Shown here: positions 1 to 64,000 of the stretch, piece by piece
Position numbering within the stretch: the first letter of the stretch is position 1
Layout of the letters: each line of letters starts with the position of its first letter
DNA from: a candidate division TA06 bacterium B3_TA06
GTDB lineage: Bacteria; Hydrothermota; Tepidihabitantia; B3-TA06
Length of the DNA stretch: 64,000 nucleotides
Direction: 5' to 3'
Assembly: GCA_005223075.1 (NCBI GenBank)
Contig: NJBO01000003.1
Coordinates: forward strand, 81,555-145,554
The notes under the pieces: generated by a model
Seen by the model: only the letters and a program-made list of their open reading frames with translations
The model's database searches: none
Told to the model about the DNA's origin: nothing
Translations under genes and position numbers: made by a program

Positions 1-645
1 GGGGACGAAAGGGTGCTGGACTTCTCACTGGCAAAGGAAAGACAACCCCGGGCTCAGCTTTCAGGGACCGTAAAGGATACCAAAAGCGGCGAGGCGCTCG
101 AAGGGGTGCTCGTATCATTCGGCAGGACCGATATACCCGAGGTTACTACCGACGCCCTGGGGATCTTCAAGGCTGCGGTTCCACAGGGAGACTACCTTGT
201 TACCTTCTCCAGGGAAGGCTACGCACAGGAAAAGCGTTCGGTCTCCTTGAAGGATGGCGAGGTTAGAGAACTAAATGTGAGCCTTTCACCGTCCGAACCT
301 GCCCGGATGCCTGAGTTCGAAAACGTGCTCTTCAATCCGGGCAGTGCGGTCATCATGCCTGAAAGCTACGCGGTGCTGGAAGAGGTGACCCGCTTCCTTG
401 AAACCTACCCTACGGTTCACATCCAGATAGGGGGACATACCGACAGCGTGGGCGAGGAGGAGGTAAACATGCGGCTCTCCCAGCAGCGTGCCGATGCGGT
501 CAAGGGCTGGCTTGTTGCCAGCGGGATAGATGCCTCGCGCCTCATGGCACGCGGATACGGTGAAACAAGGCCTATCGGTGACAACCGCACCCGAAGCGGT
601 CAGAGGGCAAACCGCCGCATAGAGTTCGTTATCCTTTCAGAGTAG
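1..645 (+). CDS. OmpA-family protein with N-terminal carboxypeptidase-regulatory-like domain (5' partial, continues upstream of window)
   Basis: The frame is open to the window start. The C-terminus is OmpA-like (GGHTDSVGEEEVNMRLSQQRADAV...NRRIEFVI). The N-terminal GTVKD...GVLVSF segment resembles a CarbopepD_reg domain. Confidence 0.7.
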   Translation, partial: GDERVLDFSLAKERQPRAQLSGTVKDTKSGEALEGVLVSFGRTDIPEVTTDALGIFKAAVPQGDYLVTFSREGYAQEKRSVSLKDGEVRELNVSLSPSEPARMPEFENVLFNPGSAVIMPESYAVLEEVTRFLETYPTVHIQIGGHTDSVGEEEVNMRLSQQRADAVKGWLVASGIDASRLMARGYGETRPIGDNRTRSGQRANRRIEFVILSE

Positions 646-1476
646 AAGCTCTTCGATCTCTTTAAGCTTCTTTTCAGGAACCCCCCTTTGCCTGGCCACA
701 TCAAGCAGCCTGCGGGAAAGCAAGCGATAGAGCCTCTTTTGGGCAGGCAATTTCTCAAGGCCGTTCAAGTTCTTAATGATAGTGTCCTTATCACCCCGAA
801 CAAGAGGGCCGGAGAGTGCATCCTCCAGGGAACCACTCTCAGCAGCGTTGCAGACTGTTTCTAAAGCAAGACGAGTTATTGAACCCCTTCTCTCCTCCTC
901 GCTCAATCCCAAGGATAAGCCTATGTCATCAGAGTACTTGAGCAATCCCACAACCAGGTTTGATGCAAAAATGCACATCGCGTGGTAGAGGGGTTTTTCT
1001 TTTTGAGAGATGATAAACGTTCTTGCACCTGTTCGTTCGAGCACAGGTCGGAAGAAAGCCATCGCTTGCTTGCTTCCCTCAAGGGCGAAGTAGACATCCT
1101 TGAATACGTCTTTTGCCAACTGAGGGTACGGGAAGGTCTGGGCAGGATGCGCTGAGAGGCGAAGAGGGACTTCAAAGACTTCACTCGTAAGGGCCCCGGA
1201 GAAGTGCACCAAAAGGCTCTTTGGATTGATGAAATCCCTCAACTCTTCATACAGCGATGCTATCCTGTCGTCAGGCACGGCAAAGAGAAGGGCAGTCGCC
1301 TCGCTTGCCAAGGAAGGTGCAGGAAACACCGGACACCTTAAGAGATCGGCACCCCTGCGCGCGGCCACAGGATCGGTATCTGATACCCCAACAAAGGTCT
1401 CGCCAGCGTTATATAAAGCCGCCGCCATGCTGAGCCCGATGTTGCCCGCACCATACAGACCAAACCTGAACTCCAT
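637..1476 (-). CDS. Rossmann-fold NAD(P)-binding protein (DUF2520-like oxidoreductase family)
   Basis: The N-terminus has a GxGxxG motif (LYGAGNIGLSMAAAL). The 279-aa size and layout fit DUF2520 or ketopantoate-reductase-like proteins. Confidence 0.5.
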   Translation of the reverse strand: MEFRFGLYGAGNIGLSMAAALYNAGETFVGVSDTDPVAARRGADLLRCPVFPAPSLASEATALLFAVPDDRIASLYEELRDFINPKSLLVHFSGALTSEVFEVPLRLSAHPAQTFPYPQLAKDVFKDVYFALEGSKQAMAFFRPVLERTGARTFIISQKEKPLYHAMCIFASNLVVGLLKYSDDIGLSLGLSEEERRGSITRLALETVCNAAESGSLEDALSGPLVRGDKDTIIKNLNGLEKLPAQKRLYRLLSRRLLDVARQRGVPEKKLKEIEELLL

Positions 1477-1767
1477 ACTAAGAAGTTACGCGCAAGAGCA
1501 GATATGTCAAGTGCAAAACCGGCAATACCCCCGTCTTTCCCCTACGGTGGTTGCGAACTTTCGCCTTGAAGAAGAGGATGAGATAAGGGGTGAGTAGTTC
1601 TCTTCGGCACGATAGACTTCTATAATGGTGAAGGTCAACATCCAGCGTAGCTACTACGAGAGCTAGCACCTCTGGTGTCCTGGCAAACATCTTTTGGCGT
1701 AGGAACACAGGGTTTTCTTACAGACCGAGTGTGTTGACCCACACTCAAGCATACGCTATAATGGAAG

Positions 1768-2394
1768 ATGCAATCCAACGAACGAGATCTCCAAAGGTTG
1801 ATCCACGCCCTGCGCAGCAAGGGCATAGGAGATGAGAGGATACTCAAAGCGTTCGTGAGCGTACCTCGTCACCTCTTCGTGCCGCCTGGGCTGGAACATA
1901 AAGCCTATACTGACGCAGCCCTTCCCATAGGCGGCTCTCAAACGATCTCCGCCCCATCCACGGTGGCAGCAATGCTTACCGCTCTCCAATTATCTTCTCG
2001 AGACCGCGTGCTTGAGATCGGGACAGGTTCGGGCTTTCAGACGGCGCTCTTGACCAAACTGGTCGCCGAGGTCTACAGCATCGAACGCGACCTTTCTCTA
2101 CTAAAGGAGGTAGGGGAGAGGCTCGTTCGTGCCGGGTGTGGGACAGCACATCTTCGTGCAGGTGACGGGATGCTGGGATGGTCAGAGCATGCCCCTTACG
2201 ACGCAATCATCGTGAGCGCTGGGACCGAGGAGGTGCCGTCTAACCTGGTGGATCAACTCAAGCCGGGCGGCCGGATGGTTATCCCGTTGAAAGGTCGTCT
2301 CAACCTGATAACCAAAACTCGAGGAGGATTGCGCTCACGCGAGCTCTCCGAGTGCCAGTTCGTGCCGCTCCTGCCTGGACACACGGAGAGTTAA
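1768..2394 (+). CDS. pcm: protein-L-isoaspartate O-methyltransferase
   Basis: The 208-aa protein carries a SAM-binding motif (LEIGTGSGFQTALL). Its length and overall motifs match PCMT. Confidence 0.85.
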   Translation: MQSNERDLQRLIHALRSKGIGDERILKAFVSVPRHLFVPPGLEHKAYTDAALPIGGSQTISAPSTVAAMLTALQLSSRDRVLEIGTGSGFQTALLTKLVAEVYSIERDLSLLKEVGERLVRAGCGTAHLRAGDGMLGWSEHAPYDAIIVSAGTEEVPSNLVDQLKPGGRMVIPLKGRLNLITKTRGGLRSRELSECQFVPLLPGHTES

Positions 2395-2777
2395 TCATCC
2401 ACCAGCTTACTGGTGAAAACCACCTCAGAATCACCGGCTTCGCGGCTATGATTCGATCCCCCTACATGGACCGATAGAAGTAAAGTCCTGCCGGAATATC
2501 ATCCGTTGCACAGAGAAGTTTGCGGGTGCCAGGTTGAATAGAGCGGCTGTAAACCTCTCGGCCCGAAGCATCGTAGATTTCAACCTGTTCAGAATAAGTT
2601 CTTCTCCCGCACGTTGCCGAACGGGTCCCGGATGGAGTTTACCCAAAGCTCAGCACTTAAGCCGAGAGCAAGAAGTAGTATCAAAATACTCATCTTACGT
2701 AATATATCTCCTCCTTAATGCAAATAGTTCATCCCCCAGGTGGCTATTGTCAAGGGGTTGGGGTATCCAAACATCGC

Positions 2778-2809
2778 TTGACATTTGAGGCTAAATTATT
2801 AGTATAGTT
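2778..2809 (+). promoter_or_regulatory. candidate sigma-70 promoter upstream of histidine kinase (TTGACA -35; weak TAGTAT/TATAGT -10)
   Basis: TTGACA lies at 2778-2783. A -10-like hexamer follows 16-20 nt downstream. The ATG at 2817 has no clear RBS. Confidence 0.25.
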
Positions 2810-2816
2810 TATACCT

Positions 2817-4739
2817 ATGACAGGCAAAAGCTCAAGGTCGGTTGACACCAAAGCGAGGGCAAGCAAGAGATCTCACGATTTTTCGGCACTCTCGCGGAGG
2901 ATACTGCAGTTCGCCAACCGCGGCGCGCCTAGGATTGAGTTCCAGCGCGAGGTCTCAAGGATGCTCATCCGCTTCTCCGGATGCGATGCGGTTGAGCTGC
3001 GCATCACCGACGGCAAGCTGCACTACCGGTGGGAAGCCAGGATGGAACCCAATGAGCGCTTTCAGTTCGAGAAACTCCCCTATATACAGGATGAGAAGGG
3101 GCTGGCGCTCCCATGCCTGCCGGATGGTTCAAGCCTGGAACAAACCTGTAAGATACTGTTAGGTGGTAACTTTGACAGCTCCTATCCTTACTTCACCAAA
3201 ACCGGCAGCTTCTGGACTGGCAACCTGAAGGAGGTGCTGAGTTCCCAAACGGGCGAGGAAACCCCTCCTGATCTGGCGTCTACCGGTGATTACTCCTCAC
3301 TCGCCATGATCCCTTTTGTAATAGACGATAACAATAACGGGCTGATTCAATTAAAAAGCAGAGAGAAGAACTTCTTTACCGTTGAAGAGATAGAGTTCTA
3401 CGAGGGCGTTGCCCAGACCATAGGGATAGCAATGGCAGGCCGCAGAGCACAGACCAAACTGCGTGAGCGCGTCAAGGAACTCTACTGCCTTTACGGGATA
3501 GCCCGACTGGTTGAGGAGCCGGGCATATCTCTTGAGAAGATCCTTCAGGGCATAGCCGATTTGTTGCCACCAGCCATGCGATACCCGGATATAGCCTCGG
3601 CTAGGATAATACTGGATGATAAGGATTACTGCTGCCCGCCGGAGTGTCACGAGACCCGCTACCGGCTGGCCGCGGATATCGTAGTCGAGGGAGTGAAACG
3701 AGGCGTGGTGGAGGTGTTCTACTCAGAGGAGAAGCCTGAGCTTGAGGTGGAGCTTTTCATCGCAGAGGAGCAGAGCCTTCTGGATGCTGTGGCCGCTCAG
3801 CTCGTGCTTATAATCGAACGCAGGCAGTGGGAAGCCGAACGGACCAAGCTTGAGGAACAGCTTCGTCACGCGGATCGCCTGGCTACTCTGGGCCAGCTTG
3901 CAGCAGGCGTGGCACACGAGCTTAACGAACCCCTGGAAGGTGTGCTTGGGTTTGCACAGCTTGCCCGCAAATCCGATGGTCTACCCAAGCAGGCAGGAAA
4001 AGATATCGAGAAGATCGAAAACGCAGCACTTCACGCCAGGGAGGTGGTAAGGAAGCTTCTCATATTCGCCCGTCAGATGCCCACCCATAAAACACTCCTC
4101 AACCTTAACCAGGTGGTGGAAGAAGGACTCTACTTCCTTGAGAGCCGCTGCGAAAAGGAGGGGATCGAGGTGGTGCGCGATCTTGCCGAGGGGCTGGCTG
4201 AGATCACCGCCGACCCGTCACAGCTGAACCAGGTGCTTATCAATCTGGTCGTAAATGGACTCCAGGCAATGTCTGGCGGAGGAAGGCTCACCATAAGAAC
4301 AAGAGCAACAGAGAAGAAGGTTATTCTGATCGTGGAGGATACGGGTGTGGGTATGGACGAGGAGGTTCAAAGACAGATATTCCTGCCCTTCTTTACCACA
4401 AAGGAGGTCGGGCAAGGAACCGGTCTTGGGTTGGCCGTGGTTCACGGGATCGTCACCTCACACGGGGGGACGATCGAGGTTGAAAGCAAGGAAGGCAAGG
4501 GATCACGCTTCACCGTAAAACTACCCCTTACCCGTACCCCTTCGGGGCATTCTCACAATTACTCGAAGCATACGCTCCGTTCAAAAGGGAATAACACCCG
4601 TAACACCCGTACCCCTTCGGGGCATTCTCACAATTACTCGGAGCATACGCTCCGTTCAAAAGGAAATAACACCCGTAACACCCGTAACACGCCTACGCGT
4701 CCTGAGGGACGCGATGAAACTAACAAGGAGACCGAATGA
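2817..4739 (+). CDS. cytoplasmic sensor histidine kinase (tandem GAF-like domains + HisKA + HATPase_c)
   Basis: H-box (LAAGVAHELNEPL), N/G boxes (NLVVNGLQAM, EDTGVGM, GTGLGLAVVHGI). No transmembrane segments are seen. The C-terminal tail is encoded by repeat DNA. The stop overlaps the start of the downstream response regulator. Confidence 0.85.
   Translation: MTGKSSRSVDTKARASKRSHDFSALSRRILQFANRGAPRIEFQREVSRMLIRFSGCDAVELRITDGKLHYRWEARMEPNERFQFEKLPYIQDEKGLALPCLPDGSSLEQTCKILLGGNFDSSYPYFTKTGSFWTGNLKEVLSSQTGEETPPDLASTGDYSSLAMIPFVIDDNNNGLIQLKSREKNFFTVEEIEFYEGVAQTIGIAMAGRRAQTKLRERVKELYCLYGIARLVEEPGISLEKILQGIADLLPPAMRYPDIASARIILDDKDYCCPPECHETRYRLAADIVVEGVKRGVVEVFYSEEKPELEVELFIAEEQSLLDAVAAQLVLIIERRQWEAERTKLEEQLRHADRLATLGQLAAGVAHELNEPLEGVLGFAQLARKSDGLPKQAGKDIEKIENAALHAREVVRKLLIFARQMPTHKTLLNLNQVVEEGLYFLESRCEKEGIEVVRDLAEGLAEITADPSQLNQVLINLVVNGLQAMSGGGRLTIRTRATEKKVILIVEDTGVGMDEEVQRQIFLPFFTTKEVGQGTGLGLAVVHGIVTSHGGTIEVESKEGKGSRFTVKLPLTRTPSGHSHNYSKHTLRSKGNNTRNTRTPSGHSHNYSEHTLRSKGNNTRNTRNTPTRPEGRDETNKETE
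4531..4700. repeat. two tandem 75-bp in-frame repeats (each with CCCCTTCGGGG hairpin) ending in ACCCGTAAC nonamer repeats; forms C-terminal tail of histidine kinase
   Basis: The period is 75 bp (4531 vs 4606). It encodes TRTPSGHSHNYS[K/E]HTLRSKGNNTRN twice, then NTRNT. Confidence 0.8.
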
Positions 4740-6073
4740 CGTCACCTGAAAGTGAACGCATCCTGATAGTAGATGACGCTGTTGATACCCTGGAGGTCCT
4801 ACAGCGTAATCTGGCATCACAGGGCTATCAGGTCTTTACCGCGCAAAACGTGCCGGAAGCCTTAAGGTTGCTTGAAGACACCCAGGTTGATCTGGTGATA
4901 ACCGATTTAAAGATGCCCGGGGCAAGTGGCCTGGATCTGGTGCGATACGTGCGGGAGAACCTTGCGGACACCGAGGTGATGATGATTACAGGATATGCCA
5001 CCGTAGAGGGTGCTGTTCAGGCGGTAAAGCAAGGGGCCGAGGAGTATCTTTCAAAGCCCTTTACCGACGAGGAGCTTTTCTTGGCGGTAAGAAAGGCGCT
5101 TGACAAACTACGTATGCGCAGGGCCGCGCAGGTATCCGAGGATATCCCGTCGCCTCATGGGATAATCGGCTCCTCAAAGGTCATGCGCGAGGTCTTCGGC
5201 GCCATCCATAAGGCGGCGTCAACCCCGGCTACGGTGCTCATCACAGGGGAAAGCGGCACTGGCAAGGAGCTTGTGGCCAGGGCTATCCACTACTCAAGCC
5301 CACGTGCCTCACCACCCTTCGTGCCTATCAACTGCGGGGCTATACCGCATGAACTCCTGGAATCGGAACTCTTCGGGTATGTTAAGGGTGCGTTTACCGG
5401 CGCGGCAACGACCAGGGCAGGTTTCTTTCAAACCGCAGACGGCGGCACCATCTTCCTTGACGAGATCAGTGAAACAAGTCCGGCCATGCAGGTTAAGCTC
5501 TTGCGGGTGCTGCAGGACAAGGAGATCTTCATGCTCGGCTCACGAAAATCCGAAAAGGTTGATGTGAGGATTATTGCCGCAACCAATAAAGACCTACAGG
5601 CCCTTGTCAAAAAGCAAAACTTCAGGGAGGACCTTTACTACCGCCTCAACGTCATTACCATTGATCTTCCACCGCTGCGGGAGAGGGATGACGACATACT
5701 CCTGATGCTGCGACATTTTACGGAAAAGTTTGCAGAGGAGCTTGGCAAACCCACACCTAGCTTCTCTGACGAAGCGCTTGAGGTTCTAAAGAACTACCAC
5801 TGGCCCGGTAACGTGCGGGAACTCGAGAACGTAACCCAACGGTTGGTGGTGATGGTGGAGGGGGATACGATAGATGTTAAGGATTTGCCGGCACTTATGC
5901 GCTTTTCTCCAAAGGCTCAGGGATTTGAAAGGACCTTGGCCGAGGTGGAGGCAGAACACATACGCAACGTGTTGGCAAGCGTTAACGGCAACAAAACCAA
6001 AGCAGCAGAGATACTCCAAATCGACCGAAAGACCTTGCGCGAAAAACTCAGGAAGATGGAAGAATCCCAGTAA
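4736..6073 (+). CDS. sigma-54-dependent response regulator (NtrC family: REC + AAA+ sigma-54 activator + Fis-type HTH)
   Basis: REC domain (D in VITDLKMPG), Walker A (GESGTGKE), GAFTGA motif present, C-terminal HTH (KTKAAEILQIDRKTLREKL). Confidence 0.9.
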   Translation: MTSPESERILIVDDAVDTLEVLQRNLASQGYQVFTAQNVPEALRLLEDTQVDLVITDLKMPGASGLDLVRYVRENLADTEVMMITGYATVEGAVQAVKQGAEEYLSKPFTDEELFLAVRKALDKLRMRRAAQVSEDIPSPHGIIGSSKVMREVFGAIHKAASTPATVLITGESGTGKELVARAIHYSSPRASPPFVPINCGAIPHELLESELFGYVKGAFTGAATTRAGFFQTADGGTIFLDEISETSPAMQVKLLRVLQDKEIFMLGSRKSEKVDVRIIAATNKDLQALVKKQNFREDLYYRLNVITIDLPPLRERDDDILLMLRHFTEKFAEELGKPTPSFSDEALEVLKNYHWPGNVRELENVTQRLVVMVEGDTIDVKDLPALMRFSPKAQGFERTLAEVEAEHIRNVLASVNGNKTKAAEILQIDRKTLREKLRKMEESQ

Positions 6074-6234
6074 GAAGGTGGGGCGTTTCTCCTCACCGGG
6101 ACACATCTCCCCGCCAATTTTAATCCAGGGGGAGACTGAAGCTGCATCCCAAAGCCCATCCATCCACTTCTAACTATTTAATCTAGCTTGACTTAACTAA
6201 GCCATCCTCATCGTAACTCACATTTAGGCTAGCC

Positions 6235-6250
6235 TGGCACGAATATTGCA
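6235..6250 (+). promoter_or_regulatory. sigma-54 (-24/-12) promoter: TGGCAC-N5-TTGCA
   Basis: An exact match (TGGCACgaataTTGCA) lies ~78 nt upstream of the ATG at 6328, which has AGGAGG as its RBS. It is immediately downstream of the sigma-54 activator gene. Confidence 0.7.
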
Positions 6251-6327
6251 AGCTAGGGGGTGAGTCGCTCACAAGGACGGCTCCTGGAAAAGCTCGTGAA
6301 AAGAAATCACACGCAAAGGAGGATTTC

Positions 6328-6630
6328 ATGCAGACATCAACAGTTCAAGAGACCAAAAAGGCTGTTAAGCCGAAGTATCGGGGGCTTTGCTCTACCTGCA
6401 AGAACGCTGCAACCTGCACCTTTCCTCGTGACCCCGCTCGTCCAATAATGCACTGCGACGAGTTCGACGGCTACGAGGGTCCAAAGACTAGGGTAGTCCC
6501 AAGGGTTGCCAAGCCAGAGGCCGCCGACGAGGTGGAGTTCAAAGGACTGTGCCGCAACTGCGAGAACCGTCATCACTGCGTCTTTCCCAAGCCTGCAGGC
6601 GGTGTTTGGCAGTGCGACGAGTATTGTTAG
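6328..6630 (+). CDS. small Cys-rich protein with internal duplication (2x C-x2-C-x4/5-C...C-D-E-F/Y); putative metal-binding, unknown function
   Basis: A strong RBS precedes the ORF. It has 8 Cys in two similar halves (CSTCKNAATCTFP...HCDEF; CRNCENRHHCVFP...QCDEYC). It is the first ORF after the sigma-54 promoter. Confidence 0.5.
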   Translation: MQTSTVQETKKAVKPKYRGLCSTCKNAATCTFPRDPARPIMHCDEFDGYEGPKTRVVPRVAKPEAADEVEFKGLCRNCENRHHCVFPKPAGGVWQCDEYC

Positions 6631-6671
6631 CAGGCTAAAGAGATGACAACCTAAAACCCAAGATTAGAGAT

Positions 6672-7934
6672 ATGAAAAAGGCGAGCGTTTACGATAACGT
6701 AACCAAGCAGTTTAACAAGGCTGCTGATTTGATGCATCTGGATCCTGAGATCCGCAAGGTACTTGCTAGAACCAACAATGAGGTAATCGTCAACTTTCCG
6801 GTTAAGATGGACGACGGCCACATCGAGATGTTCACCGGTTACCGGGTGCAGCACAACAACGTGCTTGGCCCTTACAAAGGGGGGCTGCGTTTTCACCCGG
6901 CGGTAGACATCGACGAGGTTCGCGCCCTTGCCACCTGGATGACATGGAAGTCGGCCATAGTGAACCTCCCGTTCGGTGGAGCAAAAGGCGGCATCCAGAT
7001 CGATCCATTCAAGTACTCGGCAAGCGAGCTTGAGCACATCACCCGCCGATTCACCTTTGCCCTGGGCTCGAACATAGGGCCTGAGTTCGACATCCCGGCA
7101 CCGGACGTAAACACCAACCCTCAGATAATGGCCTGGATCCTGGATACCTACCTCTCCACCATACCTGCCCACGAGCGTCAGGCGGCAGTCCATGTAGTTA
7201 CCGGCAAGCCTGTCGAGTCGGGTGGGAGCATAGGCCGCAACAAGGCTACTGGCCAGGGTGTGGTCTTTACCATCGAGCAGTGGGCCAAAGATACCAACTT
7301 TGATCTTGAGGGTGCGGCATACTTCGTTCAGGGATTCGGGAACGTGGGTTCCTGGGCGTCCCGTCTCCTCAAACCCCACGGTTCAAAGCTCGTTGCTGTC
7401 GAGGATGTAAGCGGGGCTATTGCCAATCCAAAGGGGATCGATCCCGACGACCTTTATGAGTATACGCAGAAGAATAAGGGATTGATTGGCGGCTACGCAA
7501 AGGCCAAACCTATTGATCACGAAACCTTCCTTGCGACCAAGGCCGACATCTTCATCCCGGCGGCTCTTGAGAACCAGATCACACTAAAGACCGCTCCAAT
7601 GCTTAACGTGAAGCTGGTTGCCGAAGGCGCAAACGGTCCCACCAATCCGGACGGTGATAAGATTCTTAATGAAAAGGGAACCGATCTTCTTCCAGACGTC
7701 CTTTGCAACGCGGGCGGCGTGATCGTAAGCTACTTCGAGTGGCTGCAGAACAAACGCAGCGAGTTCTGGGATCTTGAAGAGGTGGATGGAAAACTGCACC
7801 GCAAGATCGTTGCAGGCTACGAACGCGTTCGCGATACGGCTCGAGAGCACAACATAGACTGGCGAACCGCGGCCTACATCGTCGCTCTCTCACGTCTTGA
7901 AACGGTATACAAGGAACGTGGAATCTTCCCATGA
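6672..7934 (+). CDS. gdhA: glutamate dehydrogenase (Glu/Leu/Phe/Val dehydrogenase family), canonical
   Basis: PYKGGLRFHP and LPFGGAKGGI motifs intact; C-terminal NAD(P)-binding domain (VQGFGNVG). Confidence 0.9.
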   Translation: MKKASVYDNVTKQFNKAADLMHLDPEIRKVLARTNNEVIVNFPVKMDDGHIEMFTGYRVQHNNVLGPYKGGLRFHPAVDIDEVRALATWMTWKSAIVNLPFGGAKGGIQIDPFKYSASELEHITRRFTFALGSNIGPEFDIPAPDVNTNPQIMAWILDTYLSTIPAHERQAAVHVVTGKPVESGGSIGRNKATGQGVVFTIEQWAKDTNFDLEGAAYFVQGFGNVGSWASRLLKPHGSKLVAVEDVSGAIANPKGIDPDDLYEYTQKNKGLIGGYAKAKPIDHETFLATKADIFIPAALENQITLKTAPMLNVKLVAEGANGPTNPDGDKILNEKGTDLLPDVLCNAGGVIVSYFEWLQNKRSEFWDLEEVDGKLHRKIVAGYERVRDTAREHNIDWRTAAYIVALSRLETVYKERGIFP

Positions 7935-7937
7935 GCA

Positions 7938-7994
7938 GCCCCGTAACACCCGTAACACCCGTAACACCCGTAATACACGTAACACACGGTAACA
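7938..7994. repeat. (ACCCGTAAC)n nonamer tandem repeat, intergenic between the two gdh paralogs
   Basis: cccgtaac acccgtaac acccgtaac acccgtaat acacgtaac acacggtaac. Confidence 0.8.
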
Positions 7995-8008
7995 GCAAAC
8001 CGTAAGGA

Positions 8009-9277
8009 GTGATGATGAAGAAGGAAACCGGTTTCTACGGCGACGTTCTTGAGGGGCTCCATAATGCCGCGGATTTGATGAAGCTAGACTGTGAGGTTCT
8101 CAAAATCCTTACCAAGACTACCAACGAGATTACCGTCAACTTCCCGGTAAAGATGTCAAACGGTCTGGTGGAGATGTTCACTGGCTATCGTGTGCAGCAC
8201 AACAACGTGATGGGTCCCTACTCGGGCGGACTTCGCTTTCATCCCTGGGTTGATCTGGGAGAGATGCGCGCGCTTGCTACTGTGATGACGTGTAAGGCGG
8301 CTATCGCCGGTATCCCATTCGGCGGGGCTGCAGGCGGGATCCAGTTCAACCCCTCTGACTACAACTCCTCTGATGTGGAACGAATCACCCGCCGCTTTAC
8401 CTACTCACTTGGCTCGAACATCGGAGCGGAGTACGACATACTCACCTCGGACGTGAACACAAACCCCCAAACTATGGCCTGGATACTGGATACCTACCTC
8501 TCTACCATGCCTCCGGAAAAAAGGCAGGCCAAAACACACGTGGTCACCGGCAAACCCATCCACCTGGGCGGCAGCGTCGGACACGACAAAGCAGCGGGCC
8601 AGGGGCTTGTCTTTGCCATCGAGGAATGGGCAGCTGGTCACCGTTTCGATCTTGAGGGTGCTGCCTACACGGTTCAAGGATTCGGAAGTGTAGGTGTTTG
8701 GACCTCCATCTTGCTCAATCAAAAAGGAGCAAAACTCGTTGCCGTTGAGGATACCTCTGGGCCCATCCTTAACCCGGATGGAATTGATCCTGAAGACCTT
8801 TTCGCCTACGACAAGGAGAACGGACGCATAGCAGGCTACCCCAATGCAAAACCGATAGATCACGAGGCCTTCCTTGCTACAAAAGCCGATATATTCATCC
8901 CAGCCGCGTTGGAGTATCAGATCACCGCCCAGACCGCACCCAAGCTCAACGTCAAGTTGGTGGTCGAGGGAGCCGACTGCCCCTGCGATCGAGATGGCTC
9001 AAAGATCTTGAAGGAGAGGGGAATTGAGGTGCTCCCAGACATCCTGTGCAACTCCGGCGGCGTGATCGTGAGCTACTTCGAGTGGCTGCAGAACAAACGA
9101 AGCGAGCTGTGGGAACTTGAAGAGGTAGACCGCAAACTGCAGAACAAGATGAAGGACGCTTACCACCGGGTGCGCGACCGAGCAGCGGAGTTCAATACCG
9201 ACTGGTGCACCGCCGCACGCATCGAGGCACTTACCAGACTGGAGAGAATCTACAAGAGACGAGGTATCTTCCCGTAA
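8009..9277 (+). CDS. glutamate dehydrogenase-family paralog with substitutions at two conserved lysines (possible pseudo-enzyme or altered specificity)
   Basis: It aligns with the upstream GDH along its whole length. It has PYSGGLRFHP (K to S) and IPFGGAAGGI (catalytic K to A). The true start is probably the ATG at 8012 or 8015, after AAGGAG. Confidence 0.85.
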   Translation: MMMKKETGFYGDVLEGLHNAADLMKLDCEVLKILTKTTNEITVNFPVKMSNGLVEMFTGYRVQHNNVMGPYSGGLRFHPWVDLGEMRALATVMTCKAAIAGIPFGGAAGGIQFNPSDYNSSDVERITRRFTYSLGSNIGAEYDILTSDVNTNPQTMAWILDTYLSTMPPEKRQAKTHVVTGKPIHLGGSVGHDKAAGQGLVFAIEEWAAGHRFDLEGAAYTVQGFGSVGVWTSILLNQKGAKLVAVEDTSGPILNPDGIDPEDLFAYDKENGRIAGYPNAKPIDHEAFLATKADIFIPAALEYQITAQTAPKLNVKLVVEGADCPCDRDGSKILKERGIEVLPDILCNSGGVIVSYFEWLQNKRSELWELEEVDRKLQNKMKDAYHRVRDRAAEFNTDWCTAARIEALTRLERIYKRRGIFP

Positions 9278-9305
9278 CCCGTAACACCGTAACCCGTAAC
9301 ACGGG
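9271..9305. repeat. (CCCGTAAC)n repeat overlapping the gdh paralog stop codon
   Basis: The sequence is cccgtaacccgtaacaccgtaacccgtaacacggg. The TAA stop at 9275-9277 lies inside a repeat unit. Confidence 0.7.
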
Positions 9306-9310
9306 CATAA

Positions 9311-9360
9311 ATTTCCCCTAGAAGGGGTTCAGCTCAAACCAGGTCGGGGCCTGAGCCCCG
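9311..9360 (+). terminator. two GC hairpins (TTTCCCCTAGAAGGGG and CGGGGCCTGAGCCCCG) downstream of gdh operon; candidate terminator / palindromic element
   Basis: The stem-loops are visible directly. The first motif recurs at 61317-61340. Confidence 0.35.
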
Positions 9361-9448
9361 GCCTTTCTCTACACGTAGGTCTTTGTGAATAATACCGAGC
9401 GGATGAGCCTCAGAGGGTCGGGTGTCTGCCCTCAGACCGGGATTTATA

Positions 9449-10288
9449 TCACCGGAGGACGTAGCGCTGAGAACAAACAACCGCCTGGGAACCGAACACG
9501 CCCCAAGCACCTTCGATGTGCATGTAGTCTTCCACGCGGATGCCAGGGTCCCCGCGATCTTCTCCATAATACCGGTAGTCATAAGCGTTGGTGTCCAGAG
9601 CCGATACCCAGAACCAAAGGGAGTCGCCCCACAAATCAAGTTCCTCCAGAGGTATCGAGTAACTATCACCGGGCAACAACTCCGGATAGGTGAAAGCGGA
9701 ATCTATGTAGACTGTATCTGCGTCCTCATCCTCCCACGAGGCCCAGACAAATGCCTTCACCAGATAACCTGCGGCATCGCTGGACTTGCTCCACGCCAGG
9801 GTATCGGTAGTGGATATGGTGTCGGTCTGAAATCCCGTTATCTCGAAGCTTCCAGGAATAGTGGTCTGAGCCTCGATCTCCTCCCCCGAAGGATAGGTAA
9901 CCTCAAGCTCCCAGGTTTGGCCGGCCAAAAGCTGGATGGAATCTGAATAGTAGTATCCCACAGAGTCTTCGTTTTCGGCAAGAGCAAAACTCTGCTCGCC
10001 CTGTTTGAGGCTGACCTCTGCCCCGCTGACCCCGCTCCAGGGGAAAACTATCTCCAGCCAGACTTCAAACGTATCGTCATACCAGAAGGTATCCATGATG
10101 GTATCCGGCACCAGCGCCAGGGTATCGCCTACTGAAGTGGTTTTTCCAACCATGATGCACGCAAACGAGGAGTCGGTAGTGAGTACAGCATAGATATTAG
10201 GTTCACCTTCGTAGGTTTCCGGAGTGGTGTCGCAGGCGATTACGGATAAAAGAAGGATGATGGCGGGTATTATCCTGAATCTCATCAC
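9449..10288 (-). CDS. lipoprotein (DUF4249-like), partner of TonB-dependent receptor
   Basis: It has a signal peptide and lipobox (LLLSVIAC). It overlaps the stop of the upstream TonB-dependent receptor gene by 4 bp. Size and context fit DUF4249-type lipoproteins that follow SusC-like receptors. Confidence 0.5.
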   Translation of the reverse strand: MMRFRIIPAIILLLSVIACDTTPETYEGEPNIYAVLTTDSSFACIMVGKTTSVGDTLALVPDTIMDTFWYDDTFEVWLEIVFPWSGVSGAEVSLKQGEQSFALAENEDSVGYYYSDSIQLLAGQTWELEVTYPSGEEIEAQTTIPGSFEITGFQTDTISTTDTLAWSKSSDAAGYLVKAFVWASWEDEDADTVYIDSAFTYPELLPGDSYSIPLEELDLWGDSLWFWVSALDTNAYDYRYYGEDRGDPGIRVEDYMHIEGAWGVFGSQAVVCSQRYVLR

Positions 10289-12576
10289 AACCTGGCCCTT
10301 ATTCCAAAGCTGGGTATGGGGACGGGCAGCATCGGTACTGCTTCCCTTTGGGTGACTCCGTTTTCGTCAATCTCGTAGTCGTAGAAGAGTACGTTGCGCC
10401 TGGCGTAAACGTTGAGCACCTGGATGTAGAACTCGGCGTCGTAGCGCTTGAACAGCTTGAAGTGCTTGGTGAAGCCTGCGTCGAGGCGGTGATAGGGCGG
10501 ATAACGAACCTCGCCCCGTCTGCCCGAGATAGGCATCCAGTCAATCTCTCCCTCTTCATTAACATGCTGATACCAGCCTATCTGTGCTGTGAAGGGAAAA
10601 CCCGAACCGAACACCCACGCTGTGGTAAAGTTCCAGCCCTTGCCCAGAGGCAGCGCGAACGAGAAATTCACATTGTGCCGCGAGTCGTGCACCGGATAGA
10701 ACCAGTCGCTATCCTCAAAACGATACTTGGTAACCGAATAAGAGTAACCCAGCCAGGCCGAGCCGCGCTTGAGGAAAACCTCCGCACCGTATGAGTAGCC
10801 TTGCCCCATGGAGATGTCACCGGTATCTGTAGTGATCCCTTCTCCTCCAAACCAGGTGGCCTCGCGTATATTTCGTATATCCTTAAAGTAGGCCTCCACC
10901 GAAAGACTCATATCCTTACCAAAGAGGTGCTCTGTGCCCAAGGTAGCGAGTGTAGAGTGAAGCGGGGGATAGCGCTCGTCGGCCGGCATCCACTGCTGGA
11001 CGAACTGGACAGGCATCTTAAGCATCATCTCATCGCGGGGTAGGGGAACGCAAAGGTATTGATAGTAAAGCCCTGCTCCGGCCTTTATCGCCCAGGCGGC
11101 AGTGATCCGGCGCTTTATGCCTAACCGGGGAGAAACCCTCCAGTAATCTCCTTTAGAGAAGTACTCACCTCTCATGCCGGTTTCTATGACCCAGAAAGGG
11201 GTAGGTTCCCACTTATCCTGCACGTACGCAGCGGCAAGCCAGAAGGTGTCCCGCAGATCATAGAACACGGTATCCGTCTCCTCTTGAATGCTAGAGGTCT
11301 CAATAACCTTGCCCTCCAACCCGAACTCTAAAACATGTTCTGGTGCGGTGAACCAACTGAGTCCCCACTGCAGCCCCAGCTCACCGATTCCGCTGCGAAG
11401 CCTATAATAATACTCCTCACCGTTTCTCTCAACTACCTTGCTGTCAACCCGGTAACGAGTGGCATTGAATCCGAGAACGGAAAAAAGCTGAGGCGTGAAA
11501 AGGTAACGCCAGCGCAGCCCCAAAGTTCCATTCCCCCAACGGAAATCTAAATCCGTTACCCCTTCCTCCTCCTCATACCCTTCCTCTTCAGCCCCTTTCA
11601 ATGACAGCACGTCGTCGCCGAAGAAGCCGGAGACGGTGAACCGGGATCGTTCGCTGGCGTCCCAGTTCACCTTGGCCTGAAGATCGTAGAAGTGATAGGG
11701 GAGATAGATGGAGAAATCGGGATTGAATATCTTATCCAGCGTCCAGGTGATGGCATCAATGTAAGTCCTTCGTCCGGCAACAAGCCAGGAACCTTTGGCA
11801 CCCCAGGGAAGCGGCCCTTCCACGACAAGCTTGGAGGTCAAAAGCCCGATCTCTCCATAACCGGCTATCCGTTCGCTGTTGCCCGCCTTCATCTCCACGT
11901 CAAGCACCGAGGATATCGCTCCGCCGTAACGGGCCGGGTAACCGCCGGTATATAGCTCCGCCCCTTTGAGGGATTCGAGAATGAAGGTGGAAAAGAAGCC
12001 CAGCAGATGGTATGGGTTGTAGACGGTAACGCCGTCGAGCAGCACAAGGTTCTGATCCATGGTTCCCCCACGAATGTAAAGGGCAGAGGTAAAATCGGAG
12101 ACCGACACCACTCCGGGCAGCATATGTAAAGAACGAAACAGATCCTGCTCAACAAATCCCGGTATCTGCTTCAGCTCGCTGAGTTCAACGTGCCTTACCC
12201 CAACGTCGACCTCGTGCTCGAACCGCGCACGCTCCGCTGTTACCTCGACCGGTTCCATACCCAGGGGCTGGGGCTTAAGGTAGAAGTCGCGGCGCAGCCT
12301 CTTATCGGCTCTGACGTCTATCTCTAAGCGTTCCTCCCGATAACCTATCATCGAAACGATCAAGGTGTGCTTGCCCTCGGGTACACGTGAAAGCACGTAG
12401 TAGCCCTGCTTGTTGGTGGCGGTGCCCATGCTTTTATCGGCAAGATAAACGCTGACGTAGCTCAGGAACTCGCCTGACTCCGCTTCGCGCACGAACCCTG
12501 CAACCATTCCGGTCTCGGCGGCAAAAAGGAACTCCGTGAGAAAAAGCACTGCCCATATTATTCCCTTGCGCATACC
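10285..12576 (-). CDS. TonB-dependent outer-membrane receptor with N-terminal carboxypeptidase-regulatory-like domain
   Basis: It has a signal peptide (MRKGIIWAVLFLTEFLFAAE) and a CarbopepD_reg segment. A plug-like region follows (PVEVTAER...DLFRSLHMLPGV), then a long beta-barrel ending in aromatic residues. The ORF track start at 12639 is probably too far upstream. Confidence 0.75.
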   Translation of the reverse strand, partial: GMRKGIIWAVLFLTEFLFAAETGMVAGFVREAESGEFLSYVSVYLADKSMGTATNKQGYYVLSRVPEGKHTLIVSMIGYREERLEIDVRADKRLRRDFYLKPQPLGMEPVEVTAERARFEHEVDVGVRHVELSELKQIPGFVEQDLFRSLHMLPGVVSVSDFTSALYIRGGTMDQNLVLLDGVTVYNPYHLLGFFSTFILESLKGAELYTGGYPARYGGAISSVLDVEMKAGNSERIAGYGEIGLLTSKLVVEGPLPWGAKGSWLVAGRRTYIDAITWTLDKIFNPDFSIYLPYHFYDLQAKVNWDASERSRFTVSGFFGDDVLSLKGAEEEGYEEEEGVTDLDFRWGNGTLGLRWRYLFTPQLFSVLGFNATRYRVDSKVVERNGEEYYYRLRSGIGELGLQWGLSWFTAPEHVLEFGLEGKVIETSSIQEETDTVFYDLRDTFWLAAAYVQDKWEPTPFWVIETGMRGEYFSKGDYWRVSPRLGIKRRITAAWAIKAGAGLYYQYLCVPLPRDEMMLKMPVQFVQQWMPADERYPPLHSTLATLGTEHLFGKDMSLSVEAYFKDIRNIREATWFGGEGITTDTGDISMGQGYSYGAEVFLKRGSAWLGYSYSVTKYRFEDSDWFYPVHDSRHNVNFSFALPLGKGWNFTTAWVFGSGFPFTAQIGWYQHVNEEGEIDWMPISGRRGEVRYPPYHRLDAGFTKHFKLFKRYDAEFYIQVLNVYARRNVLFYDYEIDENGVTQREAVPMLPVPIPSFGIRARL

Positions 12577-13428
12577 GAACTCTATCCGTCTATTCCTGTA
12601 TGTCAAGAGGCAATACCGGACCCCCCGGCGACATGCCATCGCAGGCAGATACCGCCGGCAGGTTCGGGAACCGCTTTAACTCATCCGTATGCTGAGAGTT
12701 AATCTTAACGGTTATGATCCTGGAAGGATCGGGGGAGCTCGGAAAAGGTCTCTTCCCCTAGATCAACACCAACCACCTCATCGTTTACCCAAATCCTGGT
12801 TTCACGTTATCCCTCCTTGGATGCATACTATCTGCTTTGGCAGAGGAAGTCAAGTGGACAAATGTCTGTGCGCCAAGAGATTGTTACCAGGGTAGCGTGA
12901 TAGGGTGAGGGAAAGATGTGGAACAGCCTTACCTGCCTCTGTGCACGAGGGTGTCGCTCAATTCAAATTGCAAACTGCAAATTCTAAATTGCAAATTTGT
13001 CTGGATACAAGCGATAGAACTGTGGGCTTCGATTATGGAGAGATGAAGGGTATATGTTTGAGATTCTAATGAGTGTTGGTCCAGAGGGATAGATAAGCCT
13101 GGTTGTGGAGTATAGCTAATTACTAAGTCCAACAGTTTATAAAAACCGTCGCCGTCAATCTTGGGGTTATCCTTTAAGTTTGGGAATTGGCCATCACAGT
13201 GGACCAATTTAGCGAGTTGCAGGCCGATAAGTTCAAATAATCGGCAAGTTACCTTTGGCGGCAACCGCATTCAGACCATGCGGATAAGAATACCTCCTCA
13301 AGCAAAGGCCTTCTGTCTTCAGCACACTATCTTCTCCCTTGATGGGAAGGAGAGGTAACGAATGCTTCCTATCTTGACATCTTCGGCTGAGCCGTGTAGG
13401 ATATTCCTAATCCAACAAGGAGGAAAAG

Positions 13429-14565
13429 ATGAATAACCTTGCGTTCATAAAACGAGCAGCGCTCGTTATCCTTGCGCTGCTGATGCCCGTAACTGTTACC
13501 TGCAAGAAACAAGCCGGGAATAACAACCAAGTCGAGGAACGGTATCTCATCATCACTGAAGAAGGCGGGGACGAGAAAGAGATAGATGTCACCGGCTGGG
13601 AGCCTGGCGAAGAGTTCGTCTGGTTGAGTGGATTCGGCTACCCCTGGCAAGGTGAAGACAGCCTTGACTACCGTATCGAGGATGGTCTTCTATGGGTGAA
13701 CGGCAAGCTGGTCGGTGCGGACCTTGAAGAGGTCGCGTTCGCCGATCTGTCCAATCCTGAGGAGATAGTTAGCGTTCGCACGGATGCAGAGCATATGTTG
13801 GAGCTGAAGCGATTCCCCAATCTTACTGTAGTATTTCCTTTTGTCATAAAAGATGATGACTTGGCACACCTTAAGGGTTTCACCAACCTTAGGGCGTTGT
13901 ATCTGCTCGGGCCCCTGATCACGGACGCCGGGCTTCGCCACCTTTCAGGCCTCACCAACCTGAGGGAGTTGTATCTGTGGGAGACCGACATCACGGACGC
14001 AGGGTTTGTGCATCTCAAGGGTCTCACCAACCTGAGGGTGTTGAGTTTGTTCGAGACGGATATCACCGACGCCGGGCTTCGCCACCTTGAGGGACTCAAG
14101 AACCTGAGGGTGTTGGGTCTGCTCGGTACCGATATCACGGACGCCGGGCTTGCCCACCTTAAAGGTCTCACTAACCTGAAGGGGTTGTATCTGAACGGCA
14201 CCGATGTCACGGACGCCGGGCTTCGCCACCTTTCAGGCCTCACCAACCTGAGGGTGTTGGATCTGGGGGCCACCGACATCACGGACGCTGGGCTTACGCA
14301 CCTTAAAGGACTCACCAACCTGAGGGAGTTGAATCTGTGGTATACCGCTATCACCGACGCGGGACTTAAACACCTTAAAGGTCTCACCAACCTGAGGGAG
14401 TTGAATCTGCGGAATACCGACATCACGGACGCCGGGCTTCGCCACCTTGAGGGCCTCAAGAATCTGAGGATGTTGGATCTGTGGAGAACCAAGATCACGG
14501 ACGCCGGGGAAAAAGAGTTAAAAAAGGCGCTGCCGGAGTGTGGGATTTACCGTCATTATAGGTAA
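13429..14565 (+). CDS. secreted leucine-rich-repeat (LRR) protein
   Basis: Signal peptide present. There are about 9 tandem 24-aa repeats (LKGLTNLRxLxLxxTDITDAGLxH). Confidence 0.85.
   Translation: MNNLAFIKRAALVILALLMPVTVTCKKQAGNNNQVEERYLIITEEGGDEKEIDVTGWEPGEEFVWLSGFGYPWQGEDSLDYRIEDGLLWVNGKLVGADLEEVAFADLSNPEEIVSVRTDAEHMLELKRFPNLTVVFPFVIKDDDLAHLKGFTNLRALYLLGPLITDAGLRHLSGLTNLRELYLWETDITDAGFVHLKGLTNLRVLSLFETDITDAGLRHLEGLKNLRVLGLLGTDITDAGLAHLKGLTNLKGLYLNGTDVTDAGLRHLSGLTNLRVLDLGATDITDAGLTHLKGLTNLRELNLWYTAITDAGLKHLKGLTNLRELNLRNTDITDAGLRHLEGLKNLRMLDLWRTKITDAGEKELKKALPECGIYRHYR
13849..14497. repeat. about 9 tandem 72-bp coding repeats (LRR units)
   Basis: Near-identical 72-bp units are visible in the DNA. 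The antisense ORFs in the track are artefacts of these repeats. Confidence 0.8.
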
Positions 14566-15071
14566 GGATCGCAGAGGGAGCTAACGGCATGGACGCGGCT
14601 GCGCCGCTCATTTCAAATTTCAAAGTGCAAAATGCAAATTGAAGGTGCGCTAACGGCTAACAGCTCACCGCCGACCGCCCACGGCTGACAGCAAACGTGT
14701 ATAGGGTGTACCTTAAAGCATCCGTGGGATATTAGTTCGCTAGCGAGGCTGATACCCTATGAACGCATACAGTGCTCAAGGGATATGCTATACCTGACGG
14801 GAGCACGCTGTCCCATTAAGGGAGGAGAGTAATCTGCCTCCTCTATAAGAACCAGTCATGTAAACAGTTACACCTGTATCCAAACTCTAAACCCTCATGC
14901 ACCCCCCCTACCTCCCTATGCATCTTGCCAACCGACCCAGATTAACTTCCCTTAAAGGCATCTAACTAATATTCTCGAATCTCCCTCTACCCTCTTCTCC
15001 AGACCCCCCAATTAGTCCGCTCTCATGGTCAATTCCCTTAAGTTTTTCTATCCTTAGTTTAGCTGTATCGT

Positions 15072-15464
15072 TCATTGCGCCAGCCATTTCTCTATTGTGA
15101 CGGTGGTTCCATGACCTGGTTGGGTATTGATCTCCATATGGTCAGTAAGCCTTTTCGCACCGGGTAGTCCTTTCCCCATGGCCTTCATTGAGGACCAGCC
15201 GTCCTTTAGAGCCAGTTCCACATCATCTATTCCCGGACCATTATCGATGAAGCTTATGCGAATCCCGCTGTGAGAATCGGAGTGTTCTTCTATGTGAACT
15301 TCTCCTTCGCCTGCGTAGAGGTAGATGTTTCGGGCCAGCTCAGATACCGCGGTGCTGATCCGGGTCTGATCAACAAGCCCGAAACCTAACTTTCGAGCCA
15401 CCTCTTTTGCTGCGGCACGTGCGTGGACGATGTCAGATTCCTCTTTAATCGGAACCACTATCAT
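15072..15464 (-). CDS. rsbT: RsbT-like anti-sigma regulatory factor / serine kinase (stressosome switch kinase)
   Basis: The 130-aa protein has GHKL ATPase motifs (ELARNI, DNGPGI, GKGLPG). It is similar to B. subtilis RsbT. Confidence 0.8.
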   Translation of the reverse strand: MIVVPIKEESDIVHARAAAKEVARKLGFGLVDQTRISTAVSELARNIYLYAGEGEVHIEEHSDSHSGIRISFIDNGPGIDDVELALKDGWSSMKAMGKGLPGAKRLTDHMEINTQPGHGTTVTIEKWLAQ

Positions 15465-15882
15465 CCGCTTCCTCTTCTTCGCTTTCCTCCTCGAGACCTT
15501 GCTTCTCTGAGGCCTTCTCCTTCAGGCTCTCCTGCAGGAGTTCGTAGCCTTCGTCAAGGTTTATTGCTGTCCTTACCCCACCTAAGGAAAGCCCCAACTC
15601 CACCAATGTGATGGCAACCGCTGGCTGCATGCCCACGATCACGATCTCCGCATCAAGTGTAGAGGCCATCCTGGCTGTGTCCGCAAGGGTGCGCCCCATG
15701 AAGGAATCAACCATCTCCAAGGCTGAGATATCGATGAGTACGCCCTTGGCCTGAGTCTGGGAGATGCGCTCGAGGATATCTTGCTGAAGCTGCTGGGCTA
15801 TCCGGTCGTGCAGGTCAATCTGGATGGAGACGAGCAGGAAATCCTTCAGCTTAAGGATAGGAATAGAGGTGTTCTCTAGCAT
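15445..15882 (-). CDS. rsbS: RsbS-like STAS-domain stressosome scaffold protein with acidic C-terminal tail
   Basis: The internal start MLENTSIPILKLKDFLLVSIQ matches the RsbS N-terminus. A STAS domain follows. The tail is EEESEEEEADDSGSD. Confidence 0.8.
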   Translation of the reverse strand: MLENTSIPILKLKDFLLVSIQIDLHDRIAQQLQQDILERISQTQAKGVLIDISALEMVDSFMGRTLADTARMASTLDAEIVIVGMQPAVAITLVELGLSLGGVRTAINLDEGYELLQESLKEKASEKQGLEEESEEEEADDSGSD

Positions 15883-15884
15883 GG

Positions 15885-16535
15885 CTAGGCTTTCCGCTCT
15901 TCTACCATCCTTATGTTCAGACGCCCAAAGGCCCACTTCAAACCTTCAGCCAGGGTAGAGAGTGTCTCTACCCCTGAGAGATCCACCCCCAGATGCACCA
16001 TGGTCTGGGCGACCTCCGGTCGTATGCCGGTGATAACGCAGTCAGCACCCAGAAGCTGCACCGCGGCAATCGTTTTTAACATGTGATTGGCTACAGCCGA
16101 GTCAACCGTGGGAACGCCGGTGATGTCCAGTATGGTCACCTTGGTTTGGGTGGCCGCGATATCTGTCAAGAGGGACTCGGTGAGCCTCTGCGAGCGCCGG
16201 GTATCGAGCGTTCCGATAAGGGGCAGAACCAGCACACGCTCCCATATCTTGATGATGGGTGTTGAAAGCTCCTCAATTGCCTTGCGCTGTTGCTCGATAA
16301 GGGCGAGTTTTTCCTCAAGCTCTTCGGCCTTCTTCGTGCTCTCGCGAACCTCCTCGCCCATGTCGGAGATCACGAGATTTATCCCGGTCTCTACTGCGCT
16401 AAGGGCATCGGCCTTCTCTATATCGGTGTCGGTCTCAATCTGGACCCCGAAATCGCCGCACGCGGCCTGAGAAAGAATCTCTTCCATCCTTTCGATTCGG
16501 CTTTCCAGATCGGCTATCCCTTTCGTTTTAGCCAT
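15885..16535 (-). CDS. RsbR-like stressosome sensor protein (short coiled-coil N-domain + STAS)
   Basis: The motif STPIIKIWERVLVLPLIGTLDTRRSQ is typical of the RsbR STAS domain. The gene is adjacent to rsbS and rsbT. Confidence 0.7.
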   Translation of the reverse strand: MAKTKGIADLESRIERMEEILSQAACGDFGVQIETDTDIEKADALSAVETGINLVISDMGEEVRESTKKAEELEEKLALIEQQRKAIEELSTPIIKIWERVLVLPLIGTLDTRRSQRLTESLLTDIAATQTKVTILDITGVPTVDSAVANHMLKTIAAVQLLGADCVITGIRPEVAQTMVHLGVDLSGVETLSTLAEGLKWAFGRLNIRMVEERKA

Positions 16536-16561
16536 ACTTCACTCCTTCACAATGAGGCTAA

Positions 16562-16960
16562 TTACTTTGATTCCTTCTCTTTTCCCTTTTCGTCTTTCAG
16601 CCAGGCAAGGGCTTCTTCTTCCGTGTCGAAGAACTTGAGATCTCTCCCTCTTCCTATCGCTGTGAATACGATTTTGCCAAGCATCCGGAGTGTCGGGTTC
16701 GCTCCATGGATCGCTATCTTACCCCAGTTGACCAGGTTGATAGTTTCGCGGATTGTCTTGCGGGTCTGTTTATCGTGGAGAGTCTGAGACTCCTCGGCCA
16801 GCTCGATGAAGAAGTAGCGGTGTAGCTCGGGTTCAAAATTGTCTTTGACAAAATGGAAGAAGCCGGAGGTACCCTCCGAGTCTAATGCCTGATAGAGAAC
16901 CGCGCGCATCACCTCGTTTTCCTCGTCGAACCAGATCTTGTACTTCTCTTTCTCCTCCAT
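16562..16960 (-). CDS. SpoIIAA-like/STAS (DUF3478-type) small protein, copy 1
   Basis: The 132-aa protein ends in the pattern ...KFFDTEEEALAWLK, characteristic of the SpoIIAA-like family. A paralog lies at 18970-19362. Confidence 0.6.
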   Translation of the reverse strand: MEEKEKYKIWFDEENEVMRAVLYQALDSEGTSGFFHFVKDNFEPELHRYFFIELAEESQTLHDKQTRKTIRETINLVNWGKIAIHGANPTLRMLGKIVFTAIGRGRDLKFFDTEEEALAWLKDEKGKEKESK

Positions 16961-17121
16961 TTTTATTCTCCTTTCAGCGATTTAAAGGTTTTCTTGCGCA
17001 AGAAAAGCGAGTATCTTGCTTGCACCGAATCAGGTTTAGTCCCGATTCAGCTACGGCTAACATTATTCTGTCTTCATCTATGCCCACACTACCCATACTT
17101 GTAAGGGGGAAATCTTTGAAC

Positions 17122-17149
17122 ATATTACTGTTTTTCCTTCCCTTGTCAA
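17122..17149 (-). promoter_or_regulatory. candidate sigma-70 promoter (minus strand) for STAS-like gene copy 1
   Basis: Read on the minus strand, TTGACA is followed by a 16-nt spacer and TAATAT. This is conserved in the second copy. Confidence 0.4.
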
Positions 17150-17297
17150 CCCCATTTGATCAGCTCATCCTATTAATGCCCGAACATCCTTAAATAATAT
17201 TATTTTATTACATTTATCTAAAGGAACCAGCTAGATGGAGTCATTTCTAATTTTATTGGCTACTTCTTCCTATCTGAAAAATGACCTAAATGTTCAC

Positions 17298-17325
17298 TTG
17301 ACATATGCAGTTTTTTGATTATAAT
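17298..17325 (+). promoter_or_regulatory. candidate sigma-70 promoter for LuxE-like gene copy 1 (TTGACA-16-TATAAT), followed by ~160-nt conserved leader
   Basis: It has consensus hexamers and is identical in the second copy at 19696-19723. Confidence 0.5.
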
Positions 17326-17491
17326 CAATCAACGAACAAAAGGAGTCGTTCTTTGGAAATAAAAAACTGCTTCGCACACAGCGGGTGTTTCAGCAAAGAC
17401 TAACGCAGGCTTTACCGCTTCGAAAAGCCTGAAAACCTTAGCCAAAACTGCTTGATACATTTAAGTATCAAGTATTAAAAAGGAGAGCTAA

Positions 17492-18655
17492 ATGCCGAAA
17501 ACCACAAAAAAAACAAACAAGTATGCAACAGATTCGGAGTTCGTCCGCGATCTGGAGCATGACATCACTGCCTTCATAAAGGCCGGCGCTGAACAATCCG
17601 ATGTCGACGAAAAGTACAACGAACTCGCCCTTCGGTTGTTTGAGTACCAATACAACATGAACATACCTTACCAGAAGTACTGTGACAAATACGGCAAAAA
17701 ACCAGGCACCATAGATTCCTGGGAAGAGATTCCCGTGGTTACCACTTCCGCATTCAAGGAAGTGACATTCAGGACCTTTCCGGAGGAAGAAACTGTAATG
17801 CTCATGACCAGTAGCGGAACAGACGATCCTGAAAAGCGCTCAAAGGTCTATCTTAATAAGATGGGTCTCGAGTTATTCGACTTGTCCACCCAAACCGCAA
17901 TAGAACTTGGATTGTATGGTTCCCCGGATGAGAAGTTTCACGCATTGTTGCTCGGTCCCGATCCCGAATTAACGCCCGAGGCATCTATAGTGGTACGCGG
18001 ACTAATACAAGTGGTTGAAGGGCATTATATCGGGAAGCCGGAATTCTTCATAAAGCCTGATGGGTTCGATTTCGCAGGCCTTGCCGAAAGACTCAGGCAG
18101 GCCGAAGAGACCGGTGAACCGGTGGTGATCGCTGGAGCCACGTTCGGACATATCCACTTCTTTGACTATTGCCAATCCCAGGGCATCTCCTTCAAGCTGC
18201 CCGAAGGCAGCCGCTGCTTTGACGGTGGAGGCTACAAAGGCAAAGCAAGACAGATCACCAGAGAAGAGTACTGTCAACTGGCTAAAAAGGTACTTGACGT
18301 ACCGTCACATCTTCTTGTAAATTGCTACGGCATGGTCGAGGTACCCTTGCCTTTCATGGAAAACGTATTCTACAACCACAGAAAAGGCATAAAGGAACCA
18401 CGCTACAAGATGATTCCTCACTGGGGGAAAACCCTGGTTGTTGATCCCGACACCCTGAAGCCTTTGCCCAAGGGCGAACGAGGATTGCTTCGTCATTACT
18501 GTTTGGCTAATCTTGTGACCGCGCAGGCTATTCAAACGGATGATGTAGGTGTCGCAATCGGTTCCGGCTTCGAAATCTTGGGCCGTGCAAAAGGCTCCGA
18601 GGCGCGCGGCTGTTCCATTGCCATTGACGAACTCCTCAGCGCACAAAAAAAATAA
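17492..18655 (+). CDS. LuxE-family acyl-protein synthetase (fatty acid-activating, PaaK/LuxE adenylating superfamily), copy 1
   Basis: From memory it aligns with Vibrio LuxE: N-terminal F.YQ.N..Y..YC...G..P, central TSSGT, C-terminal GRAKGSEARGCSIAIDEL with the acylated Cys position. Size is 387 aa. Confidence 0.8.
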   Translation: MPKTTKKTNKYATDSEFVRDLEHDITAFIKAGAEQSDVDEKYNELALRLFEYQYNMNIPYQKYCDKYGKKPGTIDSWEEIPVVTTSAFKEVTFRTFPEEETVMLMTSSGTDDPEKRSKVYLNKMGLELFDLSTQTAIELGLYGSPDEKFHALLLGPDPELTPEASIVVRGLIQVVEGHYIGKPEFFIKPDGFDFAGLAERLRQAEETGEPVVIAGATFGHIHFFDYCQSQGISFKLPEGSRCFDGGGYKGKARQITREEYCQLAKKVLDVPSHLLVNCYGMVEVPLPFMENVFYNHRKGIKEPRYKMIPHWGKTLVVDPDTLKPLPKGERGLLRHYCLANLVTAQAIQTDDVGVAIGSGFEILGRAKGSEARGCSIAIDELLSAQKK

Positions 18656-18666
18656 TGGAGGACAGG

Positions 18667-18960
18667 ATGTCAGGGGCAGAAACATCTACCCCGGTGTTCT
18701 TCCTGTGTGCCCTGGATGAGACCCACGTTTAGAACCCTTTTGCCCTTGAGGTCCAAACCCGCGGGGATCGCGTCAGGAGAGATTCGCTGGCACCCACATC
18801 CTCCCTAGTTCTCCAATCATCGCAGAACCAAAACCAGCAAGGGAAAACTACCTATCCCATCTTGCGATTTATGAGTTTGTGGAGAGGATAGACAAAACCG
18901 TAGCCTTCTGGCGTGATCCCCGCTTTCCCTTTGCTCCTGTTCATGTCTTACTCCTTCAGA
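18667..18960 (+). pseudogene. 5' remnant of a LuxC-like gene (tandem-duplication junction)
   Basis: MSGAETSTPVFF... and YEFVERIDKTVAFWRDPRFPF match the LuxC N-terminus at 21050 (MRETSIPAFF..., YEIIETIDKAVALWRDPDYPL). The frame is broken in between. It is truncated where the second STAS-like gene begins. Confidence 0.55.
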
Positions 18961-18969
18961 GCGGGCTAA

Positions 18970-19362
18970 TTACTCTGATTCCTTCTCTTTTTCAGCCTTC
19001 AGCCAAGCAAGGGCCTCTTCTTCGGTTGCGAAGAACTTGGTATCCTTCGCCCTTCCAAGTGCCGTCGCTGCGATTCTGCCAAACATCCGCACGGCTGGTT
19101 TCGCGCCGCAGATCGCTATCTTGTAGAAATCAAGACTCGCAGCCCCATCCTTTAGTAATTTACGGCCTTCCTTCTCGGGTATAATCTGGCCACGTTCGGA
19201 AGAGATCTTGACTGATAGATAACGCCGTTGCTCCGGGGTGAATCCCTTTGCAGAGTTAATGAAACTTCCTACGTCTTCCGTCTCGAACTTATCAAAGATC
19301 TCCAGCCACAGTACCCCGTTCTCCTCGTCGTACCAGAGTTTGGATTTGTCTTTCTCTTTCAT
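18970..19362 (-). CDS. SpoIIAA-like/STAS (DUF3478-type) small protein, copy 2
   Basis: This 130-aa protein is a paralog of 16562-16960. It has the same C-terminal TEEEALAWLK motif. Confidence 0.6.
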   Translation of the reverse strand: MKEKDKSKLWYDEENGVLWLEIFDKFETEDVGSFINSAKGFTPEQRRYLSVKISSERGQIIPEKEGRKLLKDGAASLDFYKIAICGAKPAVRMFGRIAATALGRAKDTKFFATEEEALAWLKAEKEKESE

Positions 19363-19695
19363 TTTTCTCCTCCTTTTGGCGATTTAAGGGTTTCCTCGCG
19401 CAATAAAAGCGAGTCTCTTGCTTGCATCGAATCTGGTTTTAAGCCTGATTCAGTCACAGCAAGCATTACACTTCTCTATGCCCACACTACCCATACTTGT
19501 AAGCGGGGAATCTTTGGACATATTACTGTTTTTCTTTCCTTTGTCAAGTCCATTTGATTAGCTCACTCTATTAATGCCCGAACATCCCTAAATAATATTA
19601 TTTTATTACATTTATCTAAAGGAACCAACTAAATGGAACCATCTGTAGTCTTATTGGCTATCCATTTCTATTTGGAAAATGACCTAAATGTTCAC

Positions 19696-19723
19696 TTGAC
19701 ATATGCAATTTTTTGACTATAAT
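19696..19723 (+). promoter_or_regulatory. candidate sigma-70 promoter for LuxE-like gene copy 2
   Basis: TTGACA-16-TATAAT, as in copy 1. Confidence 0.5.
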
Positions 19724-19889
19724 CAATCAATGAATAAAAAGAGTCGTTCTTTAGAGATGAAGAACTGCTTCGCCCACAGCGGGTGTTTCAGCAAAGACTA
19801 ACGCAGGTGTTGCCGCTTCTAAAAGCCTGAAAACGTTAGCCGAAAACGCTTGATACATTAAAGTATCAAGTATTAAGAAGGAGGAACAA

Positions 19890-21041
19890 ATGCCGAAAAC
19901 AACAAAAAAAACAAAGAGGTATGCAGCCGATTCGGACTTCGTCCGCAATCTGGAACAGGACATCACAGCCTTCATAAAGGCAGGACGTGATCAAGCCGGC
20001 ACCGAGGAGCGCTTCAATGAACTGGCCCTTCTGTTGTTCGAGTACCATTATAACGCGAATGCGCCCTATCAGAAGTACTGCCAGAAAAGAGGAGTTGCCC
20101 CAGGCGAGATCCGCTCCTGGACACAGATCCCTGCGGTGCCCACAACCGCTTTCAAGGAGATCCCCTTATGCACCTTCCCACCGGAAAAGGCTGTGAAGGT
20201 CTTCACGAGCAGCGGGACCACCCAGCAGACCAAGCGCTCAACCCTTTATTTCGATGAAGCCGGGCTTCGCTTGCTTGAGCTGTCTCAGCAGACGGTGGTG
20301 ACTGAGACCATGTGTCGTGATTTCGACAAGGCTCGTCTTTTGCTCGCTGCTCCCCCACCAACTATGGCTCCCAATTTGGCGTTGACCAACTACCCGCTGC
20401 TCGCGCTTAAAGGCCGCCTGATTGGTGAGCCGGTGTATCTTATCGGCAAGGAAGGACTTGATTTCCCTGGATTGGTAGCGAACTTAAGAGAAGCCGAAGA
20501 TCCCCTGATTCTGACCGGAGCCACGTTCGCGTTCCTTCACTTCTTCGAGTACTCGAAATCCCAGAATATGTCGTTCCGGCTTCCCGAGAAAAGCGTTATA
20601 AACGACGGCGGAGGCTTCAAAGGGCAGGCGCGAGAGATACCCAGGGAAGAGTACTTCGAATTGGCCCGTCAGGTTCTCGGAATTCCACCGGAGCGCATCC
20701 TGAACGCCTACGGTTTGAGCGAGGTGGCCACGGGATTCAATGATAACGGATTGTACAACAAGACTAACGGCATAGATGGCCCACGTTACAAGATGATCCC
20801 GCACTGGGTTAAAGCGGTTGTGGTCGATCCGGATACGCTCAAACCCCTGCCCAAAGGCCAAACCGGCTTGCTGCGCTACCACTGCCTAACCAACTTTTCG
20901 AACGTGATGGCCGTGCAAAGCGACGATGTGGGTTATGCGGTCGAAGATGGCTTTGAGGTCGTAGGCAGAGCAAAAGGTGCTGAAGCACGCGGCTGCTCCA
21001 TTGCCATGGACGAGCTGATCAGTGCCCAAAAAATGAAGTAG
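19890..21041 (+). CDS. LuxE-family acyl-protein synthetase, copy 2
   Basis: It is a paralog of 17492-18655, roughly 55% identical by eye. The C-terminal Cys motif is retained (GRAKGAEARGCSIAMDEL). Confidence 0.8.
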   Translation: MPKTTKKTKRYAADSDFVRNLEQDITAFIKAGRDQAGTEERFNELALLLFEYHYNANAPYQKYCQKRGVAPGEIRSWTQIPAVPTTAFKEIPLCTFPPEKAVKVFTSSGTTQQTKRSTLYFDEAGLRLLELSQQTVVTETMCRDFDKARLLLAAPPPTMAPNLALTNYPLLALKGRLIGEPVYLIGKEGLDFPGLVANLREAEDPLILTGATFAFLHFFEYSKSQNMSFRLPEKSVINDGGGFKGQAREIPREEYFELARQVLGIPPERILNAYGLSEVATGFNDNGLYNKTNGIDGPRYKMIPHWVKAVVVDPDTLKPLPKGQTGLLRYHCLTNFSNVMAVQSDDVGYAVEDGFEVVGRAKGAEARGCSIAMDELISAQKMK

Positions 21042-21049
21042 CCGGCAAG

Positions 21050-22483
21050 ATGAGAGAAACATCAATCCCAGCGTTCTTCCTGCCCGAAGTTGCTGAGGCT
21101 GACCTTGGGGAGTTTACTACGCTTGAGTTCGGGCAAGGCCAGAACACGGTCAGGATGCATTCTCCCCTCCTTACACCTGCTTTGCTCTCCAAGATCATAG
21201 CGCAACTTAAAGAAGCGCGGGAGGAATACCTCGCCAAGCTCCCTGTCTATGAGATCATCGAAACCATAGATAAAGCCGTGGCACTTTGGCGCGATCCAGA
21301 CTACCCACTGCGTCGCAAGGCCGAAGCGCTACTTCCTCTCATCACCGGCTACTCCAGCGAGATGATTACCCAGACCCTGGACGAGATCGTACTCATGTTG
21401 CGGGGAGAAGACCTGAAGCTCCTTCTTGAAGAGGAGTTAGGCGACCCTCTGTTTCTGGATCAATTCAGGCCGCGGCCGAAAAGCACCGGGATGTGCAAGG
21501 TCTACGGGCCTCGTCTCACCACCGCCGTGTTCGCAGGCAACGTTCCAGGACTTCCTGTGGCAAACATCGTCTATGCGCTGCTCATGAAATCGGCGATCTT
21601 AGGCAAGTCATCCTCTGAGGAGCCTTTGTTCGGCGTTCTATTCGCACAAACTCTGGCTGAGATAGATCCTGAGCTGGCTCGCTCTGTTGCCATGGTTTGC
21701 TGGAAAGGCGGCGATGTGGAGATCGAACACCTGGCTTTTGGCTCCTCGGATGCTGTGGTTGTCTATGGCGGAGAGCATTCTGTAAACGAAGTCCGGAAGC
21801 GGGTTCCTTTCCGAACCCGCTTCATCGCCTACGGGCATAAACTCAGCTTCGGGGTCATAGGCCGCGAGCATCTAGCAGCGGACCGCGTCAGGCAGACGGC
21901 GGCCTGGGCAGCCGTAGACGCATCAGTCTTTGATCAGCAGGGGTGCCTGTCTCCTCACGTGTTCTACGTAGAAGAAGGCGGCCAGACCACGCCCAAGGAG
22001 TTTGCGAGGCTGTTGGCTAGCGAGATGGAGGCCTTTAACCAAAAGATCCCTCGCGGGAGGATCTCGCCTGACGAATCGGCACATATCAACCAGCTACGTG
22101 GCTCATACGAGTTCCGGGAGTTTGAAGACCAAGGTGTAGCACTGCATGCGAGCTCACGGGGTACGGACTGGACGGTTATCTACGAACGCGATCCGGCATT
22201 CGTGCCGTCGTGTCTGAATCGAACCATCCGCATCAAGCCGGTGAAAGACGTATCAGAAGTGGTTGGATTGATCGAACCCATAAAGGGCTACCTGCAGACG
22301 GTAGGCGCAGCTCTGCCACAAGAAAGGTTCTTATCCCTGGCGAATAAGATGGGCCAACTAGGGGCAGATCGCATCTGCCCTCTGGGCAAGATGACCGCTC
22401 CTTCCCTCACCTGGCATCACGACGGACGCTTCAACATACTCGATCTGCTCAGATGGACTGATATAGAACAAGGCTCAACATAA
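21050..22483 (+). CDS. LuxC-family acyl-CoA (acyl-protein) reductase, aldehyde-dehydrogenase-like
   Basis: The protein is 477 aa, the size of LuxC. It immediately follows LuxE. It has an NADPH-binding-like region (VFAGNVPGLP) and a conserved Cys (GCLSPH). Confidence 0.7.
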   Translation: MRETSIPAFFLPEVAEADLGEFTTLEFGQGQNTVRMHSPLLTPALLSKIIAQLKEAREEYLAKLPVYEIIETIDKAVALWRDPDYPLRRKAEALLPLITGYSSEMITQTLDEIVLMLRGEDLKLLLEEELGDPLFLDQFRPRPKSTGMCKVYGPRLTTAVFAGNVPGLPVANIVYALLMKSAILGKSSSEEPLFGVLFAQTLAEIDPELARSVAMVCWKGGDVEIEHLAFGSSDAVVVYGGEHSVNEVRKRVPFRTRFIAYGHKLSFGVIGREHLAADRVRQTAAWAAVDASVFDQQGCLSPHVFYVEEGGQTTPKEFARLLASEMEAFNQKIPRGRISPDESAHINQLRGSYEFREFEDQGVALHASSRGTDWTVIYERDPAFVPSCLNRTIRIKPVKDVSEVVGLIEPIKGYLQTVGAALPQERFLSLANKMGQLGADRICPLGKMTAPSLTWHHDGRFNILDLLRWTDIEQGST

Positions 22484-22517
22484 GCTGAGAACAAGAAAAA
22501 ACTGGGGGGCTAAACAC

Positions 22518-22560
22518 GTCCCCACGGGGTTGGAAACAACTCCGTGGGGACTTTGTTTTC
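22518..22560. terminator. rho-independent terminator (10-bp GC stem GTCCCCACGG/CCGTGGGGAC + T-run) between convergent luxC-like and SDR genes
   Basis: A perfect inverted repeat is followed by TTTGTTTTC. An A-run sits on the other side, so it may act in both directions. Confidence 0.6.
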
Positions 22561-22605
22561 TGGTTCACCTCCTTTAGGGTTTAGCTCACAGCTTGGTTGT
22601 TTTCT

Positions 22606-23526
22606 TCATGACGCCAGCCCTGTTAACTCCTCACTGATTTTCCACAGCCGCTGCCAAGCTTCTTGGTTGTAAGAGGCTTTGGACGAACGCTTGGGTTTTC
22701 GCTTGGAGAAATACTTTCCGGTGACGCCCTCCACCTCCGGCGAGGACGCCAGATAGATGCTGGTCAGCGCACCCTCCTCAGGGGGAATCGCCCATAAGAG
22801 GTTAAAACTCACCCACCTGACTATCCTAAGAGCACCCCTAACCTGATGCGCCACGTTGGTCTTCACAAAGCCAGGATTGAGGGCATTTACCGTGACCCCG
22901 GTGCCCGCCAGCCGCCGCGCGAGTTCGTAGCTGAACATGAGCAGGGCAAGCTTGGAGTGGGTATATGCTGGGATACCGAAGAATTTTTCCCTGGTTGGTA
23001 GTTCGTTAAGATTTAACCCCTTAACCCATGCGTGCATGAAGGAGGAAACATTGACTATGCGGGACGGAGCACTGGTCTTGAGGACATCAAGTAACAGGTG
23101 GGTCAACAAAAAAGGAGCGATATGGTTGACGGCAAAGAACATCTCGATACCGTCGGAGCTCTGGGCTCGTTCGGCAAGACCAATGCCAGCGTTGTTTATG
23201 AGCACGTCCAGGCGTTGATAGCGATCCTTAAACTCCTGGGCCAGTCGGCGAATCTGAGCCTGCGAGGAGAGATCGGCAAGCATCAAATCAACCAAATCGT
23301 TTCCGCTCTCCCTCTTGATCTCGAGCCTGGCTGCCTCGCCTCGTTCCTTGCTGCGGCAGGCCATAACTACGGTCGCGCCCATCTTTGCCAATCCCAGAGC
23401 GGTTTCCTTGCCTATACCTGAGTTAGCTCCTGTCACCAGGCAGACCTTGCCTTTCATTTCATTCATCTTAGCCTCCTTGGTCTTTAGACTTATGTCTTTA
23501 AAGTCTGCCATTGAAGTCGTTGACAT
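22606..23526 (-). CDS. short-chain dehydrogenase/reductase (SDR) family oxidoreductase
   Basis: TGANSGIG Rossmann motif, NNAG motif, and the catalytic YxxxK region. Confidence 0.85.
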   Translation of the reverse strand: MSTTSMADFKDISLKTKEAKMNEMKGKVCLVTGANSGIGKETALGLAKMGATVVMACRSKERGEAARLEIKRESGNDLVDLMLADLSSQAQIRRLAQEFKDRYQRLDVLINNAGIGLAERAQSSDGIEMFFAVNHIAPFLLTHLLLDVLKTSAPSRIVNVSSFMHAWVKGLNLNELPTREKFFGIPAYTHSKLALLMFSYELARRLAGTGVTVNALNPGFVKTNVAHQVRGALRIVRWVSFNLLWAIPPEEGALTSIYLASSPEVEGVTGKYFSKRKPKRSSKASYNQEAWQRLWKISEELTGLAS

Positions 23527-23789
23527 CCTATTATTTTTATCATTGACGAATTATAGATTAAATTCCGAACGATGTCAAGTTAATTATAAGTCTATTTTAT
23601 TGAAAGTTACAGGGGGGGACGGTGAATCCTTCAGTATCGTCTTGGTAAGGTCTTTCGCTTCGATCTTGCGCGGGTTGAGGAGTGGCTTGAGTCGCGGGGC
23701 GTGCAACCACAACTCATCCGAACCAACAGCGCCGATCTCGAACGTGATGTTGACAAGATACTTGCCTCAACTACAATTGGAGGTAAGGT

Positions 23790-24362
23790 ATGAGAGTTTA
23801 TCAATGTGGTAAGCGTTGGTATGTCGAGGACTCATACAACCCGAAAAGGTACCGCCGGTCCGCGGGTCGGACTAAGCGGGAGGCTCTTTTAAAACTTGGC
23901 GAGATTGAACGCTACAAAGAAGTCTGGATAGAGAATGTAAAGTCTGCTTCCGTTAACCGTGAGTTGGCGTTACTAAGGCATATGCTCCGTAAGGCAATAG
24001 ATTGGGATTACCTGCGGAAAGAAAATCCTGCAAGCAGGGTGAAACAGTTCAAGGAACCCTCAGGACGGGTAAGATACCTCTCCTTTGAAGAAAGAGAGCA
24101 ATTACTTGAAGCGTGTAAGCGGACTGGTATCGAGGATTTCCATTGTCACAGCCTTAGACACACCTTTGCCTCTTATCGCGTTATGGCGGGTGTAGACATC
24201 CGAACGGTTCAGGTACTGATGGGACACAAGGACATCAAGATGACCATGCGGTATTCGCATCTTTCCAAGAGATACCTCAGAAAGGCGGTAAACCGGATGG
24301 TCACAAATTGGTCACAAGTCGAGGATGCACCCGTCGAGCAATCTCCCAAGTTACGGAGTTAA
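23790..24362 (+). pseudogene. degenerate tyrosine-recombinase (integrase) remnant lacking most of the catalytic core
   Basis: The N-terminus is integrase-like (RRSAGRTKREALLKLGEIE). Box II is present (HSLRHTFAS...LMGHKDIKMTMRYSHL). The protein is only 190 aa, and the Box I Arg region between LSFEERE and HSLRH is missing. Confidence 0.5.
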
Positions 24363-24370
24363 AGAAACTT

Positions 24371-24442
24371 GCCGACGTAGCTCAGCGGTAGAGCAACGCT
24401 TTCGTAAAGCGTAGGCCGGTGGTTCGAATCCACTCGTCGGCT
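24371..24442 (+). tRNA. tRNA-Thr (anticodon CGU)
   Basis: A manual cloverleaf fold gives a 7-bp acceptor stem, D and T arms (GGTTCGAATCC), and anticodon loop TTCGTAA. No CCA is encoded. Confidence 0.9.
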
Positions 24443-24757
24443 TTTTCAATCGTTACCCAGTAGGGCGCAACCCGTTGTAACACAAGCACTTACAAGGGAT
24501 ATAGGTATCCCTTTGGGCGGGTGCAAGGTTTACCCTATCACACCTGAAAAGTAGGCGTTTGGGTGCAAAAATGGCTAAGAACCCCTAAAATAACACACCT
24601 ACTGACACAGCCCAAAAGGTGCTCGGAGAAACACAGCCCAAACACACCGCCGTCAGTTTGGGCCGCTGCCCAGAACTCAAAAGGTTAGTGCAGTAGGTCT
24701 ATATCTTCTCAAGCCGCTCTCTGAATCCGTCTTTCAAATGTACACGGGGCAACCTCG

Positions 24758-24973
24758 TCATTTTACCCGAATGTAAGTGTATCCTTCCTTTTTTATGTTT
24801 TGATCCAAATACTGACCTTTTGAAGGAGCATTCATAAGACCATCATATAAGGCAAGTGGAACACCAAAGTATTGATAGATTCTACCCCCATGAAACTCCA
24901 CCTCTAAGACTTGAGTAGATCGGTTGTACCCTACGGATACAAGATTACTCGATTGAACTGGGATTCTCTTCAT
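24758..24973 (-). CDS. KTSC-domain protein (71 aa)
   Basis: It matches the KTSC consensus (SSNLVSVGYNRSTQVLEVEFHGGRIYQYFGVPLALYDGLMNAPSKGQY). Its RBS overlaps the stop of the upstream ATPase gene. Confidence 0.7.
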   Translation of the reverse strand: MKRIPVQSSNLVSVGYNRSTQVLEVEFHGGRIYQYFGVPLALYDGLMNAPSKGQYLDQNIKKEGYTYIRVK

Positions 24974-24982
24974 CTTGTCACC

Positions 24983-27475
24983 TCAAATTTTCAGATTACC
25001 ACACCGACACTGCTTGAGTTTCGCATTGTTGGGTGAGTATTTTTTGCAAGCTTCTGTATTACAACTTGGACAAACGAAAAGGGCCTTAAATTCATCTATA
25101 TCTCTAAGAACCGTTTCCACATCCCCTCTACTTAAAGTAGTTGATTGCATGTTCCGATGATGTGAACCTAAATTTGTCAGCAGTTGACTTGCTCTTAAAT
25201 CATCAAAAATTGCTTTCCCATCCTTTGAACGCAGAGACTGGTTCTCATTTATGTAACTCCGCAGACCATCTAACAACTCGCTTGCTTCTCTTTGATCATT
25301 CCTAGGGCCTACACGAAATTCAAGGCTTTTCACACCGAGTTTAGAGCATTTGTCTTTCAACAATTCTTCAATTAAAGTTCTACAACGATTCGCAGCCTCA
25401 TGTATATTATTTCTCTCCAATTGCCATTTGATTCTTTCGTCTAATGTAGCTGGTGACTCTATGACCTCAACCCCTCTTTCAATTGACCATTTTTTCAACC
25501 CACGAAAACGCCATTTACCTGTAGGTGACAAGGTTTTCTTCAACTCTTCAAACCAGAGATCATCGTGTGTAAAAAGCAGAATCTGAACATCAGAAAACTC
25601 ATCACGGAGTAACCTTGCCAAAGCAAACCTGTGGTTCGAATCAAAACTGCTAATAACGTCATCGAGTATAATGAAATTGCTTACTTTGTTGAAGTATCTA
25701 ATGAAGGCTAAGAACAAACAGATACCAAGACTATTCATGTGGGATTCGCTTAGAACCTTTCGCGGTGGTGATATTTCCAAGCCGTGAAACAGAAGCTTGA
25801 ACTCGACACCCCTAAGTTCTGTTTGAATAAGCTGTATTTGATCTATTTTTTCGTCCAAATGAAGACGAGCAAAAAATTTTTCAACGTCGGAAGATATCAC
25901 CGAGATCACGGCGTTAAGCCCTTCCTTTTCTCGATTTTCAAAATCTCGTAGTACATGCCACATTGATGATATTTGTTCCCTGAATTTCTCAATCTTTTGA
26001 TTCAACCTTTGGATCTTTATAAAATTATCGCGCAATGAGTCAAGCCTGGCGACATTCCTGTAAAAAATCTTTTCTTCCTCGGTATCAGATAGTTCATCCT
26101 TGAGCGCTGCTAACTTCCCTCGTGTCTTTTGAATAGCTTCACTTAAGACTCTTAGACTTTCATCATTCGGCACTCCTACTTCAGTTGGTTCAATAACCTT
26201 CTGCATATTGATTGTCAAATCGTTCCACGCATTAAGGCGGTTCAGCCAGTTAATTATCTGATTCAATTCGTCGGGCAAGGTAAGGAGCTTCTTGTTTTCT
26301 TCGCTCTCGAATTCCTGGATTCCATCCATAGATGAAGTTATACTTACCCTCAATTGTTTCACGCTATCAATAAGTTCCTTTTTCTCTTTTAACAATGCTT
26401 CGAGCCTAATTACTTCTTCTTCCACAGTTTTTTGGAGTTGCAACGTATCAAATTTACTCTTACATAGAGGGCACTTGTTTGGTGCACCCCACCCTTTACT
26501 CAAAATCTGTTGGGCCTTGGCATAAAGACCTTCCCATGCCGAAGCAGCCAACAATTCCGGTTTCGCAACAAGTTTGTTGTGTTTGCCGGCGATGGTCTTT
26601 AACTGATTACAAATTTCTTCGGGTGTGCGTATTTTCTCAATGGCCCTCTGTAAAACCTCAACCGCAAGGCGCTTTTTACCTTTGTCGGTTCTCAATGTTT
26701 GTTCATCTAGGGTGTTGGCTACTGCAATTAGAGACTCAAAATCCGTTATTGGTTGAGGATGCTTTAGTTCTGCTCTTATTTGTTCAGTCGAACTGTCTGT
26801 CAAAGTCAGTCCCCTTAATTCGAGATGCTTTAGTTCTGCTCTTATTTGTTCAGCATAACTGATAATATCCTGAATTTCAAAAGTGTCGCGACCAATAATC
26901 CGACCGATTTCTTCTTTGCTATTCTGCAACCTAGCTTCATTTTGGATTAGTTCCTTGTCATCTTTCAACGCATTGTATACCTTCAGCAGAATCTCTCTCA
27001 TCTCCGTTACAACCCTAAACCCTACAATTTCCTCTATATCTTCAAGCTTTTCACTTTTTGTCTTGTCAACGAATCTTCCTATCGTAGAATGTCTTAAAAT
27101 GAATGATTCTTTCGCGACCTCCTCTATAAACTTATTAAATTCCTCAGATTGATTCGAAGAATAATACCCCCCTTTCCTTTTCAACGTCTTAACGGAGCTT
27201 AAGTTCACATCATCAAATTCAAGCGTAACAGTTGCATCTTGACTATCGGGCAAAGCCTTATTGAAGTAATCCTCTCTACCGCAACCTTCCTTTCTAAGGT
27301 CTTCTATTTCGTCAGTAAAGAACCATTCAATCGCATCTGTAAAGCTACTTTTACCATCACCATTGTTGCCGTATAAAACGAGATTTGGTGCATTATTGGG
27401 GAATTCAAGCACAACAGGCTTTAGAATGCCTCTGAAACCCTCTATGGTTAATCTCTTTAGACTAACTTTATCCAT
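24983..27475 (-). CDS. Rad50/SbcC-like ABC ATPase with coiled-coil zinc hook (CPLC) and C-terminal ~200-aa extension ending in a Cys4 Zn-ribbon; candidate RloC/PrrC-like anticodon nuclease
   Basis: Walker A is GNNGDGKSS. The middle is a long coiled coil containing CPLCKSKF. Near the C-terminus are Walker B/D-loop (FIILDDVISSFD) and an H-loop (LLFTHDD). The extension has an R-x3-E motif (RTLIEEL), SHH, and CPSC...CRCG. It sits next to a restriction-modification gene. Confidence 0.55.
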   Translation of the reverse strand: MDKVSLKRLTIEGFRGILKPVVLEFPNNAPNLVLYGNNGDGKSSFTDAIEWFFTDEIEDLRKEGCGREDYFNKALPDSQDATVTLEFDDVNLSSVKTLKRKGGYYSSNQSEEFNKFIEEVAKESFILRHSTIGRFVDKTKSEKLEDIEEIVGFRVVTEMREILLKVYNALKDDKELIQNEARLQNSKEEIGRIIGRDTFEIQDIISYAEQIRAELKHLELRGLTLTDSSTEQIRAELKHPQPITDFESLIAVANTLDEQTLRTDKGKKRLAVEVLQRAIEKIRTPEEICNQLKTIAGKHNKLVAKPELLAASAWEGLYAKAQQILSKGWGAPNKCPLCKSKFDTLQLQKTVEEEVIRLEALLKEKKELIDSVKQLRVSITSSMDGIQEFESEENKKLLTLPDELNQIINWLNRLNAWNDLTINMQKVIEPTEVGVPNDESLRVLSEAIQKTRGKLAALKDELSDTEEEKIFYRNVARLDSLRDNFIKIQRLNQKIEKFREQISSMWHVLRDFENREKEGLNAVISVISSDVEKFFARLHLDEKIDQIQLIQTELRGVEFKLLFHGLEISPPRKVLSESHMNSLGICLFLAFIRYFNKVSNFIILDDVISSFDSNHRFALARLLRDEFSDVQILLFTHDDLWFEELKKTLSPTGKWRFRGLKKWSIERGVEVIESPATLDERIKWQLERNNIHEAANRCRTLIEELLKDKCSKLGVKSLEFRVGPRNDQREASELLDGLRSYINENQSLRSKDGKAIFDDLRASQLLTNLGSHHRNMQSTTLSRGDVETVLRDIDEFKALFVCPSCNTEACKKYSPNNAKLKQCRCGNLKI

Positions 27476-27713
27476 TGCCTGCCTCTCTCAATTCCTTCAA
27501 CCCATTAAGAATCTCTTCTTTGGTAAATCTACTGCTATAAAAAAGGGAACGTAAAAGACCCATAACATCGGCATCGATCCGCAAAATGTCAAGTTCTTTA
27601 AAGAACTCCGCAACTAATTCCTTGCCTGTTTTTATGTCGGAAGCCTTCTCTCGCTCTTGTTCGCCCATTCCTATTTTCGGCTGTTCTTTTGTCTCGCCTG
27701 AAGATTCGGTCAT
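27468..27713 (-). CDS. hypothetical small protein (81 aa) between RM gene and ATPase gene
   Basis: A plausible RBS precedes the ORF. It overlaps the start of the downstream ATPase by 8 bp. No recognisable motif was found. Confidence 0.4.
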   Translation of the reverse strand: MTESSGETKEQPKIGMGEQEREKASDIKTGKELVAEFFKELDILRIDADVMGLLRSLFYSSRFTKEEILNGLKELREAGNG

Positions 27714-27921
27714 TTAATATCCTCTTTTTTGCCGATCTGCCAACCTCATAAGGAAATACTATACACTTAGACTATCCTTTTGTCAAGCCCCTTTGCCTAA
27801 AATTGCGACTTTAAGAAATTGCCTCTCTGAGATTTCAGAGCAGGATTAGGGCAAGGAATTGGTGCAAAAGTGGTGCAATTTTGGTGCAGGGGCTTAGGGT
27901 GAAATTATGGTGGGCGATAGT

Positions 27922-30900
27922 CTATCCCTTGCAGGGATTTCCCTTTCCTTCAACGATCTCGATTTCCTCAGGGGTTAAGGCATAAAGCTTGTAGACAAGG
28001 CGGTCAATCTCGCGGTCAGTTTCGGCGATCTCAGTTACGACCGGCGTGAGTTTGTTTTTGTATTTATCAAAACCTTTTGAGAGGAGCTCGTAGTTCCTGG
28101 GTTCGCGGGTGTTGAAGGCAAGCTTGCGGTTCTTTGCGATAAGGTCGGCAAGGGCGTTGGCATCGTCAAGCTTCTCAAGGCCGCGGATGCGCTCCCTGCC
28201 CGAAAGCTCAGCGAGCTTTGCCCCTATAAGGTGCTCCAGCCAGCCGGAGTATTCTTTAACTATCTCCTGCTTGCGCTTGTGCAGGTCAAGCATAGCTTGT
28301 ACAAGCTCAACCATATCGTTGTGCATCTTCTTGTCTTCGGGCTTGGAGAAGTCGATTGTGCGGATGGGCATAGACTCTACTTCGTTTGTTCCCACGTTGT
28401 TATTCGTACTTGTGATCTTAAATCTCCACTGGAACAACTTTGAATTTAACAAACCCATTAAATAATAAAGATCGTACTCCGTCCTAACATTCAAAGTAAT
28501 GGAATTTGTAGAATCCGCAAAATAGGTCGGTGGCTTTATAATCATTGCAACGATTCGCCATTTTTCATCAACTCCCGTTATTCTTTGAGTTGCTATACGA
28601 CGCTTGAATACTTCTTCAGGAATAGAATTTCCATCCTCCAAAAATTTCTTCTCATCGAACCATTCCCTTTCACCTTGACTTAACACATCTTGGAAATAGT
28701 ATCTCCCAATTTCCACTCCTTTCAATAATCTAGACATACTGGAATCACTGGTAATGAACTTGCTATATATTGTTTGATTGATTTCTCCTCTTCTTACATC
28801 AAAAGTATCTTCTTCTGCTAATCTTACAATACCTTCGGTTAGGTACATTTTCCGACAAACCTCCCAGTTACTCTGGTCAACTAAAGGAATAGGAATATTA
28901 TTTGGATCGAGCAATACCAAATCATCAAATTTGATTAAAGCCTCACGACATTCATCTTCAAAGCTGTTTCCAGGAAACACCCGGATATGAATTTGAGTCA
29001 TTTTGGGTGATTGAGGTTCGTTCATACAAGTAACAATCGTTGTGGACAGTTTTGCATCCTTAAAAATTCTCCGTTTAGAATTATCTTTTTGCGGGAAACA
29101 ATCTGCTAATAATTCGCAGGTTGAAAGCATCAAATTACGTCGCGCTTTTGAGCAACTTATATCTGCAACCAAAGATAAAGGCACAATCATACCAAATCGA
29201 TCCCCTCGTTGTAAAAGCCCTAATGCTCTTACAATAAATAATCGGTACAGATTAAGCTTACCACCTAGCGCTGCCTCGTACAGAGGGATATTCTTTACAT
29301 AATCACCCAATTCTTTATGGGGGCTAGAGATTCCTTTCCTTTCCTTCTCAAGAACGTCATACGGCGGATTCCCTATCACCGCGTCGAAGCCGGGATTGGC
29401 AAGCGGCCTGCCGTGCTTATCGAAAAACACTTCTGGAAACTCAAGCTCCCAGTGGAAAAAGTGATGCTTGTTCCAGAGCTTAGTTGCTTTATCCACCCAC
29501 TTTTCGCGCTCCAGCGCGGCAAATGCCTTTTTATCGTCTTGCCTCAGCGCTTCCACAAGCCGCGAGTAGTCCTTCGGCTTGACCTCGTTCCCGAAGTAGG
29601 TGGAGACCCAGACGTCGGCGGCCTGGCGAAAAGGTTTCATCATCCCCCGCGCCTGCTTGAGCCGCTTTATCTTGTCATCTATCTGGTCAATGGTATCCGA
29701 AGGCTCGTCCTCAATTTGCTTATAATAGACTATCGTGCGTGCCGAGTAGTGTTCAACTATCTGCTGAAACAGCGAGCCGGTTTTCTCGCCCGGCAGGTTG
29801 CCAAGCTCTGCAACCTTTGCGCCGATAAGCGAATCTCCAGGACGCAGGTGATGGTCAAGGAAGGAAAGCGGCTTGTTCGCGGCCACGGTTGAAAGCCACA
29901 AGGAAAGCTTGGCAAGCTCCACAGCAAGCGGGTTCTTATCCACCCCGAAGATGCAGCGCTCTATAATCAAACGCTTTGCCTTGCCGATCTCGTCCTCCGT
30001 TTCCTCAATCTCCTTAACTCCCAGAAGCTTGGGGGCAAGGAAATCGGTTGCCTCAACCAGAAAGTGTCCCGAACCCATTGCCGGGTCGAGCACACGGAGC
30101 GAAAGGAGTTCCTTCTCTTTAATGTCCTTGGTCAGCGGTTCAAGGGTGTGCTCGACAATGTATTTCACGATGTAGTCCGGCGTGTAGTAAGAGCCTGTGG
30201 CCTTGCGGTCGCCCCGCTCTGTCACGGGGTAGTATTCCCCTTTCCCTACGCTGTCCGTAGTTTTGCTTATCTCCTCTTCTTTGCGTTCCCGCAAGGGCTT
30301 CCATTGCTCTTTCTTTCCCTTTTTTACCGCGACCATCGGCTCAGAGGCAACCTCAAGATGATTTTCTAAAAGCCCCTCGTATATGCTCCCAAGGTCCCTG
30401 ATTTTCAAGCTCGAATAGTCAATGAACTCCTTTTTTGGCGTAGTCTTTGTCTGGGGTCTGGATAAAAGGTCAATAACCTCGGCAAGCCAGCGGTCGCCTA
30501 TTTTGTACTTCTTGAGGAACTCGTGCTGATTGTCATCGAAGAGACCACCGTTATAAGGGGCAATACCCAGGTCTTTTTCCCCCTGGTCTATAAGTGTTGA
30601 AAGGGCAGATAGTTTGCCCCACAGCATAGGTATGCTGCCGCCGTAAGGCGGCCCGTCCTTCCTTGCGTATATCTCCTCCTTCATACTCTCCAGGCTGTAG
30701 TGTTGAAGGTAGCTTCTGTTAGAGATTGGCAGGAGCAACTTATCTTCGGCGTAGAGTATAAACAAGAGACGGTAGAGAAGAACAAAGCAGTTTTCGCGTA
30801 TAAGCTCCTTGTCGCGCACAGGCTCCAAGCGGTTTTCTTTAAACTCCACGAATCCCTGAGCGAGTATTCGAAGCGCCTTGTAAACGTTGTCCTTAAGCTC

Positions 30901-31647
30901 CGCGCCGACGGCTTCAGCGTAACGGACTGAGCCGTCAAGCACGTAGTCGAGAAATCGCGGGAATGCTTGACAGCGAAAGAACATGTAGAAATACTTAAAG
31001 GCTTCAAGTTGTTCATCACGGCTTACGCCTGCTGCAAAGAGGGGCCCGTCGGAGTTTATTAGGCTTACAAGATTAACCTCGTAGTAGCGGTCAAGGTGTT
31101 TGCTTTGTTCCCGCTCATACAAACGCCAGATTCGCCCGTTAGTGAGTATGCCCCAACGTACCTCGCTATAGAGAAGATACAGGTGCATTTGGTAGGCAGG
31201 GTTGCGGTACTCGAAATCAAACAGGTCGGGCTCGTAACGCGATGAAAGGTCTAATTTGCGATTCCAATGCTTGGCTTCGCAAAGACCTATTGCTTTGTTG
31301 AAAAGCTCCCATTCCTTGCCCTTTTCCGTAGAGGCTTTCTTTTTTGCAGATTCCGTGTCGAATAACGCATAATCGGGCCTTCTGATGCCTTCGGCGGTTT
31401 TCTCTCGCGGTTGAACAATGTAATGGTGACCGAGTATTTCGAGTATGGGCCTGATGAAGTCGTTTTCCAGTTGAGGTTCGCTTAAAGCGGGGAGTCTCGT
31501 TAAATTCTCCTTATAGAGCTTGGAGATACCTTCAAAGGCTTCTTCAATCCCTTCGTGATCCCGCCATTCTCTTTCTTCTGGTAGTATTTCTTCAAGGTAG
31601 TGGTTTGAGAAGAGGTCTTGATTGGTGTGTAAAGAATTGGTACCCAT
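27922..31647 (-). CDS. type IIG/IIL restriction-modification enzyme (fused PD-(D/E)xK nuclease + N6-adenine methyltransferase + target-recognition domain)
   Basis: The N-terminus has a PD...E-x-K motif (RRPDYALFD...GLCEAKHW). MTase motif I is VLDPAMGSGHFL and motif IV is GNPPYD. A C-terminal region of about 450 aa is the likely target-recognition domain. Confidence 0.8.
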   Translation of the reverse strand: MGTNSLHTNQDLFSNHYLEEILPEEREWRDHEGIEEAFEGISKLYKENLTRLPALSEPQLENDFIRPILEILGHHYIVQPREKTAEGIRRPDYALFDTESAKKKASTEKGKEWELFNKAIGLCEAKHWNRKLDLSSRYEPDLFDFEYRNPAYQMHLYLLYSEVRWGILTNGRIWRLYEREQSKHLDRYYEVNLVSLINSDGPLFAAGVSRDEQLEAFKYFYMFFRCQAFPRFLDYVLDGSVRYAEAVGAELKDNVYKALRILAQGFVEFKENRLEPVRDKELIRENCFVLLYRLLFILYAEDKLLLPISNRSYLQHYSLESMKEEIYARKDGPPYGGSIPMLWGKLSALSTLIDQGEKDLGIAPYNGGLFDDNQHEFLKKYKIGDRWLAEVIDLLSRPQTKTTPKKEFIDYSSLKIRDLGSIYEGLLENHLEVASEPMVAVKKGKKEQWKPLRERKEEEISKTTDSVGKGEYYPVTERGDRKATGSYYTPDYIVKYIVEHTLEPLTKDIKEKELLSLRVLDPAMGSGHFLVEATDFLAPKLLGVKEIEETEDEIGKAKRLIIERCIFGVDKNPLAVELAKLSLWLSTVAANKPLSFLDHHLRPGDSLIGAKVAELGNLPGEKTGSLFQQIVEHYSARTIVYYKQIEDEPSDTIDQIDDKIKRLKQARGMMKPFRQAADVWVSTYFGNEVKPKDYSRLVEALRQDDKKAFAALEREKWVDKATKLWNKHHFFHWELEFPEVFFDKHGRPLANPGFDAVIGNPPYDVLEKERKGISSPHKELGDYVKNIPLYEAALGGKLNLYRLFIVRALGLLQRGDRFGMIVPLSLVADISCSKARRNLMLSTCELLADCFPQKDNSKRRIFKDAKLSTTIVTCMNEPQSPKMTQIHIRVFPGNSFEDECREALIKFDDLVLLDPNNIPIPLVDQSNWEVCRKMYLTEGIVRLAEEDTFDVRRGEINQTIYSKFITSDSSMSRLLKGVEIGRYYFQDVLSQGEREWFDEKKFLEDGNSIPEEVFKRRIATQRITGVDEKWRIVAMIIKPPTYFADSTNSITLNVRTEYDLYYLMGLLNSKLFQWRFKITSTNNNVGTNEVESMPIRTIDFSKPEDKKMHNDMVELVQAMLDLHKRKQEIVKEYSGWLEHLIGAKLAELSGRERIRGLEKLDDANALADLIAKNRKLAFNTREPRNYELLSKGFDKYKNKLTPVVTEIAETDREIDRLVYKLYALTPEEIEIVEGKGNPCKG

Positions 31648-32246
31648 GTCTACCCCCAGTATATCTAACTATAAGAGTACGTCAAGCATATTCCCCTTCA
31701 CCCCGCAGCAGTGTAGCACTAACCAGCAGGCGCGAGGCAGGGCTGCTTGTCTAAAAAGCGTTCCAAGGCTCAGGCGAAAACCGACTTTAAGAAGATAGAG
31801 GACGAAGTTAAGAAAACAGAAGAGGAGCAAGCTAGACTTGTCAAAATACGCAAAGAACAAGACAAGGAAGCCTGCCAAGACTTTATTATTTGAGATGATT
31901 AGATTTAGGGAAATAAAAATGCCCATAAATAACTGCCAGGGGAAGGAATTATTAAGTTGCGCAATTGCGCCACTTAGTAAACGCAAGCGTATTTATTGGT
32001 TTATTGGAAAAAATGGGGGAAATGGTGGATAAATCTATAATTAAGGAATAAATACAGCAAACTCAAGGCGACACTACGTCTATTGCTATCCCGTATTGAT
32101 GATTCCCTTCCCGCTCTATAGCCTTTCTTTCCTTCCGCACTTCCGAGCCTGCTGATTGCGATTACTTCGTGGCATACGGTTTTAATGAAGAAGAATTAAA
32201 AAACGCTCAAACTTGATAAATACATCATAGACACCATGCGTGGAGC

Positions 32247-33578
32247 TTGCGTGGAAGGGGGCTTGACACGAAGGAAATAGGGACTATTCTTATATCAACA
32301 ATGGGAATTCAAATGAATAAAAGACAAATTTTTTTCATCATCGCGATAGCCGTTGGCATATTGTTGCTGATTCTCCTTGCGAAGAAAATGGGAACGGTTA
32401 CGGATCAGCCTGTACTGCGAAGGAAATCGAGACACAAAAGGACACGTGAGGAAAGAGAGATAGGGCGATTAAACGTTAAGTCCCTTGACATCCGGGCAGG
32501 TGCGGATAGAATACCCGTAGACGTGGGCATCTACCGTAGGGAAAACGGGATGCTCTACGTGCGTGTAATGATTGACGGAAAGCTTATCCGCCGGTCTCTG
32601 GAGACTCGAAAAGAGTCTGAGGCTCTATTGAAAATCCGGAGTGTAATTATGGCTGCCTTGGAAGGTCAAAAAGCAAAGGAAGTCCCGACGCTTGCAGAGT
32701 TCACTAAGACCTATCTAGCCTACAGTAAACGCCAGTACTCAAAAAGCACCTATGCAAGGAACCTTTGCAGGATGTCGAAGCTCATAGAGAACTTTGGCTC
32801 TATGAGGCTTGACCAGATAGACAAGCGGGCGATTAAACTCCACTCTCAGAAACGTCTGCAGGAAGTGTCCCCAGCATCGGTGAACTGTGAACGGTCGTTG
32901 CTAAGCTCCATAATGGAGTATGCCTGTGAGCTTGACTTCATTCAAGAGAATCCTGTCAGGAAAGTAAAGAAGCTTAGGGAATCCCCAGGCCGAGAACGCT
33001 ATCTGACCCCAGACGAAATCAAACGGCTCCTTGACGCCTGCAAGGCGCTAAGCGAACGGAAAGGCGTTGGACACAACCCAATCCTGTATGAGATTGTCTT
33101 AACCGCTATCCTCACCGGCTTACGTAAAGGTAATCTACAGAACCTGAAGTGGAGTCAAGTGGATTTTAAGACAGGGAATATCATTATCCCCGCCGGTGAA
33201 CACAAAAACCGCAAGCCGCTCTACTTCCCGATTAACCCCTACTTGCAGGAGATATTGTCAGGACTAAGGCATAACTACCCTTACGCTGAATACGTCTTCT
33301 GCAAGGCTGACGGCACTGAATATGGAGATTGGAAAAGGAGCTTTAACACCGCGTGCGAAACAGCCGGTTTAGAGGACGTTCGCTTCCACGACTTAAGGCA
33401 TACATGTGGAACCCTTCTGAACATGCTGGGTACGAACCAATATACTATCCGTGCGCTTATGGGACACCGCACATTAGCTGCGTCCAAGCGATACGTCCAC
33501 ACCCCGCCTGAAACAGTCAGAGAAGCGTCTAACGCTTTAGGAGACCGCCTGAGACGTATCCTAGACGGCAGCGACTAA
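32247..33578 (+). CDS. int: tyrosine-type site-specific integrase
   Basis: Catalytic motifs HDLRHTCGT, LMGHRTLAASKRYVH. The annotated N-terminus has a hydrophobic segment, so the true start may be an internal Met around 32388. Confidence 0.85.
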   Translation: MRGRGLDTKEIGTILISTMGIQMNKRQIFFIIAIAVGILLLILLAKKMGTVTDQPVLRRKSRHKRTREEREIGRLNVKSLDIRAGADRIPVDVGIYRRENGMLYVRVMIDGKLIRRSLETRKESEALLKIRSVIMAALEGQKAKEVPTLAEFTKTYLAYSKRQYSKSTYARNLCRMSKLIENFGSMRLDQIDKRAIKLHSQKRLQEVSPASVNCERSLLSSIMEYACELDFIQENPVRKVKKLRESPGRERYLTPDEIKRLLDACKALSERKGVGHNPILYEIVLTAILTGLRKGNLQNLKWSQVDFKTGNIIIPAGEHKNRKPLYFPINPYLQEILSGLRHNYPYAEYVFCKADGTEYGDWKRSFNTACETAGLEDVRFHDLRHTCGTLLNMLGTNQYTIRALMGHRTLAASKRYVHTPPETVREASNALGDRLRRILDGSD

Positions 33579-33649
33579 CACACCTATTGACACAGCCCCG
33601 ATTTGGGCAGATGTAAGTTAAGGAATTAGGTGGCTTTGCATTCCGGTAA

Positions 33650-33696
33650 TCGCTTTCGTAAAGCGTAGGCCGGTGGTTCGAATCCACTCGTCGGCT
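33650..33696 (+). repeat. partial tRNA-Thr 3' half (attR-type direct repeat)
   Basis: Over 47 nt it matches tRNA positions 26-72 exactly (acgctttcgtaaagcgtaggccggtggttcgaatccactcgtcggct). The upstream sequence does not match the tRNA 5' half. Confidence 0.75.
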
Positions 33697-33858
33697 TACA
33701 GCCGGGCCACAAGGCCCGGTTCACCTTTATTGGTGAACGGGAGTTACTTGACAATAAAGCCCAACCGCTCTATACTGCCAAACCGAAGAGCAAACCTTTT
33801 GGGTCGCTTGTAGCGTCGAATAACGGTACAGATTCTAACAATTGAGGAGGAGAAAAGA

Positions 33859-34575
33859 ATGTATACCTTGATATTTCTCTTTATCGTGGGAGCAACCCCA
33901 CATCAAGCCGTGGATGCGGACAGAGACGGCTTCCCTGACGCGGCAGAGCTTAAAACATCAGCCGACCGCCACAACTTCCGCCGATGGTTTGTAACCATAG
34001 CGCTATCAAGACACCTTAACCCGCGAGATGACATCAGAGACTGCGCGGGCCTTGTTCTGTATTCATACAGGGAGGCACTCAAGTCCCATGACGAGGATTG
34101 GCGCGCGCAGTTCGGCGAGCTCTTAGACCCCTCGATCCCGGAGATCGCGGCGTTTCACTACCCGAAGGTTCCCTACATCTGGACAGAGATCTTTCGCCTG
34201 GCCGACGGTCCGTATGAGCCGGGCGACCGCGAGAGGGGCAAGCTGGGCAACTTTGCCGACGTTCCGCATCTTATGAATTACCATACGGTAAAGCTCACGA
34301 GAAGGTTAGACGATGGTGTGCTGGCAGGGGATTTGTTGTTCTTCACGCCAAAAGACAAGTCCTCGCACGTGATGATCTACCTACAGATCAAGGGTGAACC
34401 CCACTTGCTTTACCACACCGGGCCAGGGGATTATGAGTATTCTGGTGAAGAGAAGGCGGGGGAGATGAGATTGGTTAAGTTTGAGACGCTTATGTCACTT
34501 GACGAGGGGACCTGGCGGCCGGATGAGGCGAATCCAGCCTTTGCCGGGTTCTACATGTTCAAGATACTGGACTGA
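33859..34575 (+). CDS. DUF1175-family secreted protein (YfaT-like, alpha-2-macroglobulin operon partner)
   Basis: Signal peptide present. The size and its position upstream of the A2M gene match the yfaT/yfaS arrangement. Confidence 0.6.
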   Translation: MYTLIFLFIVGATPHQAVDADRDGFPDAAELKTSADRHNFRRWFVTIALSRHLNPRDDIRDCAGLVLYSYREALKSHDEDWRAQFGELLDPSIPEIAAFHYPKVPYIWTEIFRLADGPYEPGDRERGKLGNFADVPHLMNYHTVKLTRRLDDGVLAGDLLFFTPKDKSSHVMIYLQIKGEPHLLYHTGPGDYEYSGEEKAGEMRLVKFETLMSLDEGTWRPDEANPAFAGFYMFKILD

Positions 34576-34698
34576 CTGAACGTCTCTCGGAGGCTCCAGT
34601 CTCCGAGAGGCTTCAGAAGACGAGGGCCGAAGGCCCGAGTCTTAACTAAGATTGGATAATTTGAAAAGATATTGCCACTGCCCAGAAAGGAGGGTATC

Positions 34699-37600
34699 GT
34701 GAAAGTTCTTGCTTTGCTTGCCACCTTAACGGGAGGGCTTTTTGCCCACCCCTACATTCACCTCTCAACCTCCCGGATATACTCACCCGGGGAGGAAACA
34801 GAGATCCGACTGGAAACCAGAGACTTGGACGTAATCCACTTCCGATTGTACGCAATCGAGGACCCGATAGATTTCTTCGAAGCTCAGAAGAACATGCGCT
34901 CGCCCAGGGTGCGGGGCAAGGCCAAGCCTGTCAACTTCTTCCACATGCTGGAAGGCCTTGGCGATAGAACCAAGCGCAACACCCGCTATCTTGCCCGCGA
35001 GATGATGAGTAAGGAAAGCCGCATAGGGTTAAGGGATTATCTCGGTCTTCCACCGCTCGAGAAGAAGGAGGCCGAAACACCCGAACGCTTCGGGCCATCG
35101 AGTATCCCAAGGCTTGAGGGATACGAGGTGCTTCGGGAGTGGTCTATGGGGTTCGAGAAAAAGAAGAAGGATAAGGACGACTATTACTACTACGGTCGCT
35201 ATCATTACGAGACCATAGACCTTGAGATCACCAAGCCTGGCGTCTACCTTGTTGAGGCCTACTACGGGACGCGCGTTGCCTACACCCCTGTGGTAGTTTC
35301 AGAGATGTCTGTGGTAACCAAGCAAGACCCTCGGGAGGTATACGTCTTCGCAGTGAACGCAGAAGACGGCAAGCCTCGCCGAGGGGCAGTGGTGGTGGTG
35401 CTTTCGGACACCAACCGGATAGCCACCGGCCGCACCGACGGCAAGGGACTCTTCCATACCTCCTTCGACACCACCCGGTTAAGGGTGCTGGTCCAGGACG
35501 GCGATAACTTCGCGCTCCTGGATAAGTACTACTACTATTCCGATGAGAAGGATCAGGACGGGGCAATAAAGGTCTATCTGCACACCGAACGACCCATCTA
35601 CCGGCCTGAGCAGACCGTCTACTTCAAGGGAGTAGTCCGGCGGATGCGCCGCGGCACCTACCGTACCCCTGCAGGCGATGAGGTCGAGGTGGTGGTGACA
35701 GATCCAGAGGGCAACGAGATCTACCGACACACCCTCGCCAGTGACTCCTGGGGTGCGTTTGCGGACTCGTTGATAGTGCCCTCATCATCACGTCTGGGAA
35801 GATATACGTTAAGCGCCACCCTGGAGGAAACTTACCACTCGGTTCAGTTCCGGGTGGAGGAGTACCGCAAGCCCTCCTACAAGGTGGAGGTTGAGCTAGA
35901 CGCCGAGCAGTACGTGCAGGGCGATACGGTAAAGATCGAGGTGGCGGCCGACTACTTCTTCGGCGCTCCGGTTGCCAAGGCGGAGACCAAGCTGAAGATA
36001 TACCGACGCGAGCACCATCGCTACTACTGGTACGGCACCTCCTACATGGACGAGCTTGCCGGCAAGACCGACTCGCAGGGCCGCATCACCTTCACCTACG
36101 TCACACCCAAGAAGGACCGCAACTACCGCTACACCTTCGAGGCGCAGGTGCGGGACGAATCCCGTCGTGCTGAATCCGGTGAGGCCTCGGCGTTCGTGGC
36201 CTCCTCCGCGGTGCTGGTTGACCTGAAACCCACCCGCTACGTGGTGGAGCCTGGCGAGAAGCTTGAGATCGACATTCACACCCACGATATCCTCAATAAA
36301 CCTGTTCCCGGCACGGTCGAGATAGTAGTTTACCGGCATTACTGGGACAAGGAGGACAAGGTCCTCGCCCGCAGAACCATGTCCGTGGGCAAGATAGGAT
36401 TCACCACCTTCACCTTCACCCCCAGCCAAGCAGGCCCCTACTATGTTATAGCGAAGGCCAAGGACAAGCAAGGCAACCAGAGCGAGGAGAAACGCTGGTT
36501 CTACTCCTCCGAGCGCGGCGGCTACTACACCTGGAAAACCGACAGAATCCAGATCATCTTCGATGCAGAAACCTACGAGGTGGGTGACTGGGCCGAGGCG
36601 CTGGTGATAACCCCTTACGAGAACGCCAGCATAATCGCATCACTTGAGGCGGACAATCTGTACGACGTTGACATAATCGAACTTGAGGGGAACACCGCGA
36701 TGCTGCGCTTCAAGGTTCGCTCCGAGTTCGTGCCTAACGTGTTCCTTTCGGTGTGCGGGATTTATGAAGGGGAGTTCTTCGAACACAAGGAGAAGATGCT
36801 CGTGAACCGCAAAGCAAGGATGCTCACGGTGGAGCTTGTCCCTGAGAGACAGCGCTACGAGCCGGGCGAGCGGGCCAAGTTGAACGTGCTGGTCAAGGAC
36901 GTCCGTGGCAAACCCATCAAGGCGGATATCTCTCTTGCCGTGGTGGACGAGGCGCTCTACTCGCTTGCCGCAGAGATCGCACCATCAATCGAGGACTACT
37001 TCTACGGCGAGCGTGCCGATCAGGTTGCCACCTCTTCCTCTGTATACTACTCATTCTACGGCTACGAGCGGCAATATCAGATGCTTTCTGCCGCGGCAGC
37101 GGACAGCGTGGTGCTTGCCGCCTACAAGGGACGCGAAGAACCGAAGGTGCGCAAGAAGTTCAAGGACGTGGCATACTGGAACGCGTTTGTGAGAACAGAC
37201 GGCTCTGGCCGCGCACAGGTTGAGTTAATCTGGCCAGATAACCTAACCACCTGGCGAGCCACTGCACGCGCAATCAGCATGGACACCAAGGTTGGCGAGT
37301 CGCGAGAAAAGATCTTGGTGACCAAGGACCTTCTGGTTCGCATCATCCCGCCCAGGTTCGTAACCGAGCGAGACAGCCTTCTCATACCCACCATCGTCCA
37401 CAACTACACGCGCACATCCCAGGAGGTCAAGCTCTCCTTCTCGGTCAAAGGGTTAAAACTTTTCGACAACACCGCCCATACTGACACCATCCAGCCAGGC
37501 AGCACCTTCCGTGTGGACTGGCCGGTAAGATGCGAGGTGCCGGGTGACGTCACCCTTACCGCCAAGGCCATCGGCAGCAGTGCCTCCGACGCGATGGAGC

Positions 37601-39276
37601 TTACCATCCCGGCCAACCCTCACGGGATAGAGCGCAACCTCGTGATCTCGGCGTTCATGCCCAAGCCTGACCAAGGCATCTCCCGCACCTTCAGTATACC
37701 CGAGGAGGCCGAGCTGCGAACCATCACTGGCAAGCTGACACTTACCCCTACACTGAGCTCAGCACTCTTTGCAGGGCTCTCCTACCTTGCGAAATATCCA
37801 TACGGATGCGTGGAGCAGACCATGTCGTGCTTCTTCCCGGATCTTGTGGTCGCCGACCTCATCCGGGATCCCAAGCGCGGAGACCCGCAGCTTGCCGCCG
37901 AGCTGCCCAAGATGATAGCCAAGGGCCTTGCCAAGCTCTACGGCTACCAGCACTCAGACGGCGGCTGGGGATGGTTCGAGCACGACGAGACCATGCACTT
38001 CAACACCACCTACGTGATGCACGGGCTACTGTATGCCACCCAGCTTGGTTACGATGTGAACCCAACCGTGATAAGAAGAGGCTTGGAAGCCATCAACAGG
38101 ATGCTGCGCAAGGATAAAGACGTCGCCACCACCGACCGCGCCTACATGCTCTACGCTCTCTCTATGGCGCCCGACCAGGACAAAGAGTTCATAAAAGCCC
38201 AGCTTGCCGCCCTTGAGAAGACCCAACTCGACCCCTACTCGCAGGCGTTTATGGCGCTTTCCTACCACGAGATCGGTGAGGACCCCAAGGCGCGCCAGAC
38301 GCTCGAGCGTCTCAAGCAAGAGGCGATAGCAGACGAGGAGATGGTCTACTGGAGCGGCAGGGTTCACATTTTTGCGCGCTGGCAGGATGACCCGGTTGAG
38401 ATTACAGCTACGACCCTGCGGGCATTTCTTGCCATCTACCCCAGCGATGGGATGATCCCCAAGATCATATACTGGCTCCTGCGCGAGCGGCGTGGTAACC
38501 ACTGGAAATCCTCGAAGGATTCCGCCCTGGCACTCCTGGCTTTAGCCGAGTTCTTCAAAACCACCAAGGACACCAGCCCTCGGATGGAGATCGAGTTCCT
38601 GCTCAACAACCGCAGGATCGCAAGCTACAAGATCTCGCAGTACGAGATCTTACAGTTCAACCGTCCACTGGATCTCGAACTATCAGGTGTGGTGCACGGG
38701 GAAAACTCACTCAAGATTCAGAAGAAGGGCTCGGGTAACCTGTTCACGAGCCTGGTCTTTTCATACTACAGCAAGGAGGAGGGTATCACGGCAGGCGGAA
38801 CCGAGCTCAAGATCCAGCGTGAGTACTACCGGTTGATCCCGCGCGTGGAGAAAGACAGACTGGTCTACGACAAGAAGAGGCTCTCCGGACCGGTCAAGGT
38901 GGGAGAGCCTTTATTCGTGAAGCTCTATGTGGACTGCACGGAGAACTTCGAGTACGTGATGATTCAGGACCCGATCCCTGCCGGCTTCGAGGTGGCAAAG
39001 GACAACTCGCGCTACCCCATCTCGGGCGAGCGATACTGGTGGGGCTACTACGACTATGAGAGCTGGGGCTACATGTACTCCGGGCGCGAGATCCACGACG
39101 ACCACACCGCACTCTTCATAAGCCGACTGTGGGGAGGCAGGCGAGAGCTATCCTACGTCATCGAACCCTACGTTCCAGGGGTTTACCACACCATGCCCGC
39201 AGTGGTATCGCTCATGTACTTCCCGGATAAACGCGGGCACTCATCAGAAGCCGTAATCACCGTGATCGAGGAGTGA
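34699..39276 (+). CDS. bacterial alpha-2-macroglobulin (YfaS/ECAM-like) with thioester motif CVEQ
   Basis: The protein is about 1525 aa with a signal peptide. The thioester region is YPYGCVEQTMS (compare CLEQ in E. coli ECAM). The likely start is the GTG at 34699, after AAGGAGG. Confidence 0.85.
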   Translation: MKVLALLATLTGGLFAHPYIHLSTSRIYSPGEETEIRLETRDLDVIHFRLYAIEDPIDFFEAQKNMRSPRVRGKAKPVNFFHMLEGLGDRTKRNTRYLAREMMSKESRIGLRDYLGLPPLEKKEAETPERFGPSSIPRLEGYEVLREWSMGFEKKKKDKDDYYYYGRYHYETIDLEITKPGVYLVEAYYGTRVAYTPVVVSEMSVVTKQDPREVYVFAVNAEDGKPRRGAVVVVLSDTNRIATGRTDGKGLFHTSFDTTRLRVLVQDGDNFALLDKYYYYSDEKDQDGAIKVYLHTERPIYRPEQTVYFKGVVRRMRRGTYRTPAGDEVEVVVTDPEGNEIYRHTLASDSWGAFADSLIVPSSSRLGRYTLSATLEETYHSVQFRVEEYRKPSYKVEVELDAEQYVQGDTVKIEVAADYFFGAPVAKAETKLKIYRREHHRYYWYGTSYMDELAGKTDSQGRITFTYVTPKKDRNYRYTFEAQVRDESRRAESGEASAFVASSAVLVDLKPTRYVVEPGEKLEIDIHTHDILNKPVPGTVEIVVYRHYWDKEDKVLARRTMSVGKIGFTTFTFTPSQAGPYYVIAKAKDKQGNQSEEKRWFYSSERGGYYTWKTDRIQIIFDAETYEVGDWAEALVITPYENASIIASLEADNLYDVDIIELEGNTAMLRFKVRSEFVPNVFLSVCGIYEGEFFEHKEKMLVNRKARMLTVELVPERQRYEPGERAKLNVLVKDVRGKPIKADISLAVVDEALYSLAAEIAPSIEDYFYGERADQVATSSSVYYSFYGYERQYQMLSAAAADSVVLAAYKGREEPKVRKKFKDVAYWNAFVRTDGSGRAQVELIWPDNLTTWRATARAISMDTKVGESREKILVTKDLLVRIIPPRFVTERDSLLIPTIVHNYTRTSQEVKLSFSVKGLKLFDNTAHTDTIQPGSTFRVDWPVRCEVPGDVTLTAKAIGSSASDAMELTIPANPHGIERNLVISAFMPKPDQGISRTFSIPEEAELRTITGKLTLTPTLSSALFAGLSYLAKYPYGCVEQTMSCFFPDLVVADLIRDPKRGDPQLAAELPKMIAKGLAKLYGYQHSDGGWGWFEHDETMHFNTTYVMHGLLYATQLGYDVNPTVIRRGLEAINRMLRKDKDVATTDRAYMLYALSMAPDQDKEFIKAQLAALEKTQLDPYSQAFMALSYHEIGEDPKARQTLERLKQEAIADEEMVYWSGRVHIFARWQDDPVEITATTLRAFLAIYPSDGMIPKIIYWLLRERRGNHWKSSKDSALALLALAEFFKTTKDTSPRMEIEFLLNNRRIASYKISQYEILQFNRPLDLELSGVVHGENSLKIQKKGSGNLFTSLVFSYYSKEEGITAGGTELKIQREYYRLIPRVEKDRLVYDKKRLSGPVKVGEPLFVKLYVDCTENFEYVMIQDPIPAGFEVAKDNSRYPISGERYWWGYYDYESWGYMYSGREIHDDHTALFISRLWGGRRELSYVIEPYVPGVYHTMPAVVSLMYFPDKRGHSSEAVITVIEE

Positions 39277-40181
39277 GCGGACTTATCATCCTGGCCCTCG
39301 CGGCTGCGTTACCCGAGGGTGCGTTCGCCGAGCGCTGTGCCGAACTGATCGGCTCGAGAGGCGCTGTGGCGGTGATGGATCTTGCGACAGGTAGACTTCT
39401 TGCGGCGACCGATCCGGAGACCCTCTTTGCCAAGCACTACCCGCCAGGATCGGTCGCCAAGCTCCTCACCGGACTCGTGGCCATAGAAAAAGGAATAGAG
39501 CTTCCAGACGGCTTCTACTGTCCAGGGGACGAGACATTGCGCTGCTCGCTACGAGGAGGACACGGTATTGTGGACTTCTCAAGGGCTCTTTCACAATCAT
39601 GCAACCTCTACTTCCAGAGCCTGGCCAAAGAGCTAAGTGCGGAGGAACTTACCCAACTGCCGAGACGGCTCCGGCTGGATGAGAAGGTGGGGGTAGATCT
39701 TCCAGGGGAGGTGGAGAGTGTTCTGGAGACCCCCGGCACAGACTCGGCTAAATCGGCGTTTGCCATCGGTCAGGGTTACTCGATTCAGCTCACCCCAGTG
39801 GCGATGCTTGCGCTGATCTCAGGCATAGCAACGCAAGGAGAACTGCTGAGACCAAGGCTTTCTGAGGGGCCGCCAGAAGTGCTCTCCTCCTTCCCCAATC
39901 AAAAGGCTCTGGCTAAAATAAGACCGCTCCTGCGAGACGTGGTGCGAAGCGGAACCGGTAAACATGCCGATATAACAACGGTGCAGGTCGCAGGCAAGAC
40001 AGGTTCATCAACCGTGCTCGGCAACTGGGTCACACACGGCTGGTTCGCAGGTTTCGCACCATACGAGGCGCCCGAGATCGCGGTGGTCGTGTTCTTGAAA
40101 AGAGGCGAGGGCAAGGACGCGGCCCGCATCGCAGGACTTGTATTCTCGGATTACTTCAGAGGGGTCTATGCTGAGCATTAA
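39273..40181 (+). CDS. penicillin-binding-protein transpeptidase-domain protein (no glycosyltransferase domain)
   Basis: Transpeptidase motifs SxxK (SVAK), SxN (SCN) and KTG (KTGSS) are present. The GTG start overlaps the A2M stop (GTGA). Confidence 0.65.
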   Translation: MSGLIILALAAALPEGAFAERCAELIGSRGAVAVMDLATGRLLAATDPETLFAKHYPPGSVAKLLTGLVAIEKGIELPDGFYCPGDETLRCSLRGGHGIVDFSRALSQSCNLYFQSLAKELSAEELTQLPRRLRLDEKVGVDLPGEVESVLETPGTDSAKSAFAIGQGYSIQLTPVAMLALISGIATQGELLRPRLSEGPPEVLSSFPNQKALAKIRPLLRDVVRSGTGKHADITTVQVAGKTGSSTVLGNWVTHGWFAGFAPYEAPEIAVVVFLKRGEGKDAARIAGLVFSDYFRGVYAEH

Positions 40182-41190
40182 GTTAATCATGATAATCCTC
40201 GGGGTGAACGTAAACATCCTCTCCTCGTATCATCCAAGCCAAGTGACGGTGATAGCGGGAGATCGTAAGGGTAAACTGACGGCTAAAGGGAATACCATCT
40301 ACGTGAACTCCAAGAGCATTGAGCGTTACGGATGCTCGGCGGATTCCTTTACCCTAAAATGGCAAGATAAGACCCGAAGCTATGCGGGATCTCTTGAGGT
40401 TTGGGCAGAGGATGGGGAGCTGATTCTGGTTAATAAAGTAGAAGAAGATGCTTACCTTGCATCGGTGGTAGGTGCTGAGATGGTTCCGGGGGCTGAGCTT
40501 GAGGCACTCAAGGCCCAGGTCGTGCTCTGCCGGACGTTCATCTACACCGGCTGCAGGCATCAAGACGAGCCTTGGGACTTATGCGACCTCACCCACTGCC
40601 AGTCATATAGAGGGCTGGAAACGGTAACCGCCGCAACCGGGAAGGCGGTAGCCGAGACAGAAGGGATGTTTTTAACCTATCACGGGGAGCCTTGCAAGAT
40701 ATATTACCACTCAACCTCTGGCGGACGCACCGCAGACGCTCGCTCGATCTGGCCTGATGAGTATGCACCGTATCTTTGCTCGGTTCCGGACCCCTATTGC
40801 TCGGCTTCCCCTCACTACTCGTGGCGATGCACGCTCACCTCATCCCAGATCGCGCAGGCCTTGGATATCACCCACGTATCTGATATAGAGGTCGTTGAGT
40901 CTGCCCCTGACAATCGGGTGATAGAGATAAGGGTTAGAGGTTCGGAGTCAGTGATCTATCTTGGCTGGCAGTTCAGGATGATTATGACCCGAAAGCTGGG
41001 CTGGGGGACTCTTAAAAGTTCGTGGTTCGAGGTGCGCAAGGATGGAGAGGACTTTGTTTTCACAGGACACGGTCTTGGACACGGGGTCGGATTGTCCCAG
41101 TGGGGTGCAGTGGGCATGGCCGAGCAGGGGGCTACATTCAAAGAGATTCTGGCGCACTACTACCCTGGCACCGAGGTGAAGAGATGGTGA
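40168..41190 (+). CDS. SpoIID/LytB-domain protein (peptidoglycan amidase enhancer / lytic transglycosylase-like)
   Basis: It has the characteristic CDLTHCQSYRG and VLCRTFIY motifs, plus an N-terminal signal/anchor (MLSIKLIMIILGV). Confidence 0.75.
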   Translation: MLSIKLIMIILGVNVNILSSYHPSQVTVIAGDRKGKLTAKGNTIYVNSKSIERYGCSADSFTLKWQDKTRSYAGSLEVWAEDGELILVNKVEEDAYLASVVGAEMVPGAELEALKAQVVLCRTFIYTGCRHQDEPWDLCDLTHCQSYRGLETVTAATGKAVAETEGMFLTYHGEPCKIYYHSTSGGRTADARSIWPDEYAPYLCSVPDPYCSASPHYSWRCTLTSSQIAQALDITHVSDIEVVESAPDNRVIEIRVRGSESVIYLGWQFRMIMTRKLGWGTLKSSWFEVRKDGEDFVFTGHGLGHGVGLSQWGAVGMAEQGATFKEILAHYYPGTEVKRW

Positions 41191-41804
41191 AGCTGCTTTT
41201 GATTCTGTGGGGCGCGGTGATCGGGGTTGAGCGCTGGGTGATCATTACCCCTGGGGAGGAGGTGAACCGGCAGGAGATTTCGAGGTGGGTGGAGGTTTTG
41301 AGAACGGCTGAAAAGGTAGTGGACGATTTCTTCCCAGATCCCTCCGTGGGGGTAGGGTGGGAGAATGGTGTGTTACGGGTGTTACGGGTGGCGCCGTCTA
41401 GCGGGGATTTTGCCGCCTGGACCGGATGCTCGATCTGGCAGGGGGCTGCGTTAAAGAACGGAGAGCTGATCGTTCAGCCCCTGGCTGTTCTTGAACGTCG
41501 CGGGGTGCTTGAGGAGGTAGTGGTTCACGAGTACGTGCACCTTGTGCTTGAACCCTACAACGTCCCCCTTTGGGTGAATGAAGGGCTAGCCGTGATATGC
41601 TCTGGTCAGGTGAGAAAATTCTCACAGGATGCGGAGTTGAAGGATTTAACAGAAGACAAAGCCGAGATAGAAAAGCTGCTTGCAAGCAGTGATACGTTGG
41701 ATTTGCGGCTAGGTTATCTTGCAGCAGCGCGTTTGACTCAGGAAAAAATAGACGGAATAGGACTAGACAGTTTAGTCCGACTAATTAAAGAGGAGGCCTT
41801 ATGA
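41184..41804 (+). CDS. putative HExxH zinc-metallopeptidase-like protein
   Basis: HEYVH is followed by ...NEGLA, a gluzincin-like arrangement. The N-terminus is hydrophobic. The coding region contains an inverted nonamer repeat that encodes VLRVLRV. Confidence 0.45.
   Translation: MVKLLLILWGAVIGVERWVIITPGEEVNRQEISRWVEVLRTAEKVVDDFFPDPSVGVGWENGVLRVLRVAPSSGDFAAWTGCSIWQGAALKNGELIVQPLAVLERRGVLEEVVVHEYVHLVLEPYNVPLWVNEGLAVICSGQVRKFSQDAELKDLTEDKAEIEKLLASSDTLDLRLGYLAAARLTQEKIDGIGLDSLVRLIKEEAL
41369..41392. repeat. nonamer repeat (GTTACGGGT)n, the reverse complement of ACCCGTAAC, inside a coding region
   Basis: tgtgttacgggtgttacgggtggc. Confidence 0.6.
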
Positions 41805-43297
41805 ATAAGACCATCAAGTGGATTTTGATAGGGGCAGGAGCGGGCCTGGGGGTGCTCGTGATCGGAGCAGGTGTTGCCTACGCGGTGATGACCGACACCC
41901 CTGACCTGGAACGCGAGGTCGGTGTGCTGGAAGAGCTTCTGCCCAAAGGGCCGGTGAGTTACGTGGTGGGTGCTGATCTTAACGCGGCAGAAAAGCTCTA
42001 CAGGAACTCCAAGATAGGGCACCTGGCCCGCAAACACGAGATAGACAAAGACTTCTCAAGCCTTGAGAAAGTGAGCAAGGTTCAGGAGCAGACCAAGGGC
42101 AGATTCTGGGACGTCTTGGGCGCACGCTTCATCTACGCGAGATACGGCGAGGAGAACTATCTCATCATCACCCAGCCGGGCTGGAAGGTAAAGGCGATGT
42201 GGCGCACGATCATCACAAGCGGAGAAAAGAAGGAGGCTGGGGAAATCCCCTACACCGTTTTCACGGGCGGCACTGCGGCGTTCTTTGCCGGAGACTACTT
42301 CTGGTACGCTTCCTCGGAGAAGCTGTTGCTTTCAGCCTTGAAAATCGCAATGTCTGAAGATGTCGAGGAAAGGGCCTTTCCAAGAGACCACGACGACGAG
42401 CCTCTGGCCTACGGCATTTCGCGTAAGCCGGGCAAGTACCTGGTGTTTGATGAGGCACGATGGTTAATCCAGGAAGGTGCGAAGGGTCTGGAAGTCAAGG
42501 TCGAGATAGACAGCCCCTCGGGCGTGATCGGCGGATTCATCGCCAATGCAAAGCCTCCTGAAGATTACTCAAAGATACCTGCAGACGCCGCGCTCTTCAT
42601 AAACCTTACAGGGGTAGATCCCTACAGGGCCTGGAAGGAAGCAGGAATGCTTTCCAGCGAAGAAGGAATAACCGAGGTTCTGGGAGACTTTGAGGTAGAA
42701 AAGGAGTTCGCCCGGATTGCTGTCGACCTTGAAGACGAGGCCATGTTCATAATGCAGGGCTGGGATGTAGATAGATGGTATGCCCCGGCTCGCTGGCTTA
42801 TCTCGGTAAAGGCAGGCTCGGAACGCTCGTTCGAGAGCTGGGTCGCCCTTACCCCCTGGTTCTTCCCCGCAGCCTGGGACACCACCCTGACTCACGGCGA
42901 GGTTGCCTACACCATGCTCGATCTGGGCGAGGACCTGCCGCCGATAAGCTATCTATTCAATAACTCCTATCTTACCGTTACCTCGGACTCAGCGCTTGTC
43001 CCCTGGATACTTGATGCGTACTCTGCCGGTCTAACCCTTAAGGGCTCAGAAGATTTTGCAGTTTTAAGGGTTGCGGCAGGAATATCCGAACCTGTTGCCT
43101 GCGTCAACTGGCCGATGTTCAGGAAAGCGCTGAAGGAATATCTGATCTACGCAGCCGACCGCACCGCAGGCTTTACCCCGGCGAACGTGGAGCAAAAACT
43201 ATTCCCGATCCTGGACGCGTTTGAGATGAACGCCTTGCTGATAGGCATGGAGCACGAAGGTAATGCCTTGACCTTCACGATACGGAGCGCAAATTAA
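41801..43297 (+). CDS. hypothetical membrane-anchored protein (N-terminal TM helix), unknown function
   Basis: It has an RBS and a TM segment (IKWILIGAGAGLGVLVIGAGVAYAV). The protein is 498 aa. Confidence 0.5.
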   Translation: MNKTIKWILIGAGAGLGVLVIGAGVAYAVMTDTPDLEREVGVLEELLPKGPVSYVVGADLNAAEKLYRNSKIGHLARKHEIDKDFSSLEKVSKVQEQTKGRFWDVLGARFIYARYGEENYLIITQPGWKVKAMWRTIITSGEKKEAGEIPYTVFTGGTAAFFAGDYFWYASSEKLLLSALKIAMSEDVEERAFPRDHDDEPLAYGISRKPGKYLVFDEARWLIQEGAKGLEVKVEIDSPSGVIGGFIANAKPPEDYSKIPADAALFINLTGVDPYRAWKEAGMLSSEEGITEVLGDFEVEKEFARIAVDLEDEAMFIMQGWDVDRWYAPARWLISVKAGSERSFESWVALTPWFFPAAWDTTLTHGEVAYTMLDLGEDLPPISYLFNNSYLTVTSDSALVPWILDAYSAGLTLKGSEDFAVLRVAAGISEPVACVNWPMFRKALKEYLIYAADRTAGFTPANVEQKLFPILDAFEMNALLIGMEHEGNALTFTIRSAN

Positions 43298-43441
43298 TCC
43301 TCCTTCTCCCTACGGGGAAAAGATCGGAGATCGTGCGGGCCGAGCTGAAAACCAACACGCAAACCTCTGTGCAAATTCGTGGCGGAAAAACTAAAGCAGA
43401 CTTATCCGCTGGTTGCGGAAGAATGAACTGAAAGGATTACA

Positions 43442-43807
43442 TCAGGAACCCTCTAAAATAAACCGAGCCCATTCTTCTCCTGTGCCGACGGTTACCGCAC
43501 GGATAAGACCTGGGTAAGTCTTGACCAGATTCTCGGCCACCCAGATCGCGATATGTTCAGCTGTAGGCTGCATATTACTGAAGGCCTCGCAGTCGTTAAG
43601 AAGCTTACCCTGATACGGTTCAAGCAGTTCGGCAAGGTCTTTCTTTAACCCAACGAAATCTACGCTTGCGCCCCTTTGATCCAACGCAGCGGTGGCAAGG
43701 GTAACAGCAACATCCCAGGTATGTTCGTGAACCTTCTGGGACTCGCTCCCGAACCCTTCCAGGCGGTGACTGAAACTTAAGGGAACCCTAACCTGGGTCT
43801 CAAACAT
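43442..43807 (-). CDS. 6-pyruvoyl-tetrahydropterin synthase / QueD family protein
   Basis: The pattern SFSHRL...VHEHTW...VDF..LKK...PT.E.IA.W fits the PTPS/QueD fold with its zinc-ligand histidines. Confidence 0.55.
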   Translation of the reverse strand: MFETQVRVPLSFSHRLEGFGSESQKVHEHTWDVAVTLATAALDQRGASVDFVGLKKDLAELLEPYQGKLLNDCEAFSNMQPTAEHIAIWVAENLVKTYPGLIRAVTVGTGEEWARFILEGS

Positions 43808-44330
43808 CGCGCAGCTCTTTCTTCAAAAGCTCTCTTGCCTTTAAGAAGAATGCCTGTGCCGCTGGATCACGGTGGTCAGGATATGTCCAGGGCAACTCCT
43901 CGCAGTGCTCGCGCAGAAACCTTAAGGTAAGCTCGATCCATATCCCTTCATCAAGGTATGCGCGGTGCCCGGCCGGCTTTGTCGTCAAAAGCCACAGCCC
44001 GTCCAGCCGGATGAATCCGGGGTCTATGTTTATCCTGCGCTTACCCTCCCTACGTAGGTCATTCTCGACTTCGCAACTGGCAAGCTTGAACCGCCAGGAT
44101 TCCAAAAGGTTTACCGGACTAGAGAAGACAAGCCAGCGCCGTAGAATCTTCTCCCCCATCTCCGCGTTGTAGTAATCGGTCCAGGTGAAGGGGACGATCT
44201 CGCTGCGCAAGGCCGCAGGGCCGAAGTGTTCTACTAGTGTCGTTTCTATCTCCTTCATCAACCGGCTGTCGGCAGAAAGCAGCCCGCATATCAAAAGAGC
44301 CTGCGGCTTTTCTGGCTCAAGATTCTTCAC
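43800..44330 (-). CDS. hypothetical protein (DUF4416-like)
   Basis: A 176-aa ORF overlapping its neighbours by 8 and 14 bp. It has a TDYYNAEMG motif. Confidence 0.4.
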   Translation of the reverse strand: MKNLEPEKPQALLICGLLSADSRLMKEIETTLVEHFGPAALRSEIVPFTWTDYYNAEMGEKILRRWLVFSSPVNLLESWRFKLASCEVENDLRREGKRRINIDPGFIRLDGLWLLTTKPAGHRAYLDEGIWIELTLRFLREHCEELPWTYPDHRDPAAQAFFLKARELLKKELRDV

Positions 44331-45018
44331 TTTCTCCCCCTGCGGATGATTCTTCTTCCCTGAGTTCCTCTTTCTTCCTTGTCTTCTTCTCGATCCGGTA
44401 GCCTATAGCAGCCAACGCTTCTGAGGAAACCTCAGCGCTCTTTTCCTCCTCACGAGTTAGCTCCTCCGTCTCCTGATCGGCTTCTAGAGGGAGTATGTCT
44501 TCTTCTTTAACAGCAGGCTCCTCAAGATCTGGCAGCTCCTCCAAAGAGGCTAACCCAAAGAACTCAAGGAACTTGGGGGTGGTGACGTAGACATAAGGAT
44601 GCCCTGCACGCTTGTCCCGTCCCTTGATGCGTATAATACCGCGTTCAAGAAGGGAGGAAAGGATATAGGATGACTCGATCCCCCTTGCCTGATCGATATC
44701 GGGTTTGTTTATCGGCTGGCGATGGGCGATCACAGCCAGGGTCTCCAAAGCAGCCGTGGACAGGCGGCCGCGGCCCTTACGCTGCAAGAGCCGGGCAATC
44801 CACGGGGCAAAGCGCGGAAGGGTAACCATCTGCCAGCCGCCAGCCAGCTTACGGATTTGAAACGACCGGCCATGCCCTTCGTAATCCCTGTTGAGCTTTT
44901 GGATGCAGGCTTCTACCTCGGAAGGAGCAAGGTTGGTAGCATTCGCCAAGCGCCTGCTGCTGACACTCTCGGGCGAGGCAAAAAGCAGCGCCTCAATAAT
45001 CTGCCAGGGCTCGCTCAT
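44317..45018 (-). CDS. scpB: segregation and condensation protein B
   Basis: The N-terminus is IEALLFAS..., followed by two winged-helix segments. There is an acidic C-terminal extension. Confidence 0.8.
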   Translation of the reverse strand: MSEPWQIIEALLFASPESVSSRRLANATNLAPSEVEACIQKLNRDYEGHGRSFQIRKLAGGWQMVTLPRFAPWIARLLQRKGRGRLSTAALETLAVIAHRQPINKPDIDQARGIESSYILSSLLERGIIRIKGRDKRAGHPYVYVTTPKFLEFFGLASLEELPDLEEPAVKEEDILPLEADQETEELTREEEKSAEVSSEALAAIGYRIEKKTRKKEELREEESSAGGESEES

Positions 45019-45701
45019 TCGCCCTCGTTTTCTATGCGTATAAGCTTCATGTAGCCATCCTTGTTGTCGGTCCAGTAGATCATCCGGTGCGGTTCTCGAA
45101 CCTCGTAGTAGAAATCAAAGCTGCGCCCGGCCAAAAGCATCCTGTAGACCGTCTCCACAAACTTGCTCTTGAACCCCAGGGTCAGCTTGTGGCAGCGAAA
45201 CTCACCTGCATCCGTTTGGATAGTGTGAATCCCGCCGTAGGTGCAGGTTCCGGTGATGACCATCCCCACGTTGGACTCGAAGAACCCGAACTCGACGGTC
45301 TGGGGTCTCTCAAATGGAAAGCCCCGAAACGCCTCGATCAGCGTATGCCGGTCGTAGAAGCTCCCCTCATGTCTGACCTTCGAGGATTTGCCCTTGAACC
45401 CGTCGGAGACCAGGATGCCTTCAGGGATCGGCTGCACCCCCAACTGAAAACGGCCTGAGCGATCCTTTATCACCTTTATGGTTGAAAGGTCCGATGTCTG
45501 CACCCAGCACTTTACGATGATTCGCGTGGTATCGTGATGTTCGTGGACCGAGTAGTAGTTATCGCCGTTATCGTAGACCTCGTGGGATATCTCACGGGTG
45601 GTGCCCTGATCGTAGCCAAGATAGACTACCTTCTCCCCGTTGGGTATACCGGGGTCACTGAAACCCGCGGCGATCAGTAAAAGTGCTATTAAAGCGTTCA
45701 A
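45015..45701 (-). CDS. hypothetical secreted protein
   Basis: Signal peptide MNALIALLLIAAGFS. No catalytic motif was recognised. Confidence 0.5.
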   Translation of the reverse strand: MNALIALLLIAAGFSDPGIPNGEKVVYLGYDQGTTREISHEVYDNGDNYYSVHEHHDTTRIIVKCWVQTSDLSTIKVIKDRSGRFQLGVQPIPEGILVSDGFKGKSSKVRHEGSFYDRHTLIEAFRGFPFERPQTVEFGFFESNVGMVITGTCTYGGIHTIQTDAGEFRCHKLTLGFKSKFVETVYRMLLAGRSFDFYYEVREPHRMIYWTDNKDGYMKLIRIENEGE

Positions 45702-48304
45702 TTTCCCTCCCTTCGGGTCTTAACGATTTCTAAAAACGTAGACGTAAGGTCGTCAAGGGATGTTTCGGCGATGCTAGCCTCGGCAAGGGTGGCAGAACCG
45801 CCGCCTCCGCCCTTGAACCTGGAGGCGACTTTTTTAAGTATTTCTCCGGCGGGATAGTCTTTAGAAGTAGACTTAGAGGAGAAGCAGAGCACGGCCAACC
45901 GGTTCTTGTCAGGTGCGGCCAGGAGTCCTACGATGCGCTCTCGTCGGGACTTGAGGGAATCGGCAAGCAGACGCAACTCATCGCGGGAGATGCCTTCGAC
46001 ACGACCGGTAACAAACTCAACGTCGTCAATCTTTTGAGAGTTCTTAAGGACACCTTCGGCAAGACTCTCTACGTACCGGCGGGCGAGCTGCTCTCTTGCC
46101 TTGGTCTCGGCAGAGAGGGTGGACTTTAGCTCTTCGACCCGCTTGACCAGCTTATCCCGTTCTGTGCCTACAAGTTGAGCAAGCTCCGAGATCACCTCTC
46201 GGCCATTCTTGATCTCCTTCCATGCACGCTGGCCGGTAAGTGCTTCTATCCGGCGGATGCCTGCGGCAACACCGGTTTCTGAGGTGATAATGAACATCCC
46301 GATATCGCCGGTGCGATCGAGGTGGGTGCCGCCGCACAGCTCGGCGGATATGAGCTCCTCAGTATTCTTGTCTCTGATTTGAAGTACTCGGACTTCCTCA
46401 CCGTACTTTTCGCCAAAAAATGCCAATGCCCCGAGTTTCTCGGCTTCTTCCCGACTCATTTCGTCTGGCTTCGCTTCATGATTGGCAATTATCCATGCAT
46501 AGACCTGCTTCTCTACCTCTGCTATTTCCTCGGCAGTCATGGGTGAGGGGTGGTAGAAGTCAAAGCGCAGACGTCCGGGTTCTACCAGAGAGCCTTCCTG
46601 CTTTACGTGCTCGCCCAGAACCGCTCGAAGTGCGGCATGCAGCAGATGCGTGGCGGTATGCGCCCGCTCAATCTCCATGCGTCGGGTCAAGTCCACAATT
46701 GCCTTGACCTTTTTGCCCTTTAAGTCCTTGGGAGGCTTACCCTTAACGAACTTCCCATGTATTACCTGTACCCCAGCCTGATTGTAATCGGTATTGAAGA
46801 CTTCTATCTCAAAGTTCTCGCCTATAATCTTACCTGTATCCCCTATCTGTCCTCCCGCTTCAGCATAGAAGGGTGACTTCTCTAGCTGAATGTGAATCTC
46901 TTTAGATTTTTCATTGTAGAGCATCGAGACAATCTTTGTTTTAACTTCTGTTTCATTGTATCCAACGAACTCGCTAGACTCATAAGTGTCTGTCGCTTTT
47001 AGTGTCACTCCCCCAGTGATATCCATTTTCTTCCTCGACTTCTTCCTCTGACCCTCCATTGCCTTCTCGAAACCCTCCAGGTCGACCTCGATTCCCTTGT
47101 GCTTGGCCAGCCATTTGGTCAGATCTATTGGAAAGCCGTGGGTATCGTGCAGCTTGAAGGCATCTTCTCCCGATATCTTTCCCGCAGCCGCGGCATCGGC
47201 AAACAGCCGCATGCCTGCCTCAAGGGTTTTAAGGAAGCGTTCCTCTTCGCCCTTGATCATGAGCGCCACCTGCTCACGGCGTTCTTCGAGTTCAGGGTAG
47301 ACGTGACGCATCTGCTCAATCACATGGCCCGATAGTTTGTACAGGAGTGACTCCTGAATCCCTAAGAGGTAAAGTGCACCTATGGCGCGTCTCAGAACCC
47401 TTCTTATTACGTATCCCTGTTTGGTATTCGATGGCCGTACCCCTTCGGCAATCACGAAGGTGGCTGCACGAACGTGATCGGCGGTTATGGCCAGAAACTC
47501 CCAGGTTTCGGGTGAGATTTTGACTTTTAACGTATCCGCCGCAGCCTGCATTAAAGGATAGAAAAGATCGGTGTGAAAGACAGTTTCAACGTCCTGGGCG
47601 GCCAACACCATACGCTCAAGCCCTGCACCGGTGTCCACTCCGCGGTACTTAAGCAAGGGACGGGAGCCGTCTTCCTGCTGGTCAAACTGAGGGAACACCA
47701 GGTTCCATATCTCGGTGTAGCGCGCTTCGGAGTCGTCTTCTCCCGGACCCGGTCCGCAGTTGCCTTTTTCCCACTTCAAATCCCAGAATATCTCAGAACA
47801 CGGCCCACACGCACCCCTGCCGCCTGCAGGTTCCCAAAAGTTATGCTCATCGCCCAGATAGACCACACGCTCTTTAGGTACTCCCACCACATCACGCCAG
47901 ATCGAAGCCGCTTCCTCATCGGTTTCGTGAACCGAAACCCAAAGCCGTTCGGCAGGCAGCTTCATCACCTGGATGATGAATTCCCAGGCCCAGCGTATCG
48001 CCTCCTCTTTCTGGTAGTCACCGAAGCTGAAGTTGCCGAGCATCTCAAAGAAGGTATCGTGGGTGGCGTCAGAGCCTACTACATCCAAGTCTTCCAACCG
48101 CAGGCACTTCTGCACCGAGACGGCGCGGGTGTAGGGAAGTGGCTCGACCAAACCGGCCCACAACGGCTTGAACTGAACCATACCCGCAACGTTGAAGAGT
48201 ATTGTAGGGTCTCGTTTGGGAACAAGCGGTGCAGAATCCACCCGCGTATGTCCGCGCTCTTCAAAGAATCTAAGGAACGCCTCTCTAAGCTCGGCTGAGT
48301 TCAT
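45698..48304 (-). CDS. alaS: alanine--tRNA ligase
   Basis: The protein is 868 aa. It has class II aaRS motifs and the editing-domain HxxxH/CGGTH motifs (HTATHLLHAALR, CGGTHL). Confidence 0.95.
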   Translation of the reverse strand: MNSAELREAFLRFFEERGHTRVDSAPLVPKRDPTILFNVAGMVQFKPLWAGLVEPLPYTRAVSVQKCLRLEDLDVVGSDATHDTFFEMLGNFSFGDYQKEEAIRWAWEFIIQVMKLPAERLWVSVHETDEEAASIWRDVVGVPKERVVYLGDEHNFWEPAGGRGACGPCSEIFWDLKWEKGNCGPGPGEDDSEARYTEIWNLVFPQFDQQEDGSRPLLKYRGVDTGAGLERMVLAAQDVETVFHTDLFYPLMQAAADTLKVKISPETWEFLAITADHVRAATFVIAEGVRPSNTKQGYVIRRVLRRAIGALYLLGIQESLLYKLSGHVIEQMRHVYPELEERREQVALMIKGEEERFLKTLEAGMRLFADAAAAGKISGEDAFKLHDTHGFPIDLTKWLAKHKGIEVDLEGFEKAMEGQRKKSRKKMDITGGVTLKATDTYESSEFVGYNETEVKTKIVSMLYNEKSKEIHIQLEKSPFYAEAGGQIGDTGKIIGENFEIEVFNTDYNQAGVQVIHGKFVKGKPPKDLKGKKVKAIVDLTRRMEIERAHTATHLLHAALRAVLGEHVKQEGSLVEPGRLRFDFYHPSPMTAEEIAEVEKQVYAWIIANHEAKPDEMSREEAEKLGALAFFGEKYGEEVRVLQIRDKNTEELISAELCGGTHLDRTGDIGMFIITSETGVAAGIRRIEALTGQRAWKEIKNGREVISELAQLVGTERDKLVKRVEELKSTLSAETKAREQLARRYVESLAEGVLKNSQKIDDVEFVTGRVEGISRDELRLLADSLKSRRERIVGLLAAPDKNRLAVLCFSSKSTSKDYPAGEILKKVASRFKGGGGGSATLAEASIAETSLDDLTSTFLEIVKTRREGN

Positions 48305-48762
48305 CCGATCTCCTTTAGGGCTTCCTGGATAGCCTCCTGCGAGTAGCCCCTGCGGTAAAGGCCTTGCCTGATGCGTCCGCGGCGCTCGAAGCCCTCAAGT
48401 GAGGAATAACCTTCTGCTTTGGCTCTGGCCCACTCGCAGGCGGAGCGGATTTCCTGATCTGCATGTGCTGCCCATATCTTGGCGAAGAGCTCAGAGCTGA
48501 TCCCCTTTGCGGCAAGCTCGGCTCTTATCAAGCGCTTCCCCTTGTGGGAGATAGTAAGCTTGTGCCTGATCCAGATACCGGTGAAGCGTTCATCGTCAAG
48601 TAAGCCTTGCTCCTTGAGATTCTCGATCTCCACATCGATTGTCTCGTGATCGAATCCCTTGCGACGCAGCCGCTCTCGCATCTCGGCGACGCTTCTTTCC
48701 CGGTAACGCAGGAGTCTCAAAGCCGCTGCCCGAACCCGTTCGCGTTCGTCTTGGGCCTTCAT
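48301..48762 (-). CDS. recX: RecA regulator RecX
   Basis: A 153-aa Arg/Glu-rich helical-repeat protein immediately downstream of recA. Confidence 0.8.
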   Translation of the reverse strand: MKAQDERERVRAAALRLLRYRERSVAEMRERLRRKGFDHETIDVEIENLKEQGLLDDERFTGIWIRHKLTISHKGKRLIRAELAAKGISSELFAKIWAAHADQEIRSACEWARAKAEGYSSLEGFERRGRIRQGLYRRGYSQEAIQEALKEIG

Positions 48763-48771
48763 GGGCGAACA

Positions 48772-49842
48772 CTAATCCTTCTTCTCCTCTTCCGCTGCTT
48801 CAGGCTCCACGACCTCCTTGGGGGCGGTAGGGGTGGGGAAGAGCTTCTCTCTTGCCTCTTTTTCGAGTTTCTCTTTAGCCTCTGGATTCTCGGCGAGGAA
48901 AGCGATGGCCGCGTCACGGCCCTGGCCCATCCGCTCATCGCCGTAGGAAAACCAGGTGCCGGACTTCTGAACGAACCCAAGGTCCACACCGACATCAACA
49001 AGCTCACCAAGGTAGTTTACGCCCTTGCCGTAGAGGATGTCGAACTCGGCCTTGCGGAAGGGCGGTGCGAGTTTATTTTTTGCGACTTTGATTCTGGTGC
49101 GGTTGCCGATGACCTCGTCGCCCTTTTTGATAGAGGCGATACGCCGGATGTCCAGACGGATGGTTGAGTGGAACTTAAGCGCCAGACCGCCGGGTGTGGT
49201 CTCCGGGTTGCCCCACATCACACCAATCTTCATACGAATCTGGTTAATGAAGATAGCGCAGGTATTGGAGCGAGAGATAACCGCAGTGAGTTTTCTGAGT
49301 GCCTGTGACATAAGCCGCGCCTGAAGTCCCACGTGCGCGTCACCCATCTCCCCTTCGATCTCTGCTCGCGGCACAAGGGCCGCAACCGAGTCGATAACGA
49401 AAACATCTATGCCGCCGGAACGGGTGAGCACCTCTGCGATTTCAAGAGCTTGCTCGCCGGTGTCCGGCTGGGAGAGAAGGAGCTCTTCTACGTTGACTCC
49501 CAGCGCCTGGGCGTAGGACAGATCAAGGGCGTGCTCGGCATCGATGAACGCCGCCTGCCCACCCATCCTCTGAGCACTTGCCACTACCTGAAGCCCAATA
49601 GTGGTCTTACCTGAGGCCTCCGATCCGAAGATCTCGATCAACCTACCTCTGGGAAGCCCACCGATACCCAGAGCGACGTCAAGGGTCAGGGAACCGGTAG
49701 GGATGACCTGAACATTTATCCTTGCAGGACGTTCCCCAAGCCGCATGATAGCACCTTCCCCAAATTGCTTCTGGATTTGGCCGATCGCGGTATCCAACGC
49801 CTTGCGCCTATCGTCCTGCTCCTTTGCTTGACTCTTAGCCAT
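48772..49842 (-). CDS. recA: recombinase RecA
   Basis: Walker [11 protein letters not shown]1/L2 loop motifs. Confidence 0.95.
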
Positions 49843-49988
49843 GCATCCTCCTTAGCTCTCCCCGGATAAAGGAAGAGGTCTTAAGATTATTACGCCTCGC
49901 GTCCCTTCCCTTAATCCCTCCTACACCAGCCATACCCATCCTTCCCATCTCAAATATCCTTTTGTCCACATCCCTAACTGTTCTCATC

Positions 49989-51821
49989 TTACTCCACGGT
50001 CACGGTCTTGGCCAGGTTGCGCGGCTTGTCCACGTCGCAGCCACGGAAGCAGGCGGTGTGATAGGCAAGAAGCTGCAAGGGGATAACCGTAAGGAATGGA
50101 AGGATGTAGTCCGGGGCCTCTGGGATGGGGATAAACGCAGCACTGCGCTTGGCCAACTCATGGTCGCCTGCCGTACCCACTGCGATCACCTGTCCTCCGC
50201 GCGCGGCCACCTCTTCGATGTTTGCGTTCATCTTCTCATAGGTCGCATCACGTGGTGCTACGACCACAACAGGCGTCTTTGAATCGATAAGTGATATCGG
50301 CCCGTGCTTCATCTCACCCGCCGGGTAGCCGGTGGCGTGGATGTAGCTTATCTCCTTGAGCTTGAGCGCCCCCTCCAAAGCGGTGGGAAAGTTAACCCCA
50401 CGTCCCAGGAAGAGGTAGGATTTTCGTTTTTGGAATTGCCTGGCGATCTCGCGAATCCGGTGGTCCTGCTTGAGCACCTGGGCCATCTGGTCGGGCAAGG
50501 CCGAAAAGGCTGACTTGATCTTCCTTAACTGCCTTGGTTTCATCGTAGCTTTACGTCGGGCAAGCTCCAGGGTGAAGATAAGGAGTGCAAATAGCTCTGC
50601 AGTGTAGGCCTTGGTTGAAGCCACGCCTATCTCCGGCCCGGCGTGGATGTAGATTGACGAGTCGGACTCACGATCGACAGAGGTTCGTTTCACGTTGACT
50701 ATTGAAAGTACCTTAAGATTGGAGTTGCGACGCGCCGCACGCAGGGCGGCCAGGGTATCCGCGGTCTCACCCGACTGGCTGATGGCGATCATGAGCTCGT
50801 GCTTGCCGAAGATGGAGGTGCGATCTATAAGCTCGGATGCGATCTCGACCTCGGTATGCACGCCTGTGAAGCGTTCGATAAAGTAGCGTGCCACCAGACC
50901 GGCATGGTAGCTTGTGCCGCAGGCCTGGATAAGGATGTGCTCGAAATCAGCAAGCTCCTCAGGGTAAAAGCGATAGGCAGATCCCAGCACGATGCGCCCG
51001 TTGCGTATCCGGCGCTCGAGGCTATTTGCGATAACCTTGGGCTGCTCGAATATCTCCTTGCGCATGAAGTGTCGGTAACGCCCTTTGGAAACCGCCTTGG
51101 GACGGAACTCAATAGGAACAACCTTCGCCTTGATTCGTTTGCCGTCGAATGAATAAACCTCAGGTAGATTGCCCCTATGGATTAGAACCACCTCCCCGTC
51201 GTCAAGAGCTATCATACGCTGGGTGATACCCACAAGAGCCAGCGGGTCGGATGCGAGGGCAAACTCCCCCTTGCCTATACCGACCACCAGGGGTGAACCC
51301 ATCCGGACACCCAAAAGACAATCCGGACGATCGCGCATCACCGCAACCAGGGCAAAACTGCCCTTAAGACGCTTGAGCGTCCGAAGGACAGCCTTCAGTA
51401 GATTGCCCTTGTAGTAAGAGGCCAGAAGATGAGGTATAATCTCAGAATCTGTCTGCGAGACAAACTTATGCCCCTTGGCTTCGAGCTCACGGCGAAGTTC
51501 GGCGTGATTCTCGATGATCCCGTTATGGACGACCGCAAAAAGCCCTTCGGGATCGGTGAAGGGGTGGGCGTTACGCTGAGTTGGCGGTCCGTGCGTGGCC
51601 CAACGGGTGTGACCGATACCTACATCTCCCGAAAGGGGATGCTTCTCTAATGCATCCTTGAGATTCTGCAGCCTTCCGGTGACCTTGGTGATCTTGATCT
51701 TTCCTTCATCTGCGAGGGCGATGCCGCAGGAGTCGTAGCCCCGGTACTCAAGCCTCTCAAGACCAACAAGTATAACCGACTCTATGTCGCGGCTCCCGAG
51801 ATACCCAACTATCCCACACAT
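49989..51821 (-). CDS. glmS: glutamine--fructose-6-phosphate aminotransferase
   Basis: N-terminal MCGIVGY, two SIS domains, C-terminal VE. Confidence 0.95.
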   Translation of the reverse strand: MCGIVGYLGSRDIESVILVGLERLEYRGYDSCGIALADEGKIKITKVTGRLQNLKDALEKHPLSGDVGIGHTRWATHGPPTQRNAHPFTDPEGLFAVVHNGIIENHAELRRELEAKGHKFVSQTDSEIIPHLLASYYKGNLLKAVLRTLKRLKGSFALVAVMRDRPDCLLGVRMGSPLVVGIGKGEFALASDPLALVGITQRMIALDDGEVVLIHRGNLPEVYSFDGKRIKAKVVPIEFRPKAVSKGRYRHFMRKEIFEQPKVIANSLERRIRNGRIVLGSAYRFYPEELADFEHILIQACGTSYHAGLVARYFIERFTGVHTEVEIASELIDRTSIFGKHELMIAISQSGETADTLAALRAARRNSNLKVLSIVNVKRTSVDRESDSSIYIHAGPEIGVASTKAYTAELFALLIFTLELARRKATMKPRQLRKIKSAFSALPDQMAQVLKQDHRIREIARQFQKRKSYLFLGRGVNFPTALEGALKLKEISYIHATGYPAGEMKHGPISLIDSKTPVVVVAPRDATYEKMNANIEEVAARGGQVIAVGTAGDHELAKRSAAFIPIPEAPDYILPFLTVIPLQLLAYHTACFRGCDVDKPRNLAKTVTVE

Positions 51822-53119
51822 ACTCTTCTCACTCGTTTAAGAATCTTATCCGCCCGCTCCCTCGAATCCGCCTCAAGTATCAATCGCACCACCGGCTCGG
51901 TATTCGAGGGCCGCAGGTGCAGCCAGAAATCCCCCTCCGAGAGCCACAGGCCGTCTCGCGTATCCTTTCTGGCGGAAGGGAAAAAGGAAGAAACCATCTC
52001 CGCTAATCTCTCTGACCATTCCATCTCGAACTTCTCCTTGTGCCGGTGATAGGTAGGCAGCGCATCCACCATCTCGGCGAGAGAACCGTGCTTGCGCTTA
52101 AGCTGGACTAAAACAGCCATGGCCAGAAGCCCGTCACGGGTTCGGTTGAACGAAGGCAGGATAAATCCGCCGTTTCCTTCGCCTCCGCAACACCCCTCGA
52201 TCTCTAAAAGGCGATCAACCACGTGCGCTTCACCTACCGGTGTGCGATGCACGGCAACTCCAGCCTCCTCGGCGACCTGTTCGATAAGCCGAGAGGTTGA
52301 AAGATTGACGACAATATCTCCTTTCCTTCTCTCAAGCGCCCAGCGAGCGGAGAGCGGAACGGTGTACTCCTCGCCCGGAGCCCGACCACGTTCGTCCACA
52401 AAAGCAAGCCGGTCACCGTCCGGGTCGAAGGCGAATCCCACATCAAGCCCCTTCTCCTTTACCAGAGACCTCAACCCTTGAAGATTTTCGGACACAGGTT
52501 CACTGCCTCGTCCGAAACGACCGTTCGGCTCGAAGTTGACGGCATGAACCTCGCAGCCCAGTTCCTCAAGCAGCATTCTCGCCTCAGGTCCGGCCGCACC
52601 GTTCACCGGATCAAGCCCAACGCGCAGGCGAGGCTCCTTTGAGTCCTTTCCAAAAAGCTCAAGCAGTACGGCGAGGTGTCTGTCAAGGGCGTTGACACGC
52701 TCATACCCGCCGTTTAGACCGCCAGATACCGGCCCTTTATCCTTGACAAAATTGATAAATTCTTCGCTTCTAGCGGGTAAAAGGAAGCGACCCGGCTGGA
52801 GGAACTTAAGACCGTTCTGATCAGCTGGATTGTGGCTCGCGGTGATAACTAAACCTGCATCAGCATCAAAGGCCCTGGTGCCAAAGACCGCTGTGGGGGT
52901 AGTGACCATGTTCGCTTCAAGCACCTTGACGCCTAAACGTATCAGTCCCAGCTTAACCGCATCATAGATCTTTGCCCCTGATGTCCGCGCGTCCCTGGCC
53001 AAAAGCACTTCTTTGGCTTCCATGAACCGGGCGAACGCCTGGGAGAGGCCTACGAAATCACCTATCTTAAGGTCTTCCCCGACGACTCCTCGGAGACCTG
53101 CTACGGAAAACTTCACCAT
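51809..53119 (-). CDS. phosphohexomutase (likely phosphoglucosamine mutase GlmM)
   Basis: Active-site motif ITASHNPADQNGLKF. It is adjacent to glmS. The true start is probably MVKFSVAGLRG. Confidence 0.75.
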   Translation of the reverse strand: MVKFSVAGLRGVVGEDLKIGDFVGLSQAFARFMEAKEVLLARDARTSGAKIYDAVKLGLIRLGVKVLEANMVTTPTAVFGTRAFDADAGLVITASHNPADQNGLKFLQPGRFLLPARSEEFINFVKDKGPVSGGLNGGYERVNALDRHLAVLLELFGKDSKEPRLRVGLDPVNGAAGPEARMLLEELGCEVHAVNFEPNGRFGRGSEPVSENLQGLRSLVKEKGLDVGFAFDPDGDRLAFVDERGRAPGEEYTVPLSARWALERRKGDIVVNLSTSRLIEQVAEEAGVAVHRTPVGEAHVVDRLLEIEGCCGGEGNGGFILPSFNRTRDGLLAMAVLVQLKRKHGSLAEMVDALPTYHRHKEKFEMEWSERLAEMVSSFFPSARKDTRDGLWLSEGDFWLHLRPSNTEPVVRLILEADSRERADKILKRVRRVCVG

Positions 53120-53226
53120 CTGGATGATTTTAGCCCTTCTGAAGGGTGATGTCAAGGAGGGCAGAATCCGCCCCGCAACCCATGGCAACATTGGCTGTTG
53201 GAAGGTATTGATTTAGACGTCTGGAT

Positions 53227-53691
53227 TCAACCCTGGTTCTCCTCCAATGACTCCTCTGAGGTTTCGTCTTCCTCACTTTCTTCCTCTTTATCTGCGTCAT
53301 CAAAGAGGGTGCTTCTTTCCGGGAGCTCGATGGGTTCGTTCTCCTCGTCCTCCGGAAATACCGGCCGGCCTGACTTTTTCCCTAACCCCTGCACCTCATC
53401 CAATGATTCCTCATATGAATCTGGTTCCTTGCCTTCCTCGTCATCGCAATAGGATATCTCTAGTGGATTGTCACAGATAACCTTCAGCAACTCGCCGCAC
53501 TCGGGACATTCAAGCTTGTCCCCGACCTTGAGTTCTCTTCTAACAGAAAACCTTGCCTCGCAAGTCGGGCATTCTATCTCGAACATCGCAAGACCTCCGT
53601 GATAACCAGTAAACGCGATTATAAAATCAGGAACCGGGTTGTCAAGGTATCTAAGTTCTGCCCGCATAAAGATCGGCCCATCCAGATTCAT
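53227..53691 (-). CDS. zinc-ribbon protein with long acidic C-terminal tail
   Basis: It has CPTC...CPECG and a strongly acidic tail (EESEEDETSEESLEE). The start may be the internal MFEIECPTC. Confidence 0.4.
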   Translation of the reverse strand: MNLDGPIFMRAELRYLDNPVPDFIIAFTGYHGGLAMFEIECPTCEARFSVRRELKVGDKLECPECGELLKVICDNPLEISYCDDEEGKEPDSYEESLDEVQGLGKKSGRPVFPEDEENEPIELPERSTLFDDADKEEESEEDETSEESLEENQG

Positions 53692-53866
53692 TTCTGCGAG
53701 CTTTTAGCACTCCGGAGCACACGTCGCCTTCAGCGAAAAGGAGCATTAATTTTCGGCATCCCCGTGCGGAGACGAAGTATCCGCGTAGGGTAAGTTGTTG
53801 ACATTAACCCCCAGGGCGTTATCATCACAAATTACAACGATTGAACCAAGAGCTTAAGGAGGCTTT

Positions 53867-54826
53867 ATGATCGGATTTCTGATAGTCATACTCCTCATCG
53901 GAGTGGGTGTGCTTTTGTTCTTCGCCTTCAGGCTTCAGCGGATGCTCGTCAAGCAGCGGGCCACAGGCGAGGTGGGCAAGGGTGGACGCAGACGACCTAA
54001 ACCCCTCGCCTACATCCTGGGAGCGGTGGTTGTACTGTTTCTGGCCATACTGGCAAGCTTCATCCGAATTGTCCCTGTGGGCCACGCACTTGTTATCTTC
54101 TGGATCATCCCAAAGACCTACAGCGTTGCCCGTGAGGGCATCAACTTCATCCCGCCCGTCATCACTCAGACCTCGCTTTACGATCTCAGGCGCATCGACT
54201 ACACCATGTCGAGTGAGGCCGAGGAGGGGCGGCGCAAGGGGGCGGATGACGCGTTGTGGGCGCCTACCAACGAAGGCTTGCAGGTGGGACTTGATCTCAC
54301 CGTCTGGTACCGGTTGAACCCGGAAAAGGTCTTTGATATCCACCGCCTTATCGGACCCGACTTCGAGAATAAGGTGGTGAGGCCCGCTATACGCTCCATT
54401 GTACGCATGGCCATGTCCGGCTACGGTATCATGGACATCTACTCCAACAAACGCGAGGAGATCCAGGATCAAATATACAAGAAAATCAAGCGCCAGCTTG
54501 GACCGGACGGGATAATTATCGAAGGGGTGGCGATCCGAAATGTGCAGTTCACCGGGGAGTTCGCCAAGTCGGTTGAAGAAAAACAGATAGCCCAGCAGAA
54601 GGCCCAGAAGATGGAGTACGTTTTGGAGGAGGAACGCAAGGAGGCGGAGCGCAAGGAGATAGAAGCACAGGGTAAGGCAAAGGCGATCAAGATCGTTTCC
54701 CGTGAGCTTCGCACCAACCCGAACTACATCAAGTACCTCTACGTTGACAAGATCGCCGACGACGTGAAGGTTATCGTTTCCGATCAGTCCACCATCATAG
54801 ATCTCAAAGGGCTTATCGGTCCTTAG
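53867..54826 (+). CDS. SPFH/Band-7 (prohibitin/HflC-like) membrane protein
   Basis: An N-terminal TM segment is followed by a Band-7 core. The C-terminus is coiled-coil and EA-rich. Confidence 0.8.
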   Translation: MIGFLIVILLIGVGVLLFFAFRLQRMLVKQRATGEVGKGGRRRPKPLAYILGAVVVLFLAILASFIRIVPVGHALVIFWIIPKTYSVAREGINFIPPVITQTSLYDLRRIDYTMSSEAEEGRRKGADDALWAPTNEGLQVGLDLTVWYRLNPEKVFDIHRLIGPDFENKVVRPAIRSIVRMAMSGYGIMDIYSNKREEIQDQIYKKIKRQLGPDGIIIEGVAIRNVQFTGEFAKSVEEKQIAQQKAQKMEYVLEEERKEAERKEIEAQGKAKAIKIVSRELRTNPNYIKYLYVDKIADDVKVIVSDQSTIIDLKGLIGP

Positions 54827-54846
54827 ATGAGAGGTTTATCCTGGGT

Positions 54847-54877
54847 CCCCACAAGAGCGCTTAGCGCTCTTGTGGGG
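54847..54877. terminator. perfect 14-bp stem hairpin (CCCCACAAGAGCGC-TTA-GCGCTCTTGTGGGG) between the SPFH gene and recF
   Basis: The hairpin is visible directly. It overlaps the TTG start given for recF in the ORF track. Confidence 0.5.
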
Positions 54878-54884
54878 TGAAACT

Positions 54885-55940
54885 GTGTGGCTTGCTGAAA
54901 TCTCCGTCTCTGGTTTTCGCAACCTTGCCGAGCAGGGTCTGGAGTTCGATCCGCGGTCCAACATTATCTTCGGGCCTAACGGCTCGGGTAAGACGAATCT
55001 TTTGGAGGCGATCACCGTCCTTGCCTCGGGCCGCAGCTTCCGTACCATCCAGGACGATCAGCTCCTGGGTTTTGAAGCCCCTCATTTCCGTATAGCCGGG
55101 AAGGCAAGAAGTTCCAAGGATAAGGAGTGGTCTGCGAGGGTTTACTTCTCGCCTGCCGAACGCAAGCACTACTTCTTTGACCGGCGCGAGATAGCCAAAC
55201 GCTCCCTTTATGCCGGTTGGCTGCCTGTGTTCGTATTTCTCTTGGACGACCGCCGCATTGTGGCTGGTCCACCTGCATACCGCAGGGCGTTCATCGACGA
55301 AGCTGTAGCCAAGCTTTCTCACGCTTACCGATGGATGCTTTCAGAGTTCCGCAAACTGCTTGCCCACCGCAACGCGCTGCTGCGCAGGCCTGGAGGCGAC
55401 GATGAGCTTTCGGTATGGGATAAGCGCCTGGCCGAGCTGGCAGGCGAGATCCGCGAGCGGCGCTTGGAGTACTGGCAAAACTTCAATGGTCACTTCCAGC
55501 AGATGAGCCGGCGTTTCCTGCCCGCTGATGAGATTCGGTTGGAGTATCTTCCAAACGTGGGCGGGAAAGAAAACTATCTTGAGGTTCTGGCTCGAAGCAG
55601 GGAGGCGGAGCGTCAGGTTGGCTACACCCGCCGCGGTCCGCACCGCGACGACTTTCGTATTCTTCTCAACTCTCGCCCATTGCGTATCTTCGGTTCCTAC
55701 GGCGAGCATCGGCTTGCAGCCCTTGCCCTTGCCTTGGCCGAGGCCCAGACCGCGTTGGCCGCCGGACGCAGACCCATCTATCTCATGGACGATGTGGCTG
55801 CCGAGCTTGATAACGACAACACACACCTGCTCTTCGATCTTATTCGTTCCAAGGGTCAGCTTTTCTATGCCTCGGCCCACCCGCCCGCACTCGAAGGAAG
55901 ACGTTTTCATGTCAGGCAAGGAAAGATCAGGCCGGTTTGA
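54885..55940 (+). CDS. recF: DNA replication and repair protein RecF
   Basis: Walker A GPNGSGKTNLLEAI and the signature region are present. The start is probably the GTG at 54885, downstream of the hairpin. Confidence 0.9.
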   Translation: MWLAEISVSGFRNLAEQGLEFDPRSNIIFGPNGSGKTNLLEAITVLASGRSFRTIQDDQLLGFEAPHFRIAGKARSSKDKEWSARVYFSPAERKHYFFDRREIAKRSLYAGWLPVFVFLLDDRRIVAGPPAYRRAFIDEAVAKLSHAYRWMLSEFRKLLAHRNALLRRPGGDDELSVWDKRLAELAGEIRERRLEYWQNFNGHFQQMSRRFLPADEIRLEYLPNVGGKENYLEVLARSREAERQVGYTRRGPHRDDFRILLNSRPLRIFGSYGEHRLAALALALAEAQTALAAGRRPIYLMDDVAAELDNDNTHLLFDLIRSKGQLFYASAHPPALEGRRFHVRQGKIRPV

Positions 55941-56232
55941 GCCGCTGGGGCAGGCCCTGCAGCGGGTCATCAAAGGACGGCTGGGCAAGCGGCTTGCCTC
56001 CTATGATGCTTGTAAGGTTTGGCCCAAGGCCGCAGGACCAGAGATCGCTAAAAGATGTGTTGCATTGGGGATAAAATCGGGTATACTTTATGTTGCAGTG
56101 CCAACCAATGTCTGGCTCACCGAGCTTAGTGCTTTAAAGGAGAAGTTGATCCAGAGCATCAACGAGAAGTTGGGGAAGGAGGTGGTGAAGGGAATCAGAT
56201 TTCAAATCGGAGTTTCTAAGAGGAAGAGATGA
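55909..56232 (+). CDS. DUF721-domain protein (conserved recF-gyrB intergenic gene)
   Basis: A 107-aa protein between recF and gyrB. Its end overlaps the gyrB start. Confidence 0.6.
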   Translation: MSGKERSGRFEPLGQALQRVIKGRLGKRLASYDACKVWPKAAGPEIAKRCVALGIKSGILYVAVPTNVWLTELSALKEKLIQSINEKLGKEVVKGIRFQIGVSKRKR

Positions 56233-58124
56233 CAAACAACTACGATGCTTCGCAGATTCAGGTTCTTAAGGGACTTGAAGGGGTACGCAGGCGACCGGCT
56301 ATGTATATAGGCGATGTCGGGATGCGCGGACTGCACCACCTGGTTGTAGAGATCGTCGACAACTCGATAGACGAGGCTATGGCCGGGGTGTGTAAGCATA
56401 TAACCGTTACCCTTGAGGAGCCCAACAGGGTCTCTGTTGAGGACGACGGGCGCGGTATCCCTGTGGATGTCCATCCTGAACTTGGTCTTCCAGGCCTTGA
56501 GGTGGCGATGACCGTGCTGCACGCCGGAGCTAAGTTCTCGGGTAAGGTTTATATCATCTCCGGTGGGTTGCACGGGGTGGGCGCCTCGGTGGTAAACGCG
56601 CTTTCAGAGTGGATGGAGGTAGAGGTATATCAGCACGGCAAGATCTACGTCCAATCCTACGAGAAGGGGGTAACCACAGGGCCGATACAAATCAAGGGCA
56701 ATACGAAGAAGACCGGCACGAAGACGACCTTTATCCCTGATCCTACCATCTTCAAACGCACCAGCTTCAATCCTGAGATCATCGCCACCCGGCTGCGTGA
56801 GGTCGCCTATCTTAATCCTGATCTCGCTATCAAGCTTGCGGATAAGGTCAAGGGAACAGAGCAGGTTTTTGCCTTCAAGCGGGGCATCGTGGACTTTTTG
56901 GCCTACCTTGATCAGGGACGCATCAGGCTTCACAAACCGTTATACTTCAGGGATTCGCGCAACGGCATAGAGGTGGAGACTGCCATCGAGTACACAGACA
57001 GCTTCGCCGAGAACATCGTTACCTTTGTCAACACCATCAACACCCATGAGGGGGGGACGCATCTTGTGGGTTTCAAGGCGGCGCTAACAAAGACCTTAAA
57101 CGAGGCCGCGCGCAAATCCAACTCCAAGGGCAAGGCCATCGATCTTACCGGTGAGGACGTTCGTGAGGGGCTTACGGCGATAATCTCGGTGCGGATGCGC
57201 AACCCCCAGTTTGAGGGGCAGACAAAGACAAAGCTTGGCAACAGCGAGGTGCGAGGAGTAGTAGAATCCATAGTTTCGGAGGGACTATCCAGTCACTTCG
57301 ATGAGCAGCCGCGGGTTTTAAATCTCATCCTTCAGAAGACAACTTCAGCGGCGCGCTTGCGAGAGGCGGCGCGTAAAGCTCGCGAACTCGAACGAAAGAA
57401 GAGCCTTTTAGCCTCCGACACCCTGCCGGGCAAGCTTGCCGACTGCTCGTCCGACAATCCAGATGAGTGCGAGCTCTTCATAGTCGAGGGAAACTCAGCA
57501 GGCGGCTCGGCCAAGCAAGGACGCGACCGCCGCTTCCAGGCCGTGCTTGCCCTGCGCGGAAAGATCCTTAACGTGGAGAAGTCCGGACTTAATAAGATAC
57601 TGGCCAATACGGAGATAAAGGCCATCATCAGCTCGGTGGGGACGGGCTTCGGTGAGGAGAGCTTCGACGATTCACGGGTGCGATACTCCAAGATCATCAT
57701 CATGGCCGATGCGGACGTGGACGGCTCGCACATCCGAACACTGCTTTTAACCCTTTTCTACCGGCACATGCGCGATCTTATAGAACAGGGAATGATCTAC
57801 ATCGCGCAGCCACCGCTTTACCGAATCAAAAAGGGAAAGAAGGAGGCCTACCTTTACTCCGAGGAGGAGCTTGAGGCGTTCCGTAAGGATGAGTCCCATC
57901 CGGAGCGTCTGGAGGTGCAGCGATTTAAGGGACTGGGTGAGATGAACCCGGAGCAGCTGTGGGAGACTACCATGAATCCGGAGAAGCGCATCTTAAAGAA
58001 GATCAGCGTGGCGGATGCGGCCGAGGCTCACAAGGTCTTTTCGGTGCTCATGGGCTCGGAGGTCGCGCCGCGACGGGAGTTCATAGAAGAAAACGCACAG
58101 TTTGTTGAGAATCTGGACATCTAG
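56229..58124 (+). CDS. gyrB: DNA gyrase subunit B
   Basis: GHKL ATPase motifs, TOPRIM domain (EGDSAGG), and the C-terminal region. Confidence 0.95.
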   Translation: MTNNYDASQIQVLKGLEGVRRRPAMYIGDVGMRGLHHLVVEIVDNSIDEAMAGVCKHITVTLEEPNRVSVEDDGRGIPVDVHPELGLPGLEVAMTVLHAGAKFSGKVYIISGGLHGVGASVVNALSEWMEVEVYQHGKIYVQSYEKGVTTGPIQIKGNTKKTGTKTTFIPDPTIFKRTSFNPEIIATRLREVAYLNPDLAIKLADKVKGTEQVFAFKRGIVDFLAYLDQGRIRLHKPLYFRDSRNGIEVETAIEYTDSFAENIVTFVNTINTHEGGTHLVGFKAALTKTLNEAARKSNSKGKAIDLTGEDVREGLTAIISVRMRNPQFEGQTKTKLGNSEVRGVVESIVSEGLSSHFDEQPRVLNLILQKTTSAARLREAARKARELERKKSLLASDTLPGKLADCSSDNPDECELFIVEGNSAGGSAKQGRDRRFQAVLALRGKILNVEKSGLNKILANTEIKAIISSVGTGFGEESFDDSRVRYSKIIIMADADVDGSHIRTLLLTLFYRHMRDLIEQGMIYIAQPPLYRIKKGKKEAYLYSEEELEAFRKDESHPERLEVQRFKGLGEMNPEQLWETTMNPEKRILKKISVADAAEAHKVFSVLMGSEVAPRREFIEENAQFVENLDI

Positions 58125-58132
58125 GAGGATTT

Positions 58133-59191
58133 GTGGACAGACACGCGATGTTTGCAGAGTTGACCGAGGCTTTTGGGCCTTCCGGTTACGAGGGCGACGT
58201 TCGTGCTATCATGGCGGGGCACTTTTCAGGCTCTATGAGTGTATCCACCGACCGTCTCGGCTCGGTAGTCGCCTCACATGAGGGCGAGGCGAAAGGCCCT
58301 AAGATCCTAGTCGCCGCCCACATGGACGAGGTCGGGTTCATGGTCAAGCACATCACCAAGGAAGGCTACATCCGCTTCCTGCCCATAGGCGGCTGGTGGC
58401 CGCAGGTGCTTTTAAGCCAGCGGGTTAATGTGCGCACCCGCAAGGGTGATTTCGAAGGGATCATAGGCTCCAAACCACCGCACGCCATGAAGGAGGACGA
58501 ACGAAAGAAGCCTCCAGAGATAGACGAGCTCTTCATAGACCTTGGTGTGGTCGGAGAGAAGGGGGCAGCCGATGCGGGTGTGCGCCCCGGCGACCCTATA
58601 ATCCCTGTCTCACCCTTCAGGTTTCTTGCCAACGGAGTTCTAGCTGCCAAGGCGTGGGATGACCGGGTAGGGTGTGCGGTGCTCGCCGAATTAGCCAACG
58701 ATCTTCCAAAACATCCCTCAAGGCTCTATCTGGCCGGGACGGTTCAGGAGGAGGTAGGGCTTCGCGGCGCTCGAACCGTCGCCGGTCTGGTTGAGCCTGA
58801 TGTGGCGTTCGCCATAGACGTATCGCTTTCCTCAGACACCCCTGGTGCCGATTCCGACGCGGTAGAGAAGTTCGGGGCAGGAGCCGCAGTGCTTGTTCAC
58901 GACTCAACCATGATACCTAACGTAGCCTTGCGCGATTTCGTGTGCGAGGTTGCAGAGGCCGAGGGCATCAAGTATCACCTGACATCCCTTCACGGCGGCT
59001 ACGACACCGGTGCTATACACATCTCAAAGATCGGCGTCCCCTCCATAGCACTGGGTTTGCCATCGCGCTACATCCACTCACACGTCTCGGCAATCTATGA
59101 GGAGGACTACTCAGCTCTCCTTAACTTGATGAAGGCTGTTACCCAACGCCTGGACTCCAAAAAGCTTTCTGAGATTACCAAGTTTGTCTGA
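58133..59191 (+). CDS. M42-family aminopeptidase (glutamyl aminopeptidase/FrvX-like)
   Basis: HMDEVGFMV and EEVGLRGA motifs. The start may be the ATG at 58147. Confidence 0.8.
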   Translation: MDRHAMFAELTEAFGPSGYEGDVRAIMAGHFSGSMSVSTDRLGSVVASHEGEAKGPKILVAAHMDEVGFMVKHITKEGYIRFLPIGGWWPQVLLSQRVNVRTRKGDFEGIIGSKPPHAMKEDERKKPPEIDELFIDLGVVGEKGAADAGVRPGDPIIPVSPFRFLANGVLAAKAWDDRVGCAVLAELANDLPKHPSRLYLAGTVQEEVGLRGARTVAGLVEPDVAFAIDVSLSSDTPGADSDAVEKFGAGAAVLVHDSTMIPNVALRDFVCEVAEAEGIKYHLTSLHGGYDTGAIHISKIGVPSIALGLPSRYIHSHVSAIYEEDYSALLNLMKAVTQRLDSKKLSEITKFV

Positions 59192-59201
59192 AGGAGGTTT
59201 G

Positions 59202-61262
59202 GTGAACGATCCTAAGAAGATAAGGACCTTTGGATTCTTCGGACACGGCGGTTCGGGCAAGACCAGTCTGGCCGACGCTGTCCTTTACCTCACCAGTGCC
59301 AACTCCAGACAGGGCAAGGTGGACGCAGGCACCTCGATCTTCGACTTCGACGAGGCCGAGATAGAGAGAAAGATCAGTCTCAACCTTGCCCTTGCTTCGT
59401 GCGAGCATGCAGGCACCATCTTTAACATGGTCGACACCCCTGGCTATGCGGACTTCATAGGCGAGATGATCTCCGGTGCCCGCGCGGTTGATCTTGGTGT
59501 AGTGGTGATAGATGCCGCCGAAGGCATCGGGGTGGGCACCGAGATGAGCTGGAAACGTCTTGCCGAAGAAAAAAAGGGCAGGGCGCTCTTTATAAACAAG
59601 CTGGGCAAGGAGGATACCGACTTTGCCTCCGACTATAGCCAAATGGTTGATGCATACGGGACCTCGGTTGCGCCGATAACTATACCCATAGGTTCAGGCT
59701 CAAGCCTTTCCGGGGTGGTAGATCTCCTCAACGAAAAGGCCTATGTGACCAAGGACGGCAAGACCGAGGAGGCTCCGATCCCTGCCGACGTCAAAGGCGA
59801 CGTGGAAACCTACCGCGAGAAGCTCATAGAGGCTATTGTCGAGCTGGATGAGGACCTCTTGGAGTCCTATCTCGAAGGCAACATCCCAACGGTGGAGCAG
59901 CTTACCCCGGTGCTCAGGAAGGGTATCGCCGAGGGGGCAGCCTATCCTCTGTTCGCTGGAGACGCGCTCTCTCTCGTCGGTGTGAAGCCCTTCATCGAGT
60001 TCGCGGCCTCCTTATTCCCCTCGCCCCTTGAGATACTTCCACTAAAGGTGCAGGAAGGTGGTGAAGAGAAGGAAATCGCTCCCCATCCCGCGGGCGACGC
60101 GCTGGCCTACGTTTTCAAGACCGTCTCCGACCCTCATCTGGGTGATCTGCTCTACGTTCGTGTCTTCTCTGGCGAGATTGCATCCGGCTCCACCCTTAAG
60201 AACACCGATCAGGGCTCCTCGGAACGTATCGGACAGATCCTTTCCATCCAGGGCCGCGAGCGCTCCGAGATCGGTAAACTTTCCTGCGGCATGATAGGCG
60301 GGCTGGTTAAATTGAAGTCCACCGGCACTGGAGACACCCTCTCCTCCAAGGCGGCTCACTCCATTGGCAAGATGGAGTTTCCCAACCCGCCCATCTCGGT
60401 GGCTATCGTGCCCCAGTCCAAGGGCGACGAGGAAAAGGTCTCCAATGCGCTCGCCAGGTTGCACGACGAGGACCCCACCTTCGTCTACCGGTTTGACCCC
60501 GAACTCAAGCAGCAGCTTATTTCAGGCATGGGCGAGCTGCATCTCGACGTCATCCTGTCCAAGCTCAAGAAGAAGTTCGGGGTTTCGGTGGATACCCGCA
60601 AGCCGCGCATCCCCTATCGCGAGACCGTCACCCTAGAGGCGACCGCCCGGGGACGTCACAAGAAGCAGACCGGCGGTCGCGGTCAGTTCGGCGACGTGTT
60701 CCTTCGCCTGGAGCCTCTGTCCTTGGGGTCAGGGGCGGAGTTTGCCTCGGAGATCTTCGGCGGCGCCATCCCATCCAAGTTCATCCCGTCTGTGGAGAAG
60801 GGTGTGCGCGAGACCGTTGCACAGGGCTTTTTGGCCGGCTACCCGATGGTTGACCTCAAGGCCACGGTCTACGACGGAAGCTTTCACCCGGTGGACTCAT
60901 CGGATATCGCCTTCAAGCTTGCCGCACAGATAGCGTTCCGCGCTGCTTGTGAGAAGGCAAAACCCATACTGCTTGAACCCATCCTGACCGTCGAAGTAAC
61001 CGTTCCCGAGGAGTTCATGGGCGACGTGATAGGCGATTTGAACTCCCGGCGGGGCAAGATACAGGGCATGGACTCGGTGGGTCGCAACCAGGTGATCAAG
61101 GCTTTAGTGCCCGAGGCGGAGATGTATAAGTACGCGACGACTCTCAGATCGGTAACCCAGGGACGCGGGTTCTTCACCGCGACGTTCGATCACTACGAGC
61201 CGGTGCCTCGTGAGCTCTCGGCCAAGGTCATCGAGGAAGCGAAAAAGGCTAAAGAGGAATAA
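59202..61262 (+). CDS. elongation factor G family GTPase (EF-G paralog)
   Basis: G1 is GHGGSGKTSL and G3 is DTPGYADF. Domains II-V are present. The GTG start follows AAGGAGG. Confidence 0.85.
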   Translation: MNDPKKIRTFGFFGHGGSGKTSLADAVLYLTSANSRQGKVDAGTSIFDFDEAEIERKISLNLALASCEHAGTIFNMVDTPGYADFIGEMISGARAVDLGVVVIDAAEGIGVGTEMSWKRLAEEKKGRALFINKLGKEDTDFASDYSQMVDAYGTSVAPITIPIGSGSSLSGVVDLLNEKAYVTKDGKTEEAPIPADVKGDVETYREKLIEAIVELDEDLLESYLEGNIPTVEQLTPVLRKGIAEGAAYPLFAGDALSLVGVKPFIEFAASLFPSPLEILPLKVQEGGEEKEIAPHPAGDALAYVFKTVSDPHLGDLLYVRVFSGEIASGSTLKNTDQGSSERIGQILSIQGRERSEIGKLSCGMIGGLVKLKSTGTGDTLSSKAAHSIGKMEFPNPPISVAIVPQSKGDEEKVSNALARLHDEDPTFVYRFDPELKQQLISGMGELHLDVILSKLKKKFGVSVDTRKPRIPYRETVTLEATARGRHKKQTGGRGQFGDVFLRLEPLSLGSGAEFASEIFGGAIPSKFIPSVEKGVRETVAQGFLAGYPMVDLKATVYDGSFHPVDSSDIAFKLAAQIAFRAACEKAKPILLEPILTVEVTVPEEFMGDVIGDLNSRRGKIQGMDSVGRNQVIKALVPEAEMYKYATTLRSVTQGRGFFTATFDHYEPVPRELSAKVIEEAKKAKEE

Positions 61263-61316
61263 AACACCCCGCACGTCCACTTCGCGTCCGCGCTGGGACC
61301 CCGGCAATTAGTGCTC

Positions 61317-61340
61317 CTTTTCCCCTAGAAGGGGAAAAGA
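61317..61340. terminator. TTTTCCCCTAGAAGGGGAAAAGA palindromic hairpin after EF-G gene (same core as 9313-9327)
   Basis: An 8-bp stem including A/T runs on both sides. Probably a bidirectional terminator or repeat element. Confidence 0.4.
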
Positions 61341-61438
61341 TCGCAAGAATGAATCTGTAGGGGCCGATTTTAAGTCGGTCTCTTTTCTTTGCTTGCGATC
61401 TTTTGACCCCAAGGTCGGCCTTCTCTCTTTTCTGCGAA

Positions 61439-61461
61439 CTTTCGTTGCGTAGCAACGAAAG
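61439..61461. promoter_or_regulatory. perfect 10-3-10 inverted repeat CTTTCGTTGC-GTA-GCAACGAAAG upstream of znuABC; candidate Zur/Fur-family operator
   Basis: The palindrome lies about 80 bp upstream of the znuA start. A TTGACA hexamer sits at 61491. Confidence 0.35.
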
Positions 61462-61543
61462 GAGCATTCAAAAAGGAGCAAAATCTGGCTTGACATTTCG
61501 CTTTCTCTTCCTATTCTATTAGCCAAGAGACCAAGGAGGATTG

Positions 61544-62434
61544 ATGCGGCGTGTCGTGGCGATAATGCTAATCACTTTAAGTACCATTAGTCTCACAACT
61601 TGCAGGAAGAAACCGCCCGAACCCTCAACCGACAAGGTCAAGGTGGTTGTTACAATACCCGTCCTTGCGGCTTTCGCCAGACAGGTGGGCGGCGACCGGG
61701 TCCAGGTTACCACGCTGCTTTCTCCGGGGGCATCACCTCACACCTTTGAGCCCACACCCTCCCAGGCCAGAGCAGCGGCCCAGGCCGATCTTGTGGTCCG
61801 CATCGGTCTTGACGCCGATCGCTGGATCCAGGGGCTTCTGCCCCAAAACGTTCCAATCGTTACGGCCACCGAACTTGAAGGCATAGAATTGATCACCGAG
61901 AATCACGGTGAAGCTCACCTGCATGCCGGTGCCAATCCCCACATCTGGCTTGATCCTGCCTACGCCAAGATTATCTGCTCCGCCATAGCCGAGGAATTAG
62001 GGCGCATCGATCCTCGGGCCCAGTCGGTCTATGAAAAAGAGAGGGATCGGTACCTCACGGAGCTTGACTCGCTTCATATTCGCATCGAGGCCGCGGTAGC
62101 CGAGTTCGGCTCAAAAAAGTACGTCTCCTTCCATCCCGCCTGGATCTACTTCGCCTTACGTTACAGTCTTGAACGCGTTGCCGTAATCGTCTCCTCGCCA
62201 GGCAAGGAACCTACTCCGAGACACCTACAGGAGGTGATCGAGTCTATCAAGAAGACCGGTGCACGCGCGGTTTTTGCCGAGCCCCAGCTCTCGCCCAAGG
62301 CGGCCCAGGTTATCGCAAAAGAGGCAGGCGTTGAGGTGCTCTTCTTGGACCCATTGGGCAAGCAGAATGAATCCTACATCAAGCTTATGGATCGCAACCT
62401 GGCGGTACTTTCAGAGGCTATGGGGGGCAGGTGA
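61544..62434 (+). CDS. znuA: metal (Zn/Mn) ABC transporter substrate-binding protein (ZnuA/TroA family)
   Basis: It has a signal peptide and a His-rich metal-site region (ENHGEAHLHAGANPHIW), typical of cluster A-I substrate-binding proteins. Confidence 0.8.
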   Translation: MRRVVAIMLITLSTISLTTCRKKPPEPSTDKVKVVVTIPVLAAFARQVGGDRVQVTTLLSPGASPHTFEPTPSQARAAAQADLVVRIGLDADRWIQGLLPQNVPIVTATELEGIELITENHGEAHLHAGANPHIWLDPAYAKIICSAIAEELGRIDPRAQSVYEKERDRYLTELDSLHIRIEAAVAEFGSKKYVSFHPAWIYFALRYSLERVAVIVSSPGKEPTPRHLQEVIESIKKTGARAVFAEPQLSPKAAQVIAKEAGVEVLFLDPLGKQNESYIKLMDRNLAVLSEAMGGR

Positions 62435-63270
62435 GTTCCAAAATCCTGGTTAGCCTTGAGGACGTCAGTGTACGCTTTCAAGAGCTCACGGCTCTTCATG
62501 ATGTGAACATCCAGATAACGGCGGGCTCATCCACGGCGCTCATAGGTCCGAACGGGGGCGGGAAGACAACGCTTCTCAAGGTGATAGCAGGCCTTATCAA
62601 GCCTACCCAGGGAAGGGTGCGTTACTATGATCTCAAGCGCGCCAGGATAGGTTACGTTCCCCAGGAGAGCGTGGTTGACTGGCGCTTCCCTGTGAGTGCC
62701 CTGGATGTGGTGCTCATGGGACGGTACCCGGCTTTAGGGCTCATAAGACGAGCGGGCAGGCACGACCGCGAGATCGCACTTACTATGCTTGCTCGCGTGG
62801 GGCTTAGGGATGTGGCCAAGCGTCCGGTAGGGGCACTATCCGGCGGGCAGAAGCAGCGCGTGGCCATCGCCCGTGCGCTTGTTGGTGAGCCGAAGCTTAT
62901 CCTGCTCGACGAACCCACCTCAGGCGCGGACGTTGAGGCAAAGGACCGTTTCTATTCCCTTATCCGCGAGTTGAAGAAGGAACTTTCCCTCACCATACTG
63001 GTGGCAAGCCACGATCTTGTGGTGGTGCCGAGTTTCGTTGACGATGTGGCCTGCGTGGCGAAGAGTGTGCATCTGCACGCTTGTCCCTCCGAGATCTGGG
63101 ATGAGGAACATTTCCAGCGGTTATACGGGACCCAGATGGAGGCGATCTTCCACGGAAAGGTCCCCCACCGAATGGTTGCACCCCACGCGAAGGCGAAGCC
63201 TTCGCGTGGGGACCCCGCCCGTACCCGTAACACCCGTAACACACCAAAATCGGAGAAGGGGAAGAGATAG
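62431..63270 (+). CDS. znuC: metal ABC transporter ATP-binding protein (ZnuC-like) with repeat-encoded C-terminal tail
   Basis: Walker A is GPNGGGKTT, the signature is LSGGQKQR and Walker B is LILLDEP. The tail ...RGDPARTRNTRNTPKSEKGKR is encoded by the hairpin plus nonamer repeats. Confidence 0.85.
   Translation: MSSKILVSLEDVSVRFQELTALHDVNIQITAGSSTALIGPNGGGKTTLLKVIAGLIKPTQGRVRYYDLKRARIGYVPQESVVDWRFPVSALDVVLMGRYPALGLIRRAGRHDREIALTMLARVGLRDVAKRPVGALSGGQKQRVAIARALVGEPKLILLDEPTSGADVEAKDRFYSLIRELKKELSLTILVASHDLVVVPSFVDDVACVAKSVHLHACPSEIWDEEHFQRLYGTQMEAIFHGKVPHRMVAPHAKAKPSRGDPARTRNTRNTPKSEKGKR
63182..63246. repeat. perfect 11-5-11 hairpin (CCACGCGAAGG-CGAAG-CCTTCGCGTGG) followed by (ACCCGTAAC)n repeats, inside 3' end of znuC-like gene
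   Basis: It is visible directly. It has the same composite structure (GC hairpin plus nonamers) as the HK tail at 4531-4700. Confidence 0.7.
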
Positions 63271-64000
63271 TGTTTGAGGCTGCGTTTATGCAGCGAGCTC
63301 TGATCGCCGGGGTGCTGGTATCCGTACTGCTCTCCATTCTTGGGTTCTTCGTGGTCTTAAGAAAGATGAGCTTCATCGGTGTGGGTATCGCTCACGCCGC
63401 GTTCGGTGGTGTGGCCCTGGGACATCTTTTAGGTATTCCTGTCTTTCTTTCCGCCTCGGTATTCTCCGTGGCCGCCGGTCTTGGCATAGGTGCGGTAACC
63501 CGTCGTGGAAGGATCAAGGAGGACACGGCGATCGGCATTTTTTTTGCCGCAGGCATGGCTCTGGGGGTGCTTTTTCTCTCACTTAAACCGGGCTACATCA
63601 CTGACCTTGCAAGTTACCTGTTCGGCTCGATCCTGGCGGTTACCCCTACAGATCTCTGGATTATTGCCGCCGCAGCATTCCTCATTCTCGTCCTGCTTGC
63701 CCTCTTCTTCAAGGAGCTTATTGCCTCAAGCTTTGATGCCGAGCTTGCTCGCGCGTCGGGTATACCCGAGGGGTTCTTATTCTATCTTCTCCTTGGATTG
63801 GTCTCCCTTGGGATCGTTTCCGCGATCAAGCTCGTGGGGATAATCCTCGTCTCGGCACTACTTGTGCTGCCCGCGGCCACAGCGCTTCAGTGGTCCAGGC
63901 GCTACGGGTGGGTGCTTGCGCTTTCAGCGCTCTTCGGCCTTGCCTACACAGTGAGCGGGCTCGCAATCTCCTACTGGATCGATATCCCATCGGGTGCAAC
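63270..64000 (+). CDS. znuB: metal ABC transporter permease (ZnuB-like), 3' partial
   Basis: It is a hydrophobic multi-TM protein (LIAGVLVSVLLSILGFFVV...). The gene continues beyond the window end. Confidence 0.75.
   Translation, partial: MFEAAFMQRALIAGVLVSVLLSILGFFVVLRKMSFIGVGIAHAAFGGVALGHLLGIPVFLSASVFSVAAGLGIGAVTRRGRIKEDTAIGIFFAAGMALGVLFLSLKPGYITDLASYLFGSILAVTPTDLWIIAAAAFLILVLLALFFKELIASSFDAELARASGIPEGFLFYLLLGLVSLGIVSAIKLVGIILVSALLVLPAATALQWSRRYGWVLALSALFGLAYTVSGLAISYWIDIPSGA

Follow-up and report, generated by a model that had tools for sequence, protein, structure and literature searches.

A likely sigma-54 promoter as the output of a dedicated two-component circuit in front of glutamate dehydrogenase genes

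We analysed a 64,000-nt stretch of DNA from the candidate division TA06 bacterium B3_TA06, referred to below as the window, and conclude from its sequence that positions 6235-6250 are likely to be a functional sigma-54 promoter that forms the output of a dedicated two-component circuit. An earlier note on this DNA had pictured a kinase, an activator, this promoter and glutamate dehydrogenase (GDH) as a self-contained circuit; comparative sequence analysis supports that picture, through synteny across phyla and the conservation of both the promoter and an element upstream of it. The mechanism that this implies is canonical for sigma-54, and what we add to it is a cross-phylum cassette with a defined enhancer consensus.

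The likely promoter at 6235-6250

The features of the locus that are discussed below are as follows.

2778-2805, + strand: sigma-70-like promoter TTGACA-16-TAGTAT, agreeing at 10 of 12 consensus positions, just 5' of the kinase gene
2817-4739, + strand: histidine kinase of 640 aa (Pfam HisKA and HATPase_c), N-terminal sensor region about residues 1-340
4530-4686, + strand: 75-bp unit in 2.1 tandem copies, ending in CCCGTAACA repeats, in frame in the C-terminal tail of the kinase
4736-6073, + strand: NtrC-family response regulator/sigma-54 enhancer-binding protein of 445 aa, with REC, AAA+ (containing GAFTGA) and Fis-type HTH domains
6078-6113, + strand: putative upstream activator sequence of two 18-bp units, GTGGGGCGTTTCTCCTCA and CCGGGACACATCTCCCCG, located with a position weight matrix (PWM) and conserved in spacers
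6125-6137, - strand: possible third, inverted half-site CCAGGGGGAGACT, the reverse complement of which contains TCTCCCC; conserved in the Stahlbacteria loci L008 and L010
6235-6250, + strand: predicted sigma-54 (-24/-12) promoter TGGCACGAATATTGCA, exact consensus, conserved in orthologous loci
6316-6323, + strand: Shine-Dalgarno sequence AAGGAGGA of the Cys-rich ORF, read directly and kept in the spacer alignment
6328-6630, + strand: leading gene of the operon, encoding the 100-aa Cys-rich protein, in which the motif GLCxxCx5Cx12C(D/E)E(F/Y) occurs twice
6672-7934, + strand: GDH1, with PF00208 and PF02812 (ELFV) and intact YKGGLRF and PFGGAKGG motifs
7940-7994, + strand: CCCGTAACA repeated six times between GDH1 and GDH2 (74-nt spacer), with a different copy number in L008, L009 and L010
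8009-9277, + strand: GDH2, with ELFV domains and the motifs PFGGAAGG and YSGG, 67% identical to GDH1
9341-9371, + strand: 10-bp GC-rich hairpin GGUCGGGGCC...GGCCCCGGCC followed by UUUCUCU, 3' of GDH2; the consensus scanner made no call here

Read on the + strand, 6235-6250 is TGGCAC-GAATA-TTGCA, and both direct reading and a consensus scan bear out the claim that this is an exact -24/-12 consensus. The longer consensus TGGCACG-N4-TTGCW is also matched: the GG (6236-6237) and the GC (6248-6249) are exactly 10 bp apart and 16 of 16 specified positions agree. The surrounding sequence in the window is ...tagccTGGCACGAATATTGCAagct.... The motif lies on the sense strand within the 254-bp intergenic spacer between the regulator gene and the Cys-rich ORF. 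It begins 162 bp 3' of the regulator stop codon (6071-6073) and ends 78 nt before the ATG of the Cys-rich ORF at 6328, so that the distances given earlier, 160 bp downstream of the activator gene and about 80 nt upstream of an ORF with a strong ribosome-binding site (AAGGAGGA), agree closely with those measured. From the usual spacing, transcription of the Cys-ORF operon would be expected to start near 6260-6262.

When both strands of the 64-kb window were searched for exact TGGCAC-N5-TTGCW, 6235-6250 was the sole match; 0.07 exact matches were expected, and 7 of 100 dinucleotide-preserving shuffles of the window contained at least one. Allowing one mismatch to the consensus yielded a single extra site in the window. 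A consensus scan of the + strand of the regulator-to-Cys-ORF spacer found no sigma-70-like promoter, and an Rfam scan of 5900-9600 gave no match with an E value of 1 or below.

A module conserved across about a dozen phyla

Comparison loci were collected by scanning a set with one genome per species, which returned 500 relatives of the Cys-rich protein; the best 80 loci were taken, and 87 loci were mapped in all, every one of the comparison sequences being metagenome-assembled. The best 80 come from Stahlbacteria/WOR-3, Zixibacteria, Planctomycetota, Verrucomicrobiota, Ignavibacteria, Thermodesulfobacteriota, KSB1, TA06, Coatesbacteria, Cloacimonadota, Acidobacteriota, Spirochaetota and others, and the closest locus (L008) is that of Ca. 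Stahlbacteria E44_bin36, with 99% identity. On contig SOJW01000020.1 of this bin (SOJW01) lies a locus that encodes proteins sharing 91-99% identity with those of the window.

The order kinase, sigma-54 regulator, Cys-ORF recurs in many of the 87 loci, in about a dozen phyla. Three arrangements were found downstream of it: (i) a GDH gene followed by a second GDH gene, as in the window, (ii) a glutamate synthase-like cluster of genes for a NuoE-like protein, a NuoF-GltD fusion, Fer2_4 and a Glu_synthase-domain protein, or (iii) both, in the order Cys-GDH-Cys-NuoE and onwards. Of 91 unique copies of the Cys-ORF, 44 are followed by the glutamate synthase-like cluster and 31 by GDH. The genes that flank the module differ between genomes, which argues that the module itself is the conserved unit, and the conserved clustering, over about a dozen phyla, of the kinase, regulator and Cys-ORF genes with those for glutamate enzymes points to a dedicated circuit. 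The searchable literature held no earlier description of the cassette, of its enhancer or of the Cys-protein family, and offered general sigma-54/GDH precedents only.

A 36-bp element upstream of the promoter

The earlier note had proposed looking for activator sites upstream of the promoter, and the search was positive: a 36-bp element lies at 6078-6113, and 71 of the 72 unique spacers between regulator and Cys-ORF contain it. The element was obtained by iterative profile fitting, so that the PWM was trained on the same spacers that it scores; shuffled sequences and whole loci served as controls, which lessen this circularity without abolishing it, and the spacer copies scored 15-53 bits against a shuffled maximum of 1.4. 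Its consensus is CCGGGGAAATTCTCCCCGGTGGTTCAAATCTCCCCG, or by units CCGGGGAAATTCTCCCCG followed by GTGGTTCAAATCTCCCCG, and the 7-mer TCTCCCC occurs in 43/72 spacers compared with 6.8 in control segments. The window copy, which reads GTGGGGCGTTTCTCCTCACCGGGACACATCTCCCCG when written as one, scores 35.3 bits (19.9 for its own reverse-strand read) and is centred 139 bp before the -24/-12 motif begins; the PWM has one other match in the window, an unrelated one of 15.2 bits at 11143 on the minus strand. Across the 72 spacers the element is centred upstream of the -24 position, at a median distance of 172 bp (IQR 157-183). In 830 kb of related loci, searched on both strands, every match of at least 18 bits is upstream of a regulated operon.

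The 36-bp element could in principle belong to the 3' end of the kinase-regulator mRNA, as an RNA or terminator element, and the true activator sites could lie elsewhere; we consider this reading improbable. It is directly 3' of the regulator stop codon in most loci, and unit 1 (consensus CCGGGGA-AATTC-TCCCCGG) is a 7-bp palindrome that could form a hairpin. However, no U-tract follows the element, unit 2 (GGTTCAAATCTCCCC) is conserved yet not self-complementary, and the Rfam scan described above gave no match. The spacers that are unusually long (L035, L039, L010, L065 and L046) separate the two readings, because in these the element stays 126-181 bp from the promoter while lying up to about 600 bp from the regulator stop codon, i.e. 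it tracks the promoter and leaves the regulator gene behind. The element also precedes Cys-ORF operons that have no regulator gene nearby. We therefore favour an enhancer over an element of the regulator 3' end.

We also looked between this putative enhancer and the promoter for IHF-like sites of the form YAANNNNTTGATW, which were found in 20/63 spacers as against 12.4 in shuffles. The enrichment is weak; most of the sites have one orientation, and they are concentrated at -60 to -90. The candidate in the window, TAACTATTTAATC at about 6171-6183, has 2 mismatches. A predicted IHF site between enhancer and promoter is therefore suggestive only.

The kinase and the regulator

The gene next to the promoter had been described as a sigma-54 activator with a GAFTGA motif, and it does encode an intact protein of that kind: Pfam assigns Response_reg (3e-28), Sigma54_activat (4.6e-72), AAA_lid_14 and HTH_8 (9e-14), and GAFTGA is encoded at nt 5387-5404. 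Regulator identity over all loci is 59-98%, and about 60-75% across most of the phyla sampled (about 70% from one phylum to another). Across phyla there is hardly any variation in the HTH segment GNKTxAAEILGIDRKTLREKL, as would fit a conserved DNA site. The regulator scored 442 bits against the NtrC model TIGR01818, which has a cut-off of 558.6, and is thus not an NtrC equivalog; it also fell below the cut-offs of the AtoC, ZraR and GlrR models, and its nearest NCBIfam models are those for NtrC and AtoC.

The stop codon of the kinase gene overlaps the start codon of the regulator gene (ATGA). The kinase had been called a soluble GAF-domain histidine kinase, and part of this description holds. 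HisKA and HATPase_c are present and, by eye, there is no long hydrophobic stretch, so that the protein is apparently soluble and cytoplasmic; the GAF assignment, however, is sub-threshold, the match of the sensor region being a weak 24.4 bits against a Pfam gathering score of 28.6. Comparison of 39 orthologues revealed a conserved RERxKELxCLYxI segment in the sensor region, and a search of PDB sequences with this region found nothing. Against the NtrB/NR(II) model NF008293 the kinase scored 114.8 bits (cut-off 240), with the HisKA/HATPase part alone aligning; the nearest NCBIfam models are AtoS and ZraS, and all scores are under the equivalog cut-offs. On these model scores the kinase-regulator pair is placed within the NtrC family, yet is not NtrBC. 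The 75-bp unit in the kinase tail varies between strains, L008 having one copy and L009 none. The sigma-70-like sequence at 2778-2805 is likely to be the promoter of the kinase-regulator operon, judged from its position and its match to consensus, although in this region such matches show no enrichment relative to shuffles.

Since an enhancer-binding protein can also work in trans, the promoter might be real and yet be served by another such protein, the adjacent two-component system being a chance neighbour or controlling something else. The Cys-ORF operons of L076 and L082, which have the enhancer and promoter and no kinase or regulator gene within the fetched flank, could be taken in this sense. 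However, these trans loci have this enhancer too, as would be expected if one regulator family served several targets, regulator and promoter remain adjacent in most loci over about a dozen phyla, and the enhancer sequence is, like the regulator HTH, nearly invariant. We regard control by another activator as quite improbable, and take the adjacent regulator to be the protein that would act on the 36-bp element.

Conservation of the promoter and apparent use of sigma-54

Perfect -24/-12 sequences are found at the equivalent place in five more Stahlbacteria/WOR-3 loci (L001, L003, L008, L009 and L010). When four of these spacers were aligned, the -24/-12 motif, the ribosome-binding site and the upstream element were conserved amid diverged sequence. 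For the 72 unique spacers we scored sites with GG-N10-GC against TGGCACG-N4-TTGCW: a site with at most 2 mismatches was present on the sense strand in 51/72 and on the antisense strand in 1/72, compared with 0.42 in shuffles. With at most 3 mismatches the number of spacers with a site rose to 63/72, the other 9/72 being without a match under the strict GG/GC filter. The occurrence of the same element in the same place, both in other Stahlbacteria/WOR-3 genomes with diverged spacers and across phyla, indicates that the match at 6235-6250 is not due to chance. No -24/-12 site was found in front of the second Cys-ORF copies that are internal to operons.

Six-frame translations of the 64-kb window and of the 87 fetched loci contained no RpoN box, and the searchable papers on Stahlbacteria/WOR-3 make no mention of rpoN or of glutamate metabolism. 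The WOR-3 locus L001 has a second perfect -24/-12 sequence, upstream of an unrelated array of STAS/SpoIIAA-like genes, and WOR-3 bacteria therefore appear to use sigma-54 more widely. That the match in the window is a coincidence or a relic, with the Cys-ORF and GDH genes transcribed by a housekeeping sigma factor or by read-through, is very improbable, since against the lack of an RpoN box in the window and the fetched loci and the 7/100 shuffles with an exact match somewhere stand the location of the match in a 254-bp spacer, on the correct strand and beside an intact GAFTGA activator, the conservation of its position (51/72 sense against 1/72 antisense), and the absence of a sigma-70-like promoter from the spacer.

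A model of the circuit

We propose that the kinase and regulator genes are constitutively transcribed, probably from the sigma-70-type promoter at 2778-2805, and that the apparently cytoplasmic kinase, on detecting its signal, would phosphorylate the regulator. The phosphorylated regulator would then oligomerise on the tandem enhancer at 6078-6113, loop to the sigma-54 holoenzyme at 6235-6250 and, by ATP hydrolysis involving GAFTGA, open the promoter. The resulting transcript is predicted to begin near 6260, to end probably at the hairpin at 9341-9371 and to encode the 8-Cys protein, GDH1 and GDH2, of which GDH2 would most likely assemble, as a regulatory subunit, with the catalytically competent GDH1. 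In related genomes the cassette would drive the NuoE/NuoF-GltD/Fer2_4/GltB glutamate synthase-like complex, either in place of GDH or alongside it. As its targets would be either GDH or the glutamate synthase-like complex, the constant job of the circuit would be to induce enzymes for the interconversion of glutamate and 2-oxoglutarate plus ammonium.

We infer that the signal may be an intracellular metabolite of the glutamate/2-oxoglutarate node, i.e. that the kinase could sense nitrogen/carbon status. Stahlbacteria have been described as fermentative in genome surveys (PMC5569505), and such a lifestyle is compatible with, rather than evidence for, a catabolic role of the GDH. In most loci for which downstream genes were recovered the cassette fronts glutamate/2-oxoglutarate enzymes, and it thus provides a testable handle on the carbon/nitrogen junction in little-studied anaerobes.

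Comparison with known systems

The predicted circuit resembles the enteric NtrB/NtrC-glnAp2 system in having a kinase and a REC-AAA+-HTH regulator, tandem sites that lie over 100 bp 5' of a -24/-12 promoter, and an enzyme of ammonium/glutamate metabolism as its target. It differs in several respects. The sensor region of the kinase, at about 340 aa, is unrelated to that of NtrB, and we noticed neither glnB nor glnK in the annotation of the locus. The NtrC site is TGCACC-N5-GGTGCA, whereas the enhancer here is of the GGGGAAATTCTCCCC type, and the targets are GDH or the glutamate synthase-like complex, together with the 8-Cys protein, rather than that of glnAp2.

In Geobacter sulfurreducens the GDH GSU1305 and the GOGAT operon GSU1239 have been reported to be RpoN-dependent (PMC2725144). 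Both glutamate routes are thus represented in that regulon, paralleling the GDH and glutamate synthase-like alternatives found here; in contrast, the Geobacter data are an observation at the level of a regulon, for which we found no dedicated kinase/regulator/Cys-ORF cassette, nor this enhancer, reported.

A further parallel is found in Bacillus subtilis, although RocR is a one-component activator and not a response regulator with a kinase. RocR and SigL switch on rocG, which encodes a catabolic GDH (PMC10404663, PMC4348106), so that there too a sigma-54-type factor and a dedicated enhancer-binding protein activate a GDH gene. The rocG case differs from the present one in that only one GDH, an active one, is involved, accompanied by neither a lysine-less paralogue nor a Cys-rich leader gene. 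Given these precedents for sigma-54 control of GDH and GOGAT in B. subtilis and Geobacter, the regulatory logic is not new. The arrangement is therefore closer to the textbook than the earlier remark on control of gdh by a dedicated kinase implied, as sigma-54 control of GDH has been described before (PMC10404663, PMC2725144).

The Cys-rich protein

The first gene of the operon encodes a protein with 8 invariant Cys residues whose homologues are exclusively hypothetical proteins. A profile search returned 688 clusters of this family, none of them bearing a Pfam domain or named for a function, and Pfam and NCBIfam searches of the ORF itself gave no family at threshold. Searching PDB sequences with the family profile produced spurious matches only, and AlphaFold runs with alignments of 29 and 86 sequences gave pLDDT values of 50 and 55 and no confident model.

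The motif CX2CX5C is that of [4Fe-4S] proteins such as the WhiB-like proteins and Endonuclease III. The repeats of the Cys-rich protein each combine this motif with a fourth Cys, which lies C-terminal to the motif here and N-terminal to it in those proteins. Profile searches gave no support for membership of a WhiB-like/[4Fe-4S] family: there was no match at threshold, and sub-threshold matches were confined to a minority, as among 86 members of the family Pfam gave Whib for 5/86 (best E 0.014) and RseC_MucC for 17/86. By analogy, the CX2CX5C spacing may still hint at Fe-S ligands, which we treat as a lead and not as a result.

A tentative and rather doubtful reading is that the 8-Cys protein, in all cases the leading product of the predicted sigma-54 transcript, is an unrecognised metal-cluster part, probably Fe-S, of the control of the glutamate node. 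It might then be a partner of the putative GDH1/GDH2 hetero-oligomer and of the NuoEF-type complex, or might exert feedback on the kinase or the regulator. Were the metal-cluster reading true, the kinase, regulator, enhancer and Cys-rich protein would make up an undescribed cross-phylum control of glutamate/2-oxoglutarate interconversion in anaerobic, mostly uncultured bacteria. The nearest neighbour of a given Cys-rich protein has the same type of downstream enzyme in 64/75 cases against 38 under the null, a comparison that is confounded by taxonomy.

The GDH genes and the end of the operon

Two GDH genes had been placed under the promoter, and both are indeed ELFV homologues, although the second is probably not a second enzyme. 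GDH1 has the sequence features of an active ELFV GDH, i.e. both domains, the catalytic Lys and the substrate Lys. In GDH2 the catalytic Lys is replaced by Ala and YKGG has become YSGG. In every tandem pair with both copies recovered, the Lys is retained in the first, while A, Y, S, N or M takes its place in the second, so that loss of the Lys is a conserved feature of the second gene. GDH2 is therefore more plausibly read from its sequence as a non-catalytic or regulatory subunit, or pseudoenzyme.

Such a subunit has been described in Thermus thermophilus, where a GdhA/GdhB hexamer has the inactive GdhA as its regulatory subunit (PMC9570180). The locus studied here likewise has adjacent GDH paralogues of which one is without the catalytic Lys. 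However, GDH2 is closer to the catalytic GdhB chain (3AOE_A, E 1.5e-90) than to GdhA (3AOE_E, 1.5e-69) and, as it also shares 67% identity with GDH1, its loss of activity was probably independent of that in GdhA. The Thermus parallel would accordingly be one of function and not of orthology. To our knowledge Thermus provides the single known example of a regulatory GDH pseudo-subunit, and the recurrent lysine-less paralogue suggests that such subunits extend far beyond it.

The hairpin at 9341-9371 is the probable terminator of the operon, as judged from its sequence. The GTG at 8009 with which GDH2 is listed overlaps the ribosome-binding site, so that the gene more likely starts at the ATG at 8012 or 8015.

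A second GDH copy without the catalytic lysine

In all of the tandem glutamate dehydrogenase (GDH) pairs for which both copies were recovered, the GGxKGG motif of the second gene no longer has its catalytic lysine, which is replaced by alanine, tyrosine, serine, asparagine or methionine. These second copies often also lack the KGG lysine that binds the substrate, and they retain the dinucleotide-binding motif. They probably represent a regulatory GDH pseudo-subunit of wide occurrence, one that parallels Thermus GdhA but arose independently.

Second GDH genes lacking the lysine
Window 8009-9277: GDH2
Related loci: L001, L003, L008, L009, L019, L021, L022, L024, L026-L028, L032, L045, L058

In many phyla the same enhancer, promoter and Cys-ORF (the first gene of the sigma-54 operon) are followed by genes for a NuoE-like protein, a NuoF-GltD fusion (1057 aa), a Fer2_4 protein and a Glu_synthase-domain protein (L004 4389-10981; also L006, L013, L015, L016, L020 and many others). 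This cluster is similar to a joining of Bfu/NfnABC-type modules to a GltB core, no amidotransferase gene was seen near it in the fetched flanks, and it may encode a glutamate synthase or glutamate oxidoreductase linked to NADH/ferredoxin.

Kinase segment and sigma-54 elements

Kinase residues about 212-335 (window 3450-3830), located after the weak GAF region and ahead of HisKA, comprise a strongly conserved RERxKELxCLYxI segment and then a domain of ~110 aa that has no Pfam match. Both are kept across 39 kinase orthologues, and this region may be the actual sensing domain.

At many of the loci the promoter spacer carries a loosely conserved motif, (T/A)AACTCATTG(A/G)TT...GACTTAG, 60-90 bp upstream of the -24 element, which resembles an IHF site in a single orientation. 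It lies at window 6171-6199, where the copy is degenerate (TAACTATTTAATC ... GACTTAAC), and at the equivalent position in other spacers.

The WOR-3 locus L001 holds another perfect sigma-54 consensus, TGGCACGGAAATTGCT, at 19185-19200 (- strand). Downstream of it are an array of ~12 SpoIIAA-like/STAS genes and an anti-sigma-type HATPase, i.e. what may be a partner-switching gene array driven by sigma-54.

Repeats in and around the locus

A 75-bp unit is duplicated in tandem within the kinase gene, at its 3' end (window 4530-4686). The unit contains a CCCCTTCGGGG hairpin, has CCCGTAAC repeats at its end and is translated in frame as a low-complexity tail (...TPSGHSHNYS.HTLRSKGNNTRNTR...). The Stahlbacteria locus L008 (about 7590-7650) has a single copy in the kinase gene plus a related unit between GDH1 and GDH2, and in L009 the tail is absent; the unit looks like a small repeat element varying between strains.

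A 9-nt repeat, CCCGTAACA, forms arrays in the window and in other Stahlbacteria.

Arrays of CCCGTAACA
Window: 4592-4611, 4667-4690, 7940-7994, 9271-9302, 41370-41390 (- strand), 63223-63242
L008: 7585-7680, 8953-8990
L009: 6056-6085, 7367-7382
L010: 7662-7708

Allowing at most one mismatch there were 20 matches against 8.3 expected, a number reached by none of 100 shuffles. Most arrays are sense-oriented and lie at gene 3' ends or shortly past them, and four of the six in the window fall within the kinase-to-GDH2 locus. WOR-3 loci L001 and L003 have no CCCGTAACA arrays at those positions; the other Stahlbacteria have them at equivalent positions with differing copy number. The array could be a microsatellite, or an RNA or DNA array bound by protein.

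Follow-up and report, generated by a model that had tools for sequence, protein, structure and literature searches.

A family of small twin-Cys4 proteins encoded at the head of sigma-54-type glutamate dehydrogenase and glutamate synthase-like cassettes in uncultured bacteria

[quoted passage not shown] Some two-component systems are served by an accessory third component, as PII serves NtrB/NtrC, ZraP serves ZraSR and CpxP serves CpxAR. Both ZraP and CpxP belong to the regulons concerned and exert feedback on the kinase; ZraP also binds metal. Sigma-54 activators may likewise be subject to feedback from the first cistron of their target operon, with PspA acting on PspF and HycA on FhlA. The locus described here combines an NtrC-type activator, a sigma-54 promoter and enzymes of glutamate metabolism with a small cysteine-rich protein encoded by the first cistron.

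This protein of 100 aa is encoded ahead of two GDH genes in a stretch of 64,000 nucleotides (the window) from the candidate division TA06 bacterium B3_TA06 (Table 1). The open reading frame from which the preliminary description started is present as given, with its ATG start and a ribosome-binding site upstream; its full product is MQTSTVQETKKAVKPKYRGLCSTCKNAATCTFPRDPARPIMHCDEFDGYEGPKTRVVPRVAKPEAADEVEFKGLCRNCENRHHCVFPKPAGGVWQCDEYC. The gene is real and conserved, and it is under purifying selection, with a dN/dS of ~0.18 against a homolog at 83% identity and ~0.11 against one at 76%. The protein contains nine cysteines and not eight in total as first counted. Eight of them (C21, 24, 30, 43, 75, 78, 84 and 96) form the motifs and are invariant in 29 homologs as well as in a set of 150, and the ninth, C100, is not conserved. 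A signal peptide had already been judged absent, and neither this nor a transmembrane segment is found: the maximum 19-residue Kyte-Doolittle hydropathy is -0.06. Because it has no hydrophobic segment, the protein is taken to be cytoplasmic. The N-terminal tails of the family are basic, disordered and rich in Lys, Pro and Ala.

Table 1. Features of the twin-Cys4 locus, in positions of the window.
Feature	Position	Strand	Description and basis
Cytoplasmic sensor histidine kinase	2817..4739	+	Pfam: N-terminal GAF-like region, second sensor domain, HisKA, HATPase_c
NtrC-type response regulator / sigma-54 activator	4736..6073	+	Response_reg, Sigma54_activat, HTH_8 (ortholog domain content)
Sigma-54 -24/-12 promoter element TGGCACgaataTTGC	6235..6249	+	79 nt upstream of the ATG
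Ribosome-binding site AAGGAGGA	6316..6323	+	5 nt ahead of the ATG; read from the sequence; AAGGAG kept in relatives
Twin-Cys4 protein gene	6328..6630	+	ATG start, 100 aa; homologs, conservation, dN/dS
Module 1, aa 17-46: YRGLC-x2-C-x5-C-TFPR-x8-C-DEF	6376..6465	+	Family alignment; HHalign against module 2; same type at NuoE-like N-termini
Module 2, aa 71-99: FKGLC-x2-C-x5-C-VFPKPAGGVWQ-C-DEY	6538..6624	+	Family alignment; HHalign; same type at NuoE-like C-termini
GDH 1, ELFV family	6672..7934	+	Active-site motif PFGGAKGG intact; Pfam, motif survey
GDH 2, paralog 66.6% identical to GDH 1	8009..9277	+	Motif PFGGAAGG; Pfam, motif survey

The eight motif cysteines are divided between two homologous modules, and the internal duplication noticed at the outset is borne out by the family: residues ~17-47 align with residues 71-100, and profiles of the two halves, each built from 35 homologs, match one another in HHalign (98.7% probability, E = 4.6e-16). 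The spacing is C-x2-C-x5-C-x12-C-[DE]-E-F in module 1 and C-x2-C-x5-C-x11-C-[DE]-E-Y in module 2. The third cysteine therefore follows after five residues in both halves, where four or five had been proposed, and the fourth after 12 and 11 residues, respectively. This spacing is kept by module 1 in 222 and by module 2 in 223 of the 224 two-module family members, and the linker between the modules is variable (27-41 residues). The family consensus reads YxGLCSTCxxAxxCTFPRxxxRPVxxCEEF for module 1 and GLCxNCExRxTCTFPKPEGGVWHCEEY for module 2. Besides the eight cysteines, G73 and G92 are invariant among 150 diverse members, and at least 90% of them share G19, L20, E45, L74, W94 and E98. The family was defined by the patterns GLC-x2-C-x5-C-x-[FY]-P-[RK]-x8-C-[DE]-E-F and GLC-x2-C-x5-C-x-F-P-K-x2-GGVW-x-C-[DE]-E-Y, the second at the C-terminus. 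The window protein carries both modules with all invariant residues and terminates one residue past the second.

The twin-Cys4 proteins are a new family, in that no curated family, structure or paper describing it was found. Searches of Pfam, NCBIfam and PDB sequences with the single window protein gave no significant match, and those of Pfam with 150 members and of PDB sequences with full and single-module profiles gave only chance-level matches, the marginal ones being RseC, NifU, PerR, transferrin, Fur and eL43. Literature on the gene context (sigma-54/GDH and NuoE/NuoF glutamate synthase) yielded no description of the protein or the cassette. The preliminary description had allowed for a spurious reading frame if other genomes held no homologs; a word-indexed search found 28 close ones, all labelled 'hypothetical' and none with Pfam domains. 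A profile search of 1.84 billion representatives gave 1,911 clusters at 50% identity with E <= 1e-3 (1,196 with E <= 1e-10), and an indexed search with a 150-sequence profile gave 1,565 proteins, with no Pfam domain or meaningful name among the 120 matches listed. One homolog has been automatically named after AccD, presumably on account of the N-terminal zinc ribbon of AccD.

The phylogenetic distribution of the family is broad. Among GTDB species genomes ~500 stretches encode a relative, and the best 80 of these all belong to uncultured genomes (79 metagenome-assembled genomes and one single-cell genome) from Stahlbacteria/WOR-3, Zixibacteria, Pirellulales, Phycisphaerae, Sedimentisphaerales, Brocadiaceae, Ignavibacteria, Thermodesulfobacteriota/Syntrophaceae, Verrucomicrobiota, Acidobacteriota, Cloacimonadota, Spirochaetota, KSB1, TA06 and Coatesbacteria. 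The cassette itself is found in WOR-3/Stahlbacteria, Zixibacteria, Planctomycetota, Ignavibacteria, Thermodesulfobacteriota, Verrucomicrobiota, Acidobacteriota, KSB1, TA06, Cloacimonadota, Eremiobacterota and others. The window gene is 99% identical to a copy in a metagenome-assembled genome of Candidatus Stahlbacteria of the WOR-3 lineage (contig SOJW01000020, locus L009). Tandem copies are found in loci L047, L052 and L083, and proteins with three modules in Coatesbacteria.

The gene order around the family is near-invariant: a sensor kinase and an NtrC-type activator are followed by a -24/-12 promoter, the Cys gene and then either GDH or a NuoE/NuoF-GltD/ferredoxin-like/GltB-like cluster. 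Besides the promoter element in Table 1, the 64-kb window has no other perfect TGGCAC-N5-TTGC, and when the intergenic region is aligned with that of three relatives this element is unchanged although the remainder has diverged. More broadly, 57 of 78 GTDB loci have GGYAY-N5-YTGC ahead of their first Cys gene, where 0.03 per 450 nt would be expected, and of 90 small genes 44 are preceded by the strict -24/-12 form. A search of 6060-6335 for an inverted-repeat enhancer site gave none. Between the Cys gene and the two GDH genes there is neither a sigma-70-like promoter on the + strand nor a terminator-like site; together with the unique -24/-12 site, this supports at the sequence level the original designation of the Cys gene as the first gene of a sigma-54 GDH operon.

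The kinase has no transmembrane segment (maximum 19-residue Kyte-Doolittle hydropathy 1.37). Its second sensor domain (~aa 215-336) carries the motif LRERxKELxCLYxIA with one cysteine that is invariant across 57 loci, and the short 383-aa kinases of Planctomycetota have no other sensor domain. In most related loci a kinase ortholog is found two genes ahead of the Cys gene. In 61 of the 68 loci with sufficient flank, the activator gene immediately precedes the Cys gene, and in a further one (L037) it lies upstream at a distance of ~2.3 kb; seven of these activator-positive loci, namely L037 and six with the gene directly upstream, were rescued by tblastn. Neither kinase nor activator was found within a flank of up to 7 kb in L042, L052, L058, L077, L083 and L090.

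To characterize the neighbours, open reading frames were called in all loci and classified by BLAST against reference proteins, a downstream flank of at least 1.5 kb being available for 68 loci. An enzyme cluster lies downstream of the Cys gene in all 68: GDH only in 26, a NuoE-like/NuoF(-GltD)/Fer2_4-Fer4/GltB-like cluster in 34 and both enzyme types in three. The remaining five are apparent exceptions that were all resolved. One has a 1022-aa Bac_GDH-type GDH downstream (L026), two have the downstream GDH on the opposite strand (L063 and L081) and in two the NuoE/NuoF genes had been missed by the crude gene caller (L058 and L086). Homologs do lie beside gdh, and the range of neighbours is wider than first supposed: the gene precedes one or more ELFV-type GDHs, a large Bac_GDH-type GDH or the NuoE/NuoF(-GltD)/Fer2_4/GltB-like cluster. 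Two copies of the Cys gene, each leading a transcription unit (activator, Cys, GDH, Cys, NuoE-like and so on), are found in L003, L005 and L014, and in L082 the small protein, a NuoE-like subunit and GDH are encoded in one operon. In the loci checked, the activator is 59-74% identical to that of the window across phyla (tblastn) and the GltB-like protein 79-88% identical to the L003 reference, so that conservation of the cassette is unusually high. The possibility that the true partner is a classical GOGAT encoded in another part of the window was rejected: the 1534-aa open reading frame in question is an alpha-2-macroglobulin and not GltB. Within the GDH pair of the window, the active-site lysine is replaced in GDH 2, which is therefore probably a non-catalytic or regulatory subunit.

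The Cys protein itself does not follow the type of enzyme encoded downstream. The 55-residue core of the GDH-linked window protein shares 80% identity with its GOGAT-linked counterparts in L003 and L014, and the core is ~65-80% identical across phyla in general. Average-linkage clustering places 59 of 79 cores in a single cluster, which contains 35 GOGAT-linked and 21 GDH-linked members. Nearest neighbours agree in enzyme type in 67 of 74 cases, a concordance that is due to taxonomy. A division into GDH-linked and GOGAT-linked subfamilies was therefore rejected, since no such split appears in within-genome paralogs or in the average-linkage clustering. This independence of the core from the enzyme type points to a partner or ligand common to all cassettes and not to an enzyme-specific interface.

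The modules also occur as parts of larger proteins. The NuoE-like subunit consists of a thioredoxin-like [2Fe-2S] domain and an uncharacterised Cys-rich middle domain, and it exists in three forms: module-free (278-283 aa), with a type-1 module at the N-terminus (L035, L043, L047 and L057) or with a type-2 module at the C-terminus (L003-L006 and L014). Since a single module is fused in these cases, each module is an autonomous unit able to work attached to that subunit. A second kind of fusion involves the kinase. In the 266-aa protein P0117, a domain with homology to residues 215-336 of the kinase (pairwise E = 4e-6) is followed by both modules, and P0041 presents a weaker, partial version of the same architecture; both genes lie just downstream of a GltB-like gene. 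The kinase-domain fusion thus consists of one clear metagenomic protein, on a 2.5-kb contig, and one weak case.

Eight invariant cysteines in two autonomous modules suggest that the protein most likely binds metal. Zinc and Fe-S centres are about equally likely. FNR, SPASM domains and iron-staple nucleases use C-x2-C-x5-C as a [4Fe-4S] ligand motif. In the literature the motif also recurs as a [4Fe-4S] ligand set among WhiB-like regulators and MutY/Endo III-type glycosylases. On the Fe-S side, in addition to this motif, the partner enzymes are rich in Fe-S domains and 9 of 150 members show weak Whib matches; on the zinc side, a module of ~28 residues is about as large as a zinc ribbon or knuckle, and its GGVWxC strand has a weak, chance-level similarity (E 0.57-0.74) to the second half of the zinc ribbon of eL43. 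An AlphaFold2 model based on 150 sequences (pLDDT 70, modules 72-80, pTM 0.31) contains only a short helix after the first cysteine and one beta-bridge per module, and a Foldseek comparison of this model with PDB and BFVD matched no known fold at that pLDDT.

These data constrain the role of the protein to that of an accessory of the cassette. The explanation that we prefer, tentatively and short of calling it probable, is a metal-binding accessory protein whose synthesis is induced along with that of the enzymes and which acts back on the kinase/activator pair; for this role we infer metal binding, interaction partners and feedback. The cassette would comprise a soluble sensor kinase, an NtrC-type activator, a -24/-12 promoter, the Cys protein and enzymes that interconvert 2-oxoglutarate plus ammonium and glutamate. 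Each module of ~28 residues would ligate one metal centre through its four invariant cysteines, as Zn(Cys)4 or as an Fe-S cluster. As the product of the first cistron on the activated transcript, the protein is proposed to accumulate together with the enzymes. It may then contact the regulatory pair, most likely through the cytoplasmic sensor domain of the kinase, and such contact would give a feedback dependent on redox or metal state, in a design resembling that of PspA on PspF, HycA on FhlA and PII on NtrB. In some lineages the same modules are tethered directly to the NuoE-like enzyme subunit.

This regulatory reading draws on the first-cistron position behind the kinase/activator pair and its promoter, on a protein core that does not vary with the enzyme, on the fusion to the sensor domain of the kinase, on the cytoplasmic location of both proteins and on the precedents named above; the constraint on the gene and the occurrence of C-x2-C-x5-C in WhiB-like regulators and FNR also speak for it. 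Other observations weigh against it. The fusions to the NuoE-like [2Fe-2S] subunit are more simply read as an enzyme-bound cofactor domain, the six loci listed above keep the small gene beside the enzymes with no kinase or activator in the flank, a feedback regulator that works stoichiometrically would not usually come as tandem paralogs or with three modules, and the kinase-domain fusion amounts to the one clear protein and the one weak case.

Several of these observations are better accommodated if the protein is an enzyme-bound redox module or electron carrier, with an Fe-S centre in each module, that acts as a dissociable ferredoxin-like subunit, donating electrons to a NuoE/NuoF(-GltD)/GltB-like complex or accepting them from it, and that has been retained in GDH-only operons for a redox-coupling or activity-modulating role on the GDH1/GDH2 hetero-oligomer. 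The modules are fused to one or the other end of the NuoE-like subunit in at least nine loci, the gene has GDH or GOGAT-like genes as neighbours in all 68 loci with enough flank, and the operon of L082 joins all three components, the small protein, the NuoE-like subunit and GDH. The spacing C-x2-C-x5-C is typical of [4Fe-4S] sites, eight cysteines in two pseudo-repeats recall the 2x[4Fe-4S] ferredoxins, the partner complex is rich in Fe-S domains, and some loci have no adjacent two-component system. However, 26 of the 68 loci have GDH only downstream (three more have both types), although these enzymes are NAD(P)-dependent; GDHs of the ELFV and Bac_GDH types use NAD(P) directly, and we know of no need for an Fe-S partner. 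The absence of enzyme-type-specific subfamilies, of a ferredoxin signature and of any Fer4 match also counts against an electron carrier, as do the basic, disordered N-terminal tails, which are atypical of ferredoxins, and the size of the module, since ~28 residues are few for burying a cubane cluster alone. On balance such a redox role, the main rival of the regulatory one, is possible but somewhat unlikely.

The two kinds of fusion would be reconciled if the protein docked on both the enzyme and the kinase. In its fullest form this idea makes the protein a hitherto unrecognised third component of an NtrBC-like sigma-54 two-component system found in many phyla, namely a redox- or O2-sensitive Fe-S protein that docks on the kinase sensor domain and on the NuoE-like subunit. 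This more specific proposal is speculative, and we regard it as unlikely but with a substantial chance of being correct. If true, the third component would convey the redox state of the cell or of the enzyme to the system that controls transcription of the genes for glutamate/2-oxoglutarate interconversion, and would thus play a part like that of PII with an entirely different chemistry.

A further alternative is that the modules are degenerate zinc ribbons or knuckles which, together with the basic tail, bind DNA at the sigma-54 promoter/enhancer or the operon mRNA and so tune expression. The tails are indeed basic (median pI 9.5) and are H1-like in three-module members (e.g. MAGKTSTPGKVKTGSPKETKAPAQPAPKAPAKRKR), module size and the GGVWxC strand weakly resemble the second half of the eL43 ribbon (E ~0.6), one homolog bears the AccD-derived name, and the gene is a first cistron behind its own promoter. 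Yet the protein as a whole is not strongly basic (pI 8.4 in the window, family median 6.6), the modules end in an acidic [DE]-E-[FY], no significant match to any zinc-finger family was obtained, and a domain that binds DNA or RNA would hardly be expected as a single-module fusion to a redox subunit of the NuoE type. A nucleic acid-binding zinc finger is therefore improbable. The notion of a spurious or non-functional reading frame, or of a mere leader peptide for translational coupling, has nothing but the small size and missing annotation in its favour and is rejected in view of hundreds of homologs in many phyla, cysteines that are invariant in 150 of them, a dN/dS of 0.11-0.18, a conserved ribosome-binding site and the re-use of the modules as domains elsewhere.

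The definition of this family would name, and give a testable role to, ~1,900 clusters of 'hypothetical proteins', and could show how lineages that are mostly uncultured and largely anaerobic tie their metabolism of nitrogen and glutamate to redox or metal state. Two further features come to light at these loci, an uncharacterised glutamate-synthase-like complex of the NuoEF type and the conserved combination of a catalytic GDH with one that lacks the lysine; both lie within a highly conserved cassette that always includes the unannotated twin-Cys4 protein.

Among described metalloproteins, the clostridial 2x[4Fe-4S] ferredoxins are similar in having eight cysteines in two pseudo-repeats of ~27 residues, in being small and soluble and in occurring with NuoEF-type Fe-S flavoenzymes. 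The twin-Cys4 protein differs from them in lacking CxxCxxCxxxCP and in having its repeats split by a linker of 27-41 residues; because each repeat also occurs alone as a domain, cross-ligation of the ferredoxin type is unlikely. Fer4 was matched neither by the window protein nor among the 25 most frequent Pfam families for 150 members. Rubredoxins and classical zinc ribbons require two CxxC (or CPxCG) knuckles for each metal site, whereas the twin-Cys4 module has one, its second 'knuckle' being C-[DE]-E-[FY]; Zn_ribbon_LapB is weakly matched by 3 of 150 members. The opinion that the spacing, here C-x2-C-x5-C-x11/12-C, is that of neither a ferredoxin nor a rubredoxin is thus upheld, as no Fer4 or rubredoxin matches were obtained.

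The WhiB-like (Wbl, PF02467) proteins share more features with the family. They are small (~80-120 aa), cytoplasmic Cys4 proteins with C-x2-C-x5-C and a nearby G-V-W turn, and they are regulators that act via protein-protein contact with the transcription machinery. The window protein does not match Whib in Pfam, and 9 of 150 members do so below threshold (best E 0.0015). In Wbl proteins the order is Cys-Xn-Cys-X2-Cys-X5-Cys with G[VI]WGG downstream, whereas in the twin-Cys4 module the fourth cysteine is downstream and GGVW stands between the third and fourth cysteines. Moreover, the module is duplicated in the twin-Cys4 protein, and no fold match was found. The two families also differ in range, which is Actinobacteria and their phages for Wbl and WOR-3/Stahlbacteria, Zixibacteria, Planctomycetota, Ignavibacteria, Thermodesulfobacteriota and others for the twin-Cys4 proteins.

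The downstream GDH pair, as opposed to the Cys protein, has a counterpart in Thermus thermophilus, where according to a later paper a hetero-oligomeric GDH is composed of regulatory GdhA and catalytic GdhB (Tomita et al. 2010, in PMC12364357). Both systems have tandem GDH paralogs of which one is apparently non-catalytic, and the Thermus enzyme is a precedent for accessory polypeptides that modulate a bacterial GDH. To our knowledge, no Cys4 protein is part of the Thermus system.

With PspA and HycA the twin-Cys4 protein shares the position of a small first-cistron protein in a sigma-54 operon that is switched on by its own activator. This analogy is purely positional: PspA is a coiled-coil protein and the twin-Cys4 protein a Cys4 protein predicted to bind metal, there is no similarity in sequence or domains, and neither the window protein nor the 150 family members searched matched HycA_repressor or PspA_IM30 in Pfam. 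The PII/NtrBC system resembles the cassette in setting an NtrBC-like kinase and a sigma-54 activator over genes of nitrogen and glutamate assimilation and in adding a small accessory protein, although PII senses 2-oxoglutarate and ATP through its T-loops and not through a Cys-bound metal. ZraP and CpxP are periplasmic, in contrast to the cytoplasmic twin-Cys4 protein, and like PII they share no homology with it. New as a family, the twin-Cys4 protein would belong to a general kind that is already known, that of the small Cys4 metal-binding accessory protein co-transcribed with the genes that it serves.

The cytoplasmic sensor domain of the kinase encoded upstream of the twin-Cys4 protein gene (the small Cys gene that opens the sigma-54 GDH operon) occupies residues ~215-336, a region without a Pfam match. 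Comparison of its conservation over 57 related loci revealed the strongly conserved motif LRERxKELxCLYxIA, with one invariant Cys, as well as further conserved positions in LLPxAxxYP, RG..E..Y and FLxEE. A domain of this type is the sole sensor domain of the short Planctomycetota kinases (~383 aa).

A glutamate-synthase-like gene cluster is conserved among loci from other genomes that carry the twin-Cys4 gene, being found in L003 with equivalents in ~40 loci (for example L014, L036, L038, L045 and L090-L092). This cluster of NuoE-like, NuoF, Fer2_4 and Glu_synthase proteins (Table) is apparently uncharacterised so far, and no glutamine-amidotransferase gene was seen adjoining it. In Desulfobacterales-type cassettes, a gene for a PTS EIIA-man domain protein (PF03610) lies directly 3' of the GltB-like gene. 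Because EIIA-type proteins are frequent companions of sigma-54 systems, this gene is a possible further regulatory link.

Locus L003 contains two small Cys genes, and the motif AAAGGCAAG(G), perhaps a regulatory or RBS-like element, recurs there three times, just upstream of these two genes or within their 5' ends. A recognisable -24/-12 element is absent for the second small Cys gene of this locus, which possibly shares a transcript with the GDH gene upstream of it.

Within the window, the C-terminal tail of the kinase ORF is internally repeated (TPSGHSHNYSKHTLRSKGNNTRNTR, then TPSGHSHNYSEHTLRSKGNNTRNTR), which mirrors a direct DNA repeat that closely precedes the gene for the NtrC-type activator or overlaps its start. 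The spacer between the two GDH genes holds a short tandem repeat of ~9 nt, CCCGTAACA, in three exact copies followed by degenerate ones. Elsewhere in the window, a restriction-modification fusion enzyme adjoins a phage-type integrase, which hints that this region may be a mobile island.

Table. Locations of features in the window and in related loci
Feature	Location	Strand	Remarks
Kinase	window 2817-4739	+	
Repeated kinase tail	window 4650-4739		
GDH1	window 6672-7934	+	
GDH1-GDH2 spacer	window 7935-8008		74 nt
GDH2	window 8009-9277	+	
Eco57I/MmeI-type restriction-modification fusion enzyme	window 27922-31647	-	
Phage-type integrase	window 32247-33578	+	
Bacterial alpha-2-macroglobulin	window 34672-39276	+	then transpeptidase-domain protein
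AAAGGCAAG(G)	L003 1884-1895, 3838-3850, 3940-3952		
Glutamate-synthase-like cluster	L003 4389-10981		
NuoE-like [2Fe-2S] protein	cluster		additional Cys-rich middle domain
NuoF	cluster		with or without fused GltD-like flavoprotein; 616 or ~1057 aa
Fer2_4/Fer4 protein	cluster		225 aa
Glu_synthase protein	cluster		527-535 aa; sole domain is the Glu_synthase FMN domain
EIIA-man domain gene	L091 8201-8686		
EIIA-man domain gene	L092 5735-6199		

The two GDH paralogs of the operon share 66.6% identity, and the PROSITE active-site Lys, present in GDH1 (PFGGAKGG), is replaced in GDH2 (PFGGAAGG). Among the 17 related loci (range L009-L075) that have tandem GDH genes with a readable motif in each, this Lys is present in every first copy (17/17) and absent from every second copy (17/17), where A, Y, S, N or M takes its place. 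Judging from these residues, the tandem GDHs look like a conserved pair of catalytic and non-catalytic subunits. The pairing of a Lys-bearing with a Lys-less GDH in these loci recalls the hetero-oligomer formed by GdhA and GdhB of Thermus thermophilus.

Follow-up and report, generated by a model that had tools for sequence, protein, structure and literature searches.

The 9-base unit ACCCGTAAC forms short tandem arrays of variable length that lie between genes, provide stop codons and run in frame within genes, and these arrays are restricted to one lineage, candidate division WOR-3/Stahlbacteria. The 64-kb stretch of DNA analysed here (the window) holds five such sites. We consider it probable, at roughly 60%, that the arrays are dispersed, slippage-prone and hypervariable repeats specific to this lineage, and that they represent essentially selfish or neutral DNA. 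In the best reading, they belong to a mosaic repeat system with features of the cyanobacterial STRR with their embedded hairpin elements and of the Rickettsia palindromic elements (RPE). The family is well supported and previously undescribed: the tandem 17-mer was not found in the literature searched, where the listed matches to a single nonamer look unrelated and are apparently primers, and the main paper on WOR-3 genomics does not mention repeats.

Rotations of ACCCGTAAC are the commonest 9-mers of the window. The exact nonamer occurs 11 times (nine copies on the plus strand and two on the minus strand), always within arrays, and the dimer ACCCGTAACACCCGTAAC with up to three mismatches has 8 near-matches against 0.03 expected, a number reached in none of 100 shuffles. 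Direct inspection and TRF both recovered the five tandem sites described in a first-pass annotation of this DNA. TRF placed period-9 arrays at 4592-4611, 4667-4690, 7940-7994 (6 copies), 41370-41390 and 63223-63242, and a mixed 7/9 (15-nt) array at 9271-9302. The annotation had assigned 9-bp units to all sites; this holds for five of the six window arrays, whereas the array over the gdh2 stop mixes 7-nt and 9-nt units. A wider search for arrays, which the annotation had called for, yielded 99 sites in 68 fetched loci plus the window (~0.53 Mb). These sites carry 2-7 units each, 64 of them only two or three, and their phase is fixed, with [A]CCCGTAAC at the start and ...GTAAC-AC(A/C)CC at the end; the last unit is followed by AC in 88 of 94 sites and then by (A/C)CC.

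Two of the window sites adjoin tandem Glu/Leu/Phe/Val-dehydrogenase paralogues at 6672-9277 (gdh1, 6672-7934; gdh2, 8009-9277), both of which end in ...RGIFP and whose mutual identity is 64-67% in the relative L032. The array at 7938-7994 reads CCCGTAAC ACCCGTAAC ACCCGTAAC ACCCGTAAT ACACGTAAC ACACGGTAAC and lies after the gdh1 stop (7932-7934) and ahead of the ribosome-binding site of gdh2; TRF resolves it as six units on the plus strand (7940-7994), three perfect and three degenerate. At the other end of gdh2, the plus-strand mixed array (9271-9302, CCCGTAA / CCCGTAACA) begins within the gene itself. The 3' end TTC CCG TAA coincides with the first repeat unit, whose TAA (9275-9277) is the stop codon of ORF 8009-9277; the annotation had placed units over this stop codon. 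A hairpin and then a T-rich stretch follow this array at 9341-9364. The inverted array (41367-41389, minus strand) consists of two units and a terminal ACACC and lies, as described before, inside the coding sequence of an HExxH protein (41184-41804), where it is read as VLRVLRV. The array at 63218-63245 (plus strand, CCCGTA-CCCGTAAC-ACCCGTAAC-ACACC) lies within roughly the last 10 codons of the znuC ORF (62431-63270), which terminates in ...RTRNTRNTPKSEKGKR.

The fifth site, in the 3' tail of a histidine-kinase (HK) ORF (2817-4739), is a composite element on the plus strand (4530-4693). It is made up of ACCCGTA (4530-4536), core copy A (4537-4595), ACCCGTAAC-ACCCGTA (4596-4611), core copy B (4612-4670) and two units with a terminal ACGCC (4671-4693). 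Two 2-unit arrays with a 59-nt core between them are thereby contained in a tandem duplication of 75 bp x 2.1 (4530-4686, 97% identical), which TRF detected and which holds two core copies; nhmmer finds both cores.

Other tandem repeats are present in the window. Degenerate heptamers (AAATTGC-like) at 12960-12997 and 14610-14641 flank a leucine-rich-repeat-like gene (ORF ~13411-14562, with 72-bp coding repeats at 13867-14508); the segment 12877-12974 matches L003 at 89%, so that this region, too, has further copies in the lineage. Positions 27857-27888 hold a GGTGCAA-type repeat with an 11-nt unit. Positions 24000-32000 have a G+C content of 0.42-0.47, compared with ~0.54 elsewhere, and a tRNA (24371-24442) at the edge; this region may be a horizontally acquired island.

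The core of the HK element recurs outside the window. We found 19 copies of ~58 nt in MAGs of at least five species, each abutting an array on at least one side and all in one orientation relative to the units; about one-sixth of the array sites enclose a core. The window version is CCCCTTCGGGGCATTCTCACAATTACTCGGAGCATACGCTCCGTTCAAAAGGAAATAAC, and the core is nested within a single unit as ACCCGTA/core...ATA/AC. It carries two hairpins, CCCC-UNCG-GGGG and CGGAGC-NNNC-GCUCCG, the first with UUCG, UACG or UCCG loops in the copies examined. The annotation had described the repeats as following a perfect hairpin at both the HK and znuC sites. This is correct for znuC (14 bp, 63181-63211), whereas the hairpins at the HK site belong to the core and have short stems of 4 bp and 6 bp.

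The annotation had also suggested a compact composite element of REP/MITE type. The composite of array and core is real in at least five MAGs, but the comparison with MITEs failed, as the composite has no terminal inverted repeats and is flanked by direct repeats; the sole inverted pair in 4500-4740 is the stem of the second core hairpin in one copy against the other copy. Could the core nevertheless be a true miniature transposable element (MITE- or REPIN-like), mobilised in trans by a transposase encoded at another place in the genome and inserting at the TA of the unit? The constant placement ACCCGTA/...ATA/AC would fit the duplication of a TA target within a unit, the copy number is high, arrays lie at contig ends, and core presence differs between orthologous sites: the composite of L009 corresponds to two units in L118, and that of L047 to an array without a core in L033. 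However, the junction fits TA duplication and no duplication equally well, and common descent of all copies from a single composite would account for its precision just as well. No multi-copy transposase-like family emerged when ORFs of 120 codons or more from the 68 loci and the window (~0.53 Mb of MAG fragments) were clustered; the clusters comprised only ordinary orthologues and paralogues with a T9SS-type C-terminal tail. With the core also missing from 2.9 million viral contigs, we regard such an element as improbable, somewhat more so than the RNA function discussed below.

The hairpin beside the znuC array belongs to a family of its own (the hairpin-2 family). Its member in the window, at 63179-63219 on the plus strand, comprises CACCCCA, the perfect 14-bp inverted repeat (63181-63211) and GGGGACCCCG, directly abuts the array and matches the family covariance model with 51.4 bits. 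The geometry is fixed at 41 nt, with (C/T)ACCCCA, a 14-bp stem and then an invariant GGGGACCCCG; this exact 10-mer occurs 26 times in 0.53 Mb, where ~1 copy is expected. The stem arms vary among copies yet pair, often around a UUCG or UGCG loop, with compensatory changes at 9 of 14 pairs and 59 doubly changed cells, compared with 21.7 ± 3.7 in shuffles and 5-18 in slid controls. The covariance model identified four clear copies in the window (63179-63219 and 61265-61305 on the plus strand, 54839-54879 and 53752-53792 on the minus strand), one weak copy (22518-22551), and ~45 copies in the fetched loci. Only about four copies abut a nonamer array, a number that by our estimate fits two families sharing scarce intergenic DNA. 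The znuC hairpin is therefore distinct from the arrays and probably just shares intergenic space with the znuC array, so that the fusion of repeats to hairpins reported in the annotation applies to the core and is probably incidental here. The family has no match in Rfam; it may act as DNA in the manner of REP elements or represent a new RNA motif. About 8 nt past the hairpin lies a conserved module of TGCTCCTTTT, a variable stem-loop and AAAAGATCGCA (window 61309-61345, also in L118, L009 and L008), which suggests a larger bipartite mosaic element of hairpin-2 and downstream module. The stem CCCCTAGAAGGGG also recurs after the gdh2 array at ~9315-9327.

To define the distribution of the family, we used an exact scan for the 17-mer CCCGTAACACCCGTAAC in one genome per species (GTDB, 596 Gb), which returned at least 120 loci. 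Among those listed, eight MAGs that carry the label candidate division WOR-3 or Candidatus Stahlbacteria contribute 66, and one unlabelled MAG with the same arrays adds two, giving 68 loci from nine MAGs; as a perfect dimer was required, the fetched loci are biased toward intact units. By our own arithmetic, ~69 matches are expected by chance in 596 Gb on both strands, which accounts for the scattered single matches in other taxa. Multiple matches in Nostoc lie in longer-period repeats (~12-15 nt) that resemble coding Gly-rich repeats and are not nonamer arrays. Matches outside WOR-3 were accordingly rejected as family members, being either consistent with chance or of this Gly-rich-like kind. 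A viral origin was likewise rejected: among 2.9 million viral contigs, the 17-mer has 46 matches, mostly single, and the ~58-nt core has none.

Several matches in other taxa are recorded here as separate observations. Three Streptomyces genomes (L005, L015 and L026) have 3-4 tandem ACCCGTAAC-like units in GC-rich DNA, maybe intergenic, which goes beyond a chance dimer. A Methanoculleus sp. contig (L039) carries a CRISPR array of 39 spacers, of which those near 763 and 1863 contain (ACCCGTAAC)2-3; no full-length protospacer for these spacers was found among the fetched loci. In two Methanomicrobiales loci (L027 and L046), the dimer adjoins inverted copies of GTTACGGG, and a mobile element of Methanomicrobiales may carry the same nonamer.

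A Stahlbacteria contig (L032) matches the window at 93% identity and a contig of another species (L055) at 86-94%, and metagenome contigs with 92-97% identity to the window were also found; L167-L171 derive from metagenomes such as Ga0114925 and Ga0315533. The arrays recur in independent assemblies and at orthologous positions, which establishes that they are not an assembly artefact, an outcome that the annotation had named as fatal to its proposal. At 18-60 nt, the arrays should moreover be shorter than a sequencing read, and a chance feature or artefact is an explanation that we give almost no credence. Contig ends are found within 150 nt of at least six arrays, which suggests that the family breaks short-read assemblies and probably limits what they recover of these genomes.

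Comparison of close relatives revealed changes by whole units. In the gdh spacer, the number of units is 3 in L032, 5 in L170, 6 in the window, L167, L168 and L169, and 7 in L171; the six relatives are 92-97% identical to the window, the array flanks are near-identical, and the differences are whole units. The gdh2-stop array differs among the six relatives by unit-sized indels (~6-16 nt) while the position of the stop is constant. Copies are also present or absent as composites. The annotation had proposed comparing orthologues to learn whether the tails are insertions, and the HK-tail composite is indeed absent in three relatives (L032, L167 and L171), in which the kinase ends 16 codons past ...VKLP and overlaps the start of the response-regulator gene. 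At the window junction, ~60 nt beside the element also differ from these relatives, so import by recombination from another strain is as likely as local insertion.

Several arrays are kept at orthologous sites across species, with flanks 73-80% identical and differing unit counts. At such sites the units remain perfect, although this perfection is inflated by the way the loci were collected, through a perfect dimer. At the HExxH site, our own count gave 0 of 7 changed codons in the array, compared with 9 of 20 in the adjacent conserved stretch. Unit perfection at diverged sites may point to selection or active homogenisation instead of neutrality. The arrays might be actively written or maintained, by an undescribed site-specific recombinase or by templated repeat addition with the nonamer as a landing pad, or might be selected DNA signals that form quadruplexes or bind proteins; the perfect units at old sites, the fixed phase and the constant placement of the core would all fit. 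We hold this to be a doubtful alternative, a little more so than the miniature transposable element. If true, it would make the arrays a functional genome-wide signal system in an uncultured phylum, and not junk. One intergenic array has flanks that are 90-98% identical in four species (L001 ~5921, L036 ~4475, L072 ~2646 and L067 ~1435), far more conserved than typical intergenic DNA, suggesting that a conserved non-coding feature adjoins it.

A related proposal concerns DNA structure, in which the G-rich strand (GTTACGGGT)n would form a G-quadruplex and so create a hotspot of recombination or of replication pausing. Direct inspection of the sequence shows a likeness between the unit and telomere-type repeats (TTACGGG vs TTAGGG), and the canonical G3+N1-7 x 4 motif is matched at 37 of the 99 sites. 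Arrays also account for 38 of 63 such motifs in the fetched loci, a share drawn from loci selected for containing arrays, and for 2 of 5 in the unbiased window. However, the 64 sites with two or three units have too few G-runs on their own, and we consider a quadruplex hotspot very unlikely.

To relate the arrays to genes, we used two heuristic callers. Both rest on log-odds of codon usage learned from long ORFs; at the threshold used, this model has a sensitivity of 89%, with 5% false positives per 60-codon window. According to the first caller, 42 of the 99 sites are intergenic or unclear, 24 are at gene 3' ends, 25 are in frame in CDSs, and 8 are at locus edges, at least 6 of the latter being true contig ends. 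Sites at gene 3' ends, for which the annotation had asked for a test of association, thus make up 24 of the 99. The second caller placed 54 of 99 sites in intergenic DNA, compared with 24% non-coding DNA by the same calls, indicating that the arrays are strongly enriched outside genes, yet many lie within them. Their orientation relative to genes shows no bias among the 99 sites beyond the trivial one of stop-donating copies: internal arrays run with the gene in 11 cases and against it in 14, and 3'-tail arrays without the stop-donating cases do so in 6 and 5 cases, respectively.

Five of the six reading frames of the unit are free of stops, and all five are used in apparent CDSs or tails (TRN 14, LRV 9, VTG 5, YGC 5 and PVT 4), with predicted peptides that include TPSGHSHNYSEHTLR. 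The 9-bp period thus does keep frames open, as the annotation had argued, and copy changes between close relatives come in whole units. The sixth frame, CCG TAA, supplies the TAA stop of the gene at 13 sites, including gdh2 of the window. The annotation had described the readout as Thr-Arg-Asn repeats; TRN is used, but is merely one of the five frames, and the core is likewise read in the TRN, PVT or VTG frame depending on the site. Although TRN is the commonest in-frame reading (14 of 37), the use of all five frames places the signal in the DNA and not in the peptide, and about half of the sites are intergenic. We therefore consider selection for a Thr-Arg-Asn peptide extremely unlikely. A protein-database search with the element peptide gave a single match, a 73-aa WOR-3 hypothetical protein, the query being too short for the size of the database. 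Separately, paralogous ORFs in four MAGs (L001, L028, L036, L101 and L105) contain an array read as CYGCYG in the context W-G-E-[CYGCYG]-P-G-V-Y-F; by eye, the tail that bears it looks like a T9SS-type C-terminal sorting domain, and the repeat seems to have spread together with this sorting-like domain.

That coding insertion is tolerated, another claim of the annotation, is borne out by composite copies in frame within genes. When the MnmA of L081 is aligned to Escherichia coli MnmA (2DER), blocks 4-128 and 160-370 correspond, and the 31 extra residues between them are the element. Other in-frame hosts, named by eye from their translations, include glycosyltransferase-like, oxidoreductase-like, GlyS-like and radical-SAM-like ORFs, as well as a diguanylate-cyclase-like ORF with C-terminal repeats, in which the array occupies an orthologous site in two species. 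The HExxH array has the orthologous position in L055 (15 nt, or five residues, more than the window) and in L078; a 75%-identical homologue has three residues fewer ('RVL' gapped), and the aligned distant homologues also lack the extra residues. The in-frame tails at HK and znuC hold at the level of the ORFs (2817-4739 and 62431-63270). The HK ORF stays open across the whole element and ends at a TGA overlapping the start codon (ATG) of the following gene, and its HATPase_c domain ends at residue 572 of 640; for the ZnuC ABC ATPase, PDB homologues align only to about residue 236 of 279. If these tails are translated, such elements would have produced 68 residues of the HK and the terminal ~30 of ZnuC as by-products.

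The positions of the window arrays might suggest that arrays and core act as RNA cis-elements that stabilise mRNA between cistrons or at 3' ends, mark sites of processing or space genes for translational coupling; roles of this sort have been suggested for STRR and REP elements. Gene 3' ends hold four of the five window sites, and three of these (HK/RR, gdh1/gdh2 and znuC/next gene) are junctions with a following co-directional gene. The loops of hairpin 1 are all UNCG, the unit is conserved across species at orthologous sites, and transcript stability or translational coupling has been proposed for STRR (PMC2670836). Such a role is nonetheless unlikely in our view, given that arrays occur in both orientations relative to genes, that about a quarter of the sites lie within CDSs and that copy number is hypervariable between near-identical strains. 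The core was also rejected as a convincing structured RNA: it has two short hairpins with a compensatory change at one base pair only, and the composite folds no better than shuffles (z = -0.85). Searches of Rfam 15 were in line with this; only two tRNAs passed the gathering thresholds in the whole window, and in three sub-regions searched at E ≤ 10 the matches near the element had E ≥ 0.02, far below gathering scores. Overall, the RNA, transposable-element and quadruplex explanations have weaker support than a selfish or neutral repeat.

Based on these comparisons, we propose a plausible history for selfish or neutral repeats of this kind. Whole units would be added to arrays or removed from them, most likely by slippage during replication, and cores would be gained or lost within arrays. 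Loss could occur by recombination between the flanking direct repeats, which would delete the core and leave a 'solo' array, and gain by insertion or conversion into existing arrays. Harmful copies would be removed by selection, and the survivors would be found where harm is small: between genes, at 3' ends where the CCG-TAA frame supplies the stop, and in frame in presumably tolerant protein loops or linkers. Persistence in frame would be possible because the unit is 3 x 3 nt with five of six frames free of stops.

This architecture is reminiscent of several known repeat systems. Elhai et al., in 2008, reportedly found small hairpin elements (small dispersed repeats, SDR) to be often embedded in tandem heptamers, much as the core is nested in ACCCGTAAC arrays. 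STRR (short tandemly repeated repetitive sequences) are 7-bp repeats of cyanobacteria with no known function, possibly transcript stability or translational coupling; like the present family, they consist of short units peculiar to a lineage, arrayed in tandem at numerous loci and frequently placed between co-transcribed genes (PMC2670836). They reportedly also occur within a functional gene, that of the RNase P RNA (Vioque 1997). In both families, one unit is found at many loci, mostly outside genes (here 42-54% of the 99 sites are intergenic). The differences are that the unit is 9 nt and not 7, so that length change never shifts the frame, that the sequences are unrelated, that the hosts are WOR-3/Stahlbacteria MAGs and not heterocyst-forming cyanobacteria, and that a sizeable share of ACCCGTAAC copies lies in protein-coding sequence or provides a stop codon.

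RPE insert in frame in housekeeping genes (PMC10969869), and the present elements similarly insert in unrelated genes with the ORF kept (MnmA, the glycosyltransferase, the oxidoreductase-like ORF and the HK tail). However, RPE are palindromic, ~100-150 bp long and encode one conserved peptide, whereas the core here has ~58 nt, two local hairpins, no overall palindrome, flanking direct nonamers and several reading frames, and about half of the ACCCGTAAC copies are intergenic. REPINs have been described as miniature mobile DNA (PMC3116915). The REP/BIME and REPIN-RAYT systems resemble our family in their short hairpin repeats, intergenic mosaics, high copy number and ability to break assemblies, but the composite here has direct symmetry and no inverted doublet, tandem nonamers dominate, and the arrays are not restricted to extragenic DNA (about a quarter are in CDSs). 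In the simple-sequence contingency loci of phase variation, close strains likewise differ by whole units at a given locus; unlike there, a 9-nt unit cannot switch frame, the changes in the gdh spacer being multiples of 9, and the ACCCGTAAC unit is spread over ~100 sites and is not locus-specific. The ACCCGTAAC family thus lies outside STRR, RPE and REP/BIME in sequence, host and defining features, and is nonetheless the same kind of thing.

For annotation, these findings mean that repeat DNA extends ORFs of these MAGs, cuts them short or interrupts them in frame, and that the HK tail, the ZnuC tail and the MnmA insert are to be read as repeat-derived and not as domains. The whole-unit changes provide VNTR-type markers for strain typing in a lineage with mostly uncultured members. 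The family also offers clear filled and empty sites for the study of dispersal. Finally, it adds a second, independent case to that of Rickettsia for small repeats within protein-coding genes, and shows hairpin elements nested in short tandem arrays in a lineage other than cyanobacteria, which by analogy suggests that the architecture of nested and in-gene small repeats may arise repeatedly.

Follow-up and report, generated by a model that had tools for sequence, protein, structure and literature searches.

Analysis of the 64-kb window (that is, the whole 64,000-nucleotide stretch of DNA examined here) revealed two tandem ORFs on the same strand that encode glutamate dehydrogenase (GDH) homologs. 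The first, GDH1 (6672..7934, + strand, 420 aa), is a canonical glutamate dehydrogenase with the motifs PYKGGLRFHP and FGGAKGGI, and its catalytic set K69, K93, K105, and D145, equivalent to K89, K113, K125, and D165 of the C. symbiosum enzyme, is complete. The second, GDH2 (8009..9277, + strand, 422 aa), is a GDH paralog without the catalytic lysine and displays the motifs PYSGGLRFHP and FGGAAGGI. The two proteins align end to end with 67% identity over 419 columns and one gap, and both contain full ELFV_dehydrog_N and ELFV_dehydrog domains, which in GDH2 score 160.3 bits (PF02812) and 214.1 bits (PF00208), far over the cut-offs. GDH1 matches Thermotoga GDH (1b26) with 432 bits and Thermus GdhB (3aoe_A) with 393 bits. 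GDH2 matches 1b26 over its full length (E = 7.8e-102), and on this sequence match its fold can be regarded as settled, which places GDH2, at the fold level, in the ELFV amino-acid dehydrogenase superfamily. An AlphaFold2 model of GDH2 built from a 13-sequence alignment (A1) had a mean pLDDT of 48.9 and was unusable. The start codon of GDH2 is likely the ATG at 8015, giving 420 aa, instead of the GTG at 8009, since an AAGGAG ribosome-binding site overlaps the latter. The spacer between the two genes (7940..7994, + strand) consists of about six copies of the 9-nt unit CCCGTAACA, and a terminator scan of this spacer detected none.

The GDH pair lies downstream of a conserved regulatory module. 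The module opens with a sensor histidine kinase gene (2817..4739, + strand), identified by the GAF, HisKA, and HATPase_c domains in Pfam/NCBIfam searches and carrying a 75-bp tandem duplication at its 3' end. It is followed by the gene of an NtrC/AtoC-type sigma-54-dependent response regulator (4736..6073, + strand) with Response_reg, Sigma54_activat, and HTH_8 domains and a GAFTGA motif. A sigma-54 promoter with the -24/-12 element TGGCACGAATATTGCA (6235..6250, + strand) shows zero mismatches to TGGCAC-N5-TTGCW, the only such match within the window, and is situated 78 nt ahead of the ATG at 6328. This ATG starts the first gene of the sigma-54 operon (6328..6630, + strand), which encodes a small 8-Cys protein of 100 aa with two C-x2-C-x5-C-x12-13-C repeats. 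The 8-Cys ORF has no Pfam or NCBIfam match; its 28 homologs are all "hypothetical" where named, and its position is conserved.

In related loci, the histidine kinase gene holds the equivalent place, the NtrC/AtoC-type regulator is conserved upstream of the GDH pair, and in 11 of the 15 tandem loci the 8-Cys ORF is preceded, at a distance of 63-99 nt, by a counterpart of the sigma-54 element. Wherever upstream sequence was available, the histidine kinase, the sigma-54 activator, and the 8-Cys ORF preceded the GDH pair. Scanning for sigma-70 promoters and terminators around the GDH genes gave nothing useful. Because many genomes carry the kinase-regulator-8-Cys-GDH module but no GDH2, the latter is dispensable for the regulon.

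Active-site residues lost and kept in GDH2

An earlier note on this DNA proposed that the second GDH has lost two conserved lysines. In a MAFFT alignment that included the PDB-validated C. symbiosum sequence (1bgv), Ser72 (codon TCG, 8222..8224, + strand) indeed occupies the position of K89, the lysine that binds the substrate γ-carboxylate, and Ala108 (codon GCA, 8330..8332, + strand) that of the catalytic lysine K125; the roles that the note had assigned to these two residues are right. The catalytic role of the lysine equivalent to K125 is documented for K102 of AtGDH1 (PMC7326016). The corresponding codons of GDH1 are AAA and AAA, from which those of GDH2 differ by three and two bases, so the two losses do not stem from a single-base error.

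The alteration of GDH2 extends to at least nine additional near-invariant columns of the active site or cofactor pocket; the earlier note, which named two residues, understated its extent. Leu145-Thr146-Ser147 (8441..8449, + strand) stands in place of the invariant Pro-Ala-Pro directly ahead of the catalytic Asp148, His192 (codon CAC, 8582..8584, + strand) lies at the position of R205, and Asp323-Cys324-Pro325-Cys326 (8975..8986, + strand) replaces the invariant Asn-Gly-Pro-Thr (C. symbiosum N347 to T350), thereby changing the motif GANGPT to GADCPC. Further replacements are N240 to Ser and T209 to Ala. The earlier note saw good conservation throughout the remainder of the protein, the NAD(P) Rossmann domain among it; this holds in part, since the clade of the window keeps the glycines of the Rossmann motif (GFGSVG, GxGxxG) but has replaced R205, T209, N240, N347, G348, and T350, some of which we take to line the nicotinamide pocket. 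Judged by sequence, the dinucleotide site in the clade of the window combines the intact glycines with T209A, N240S, N347D, and T350C. In the E/Q subgroup of the family, T209, N347, and T350 are kept, and N240 is Lys in 6 of 19 sequences.

Of the residues expected in an active GDH, the lysine of the GG[SAG]K[GA]G box is Ala108 in GDH2 and the γ-carboxylate lysine is Ser72, whereas the catalytic aspartate D165 (as D148) and the α-carboxylate lysine K113 (as K96) are both retained. With the Rossmann glycines in place, as well as K113, D165, G90/G91, and N373, GDH2 probably still binds ligands.

Distribution, selection, and origin of the K125-less copies

Lysine is found at both the K89 and the K125 column in 87 of 87 canonical relatives. 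Among the 36 members of the GDH2 clade, K125 is absent in all and K89 in 31, D165 is present in all, and the K113 column holds K in 34 and R in 2. The homology of the two positions was further assessed with a score-shift probe, in which a lysine of the query is changed to alanine and the change in bit score for each PDB target is read as the presence of the lysine; the probe was validated by the K89L mutant 1k89. The GDHs of E. coli (4fcc), Pyrococcus (1gtm), Thermotoga (1b26), and Arabidopsis (6yeh) each shifted by -2.3 to -2.8 bits per Lys-to-Ala change, and because either change lowers their scores, these four carry lysine at both positions. The comparison with C. symbiosum, E. coli, and Pyrococcus that the earlier note had suggested therefore comes out in its favor, by alignment for the first and by the probe for the other two. 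The same is true of its suggestion that the Ser/Ala pair might be sought in other genomes, as the pair was found in independent assemblies (P0001-P0003 and L009). Its recurrence there, together with the lysines of all 87 canonical relatives, shows that the substitution is not a matter of chance. Across the family, the K125 column varies (A, Y, H, S, N, or M), and in the window's own subclade the residue has shifted from Y to A. The E/Q group (E in 16/19, S in 15/19) shows almost no other pocket changes, and replacement residues are conserved within subclades.

In each of the 15 loci compared, the K125-less copy was located directly downstream of a canonical GDH gene on the same strand, with a gap of 5-74 nt in 14 of them; it was never seen alone. 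The labels of the genomes concerned include TA06, Stahlbacteria, WOR-3, and Zixibacteria, besides further uncultured lineages, and the gene is in every case part of a sigma-54 GDH operon. GDH2 shares 64-69% identity with the local canonical GDHs, and databases annotate the GDH2-family genes as "glutamate dehydrogenase".

GDH2 is under purifying selection, as the earlier note held. In matched genome pairs, several of which are saturated at synonymous sites, GDH2 had dN/dS values of 0.04-0.12 and GDH1 of 0.02-0.09. The GDH2 ORF is intact in all 15 loci, which come from independent assemblies with several phylum-level labels, and 121 of 184 near-invariant GDH columns are kept in all 13 members examined. 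The amino-acid divergence of GDH2 is approximately twice that of GDH1, and the excess is unevenly distributed, with a ratio of 2.44 in the substrate-binding/oligomerization domain versus 1.42 in the Rossmann domain. Divergence is very high over the first 35 residues; the stretches 121-135, 151-180, 346-375, and 406-420, in which the leucine-site elements discussed below are located, are conserved nearly as well as in GDH1.

In a neighbor-joining tree, the K125-less copies group together. When 11 active-site columns were masked, the bootstrap value of the whole group was 35/100 and those of three subgroups were 85, 81, and 54. A search for a shared derived residue uniting the K125-less copies outside the active site showed that none exists. 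The tree is compatible with one origin as well as with two or three. At one locus (L004), the two paralogs share 76% identity, a value consistent with gene conversion as well as with a duplication of their own.

Proposed function of GDH2

The loss of catalytic residues, the selection, the obligate tandem linkage, and the signals for co-transcription are all evident in the DNA itself. Given this evidence, we consider it probable (roughly 0.6) that GDH2 is a pseudoenzyme, a paralog co-expressed with GDH1 that serves as a non-catalytic regulatory subunit in mixed hexamers; the hetero-hexamers and the regulation are suggested by the operon structure and by analogy. The earlier note had likewise favored an inactive regulatory subunit in hetero-hexamers, for which GdhA/GdhB of Thermus, as outlined in PMC9570180, provides a real precedent. 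Lacking the water-activating lysine (C. symbiosum K125), GDH2 would no longer be capable of oxidative deamination; in the lineage of the window, K89, R205, N240, N347, and T350 are missing as well. The 8-Cys ORF, GDH1, and GDH2 would be transcribed together from the single sigma-54 promoter, presumably under the control of the neighboring kinase and NtrC-type regulator. GDH2 would then most likely assemble with GDH1 into mixed hexamers, acting as Thermus GdhA does for GdhB, and adjust the turnover of GDH1 to small-molecule effectors that bind at the leucine site between subunits and perhaps also in its own vestigial active-site pocket.

The leucine-site residues of Thermus GdhB are given as R135, D166, and the C-terminal R420/Y423/P424 in PMC9570180. 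Their counterparts R129, D161, and R418-G-I-F-P422 are invariant in the 13 GDH2 sequences of alignment A1. In ungapped coordinates, GdhB R135 equals GDH1 R126 and GDH2 R129; the mapping of D166 to GDH2 D161 (the D of the DTY motif) assumes a one-residue indel. Since ordinary homohexameric GDHs conserve these residues too, the leucine site does not discriminate between models.

A more tentative proposal, which we regard as unlikely, is that the dead active site of GDH2 now serves to sense effectors, with a specificity that varies from lineage to lineage. The residues holding the backbone of an α-amino acid (K113, D165, G90/G91, and N373) are kept, K113 as R in 2 of 36 sequences, and each subclade has remodeled the side-chain pocket in a conserved manner of its own, making it acidic (E/S), aromatic (F/Y), or small (S/A). 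An acidic E/S pocket would favor a basic ligand. In the clade of the window, His192, Asp323, Cys324, and Cys326 are conserved and replace residues that we assume to lie at and around the nicotinamide pocket; this cluster could form a metal- or redox-sensing site working with the co-transcribed 8-Cys protein. Were this proposal true, the operon would equip GDH with an allosteric input device that is modular and evolvable, and would thus be more than a copy of the Thermus system.

The same retained residues can be read differently. GDH2 might be a stand-alone ligand sensor, a "trigger" protein rather than a subunit of the GDH1 hexamer, whose dead site binds an amino acid, 2-oxoglutarate, or a dinucleotide and which then signals to a different partner, for instance the 8-Cys protein or one of the two neighboring regulatory proteins (the kinase and the sigma-54 regulator). 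The loss of the catalytic lysine from a site that keeps its α-carboxylate and α-amino binders would suit such a role, as would the conservation of the replacement residues within subclades despite saturated synonymous sites in several genome pairs, the invariable presence of a regulator and a cytoplasmic GAF kinase in the module that houses GDH2, and the moonlighting precedent of RocG-GltC in B. subtilis. However, many genomes have a regulatory module that runs with a single GDH, all 15 loci have GDH2 linked to GDH1, and the interface and C-terminal elements of GDH2 are kept. Moreover, the sole experimentally characterized inactive GDH paralog acts inside a hetero-hexamer according to the account in PMC9570180. 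A stand-alone sensor is therefore judged improbable.

Less probable still is a neofunctionalized enzyme, in which the GDH fold would support different chemistry or act on a different substrate, catalysis being taken over, for instance, by a Tyr or His that replaces K125 or by the cluster of His, Asp, and two Cys residues. Strong purifying selection on GDH2 and a core clade with concerted, conserved replacements (LTS, H192, and D323-C324-P-C326) would accord with this, and K89 is a specificity determinant that differs in Leu/Phe/Val dehydrogenases. On the other hand, the characterized ELFV dehydrogenases all retain the K125 equivalent, to our knowledge, and the best matches of GDH2 are GDHs such as 1b26, compared with 45-49 bits for Leu and Trp dehydrogenases. 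The residue at the K125 position is not conserved among GDH2 lineages and has changed from Y to A even within the subclade of the window, which disfavors the different chemistry that the earlier note had kept as its fallback. The E/Q group is almost unchanged elsewhere in the pocket, and a common alternative catalytic apparatus is thus lacking. Finally, were GDH2 a decaying copy without function, or an artefact of sequencing or assembly, the missing catalytic residues and the doubled divergence would be explained, but this reading is rejected as highly improbable in view of ORFs that are intact at all 15 loci, taken from independent assemblies with several phylum-level labels, dN/dS values of 0.04-0.12, the near-invariant columns that all 13 members share, and substitutions requiring two to three base changes per codon.

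Regulation of an active GDH by its dead paralog has been experimentally shown only in Thermus. The GDH2 family represents an independently derived family of K125-less and most likely non-catalytic GDH partners in several uncultured phyla, for which Thermus-like regulation is suggested; the recruitment of dead paralogs then appears to be a recurrent route to allosteric control of GDH, an enzyme at a central branch point of carbon and nitrogen metabolism. The pocket variants E/S, F/Y, S/A, H/H, and K/N offer a natural set for studying how effector specificity evolves. The label "glutamate dehydrogenase" may inflate the GDH capacity deduced in metabolic reconstructions from metagenome-assembled genomes, and the conserved, uncharacterized 8-Cys protein is flagged as a member of the GDH regulon.

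Comparison with known systems

Leu/Phe/Val/Trp dehydrogenases resemble GDH2 in having the same fold and a non-basic residue at the K89 position, but they keep the catalytic lysine that GDH2 lacks; with this difference and a similarity of only 45-49 bits, the assignment of GDH2 to this group was rejected. In B. subtilis, the catabolic GDH RocG is expressed from a sigma-54 (SigL) promoter under the NtrC-family activator RocR and also has a regulatory, non-catalytic role in which it binds the transcription factor GltC, and the second paralog, GudB, is inactive in strain 168 owing to a three-residue duplication and is readily reactivated. The present locus shares with it a sigma-54 GDH gene with an NtrC-family activator and an inactive second paralog; it differs in that gudB is not adjacent to rocG and no dedicated dead subunit is known to be kept there by selection.

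As far as we know, the plant GDH isoforms are all catalytically active, unlike GDH2 without its catalytic lysine. The likeness to plants lies in the mixing of paralogous GDH subunits, which is proposed for GDH1/GDH2 and established for the α and β subunits of AtGDH1-3, where the composition of the hexamer is variable (PMC7326016). The AdoMetDC prozyme of trypanosomes, as described in PMC5201418, is a dead paralog that controls the active enzyme through hetero-oligomerization, and it resembles GDH2 in this general logic only, being of unrelated fold and from a eukaryotic system.

The closest parallel is the Thermus GDH (PDB 3aoe), a heterohexamer of four GdhA and two GdhB in which GdhA is inactive and regulatory, as PMC9570180 recounts in summarizing Tomita et al. 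2010 and 2011. Here as there, a catalytically incompetent GDH paralog is encoded beside an active GDH, and leucine-site residues are present in both partners (the second R of TRRF, the D of DTY, and the C-terminal R..(Y/F)P). In the score-shift probe, GdhA (3aoe_E) gained 2.4 bits when K125 of the query was changed to Ala, whereas every lysine-bearing control lost 2.4 to 2.7 bits, which indicates, from score shifts and not from a reading of the GdhA sequence, that GdhA lacks the K125-equivalent lysine as well. GDH2 scores 307 bits against GdhB and 238 against GdhA, and GDH1 393 and 258, respectively. GDH2 is not an ortholog of GdhA and has therefore arisen independently, so that the analogy rests on convergence. 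Whereas GdhA keeps K89 according to the probe, the GDH2 of the window has lost K89, R205, N240, N347, and T350. The complex and its activation by leucine are putative for GDH1/GDH2, and, unlike the Thermus pair, the two genes described here belong to a sigma-54 operon that opens with an 8-Cys ORF and lies next to a two-component system.

Lysine substitutions in the tandem GDH pair

Two glutamate dehydrogenase genes lie on the same strand, 74 nt apart: the canonical GDH1 (6672..7934; 420 aa), with the motifs PYKGGLRFHP and FGGAKGGI, and its downstream paralog GDH2 (8009..9277; 422 aa), which reads PYSGGLRFHP and FGGAAGGI, the difference that the earlier note had claimed. Since an AAGGAG ribosome-binding site overlaps GTG 8009, ATG 8015 is probably the GDH2 start, giving 420 aa, a homolog-like length. 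The proteins share 67% identity across 419 aligned columns (one gap), and the ELFV_dehydrog_N and ELFV_dehydrog domains are complete in both. The top solved structure for GDH2 was Thermotoga maritima GDH (1b26; E = 7.8e-102, full length).

Positions were mapped in a MAFFT alignment of 1bgv, 1b26 and five GDH1/GDH2 pairs, the C. symbiosum reference being an exact match to PDB 1bgv_A (residues 1-449), whose numbering is used below. The substituted sites are homologous to the known GDH lysines, with K89 aligning to Ser72 and K125 to Ala108 of GDH2; K113 and D165 are retained as Lys96 and Asp148. Residues 54-128 of 6yeh aligned without gaps to residues 1-75 of the GDH1 segment, and the 3-residue offset of the 6yeh chain (414 aa vs 411 native) puts Lys102 on the GGAK lysine. 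The K89 and K125 codons are TCG and GCA in GDH2 versus AAA and AAA in GDH1. The loss of two lysines is confirmed as real and non-random.

A constrained family without the catalytic lysine

A search with GDH2 retrieved ten proteins of 72-98% identity, all without both lysines, with the residue pairs S/A, S/Y or F/Y at K89/K125; two remoter matches carried E/S and H/H, and all others, at 69% identity or less, were K/K. In a profile search and species-representative genome scan, 26/162 proteins were non-K/K, and twelve additional tandem-GDH loci were found. The tandem loci are labelled Stahlbacteria, WOR-3, Zixibacteria, 'Ignavibacteria' MAGs and others, one Zixibacteria locus being on a closed 2.7 Mb chromosome. 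NCBI assigns a protein identical to the window GDH1 to candidate division TA06 bacterium B3_TA06. The K-to-S/K-to-A pattern, for which a search of other genomes had been proposed, thus recurs together with further pairs, as a family rather than a single case.

Residues were counted in 36 defective and 87 canonical sequences. K125 was lysine in 87/87 canonical copies and replaced in 36/36 defective ones (by Y, A, H, S, N or M), and K89, likewise lysine in 87/87, was replaced in 31/36 and kept in 5 (the K/N, K/S, K/M subgroup). D165 was invariant in both sets (87/87 and 36/36); K113 was lysine in 87/87 canonical copies and in 34 defective copies, with arginine in 2. The common denominator of the defective copies is the missing catalytic lysine, which was probably lost before the other changes. 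The family is widespread in uncultured phyla, within a conserved sigma-54 module; no account of it was found in our literature searches. In a Bipolaricaulota MAG (locus L083), two canonical K/K GDH genes (3253-5154 and 6686-8239) are separated by about 1.5 kb and lack the associated kinase, regulator or 8-Cys module; a duplicated GDH can therefore be maintained while keeping both lysines.

Compared across identical pairs of genomes, GDH2 had a Nei-Gojobori dN/dS of 0.04-0.12 and GDH1 one of 0.02-0.09, and the dN of GDH2 was about double the GDH1 value. These rates bear out the earlier view that GDH2 is under selection and indicate a functional protein under strong constraint; readings as a pseudogene or artefact are therefore rejected. 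The GDH2/GDH1 divergence ratio was largest (2.44) in the N-terminal catalytic and oligomerisation domain and smallest (1.42) in the Rossmann domain, and segments 121-135, 151-180, 346-375 and 406-420 were nearly as conserved as in GDH1.

Among 184 columns conserved at 97% or more in 112 canonical relatives, 121 were unaltered in all 13 GDH2-type sequences then at hand, and the altered ones concentrate in the active site. The claim of good conservation elsewhere in the protein holds for the GxGxxG glycines and the C-terminus, along with G90/G91, R93 and N373. It fails for the Pro-Ala-Pro preceding D165 (Leu-Thr-Ser in the window GDH2), R205 (His), T209 (Ala), N240 (Ser) and N347-G-P-T350 (Asp-Cys-Pro-Cys), and some relatives have Gly or Asn at S380; the remodelling had been underestimated.

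Neighbor-joining trees placed every defective copy in one long-branched clade, with three subclades that parallel those of the partner GDH1s. With 11 active-site columns masked, bootstrap values were 85, 81 and 54 for the subgroups and 35 for the whole group, and no shared derived residue outside the active site was common to the defective copies. These data fit either one ancient duplication or two or three convergent ones. The E/S copy of locus L004 (4857-7434) shares 76% identity with the GDH1 beside it against only 59-64% with other GDH2s, a pattern suggestive of gene conversion or of a separate duplication event. Between the window and a Stahlbacteria MAG (L009), synonymous divergence was 0.127 for GDH1 and 0.537 for the adjacent GDH2; this contrast may stem from GDH1 having recently recombined or been homogenised, or from its codon usage being strongly constrained.

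A putative sigma-54 operon

The defective copy lay directly 3' of a canonical GDH on the same strand in 15/15 loci compared, with gaps of 5-74 nt and a single exception of 235 nt. Wherever upstream sequence exists, a histidine kinase gene (GAF, HisKA and HATPase domains) comes first, followed by an NtrC/AtoC-like sigma-54 response regulator, a small cysteine-rich gene (8-Cys ORF), GDH1 and GDH2. A perfect sigma-54 element, TGGCAC-N5-TTGCA (6235-6250), the sole zero-mismatch element within the 64 kb window, precedes the 8-Cys ORF by 78 nt, and equivalents occur 63-99 nt 5' of this ORF in 11/15 loci. A consensus scan found no terminator between the 8-Cys ORF, GDH1 and GDH2. Given the element, its conserved counterparts and no intergenic terminator detected, these three genes look like one sigma-54 operon. 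About 70 nt past the GDH2 stop, a GC-rich hairpin (GGGGC-CTGA-GCCCC) with a T-rich stretch (9347-9371), read by eye and not flagged by the consensus scan, may be the operon terminator.

The regulator-8-Cys-GDH module is also found upstream of solitary canonical GDHs (among 68 other loci, the 8-Cys ORF in 17 and the activator in 21); GDH2 is a later addition to an older regulon. The 8-Cys protein (6328-6630; 100 aa), encoded by the first gene of the putative operon, contains two C-x2-C-x5-C-x12-13-C repeats, and matches no family in Pfam or NCBIfam; its 28 homologs are 'hypothetical' wherever named. In other phyla its ORF also occurs upstream of solitary GDH genes, and a second copy lies 3' of GDH in loci L013, L048 and L051.

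Several repeats were also noted. The 9-nt unit CCCGTAACA, with TAA in one frame, forms tandem clusters (23 matches at up to 1 mismatch vs 9.6 expected; 0/100 shuffles reach 23) at 4597-4689, 7940-7994, 9271-9302, 41371-41388 (minus strand) and 63224-63241; sites include the 3' end of the kinase gene, the GDH1-GDH2 spacer and the GDH2 stop codon, which one cluster spans. At the kinase 3' end, a 75-bp tandem duplication (4530-4686; 2.1 copies, 97% match) extends the protein by a repeated block of 25 aa, TRTPSGHSHNYS[K/E]HTLRSKGNNTRN; its length of 640 aa compares with 532-602 aa for full-length kinases called at related loci. Unrelated to the GDH operon, a leucine-rich-repeat protein (13429-14565) has about nine copies of a 72-nt (24-aa) unit.

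Proposed role and comparison with Thermus

As read from sequence, GDH2 combines loss of the catalytic residue, purifying selection, obligate linkage to an intact GDH and co-transcription signals. By analogy with Thermus, GDH2 would join GDH1 in mixed hexamers and serve there as a regulatory subunit. The earlier interpretation, built on analogy, seems largely right. It is possible that GDH2 is instead a stand-alone sensor signalling to the two-component system, but this agrees less well with its being so strictly paired with GDH1. The earlier alternative, an enzyme with new chemistry, is improbable, since the family as a whole conserves no substitute catalytic residue.

The residues holding the alpha-carboxylate and alpha-amino groups of the amino acid are kept in every GDH2 member; the side-chain pocket has been rebuilt by subclade and is conserved within each (E in 16/19 and S in 15/19 in one group, F/Y in another). 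More speculatively, the dead pocket may have been re-used to bind effectors, with specificity differing between lineages. The His/Asp/Cys/Cys cluster of the window clade, seen alongside the 8-Cys protein, could point to sensing of metals or redox state.

The single characterised precedent for an inactive GDH subunit, as PMC9570180 presents it, is that of Thermus thermophilus, a heterohexamer with four GdhA subunits and two GdhB subunits, where the catalytically inactive GdhA mediates leucine activation, the leucine site at subunit interfaces involving R135, D166 and a C-terminal segment. GDH2 as a GdhA ortholog was rejected, GdhB (3aoe_A) scoring higher than GdhA (3aoe_E) at 307 vs 238 bits; the GDH1 scores were 393 and 258 bits. 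GdhA was also probed indirectly by score shifts, a 76-aa GDH1 segment being queried as K/K, A/K and K/A. Changing K89 to A shifted K-bearing controls by -2.6 to -2.8 bits, 1k89 by +0.5 and 3aoe_E by -2.6; for K125 to A, the shifts were -2.4 to -2.7, -2.4 and +2.4. The probe was validated since 1k89, the C. symbiosum K89L mutant used as a control, shifted as expected. By this probe, GdhA appears to keep K89 and lack K125, most likely with Ala there; it would resemble GDH2 in the missing K125, whereas at K89 the window GDH2 has Ser. In ungapped coordinates, GdhB R135 and bovine R207 map to GDH1 R126 and GDH2 R129, and none of the 13 sequences in the GDH2 alignment varies at R129, at the DTY aspartate or in the C-terminal R-G-I-F-P. 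We infer from this analogy a regulatory role for the GDH2 family, which would be an independently derived version of the inactive regulatory GDH subunit.
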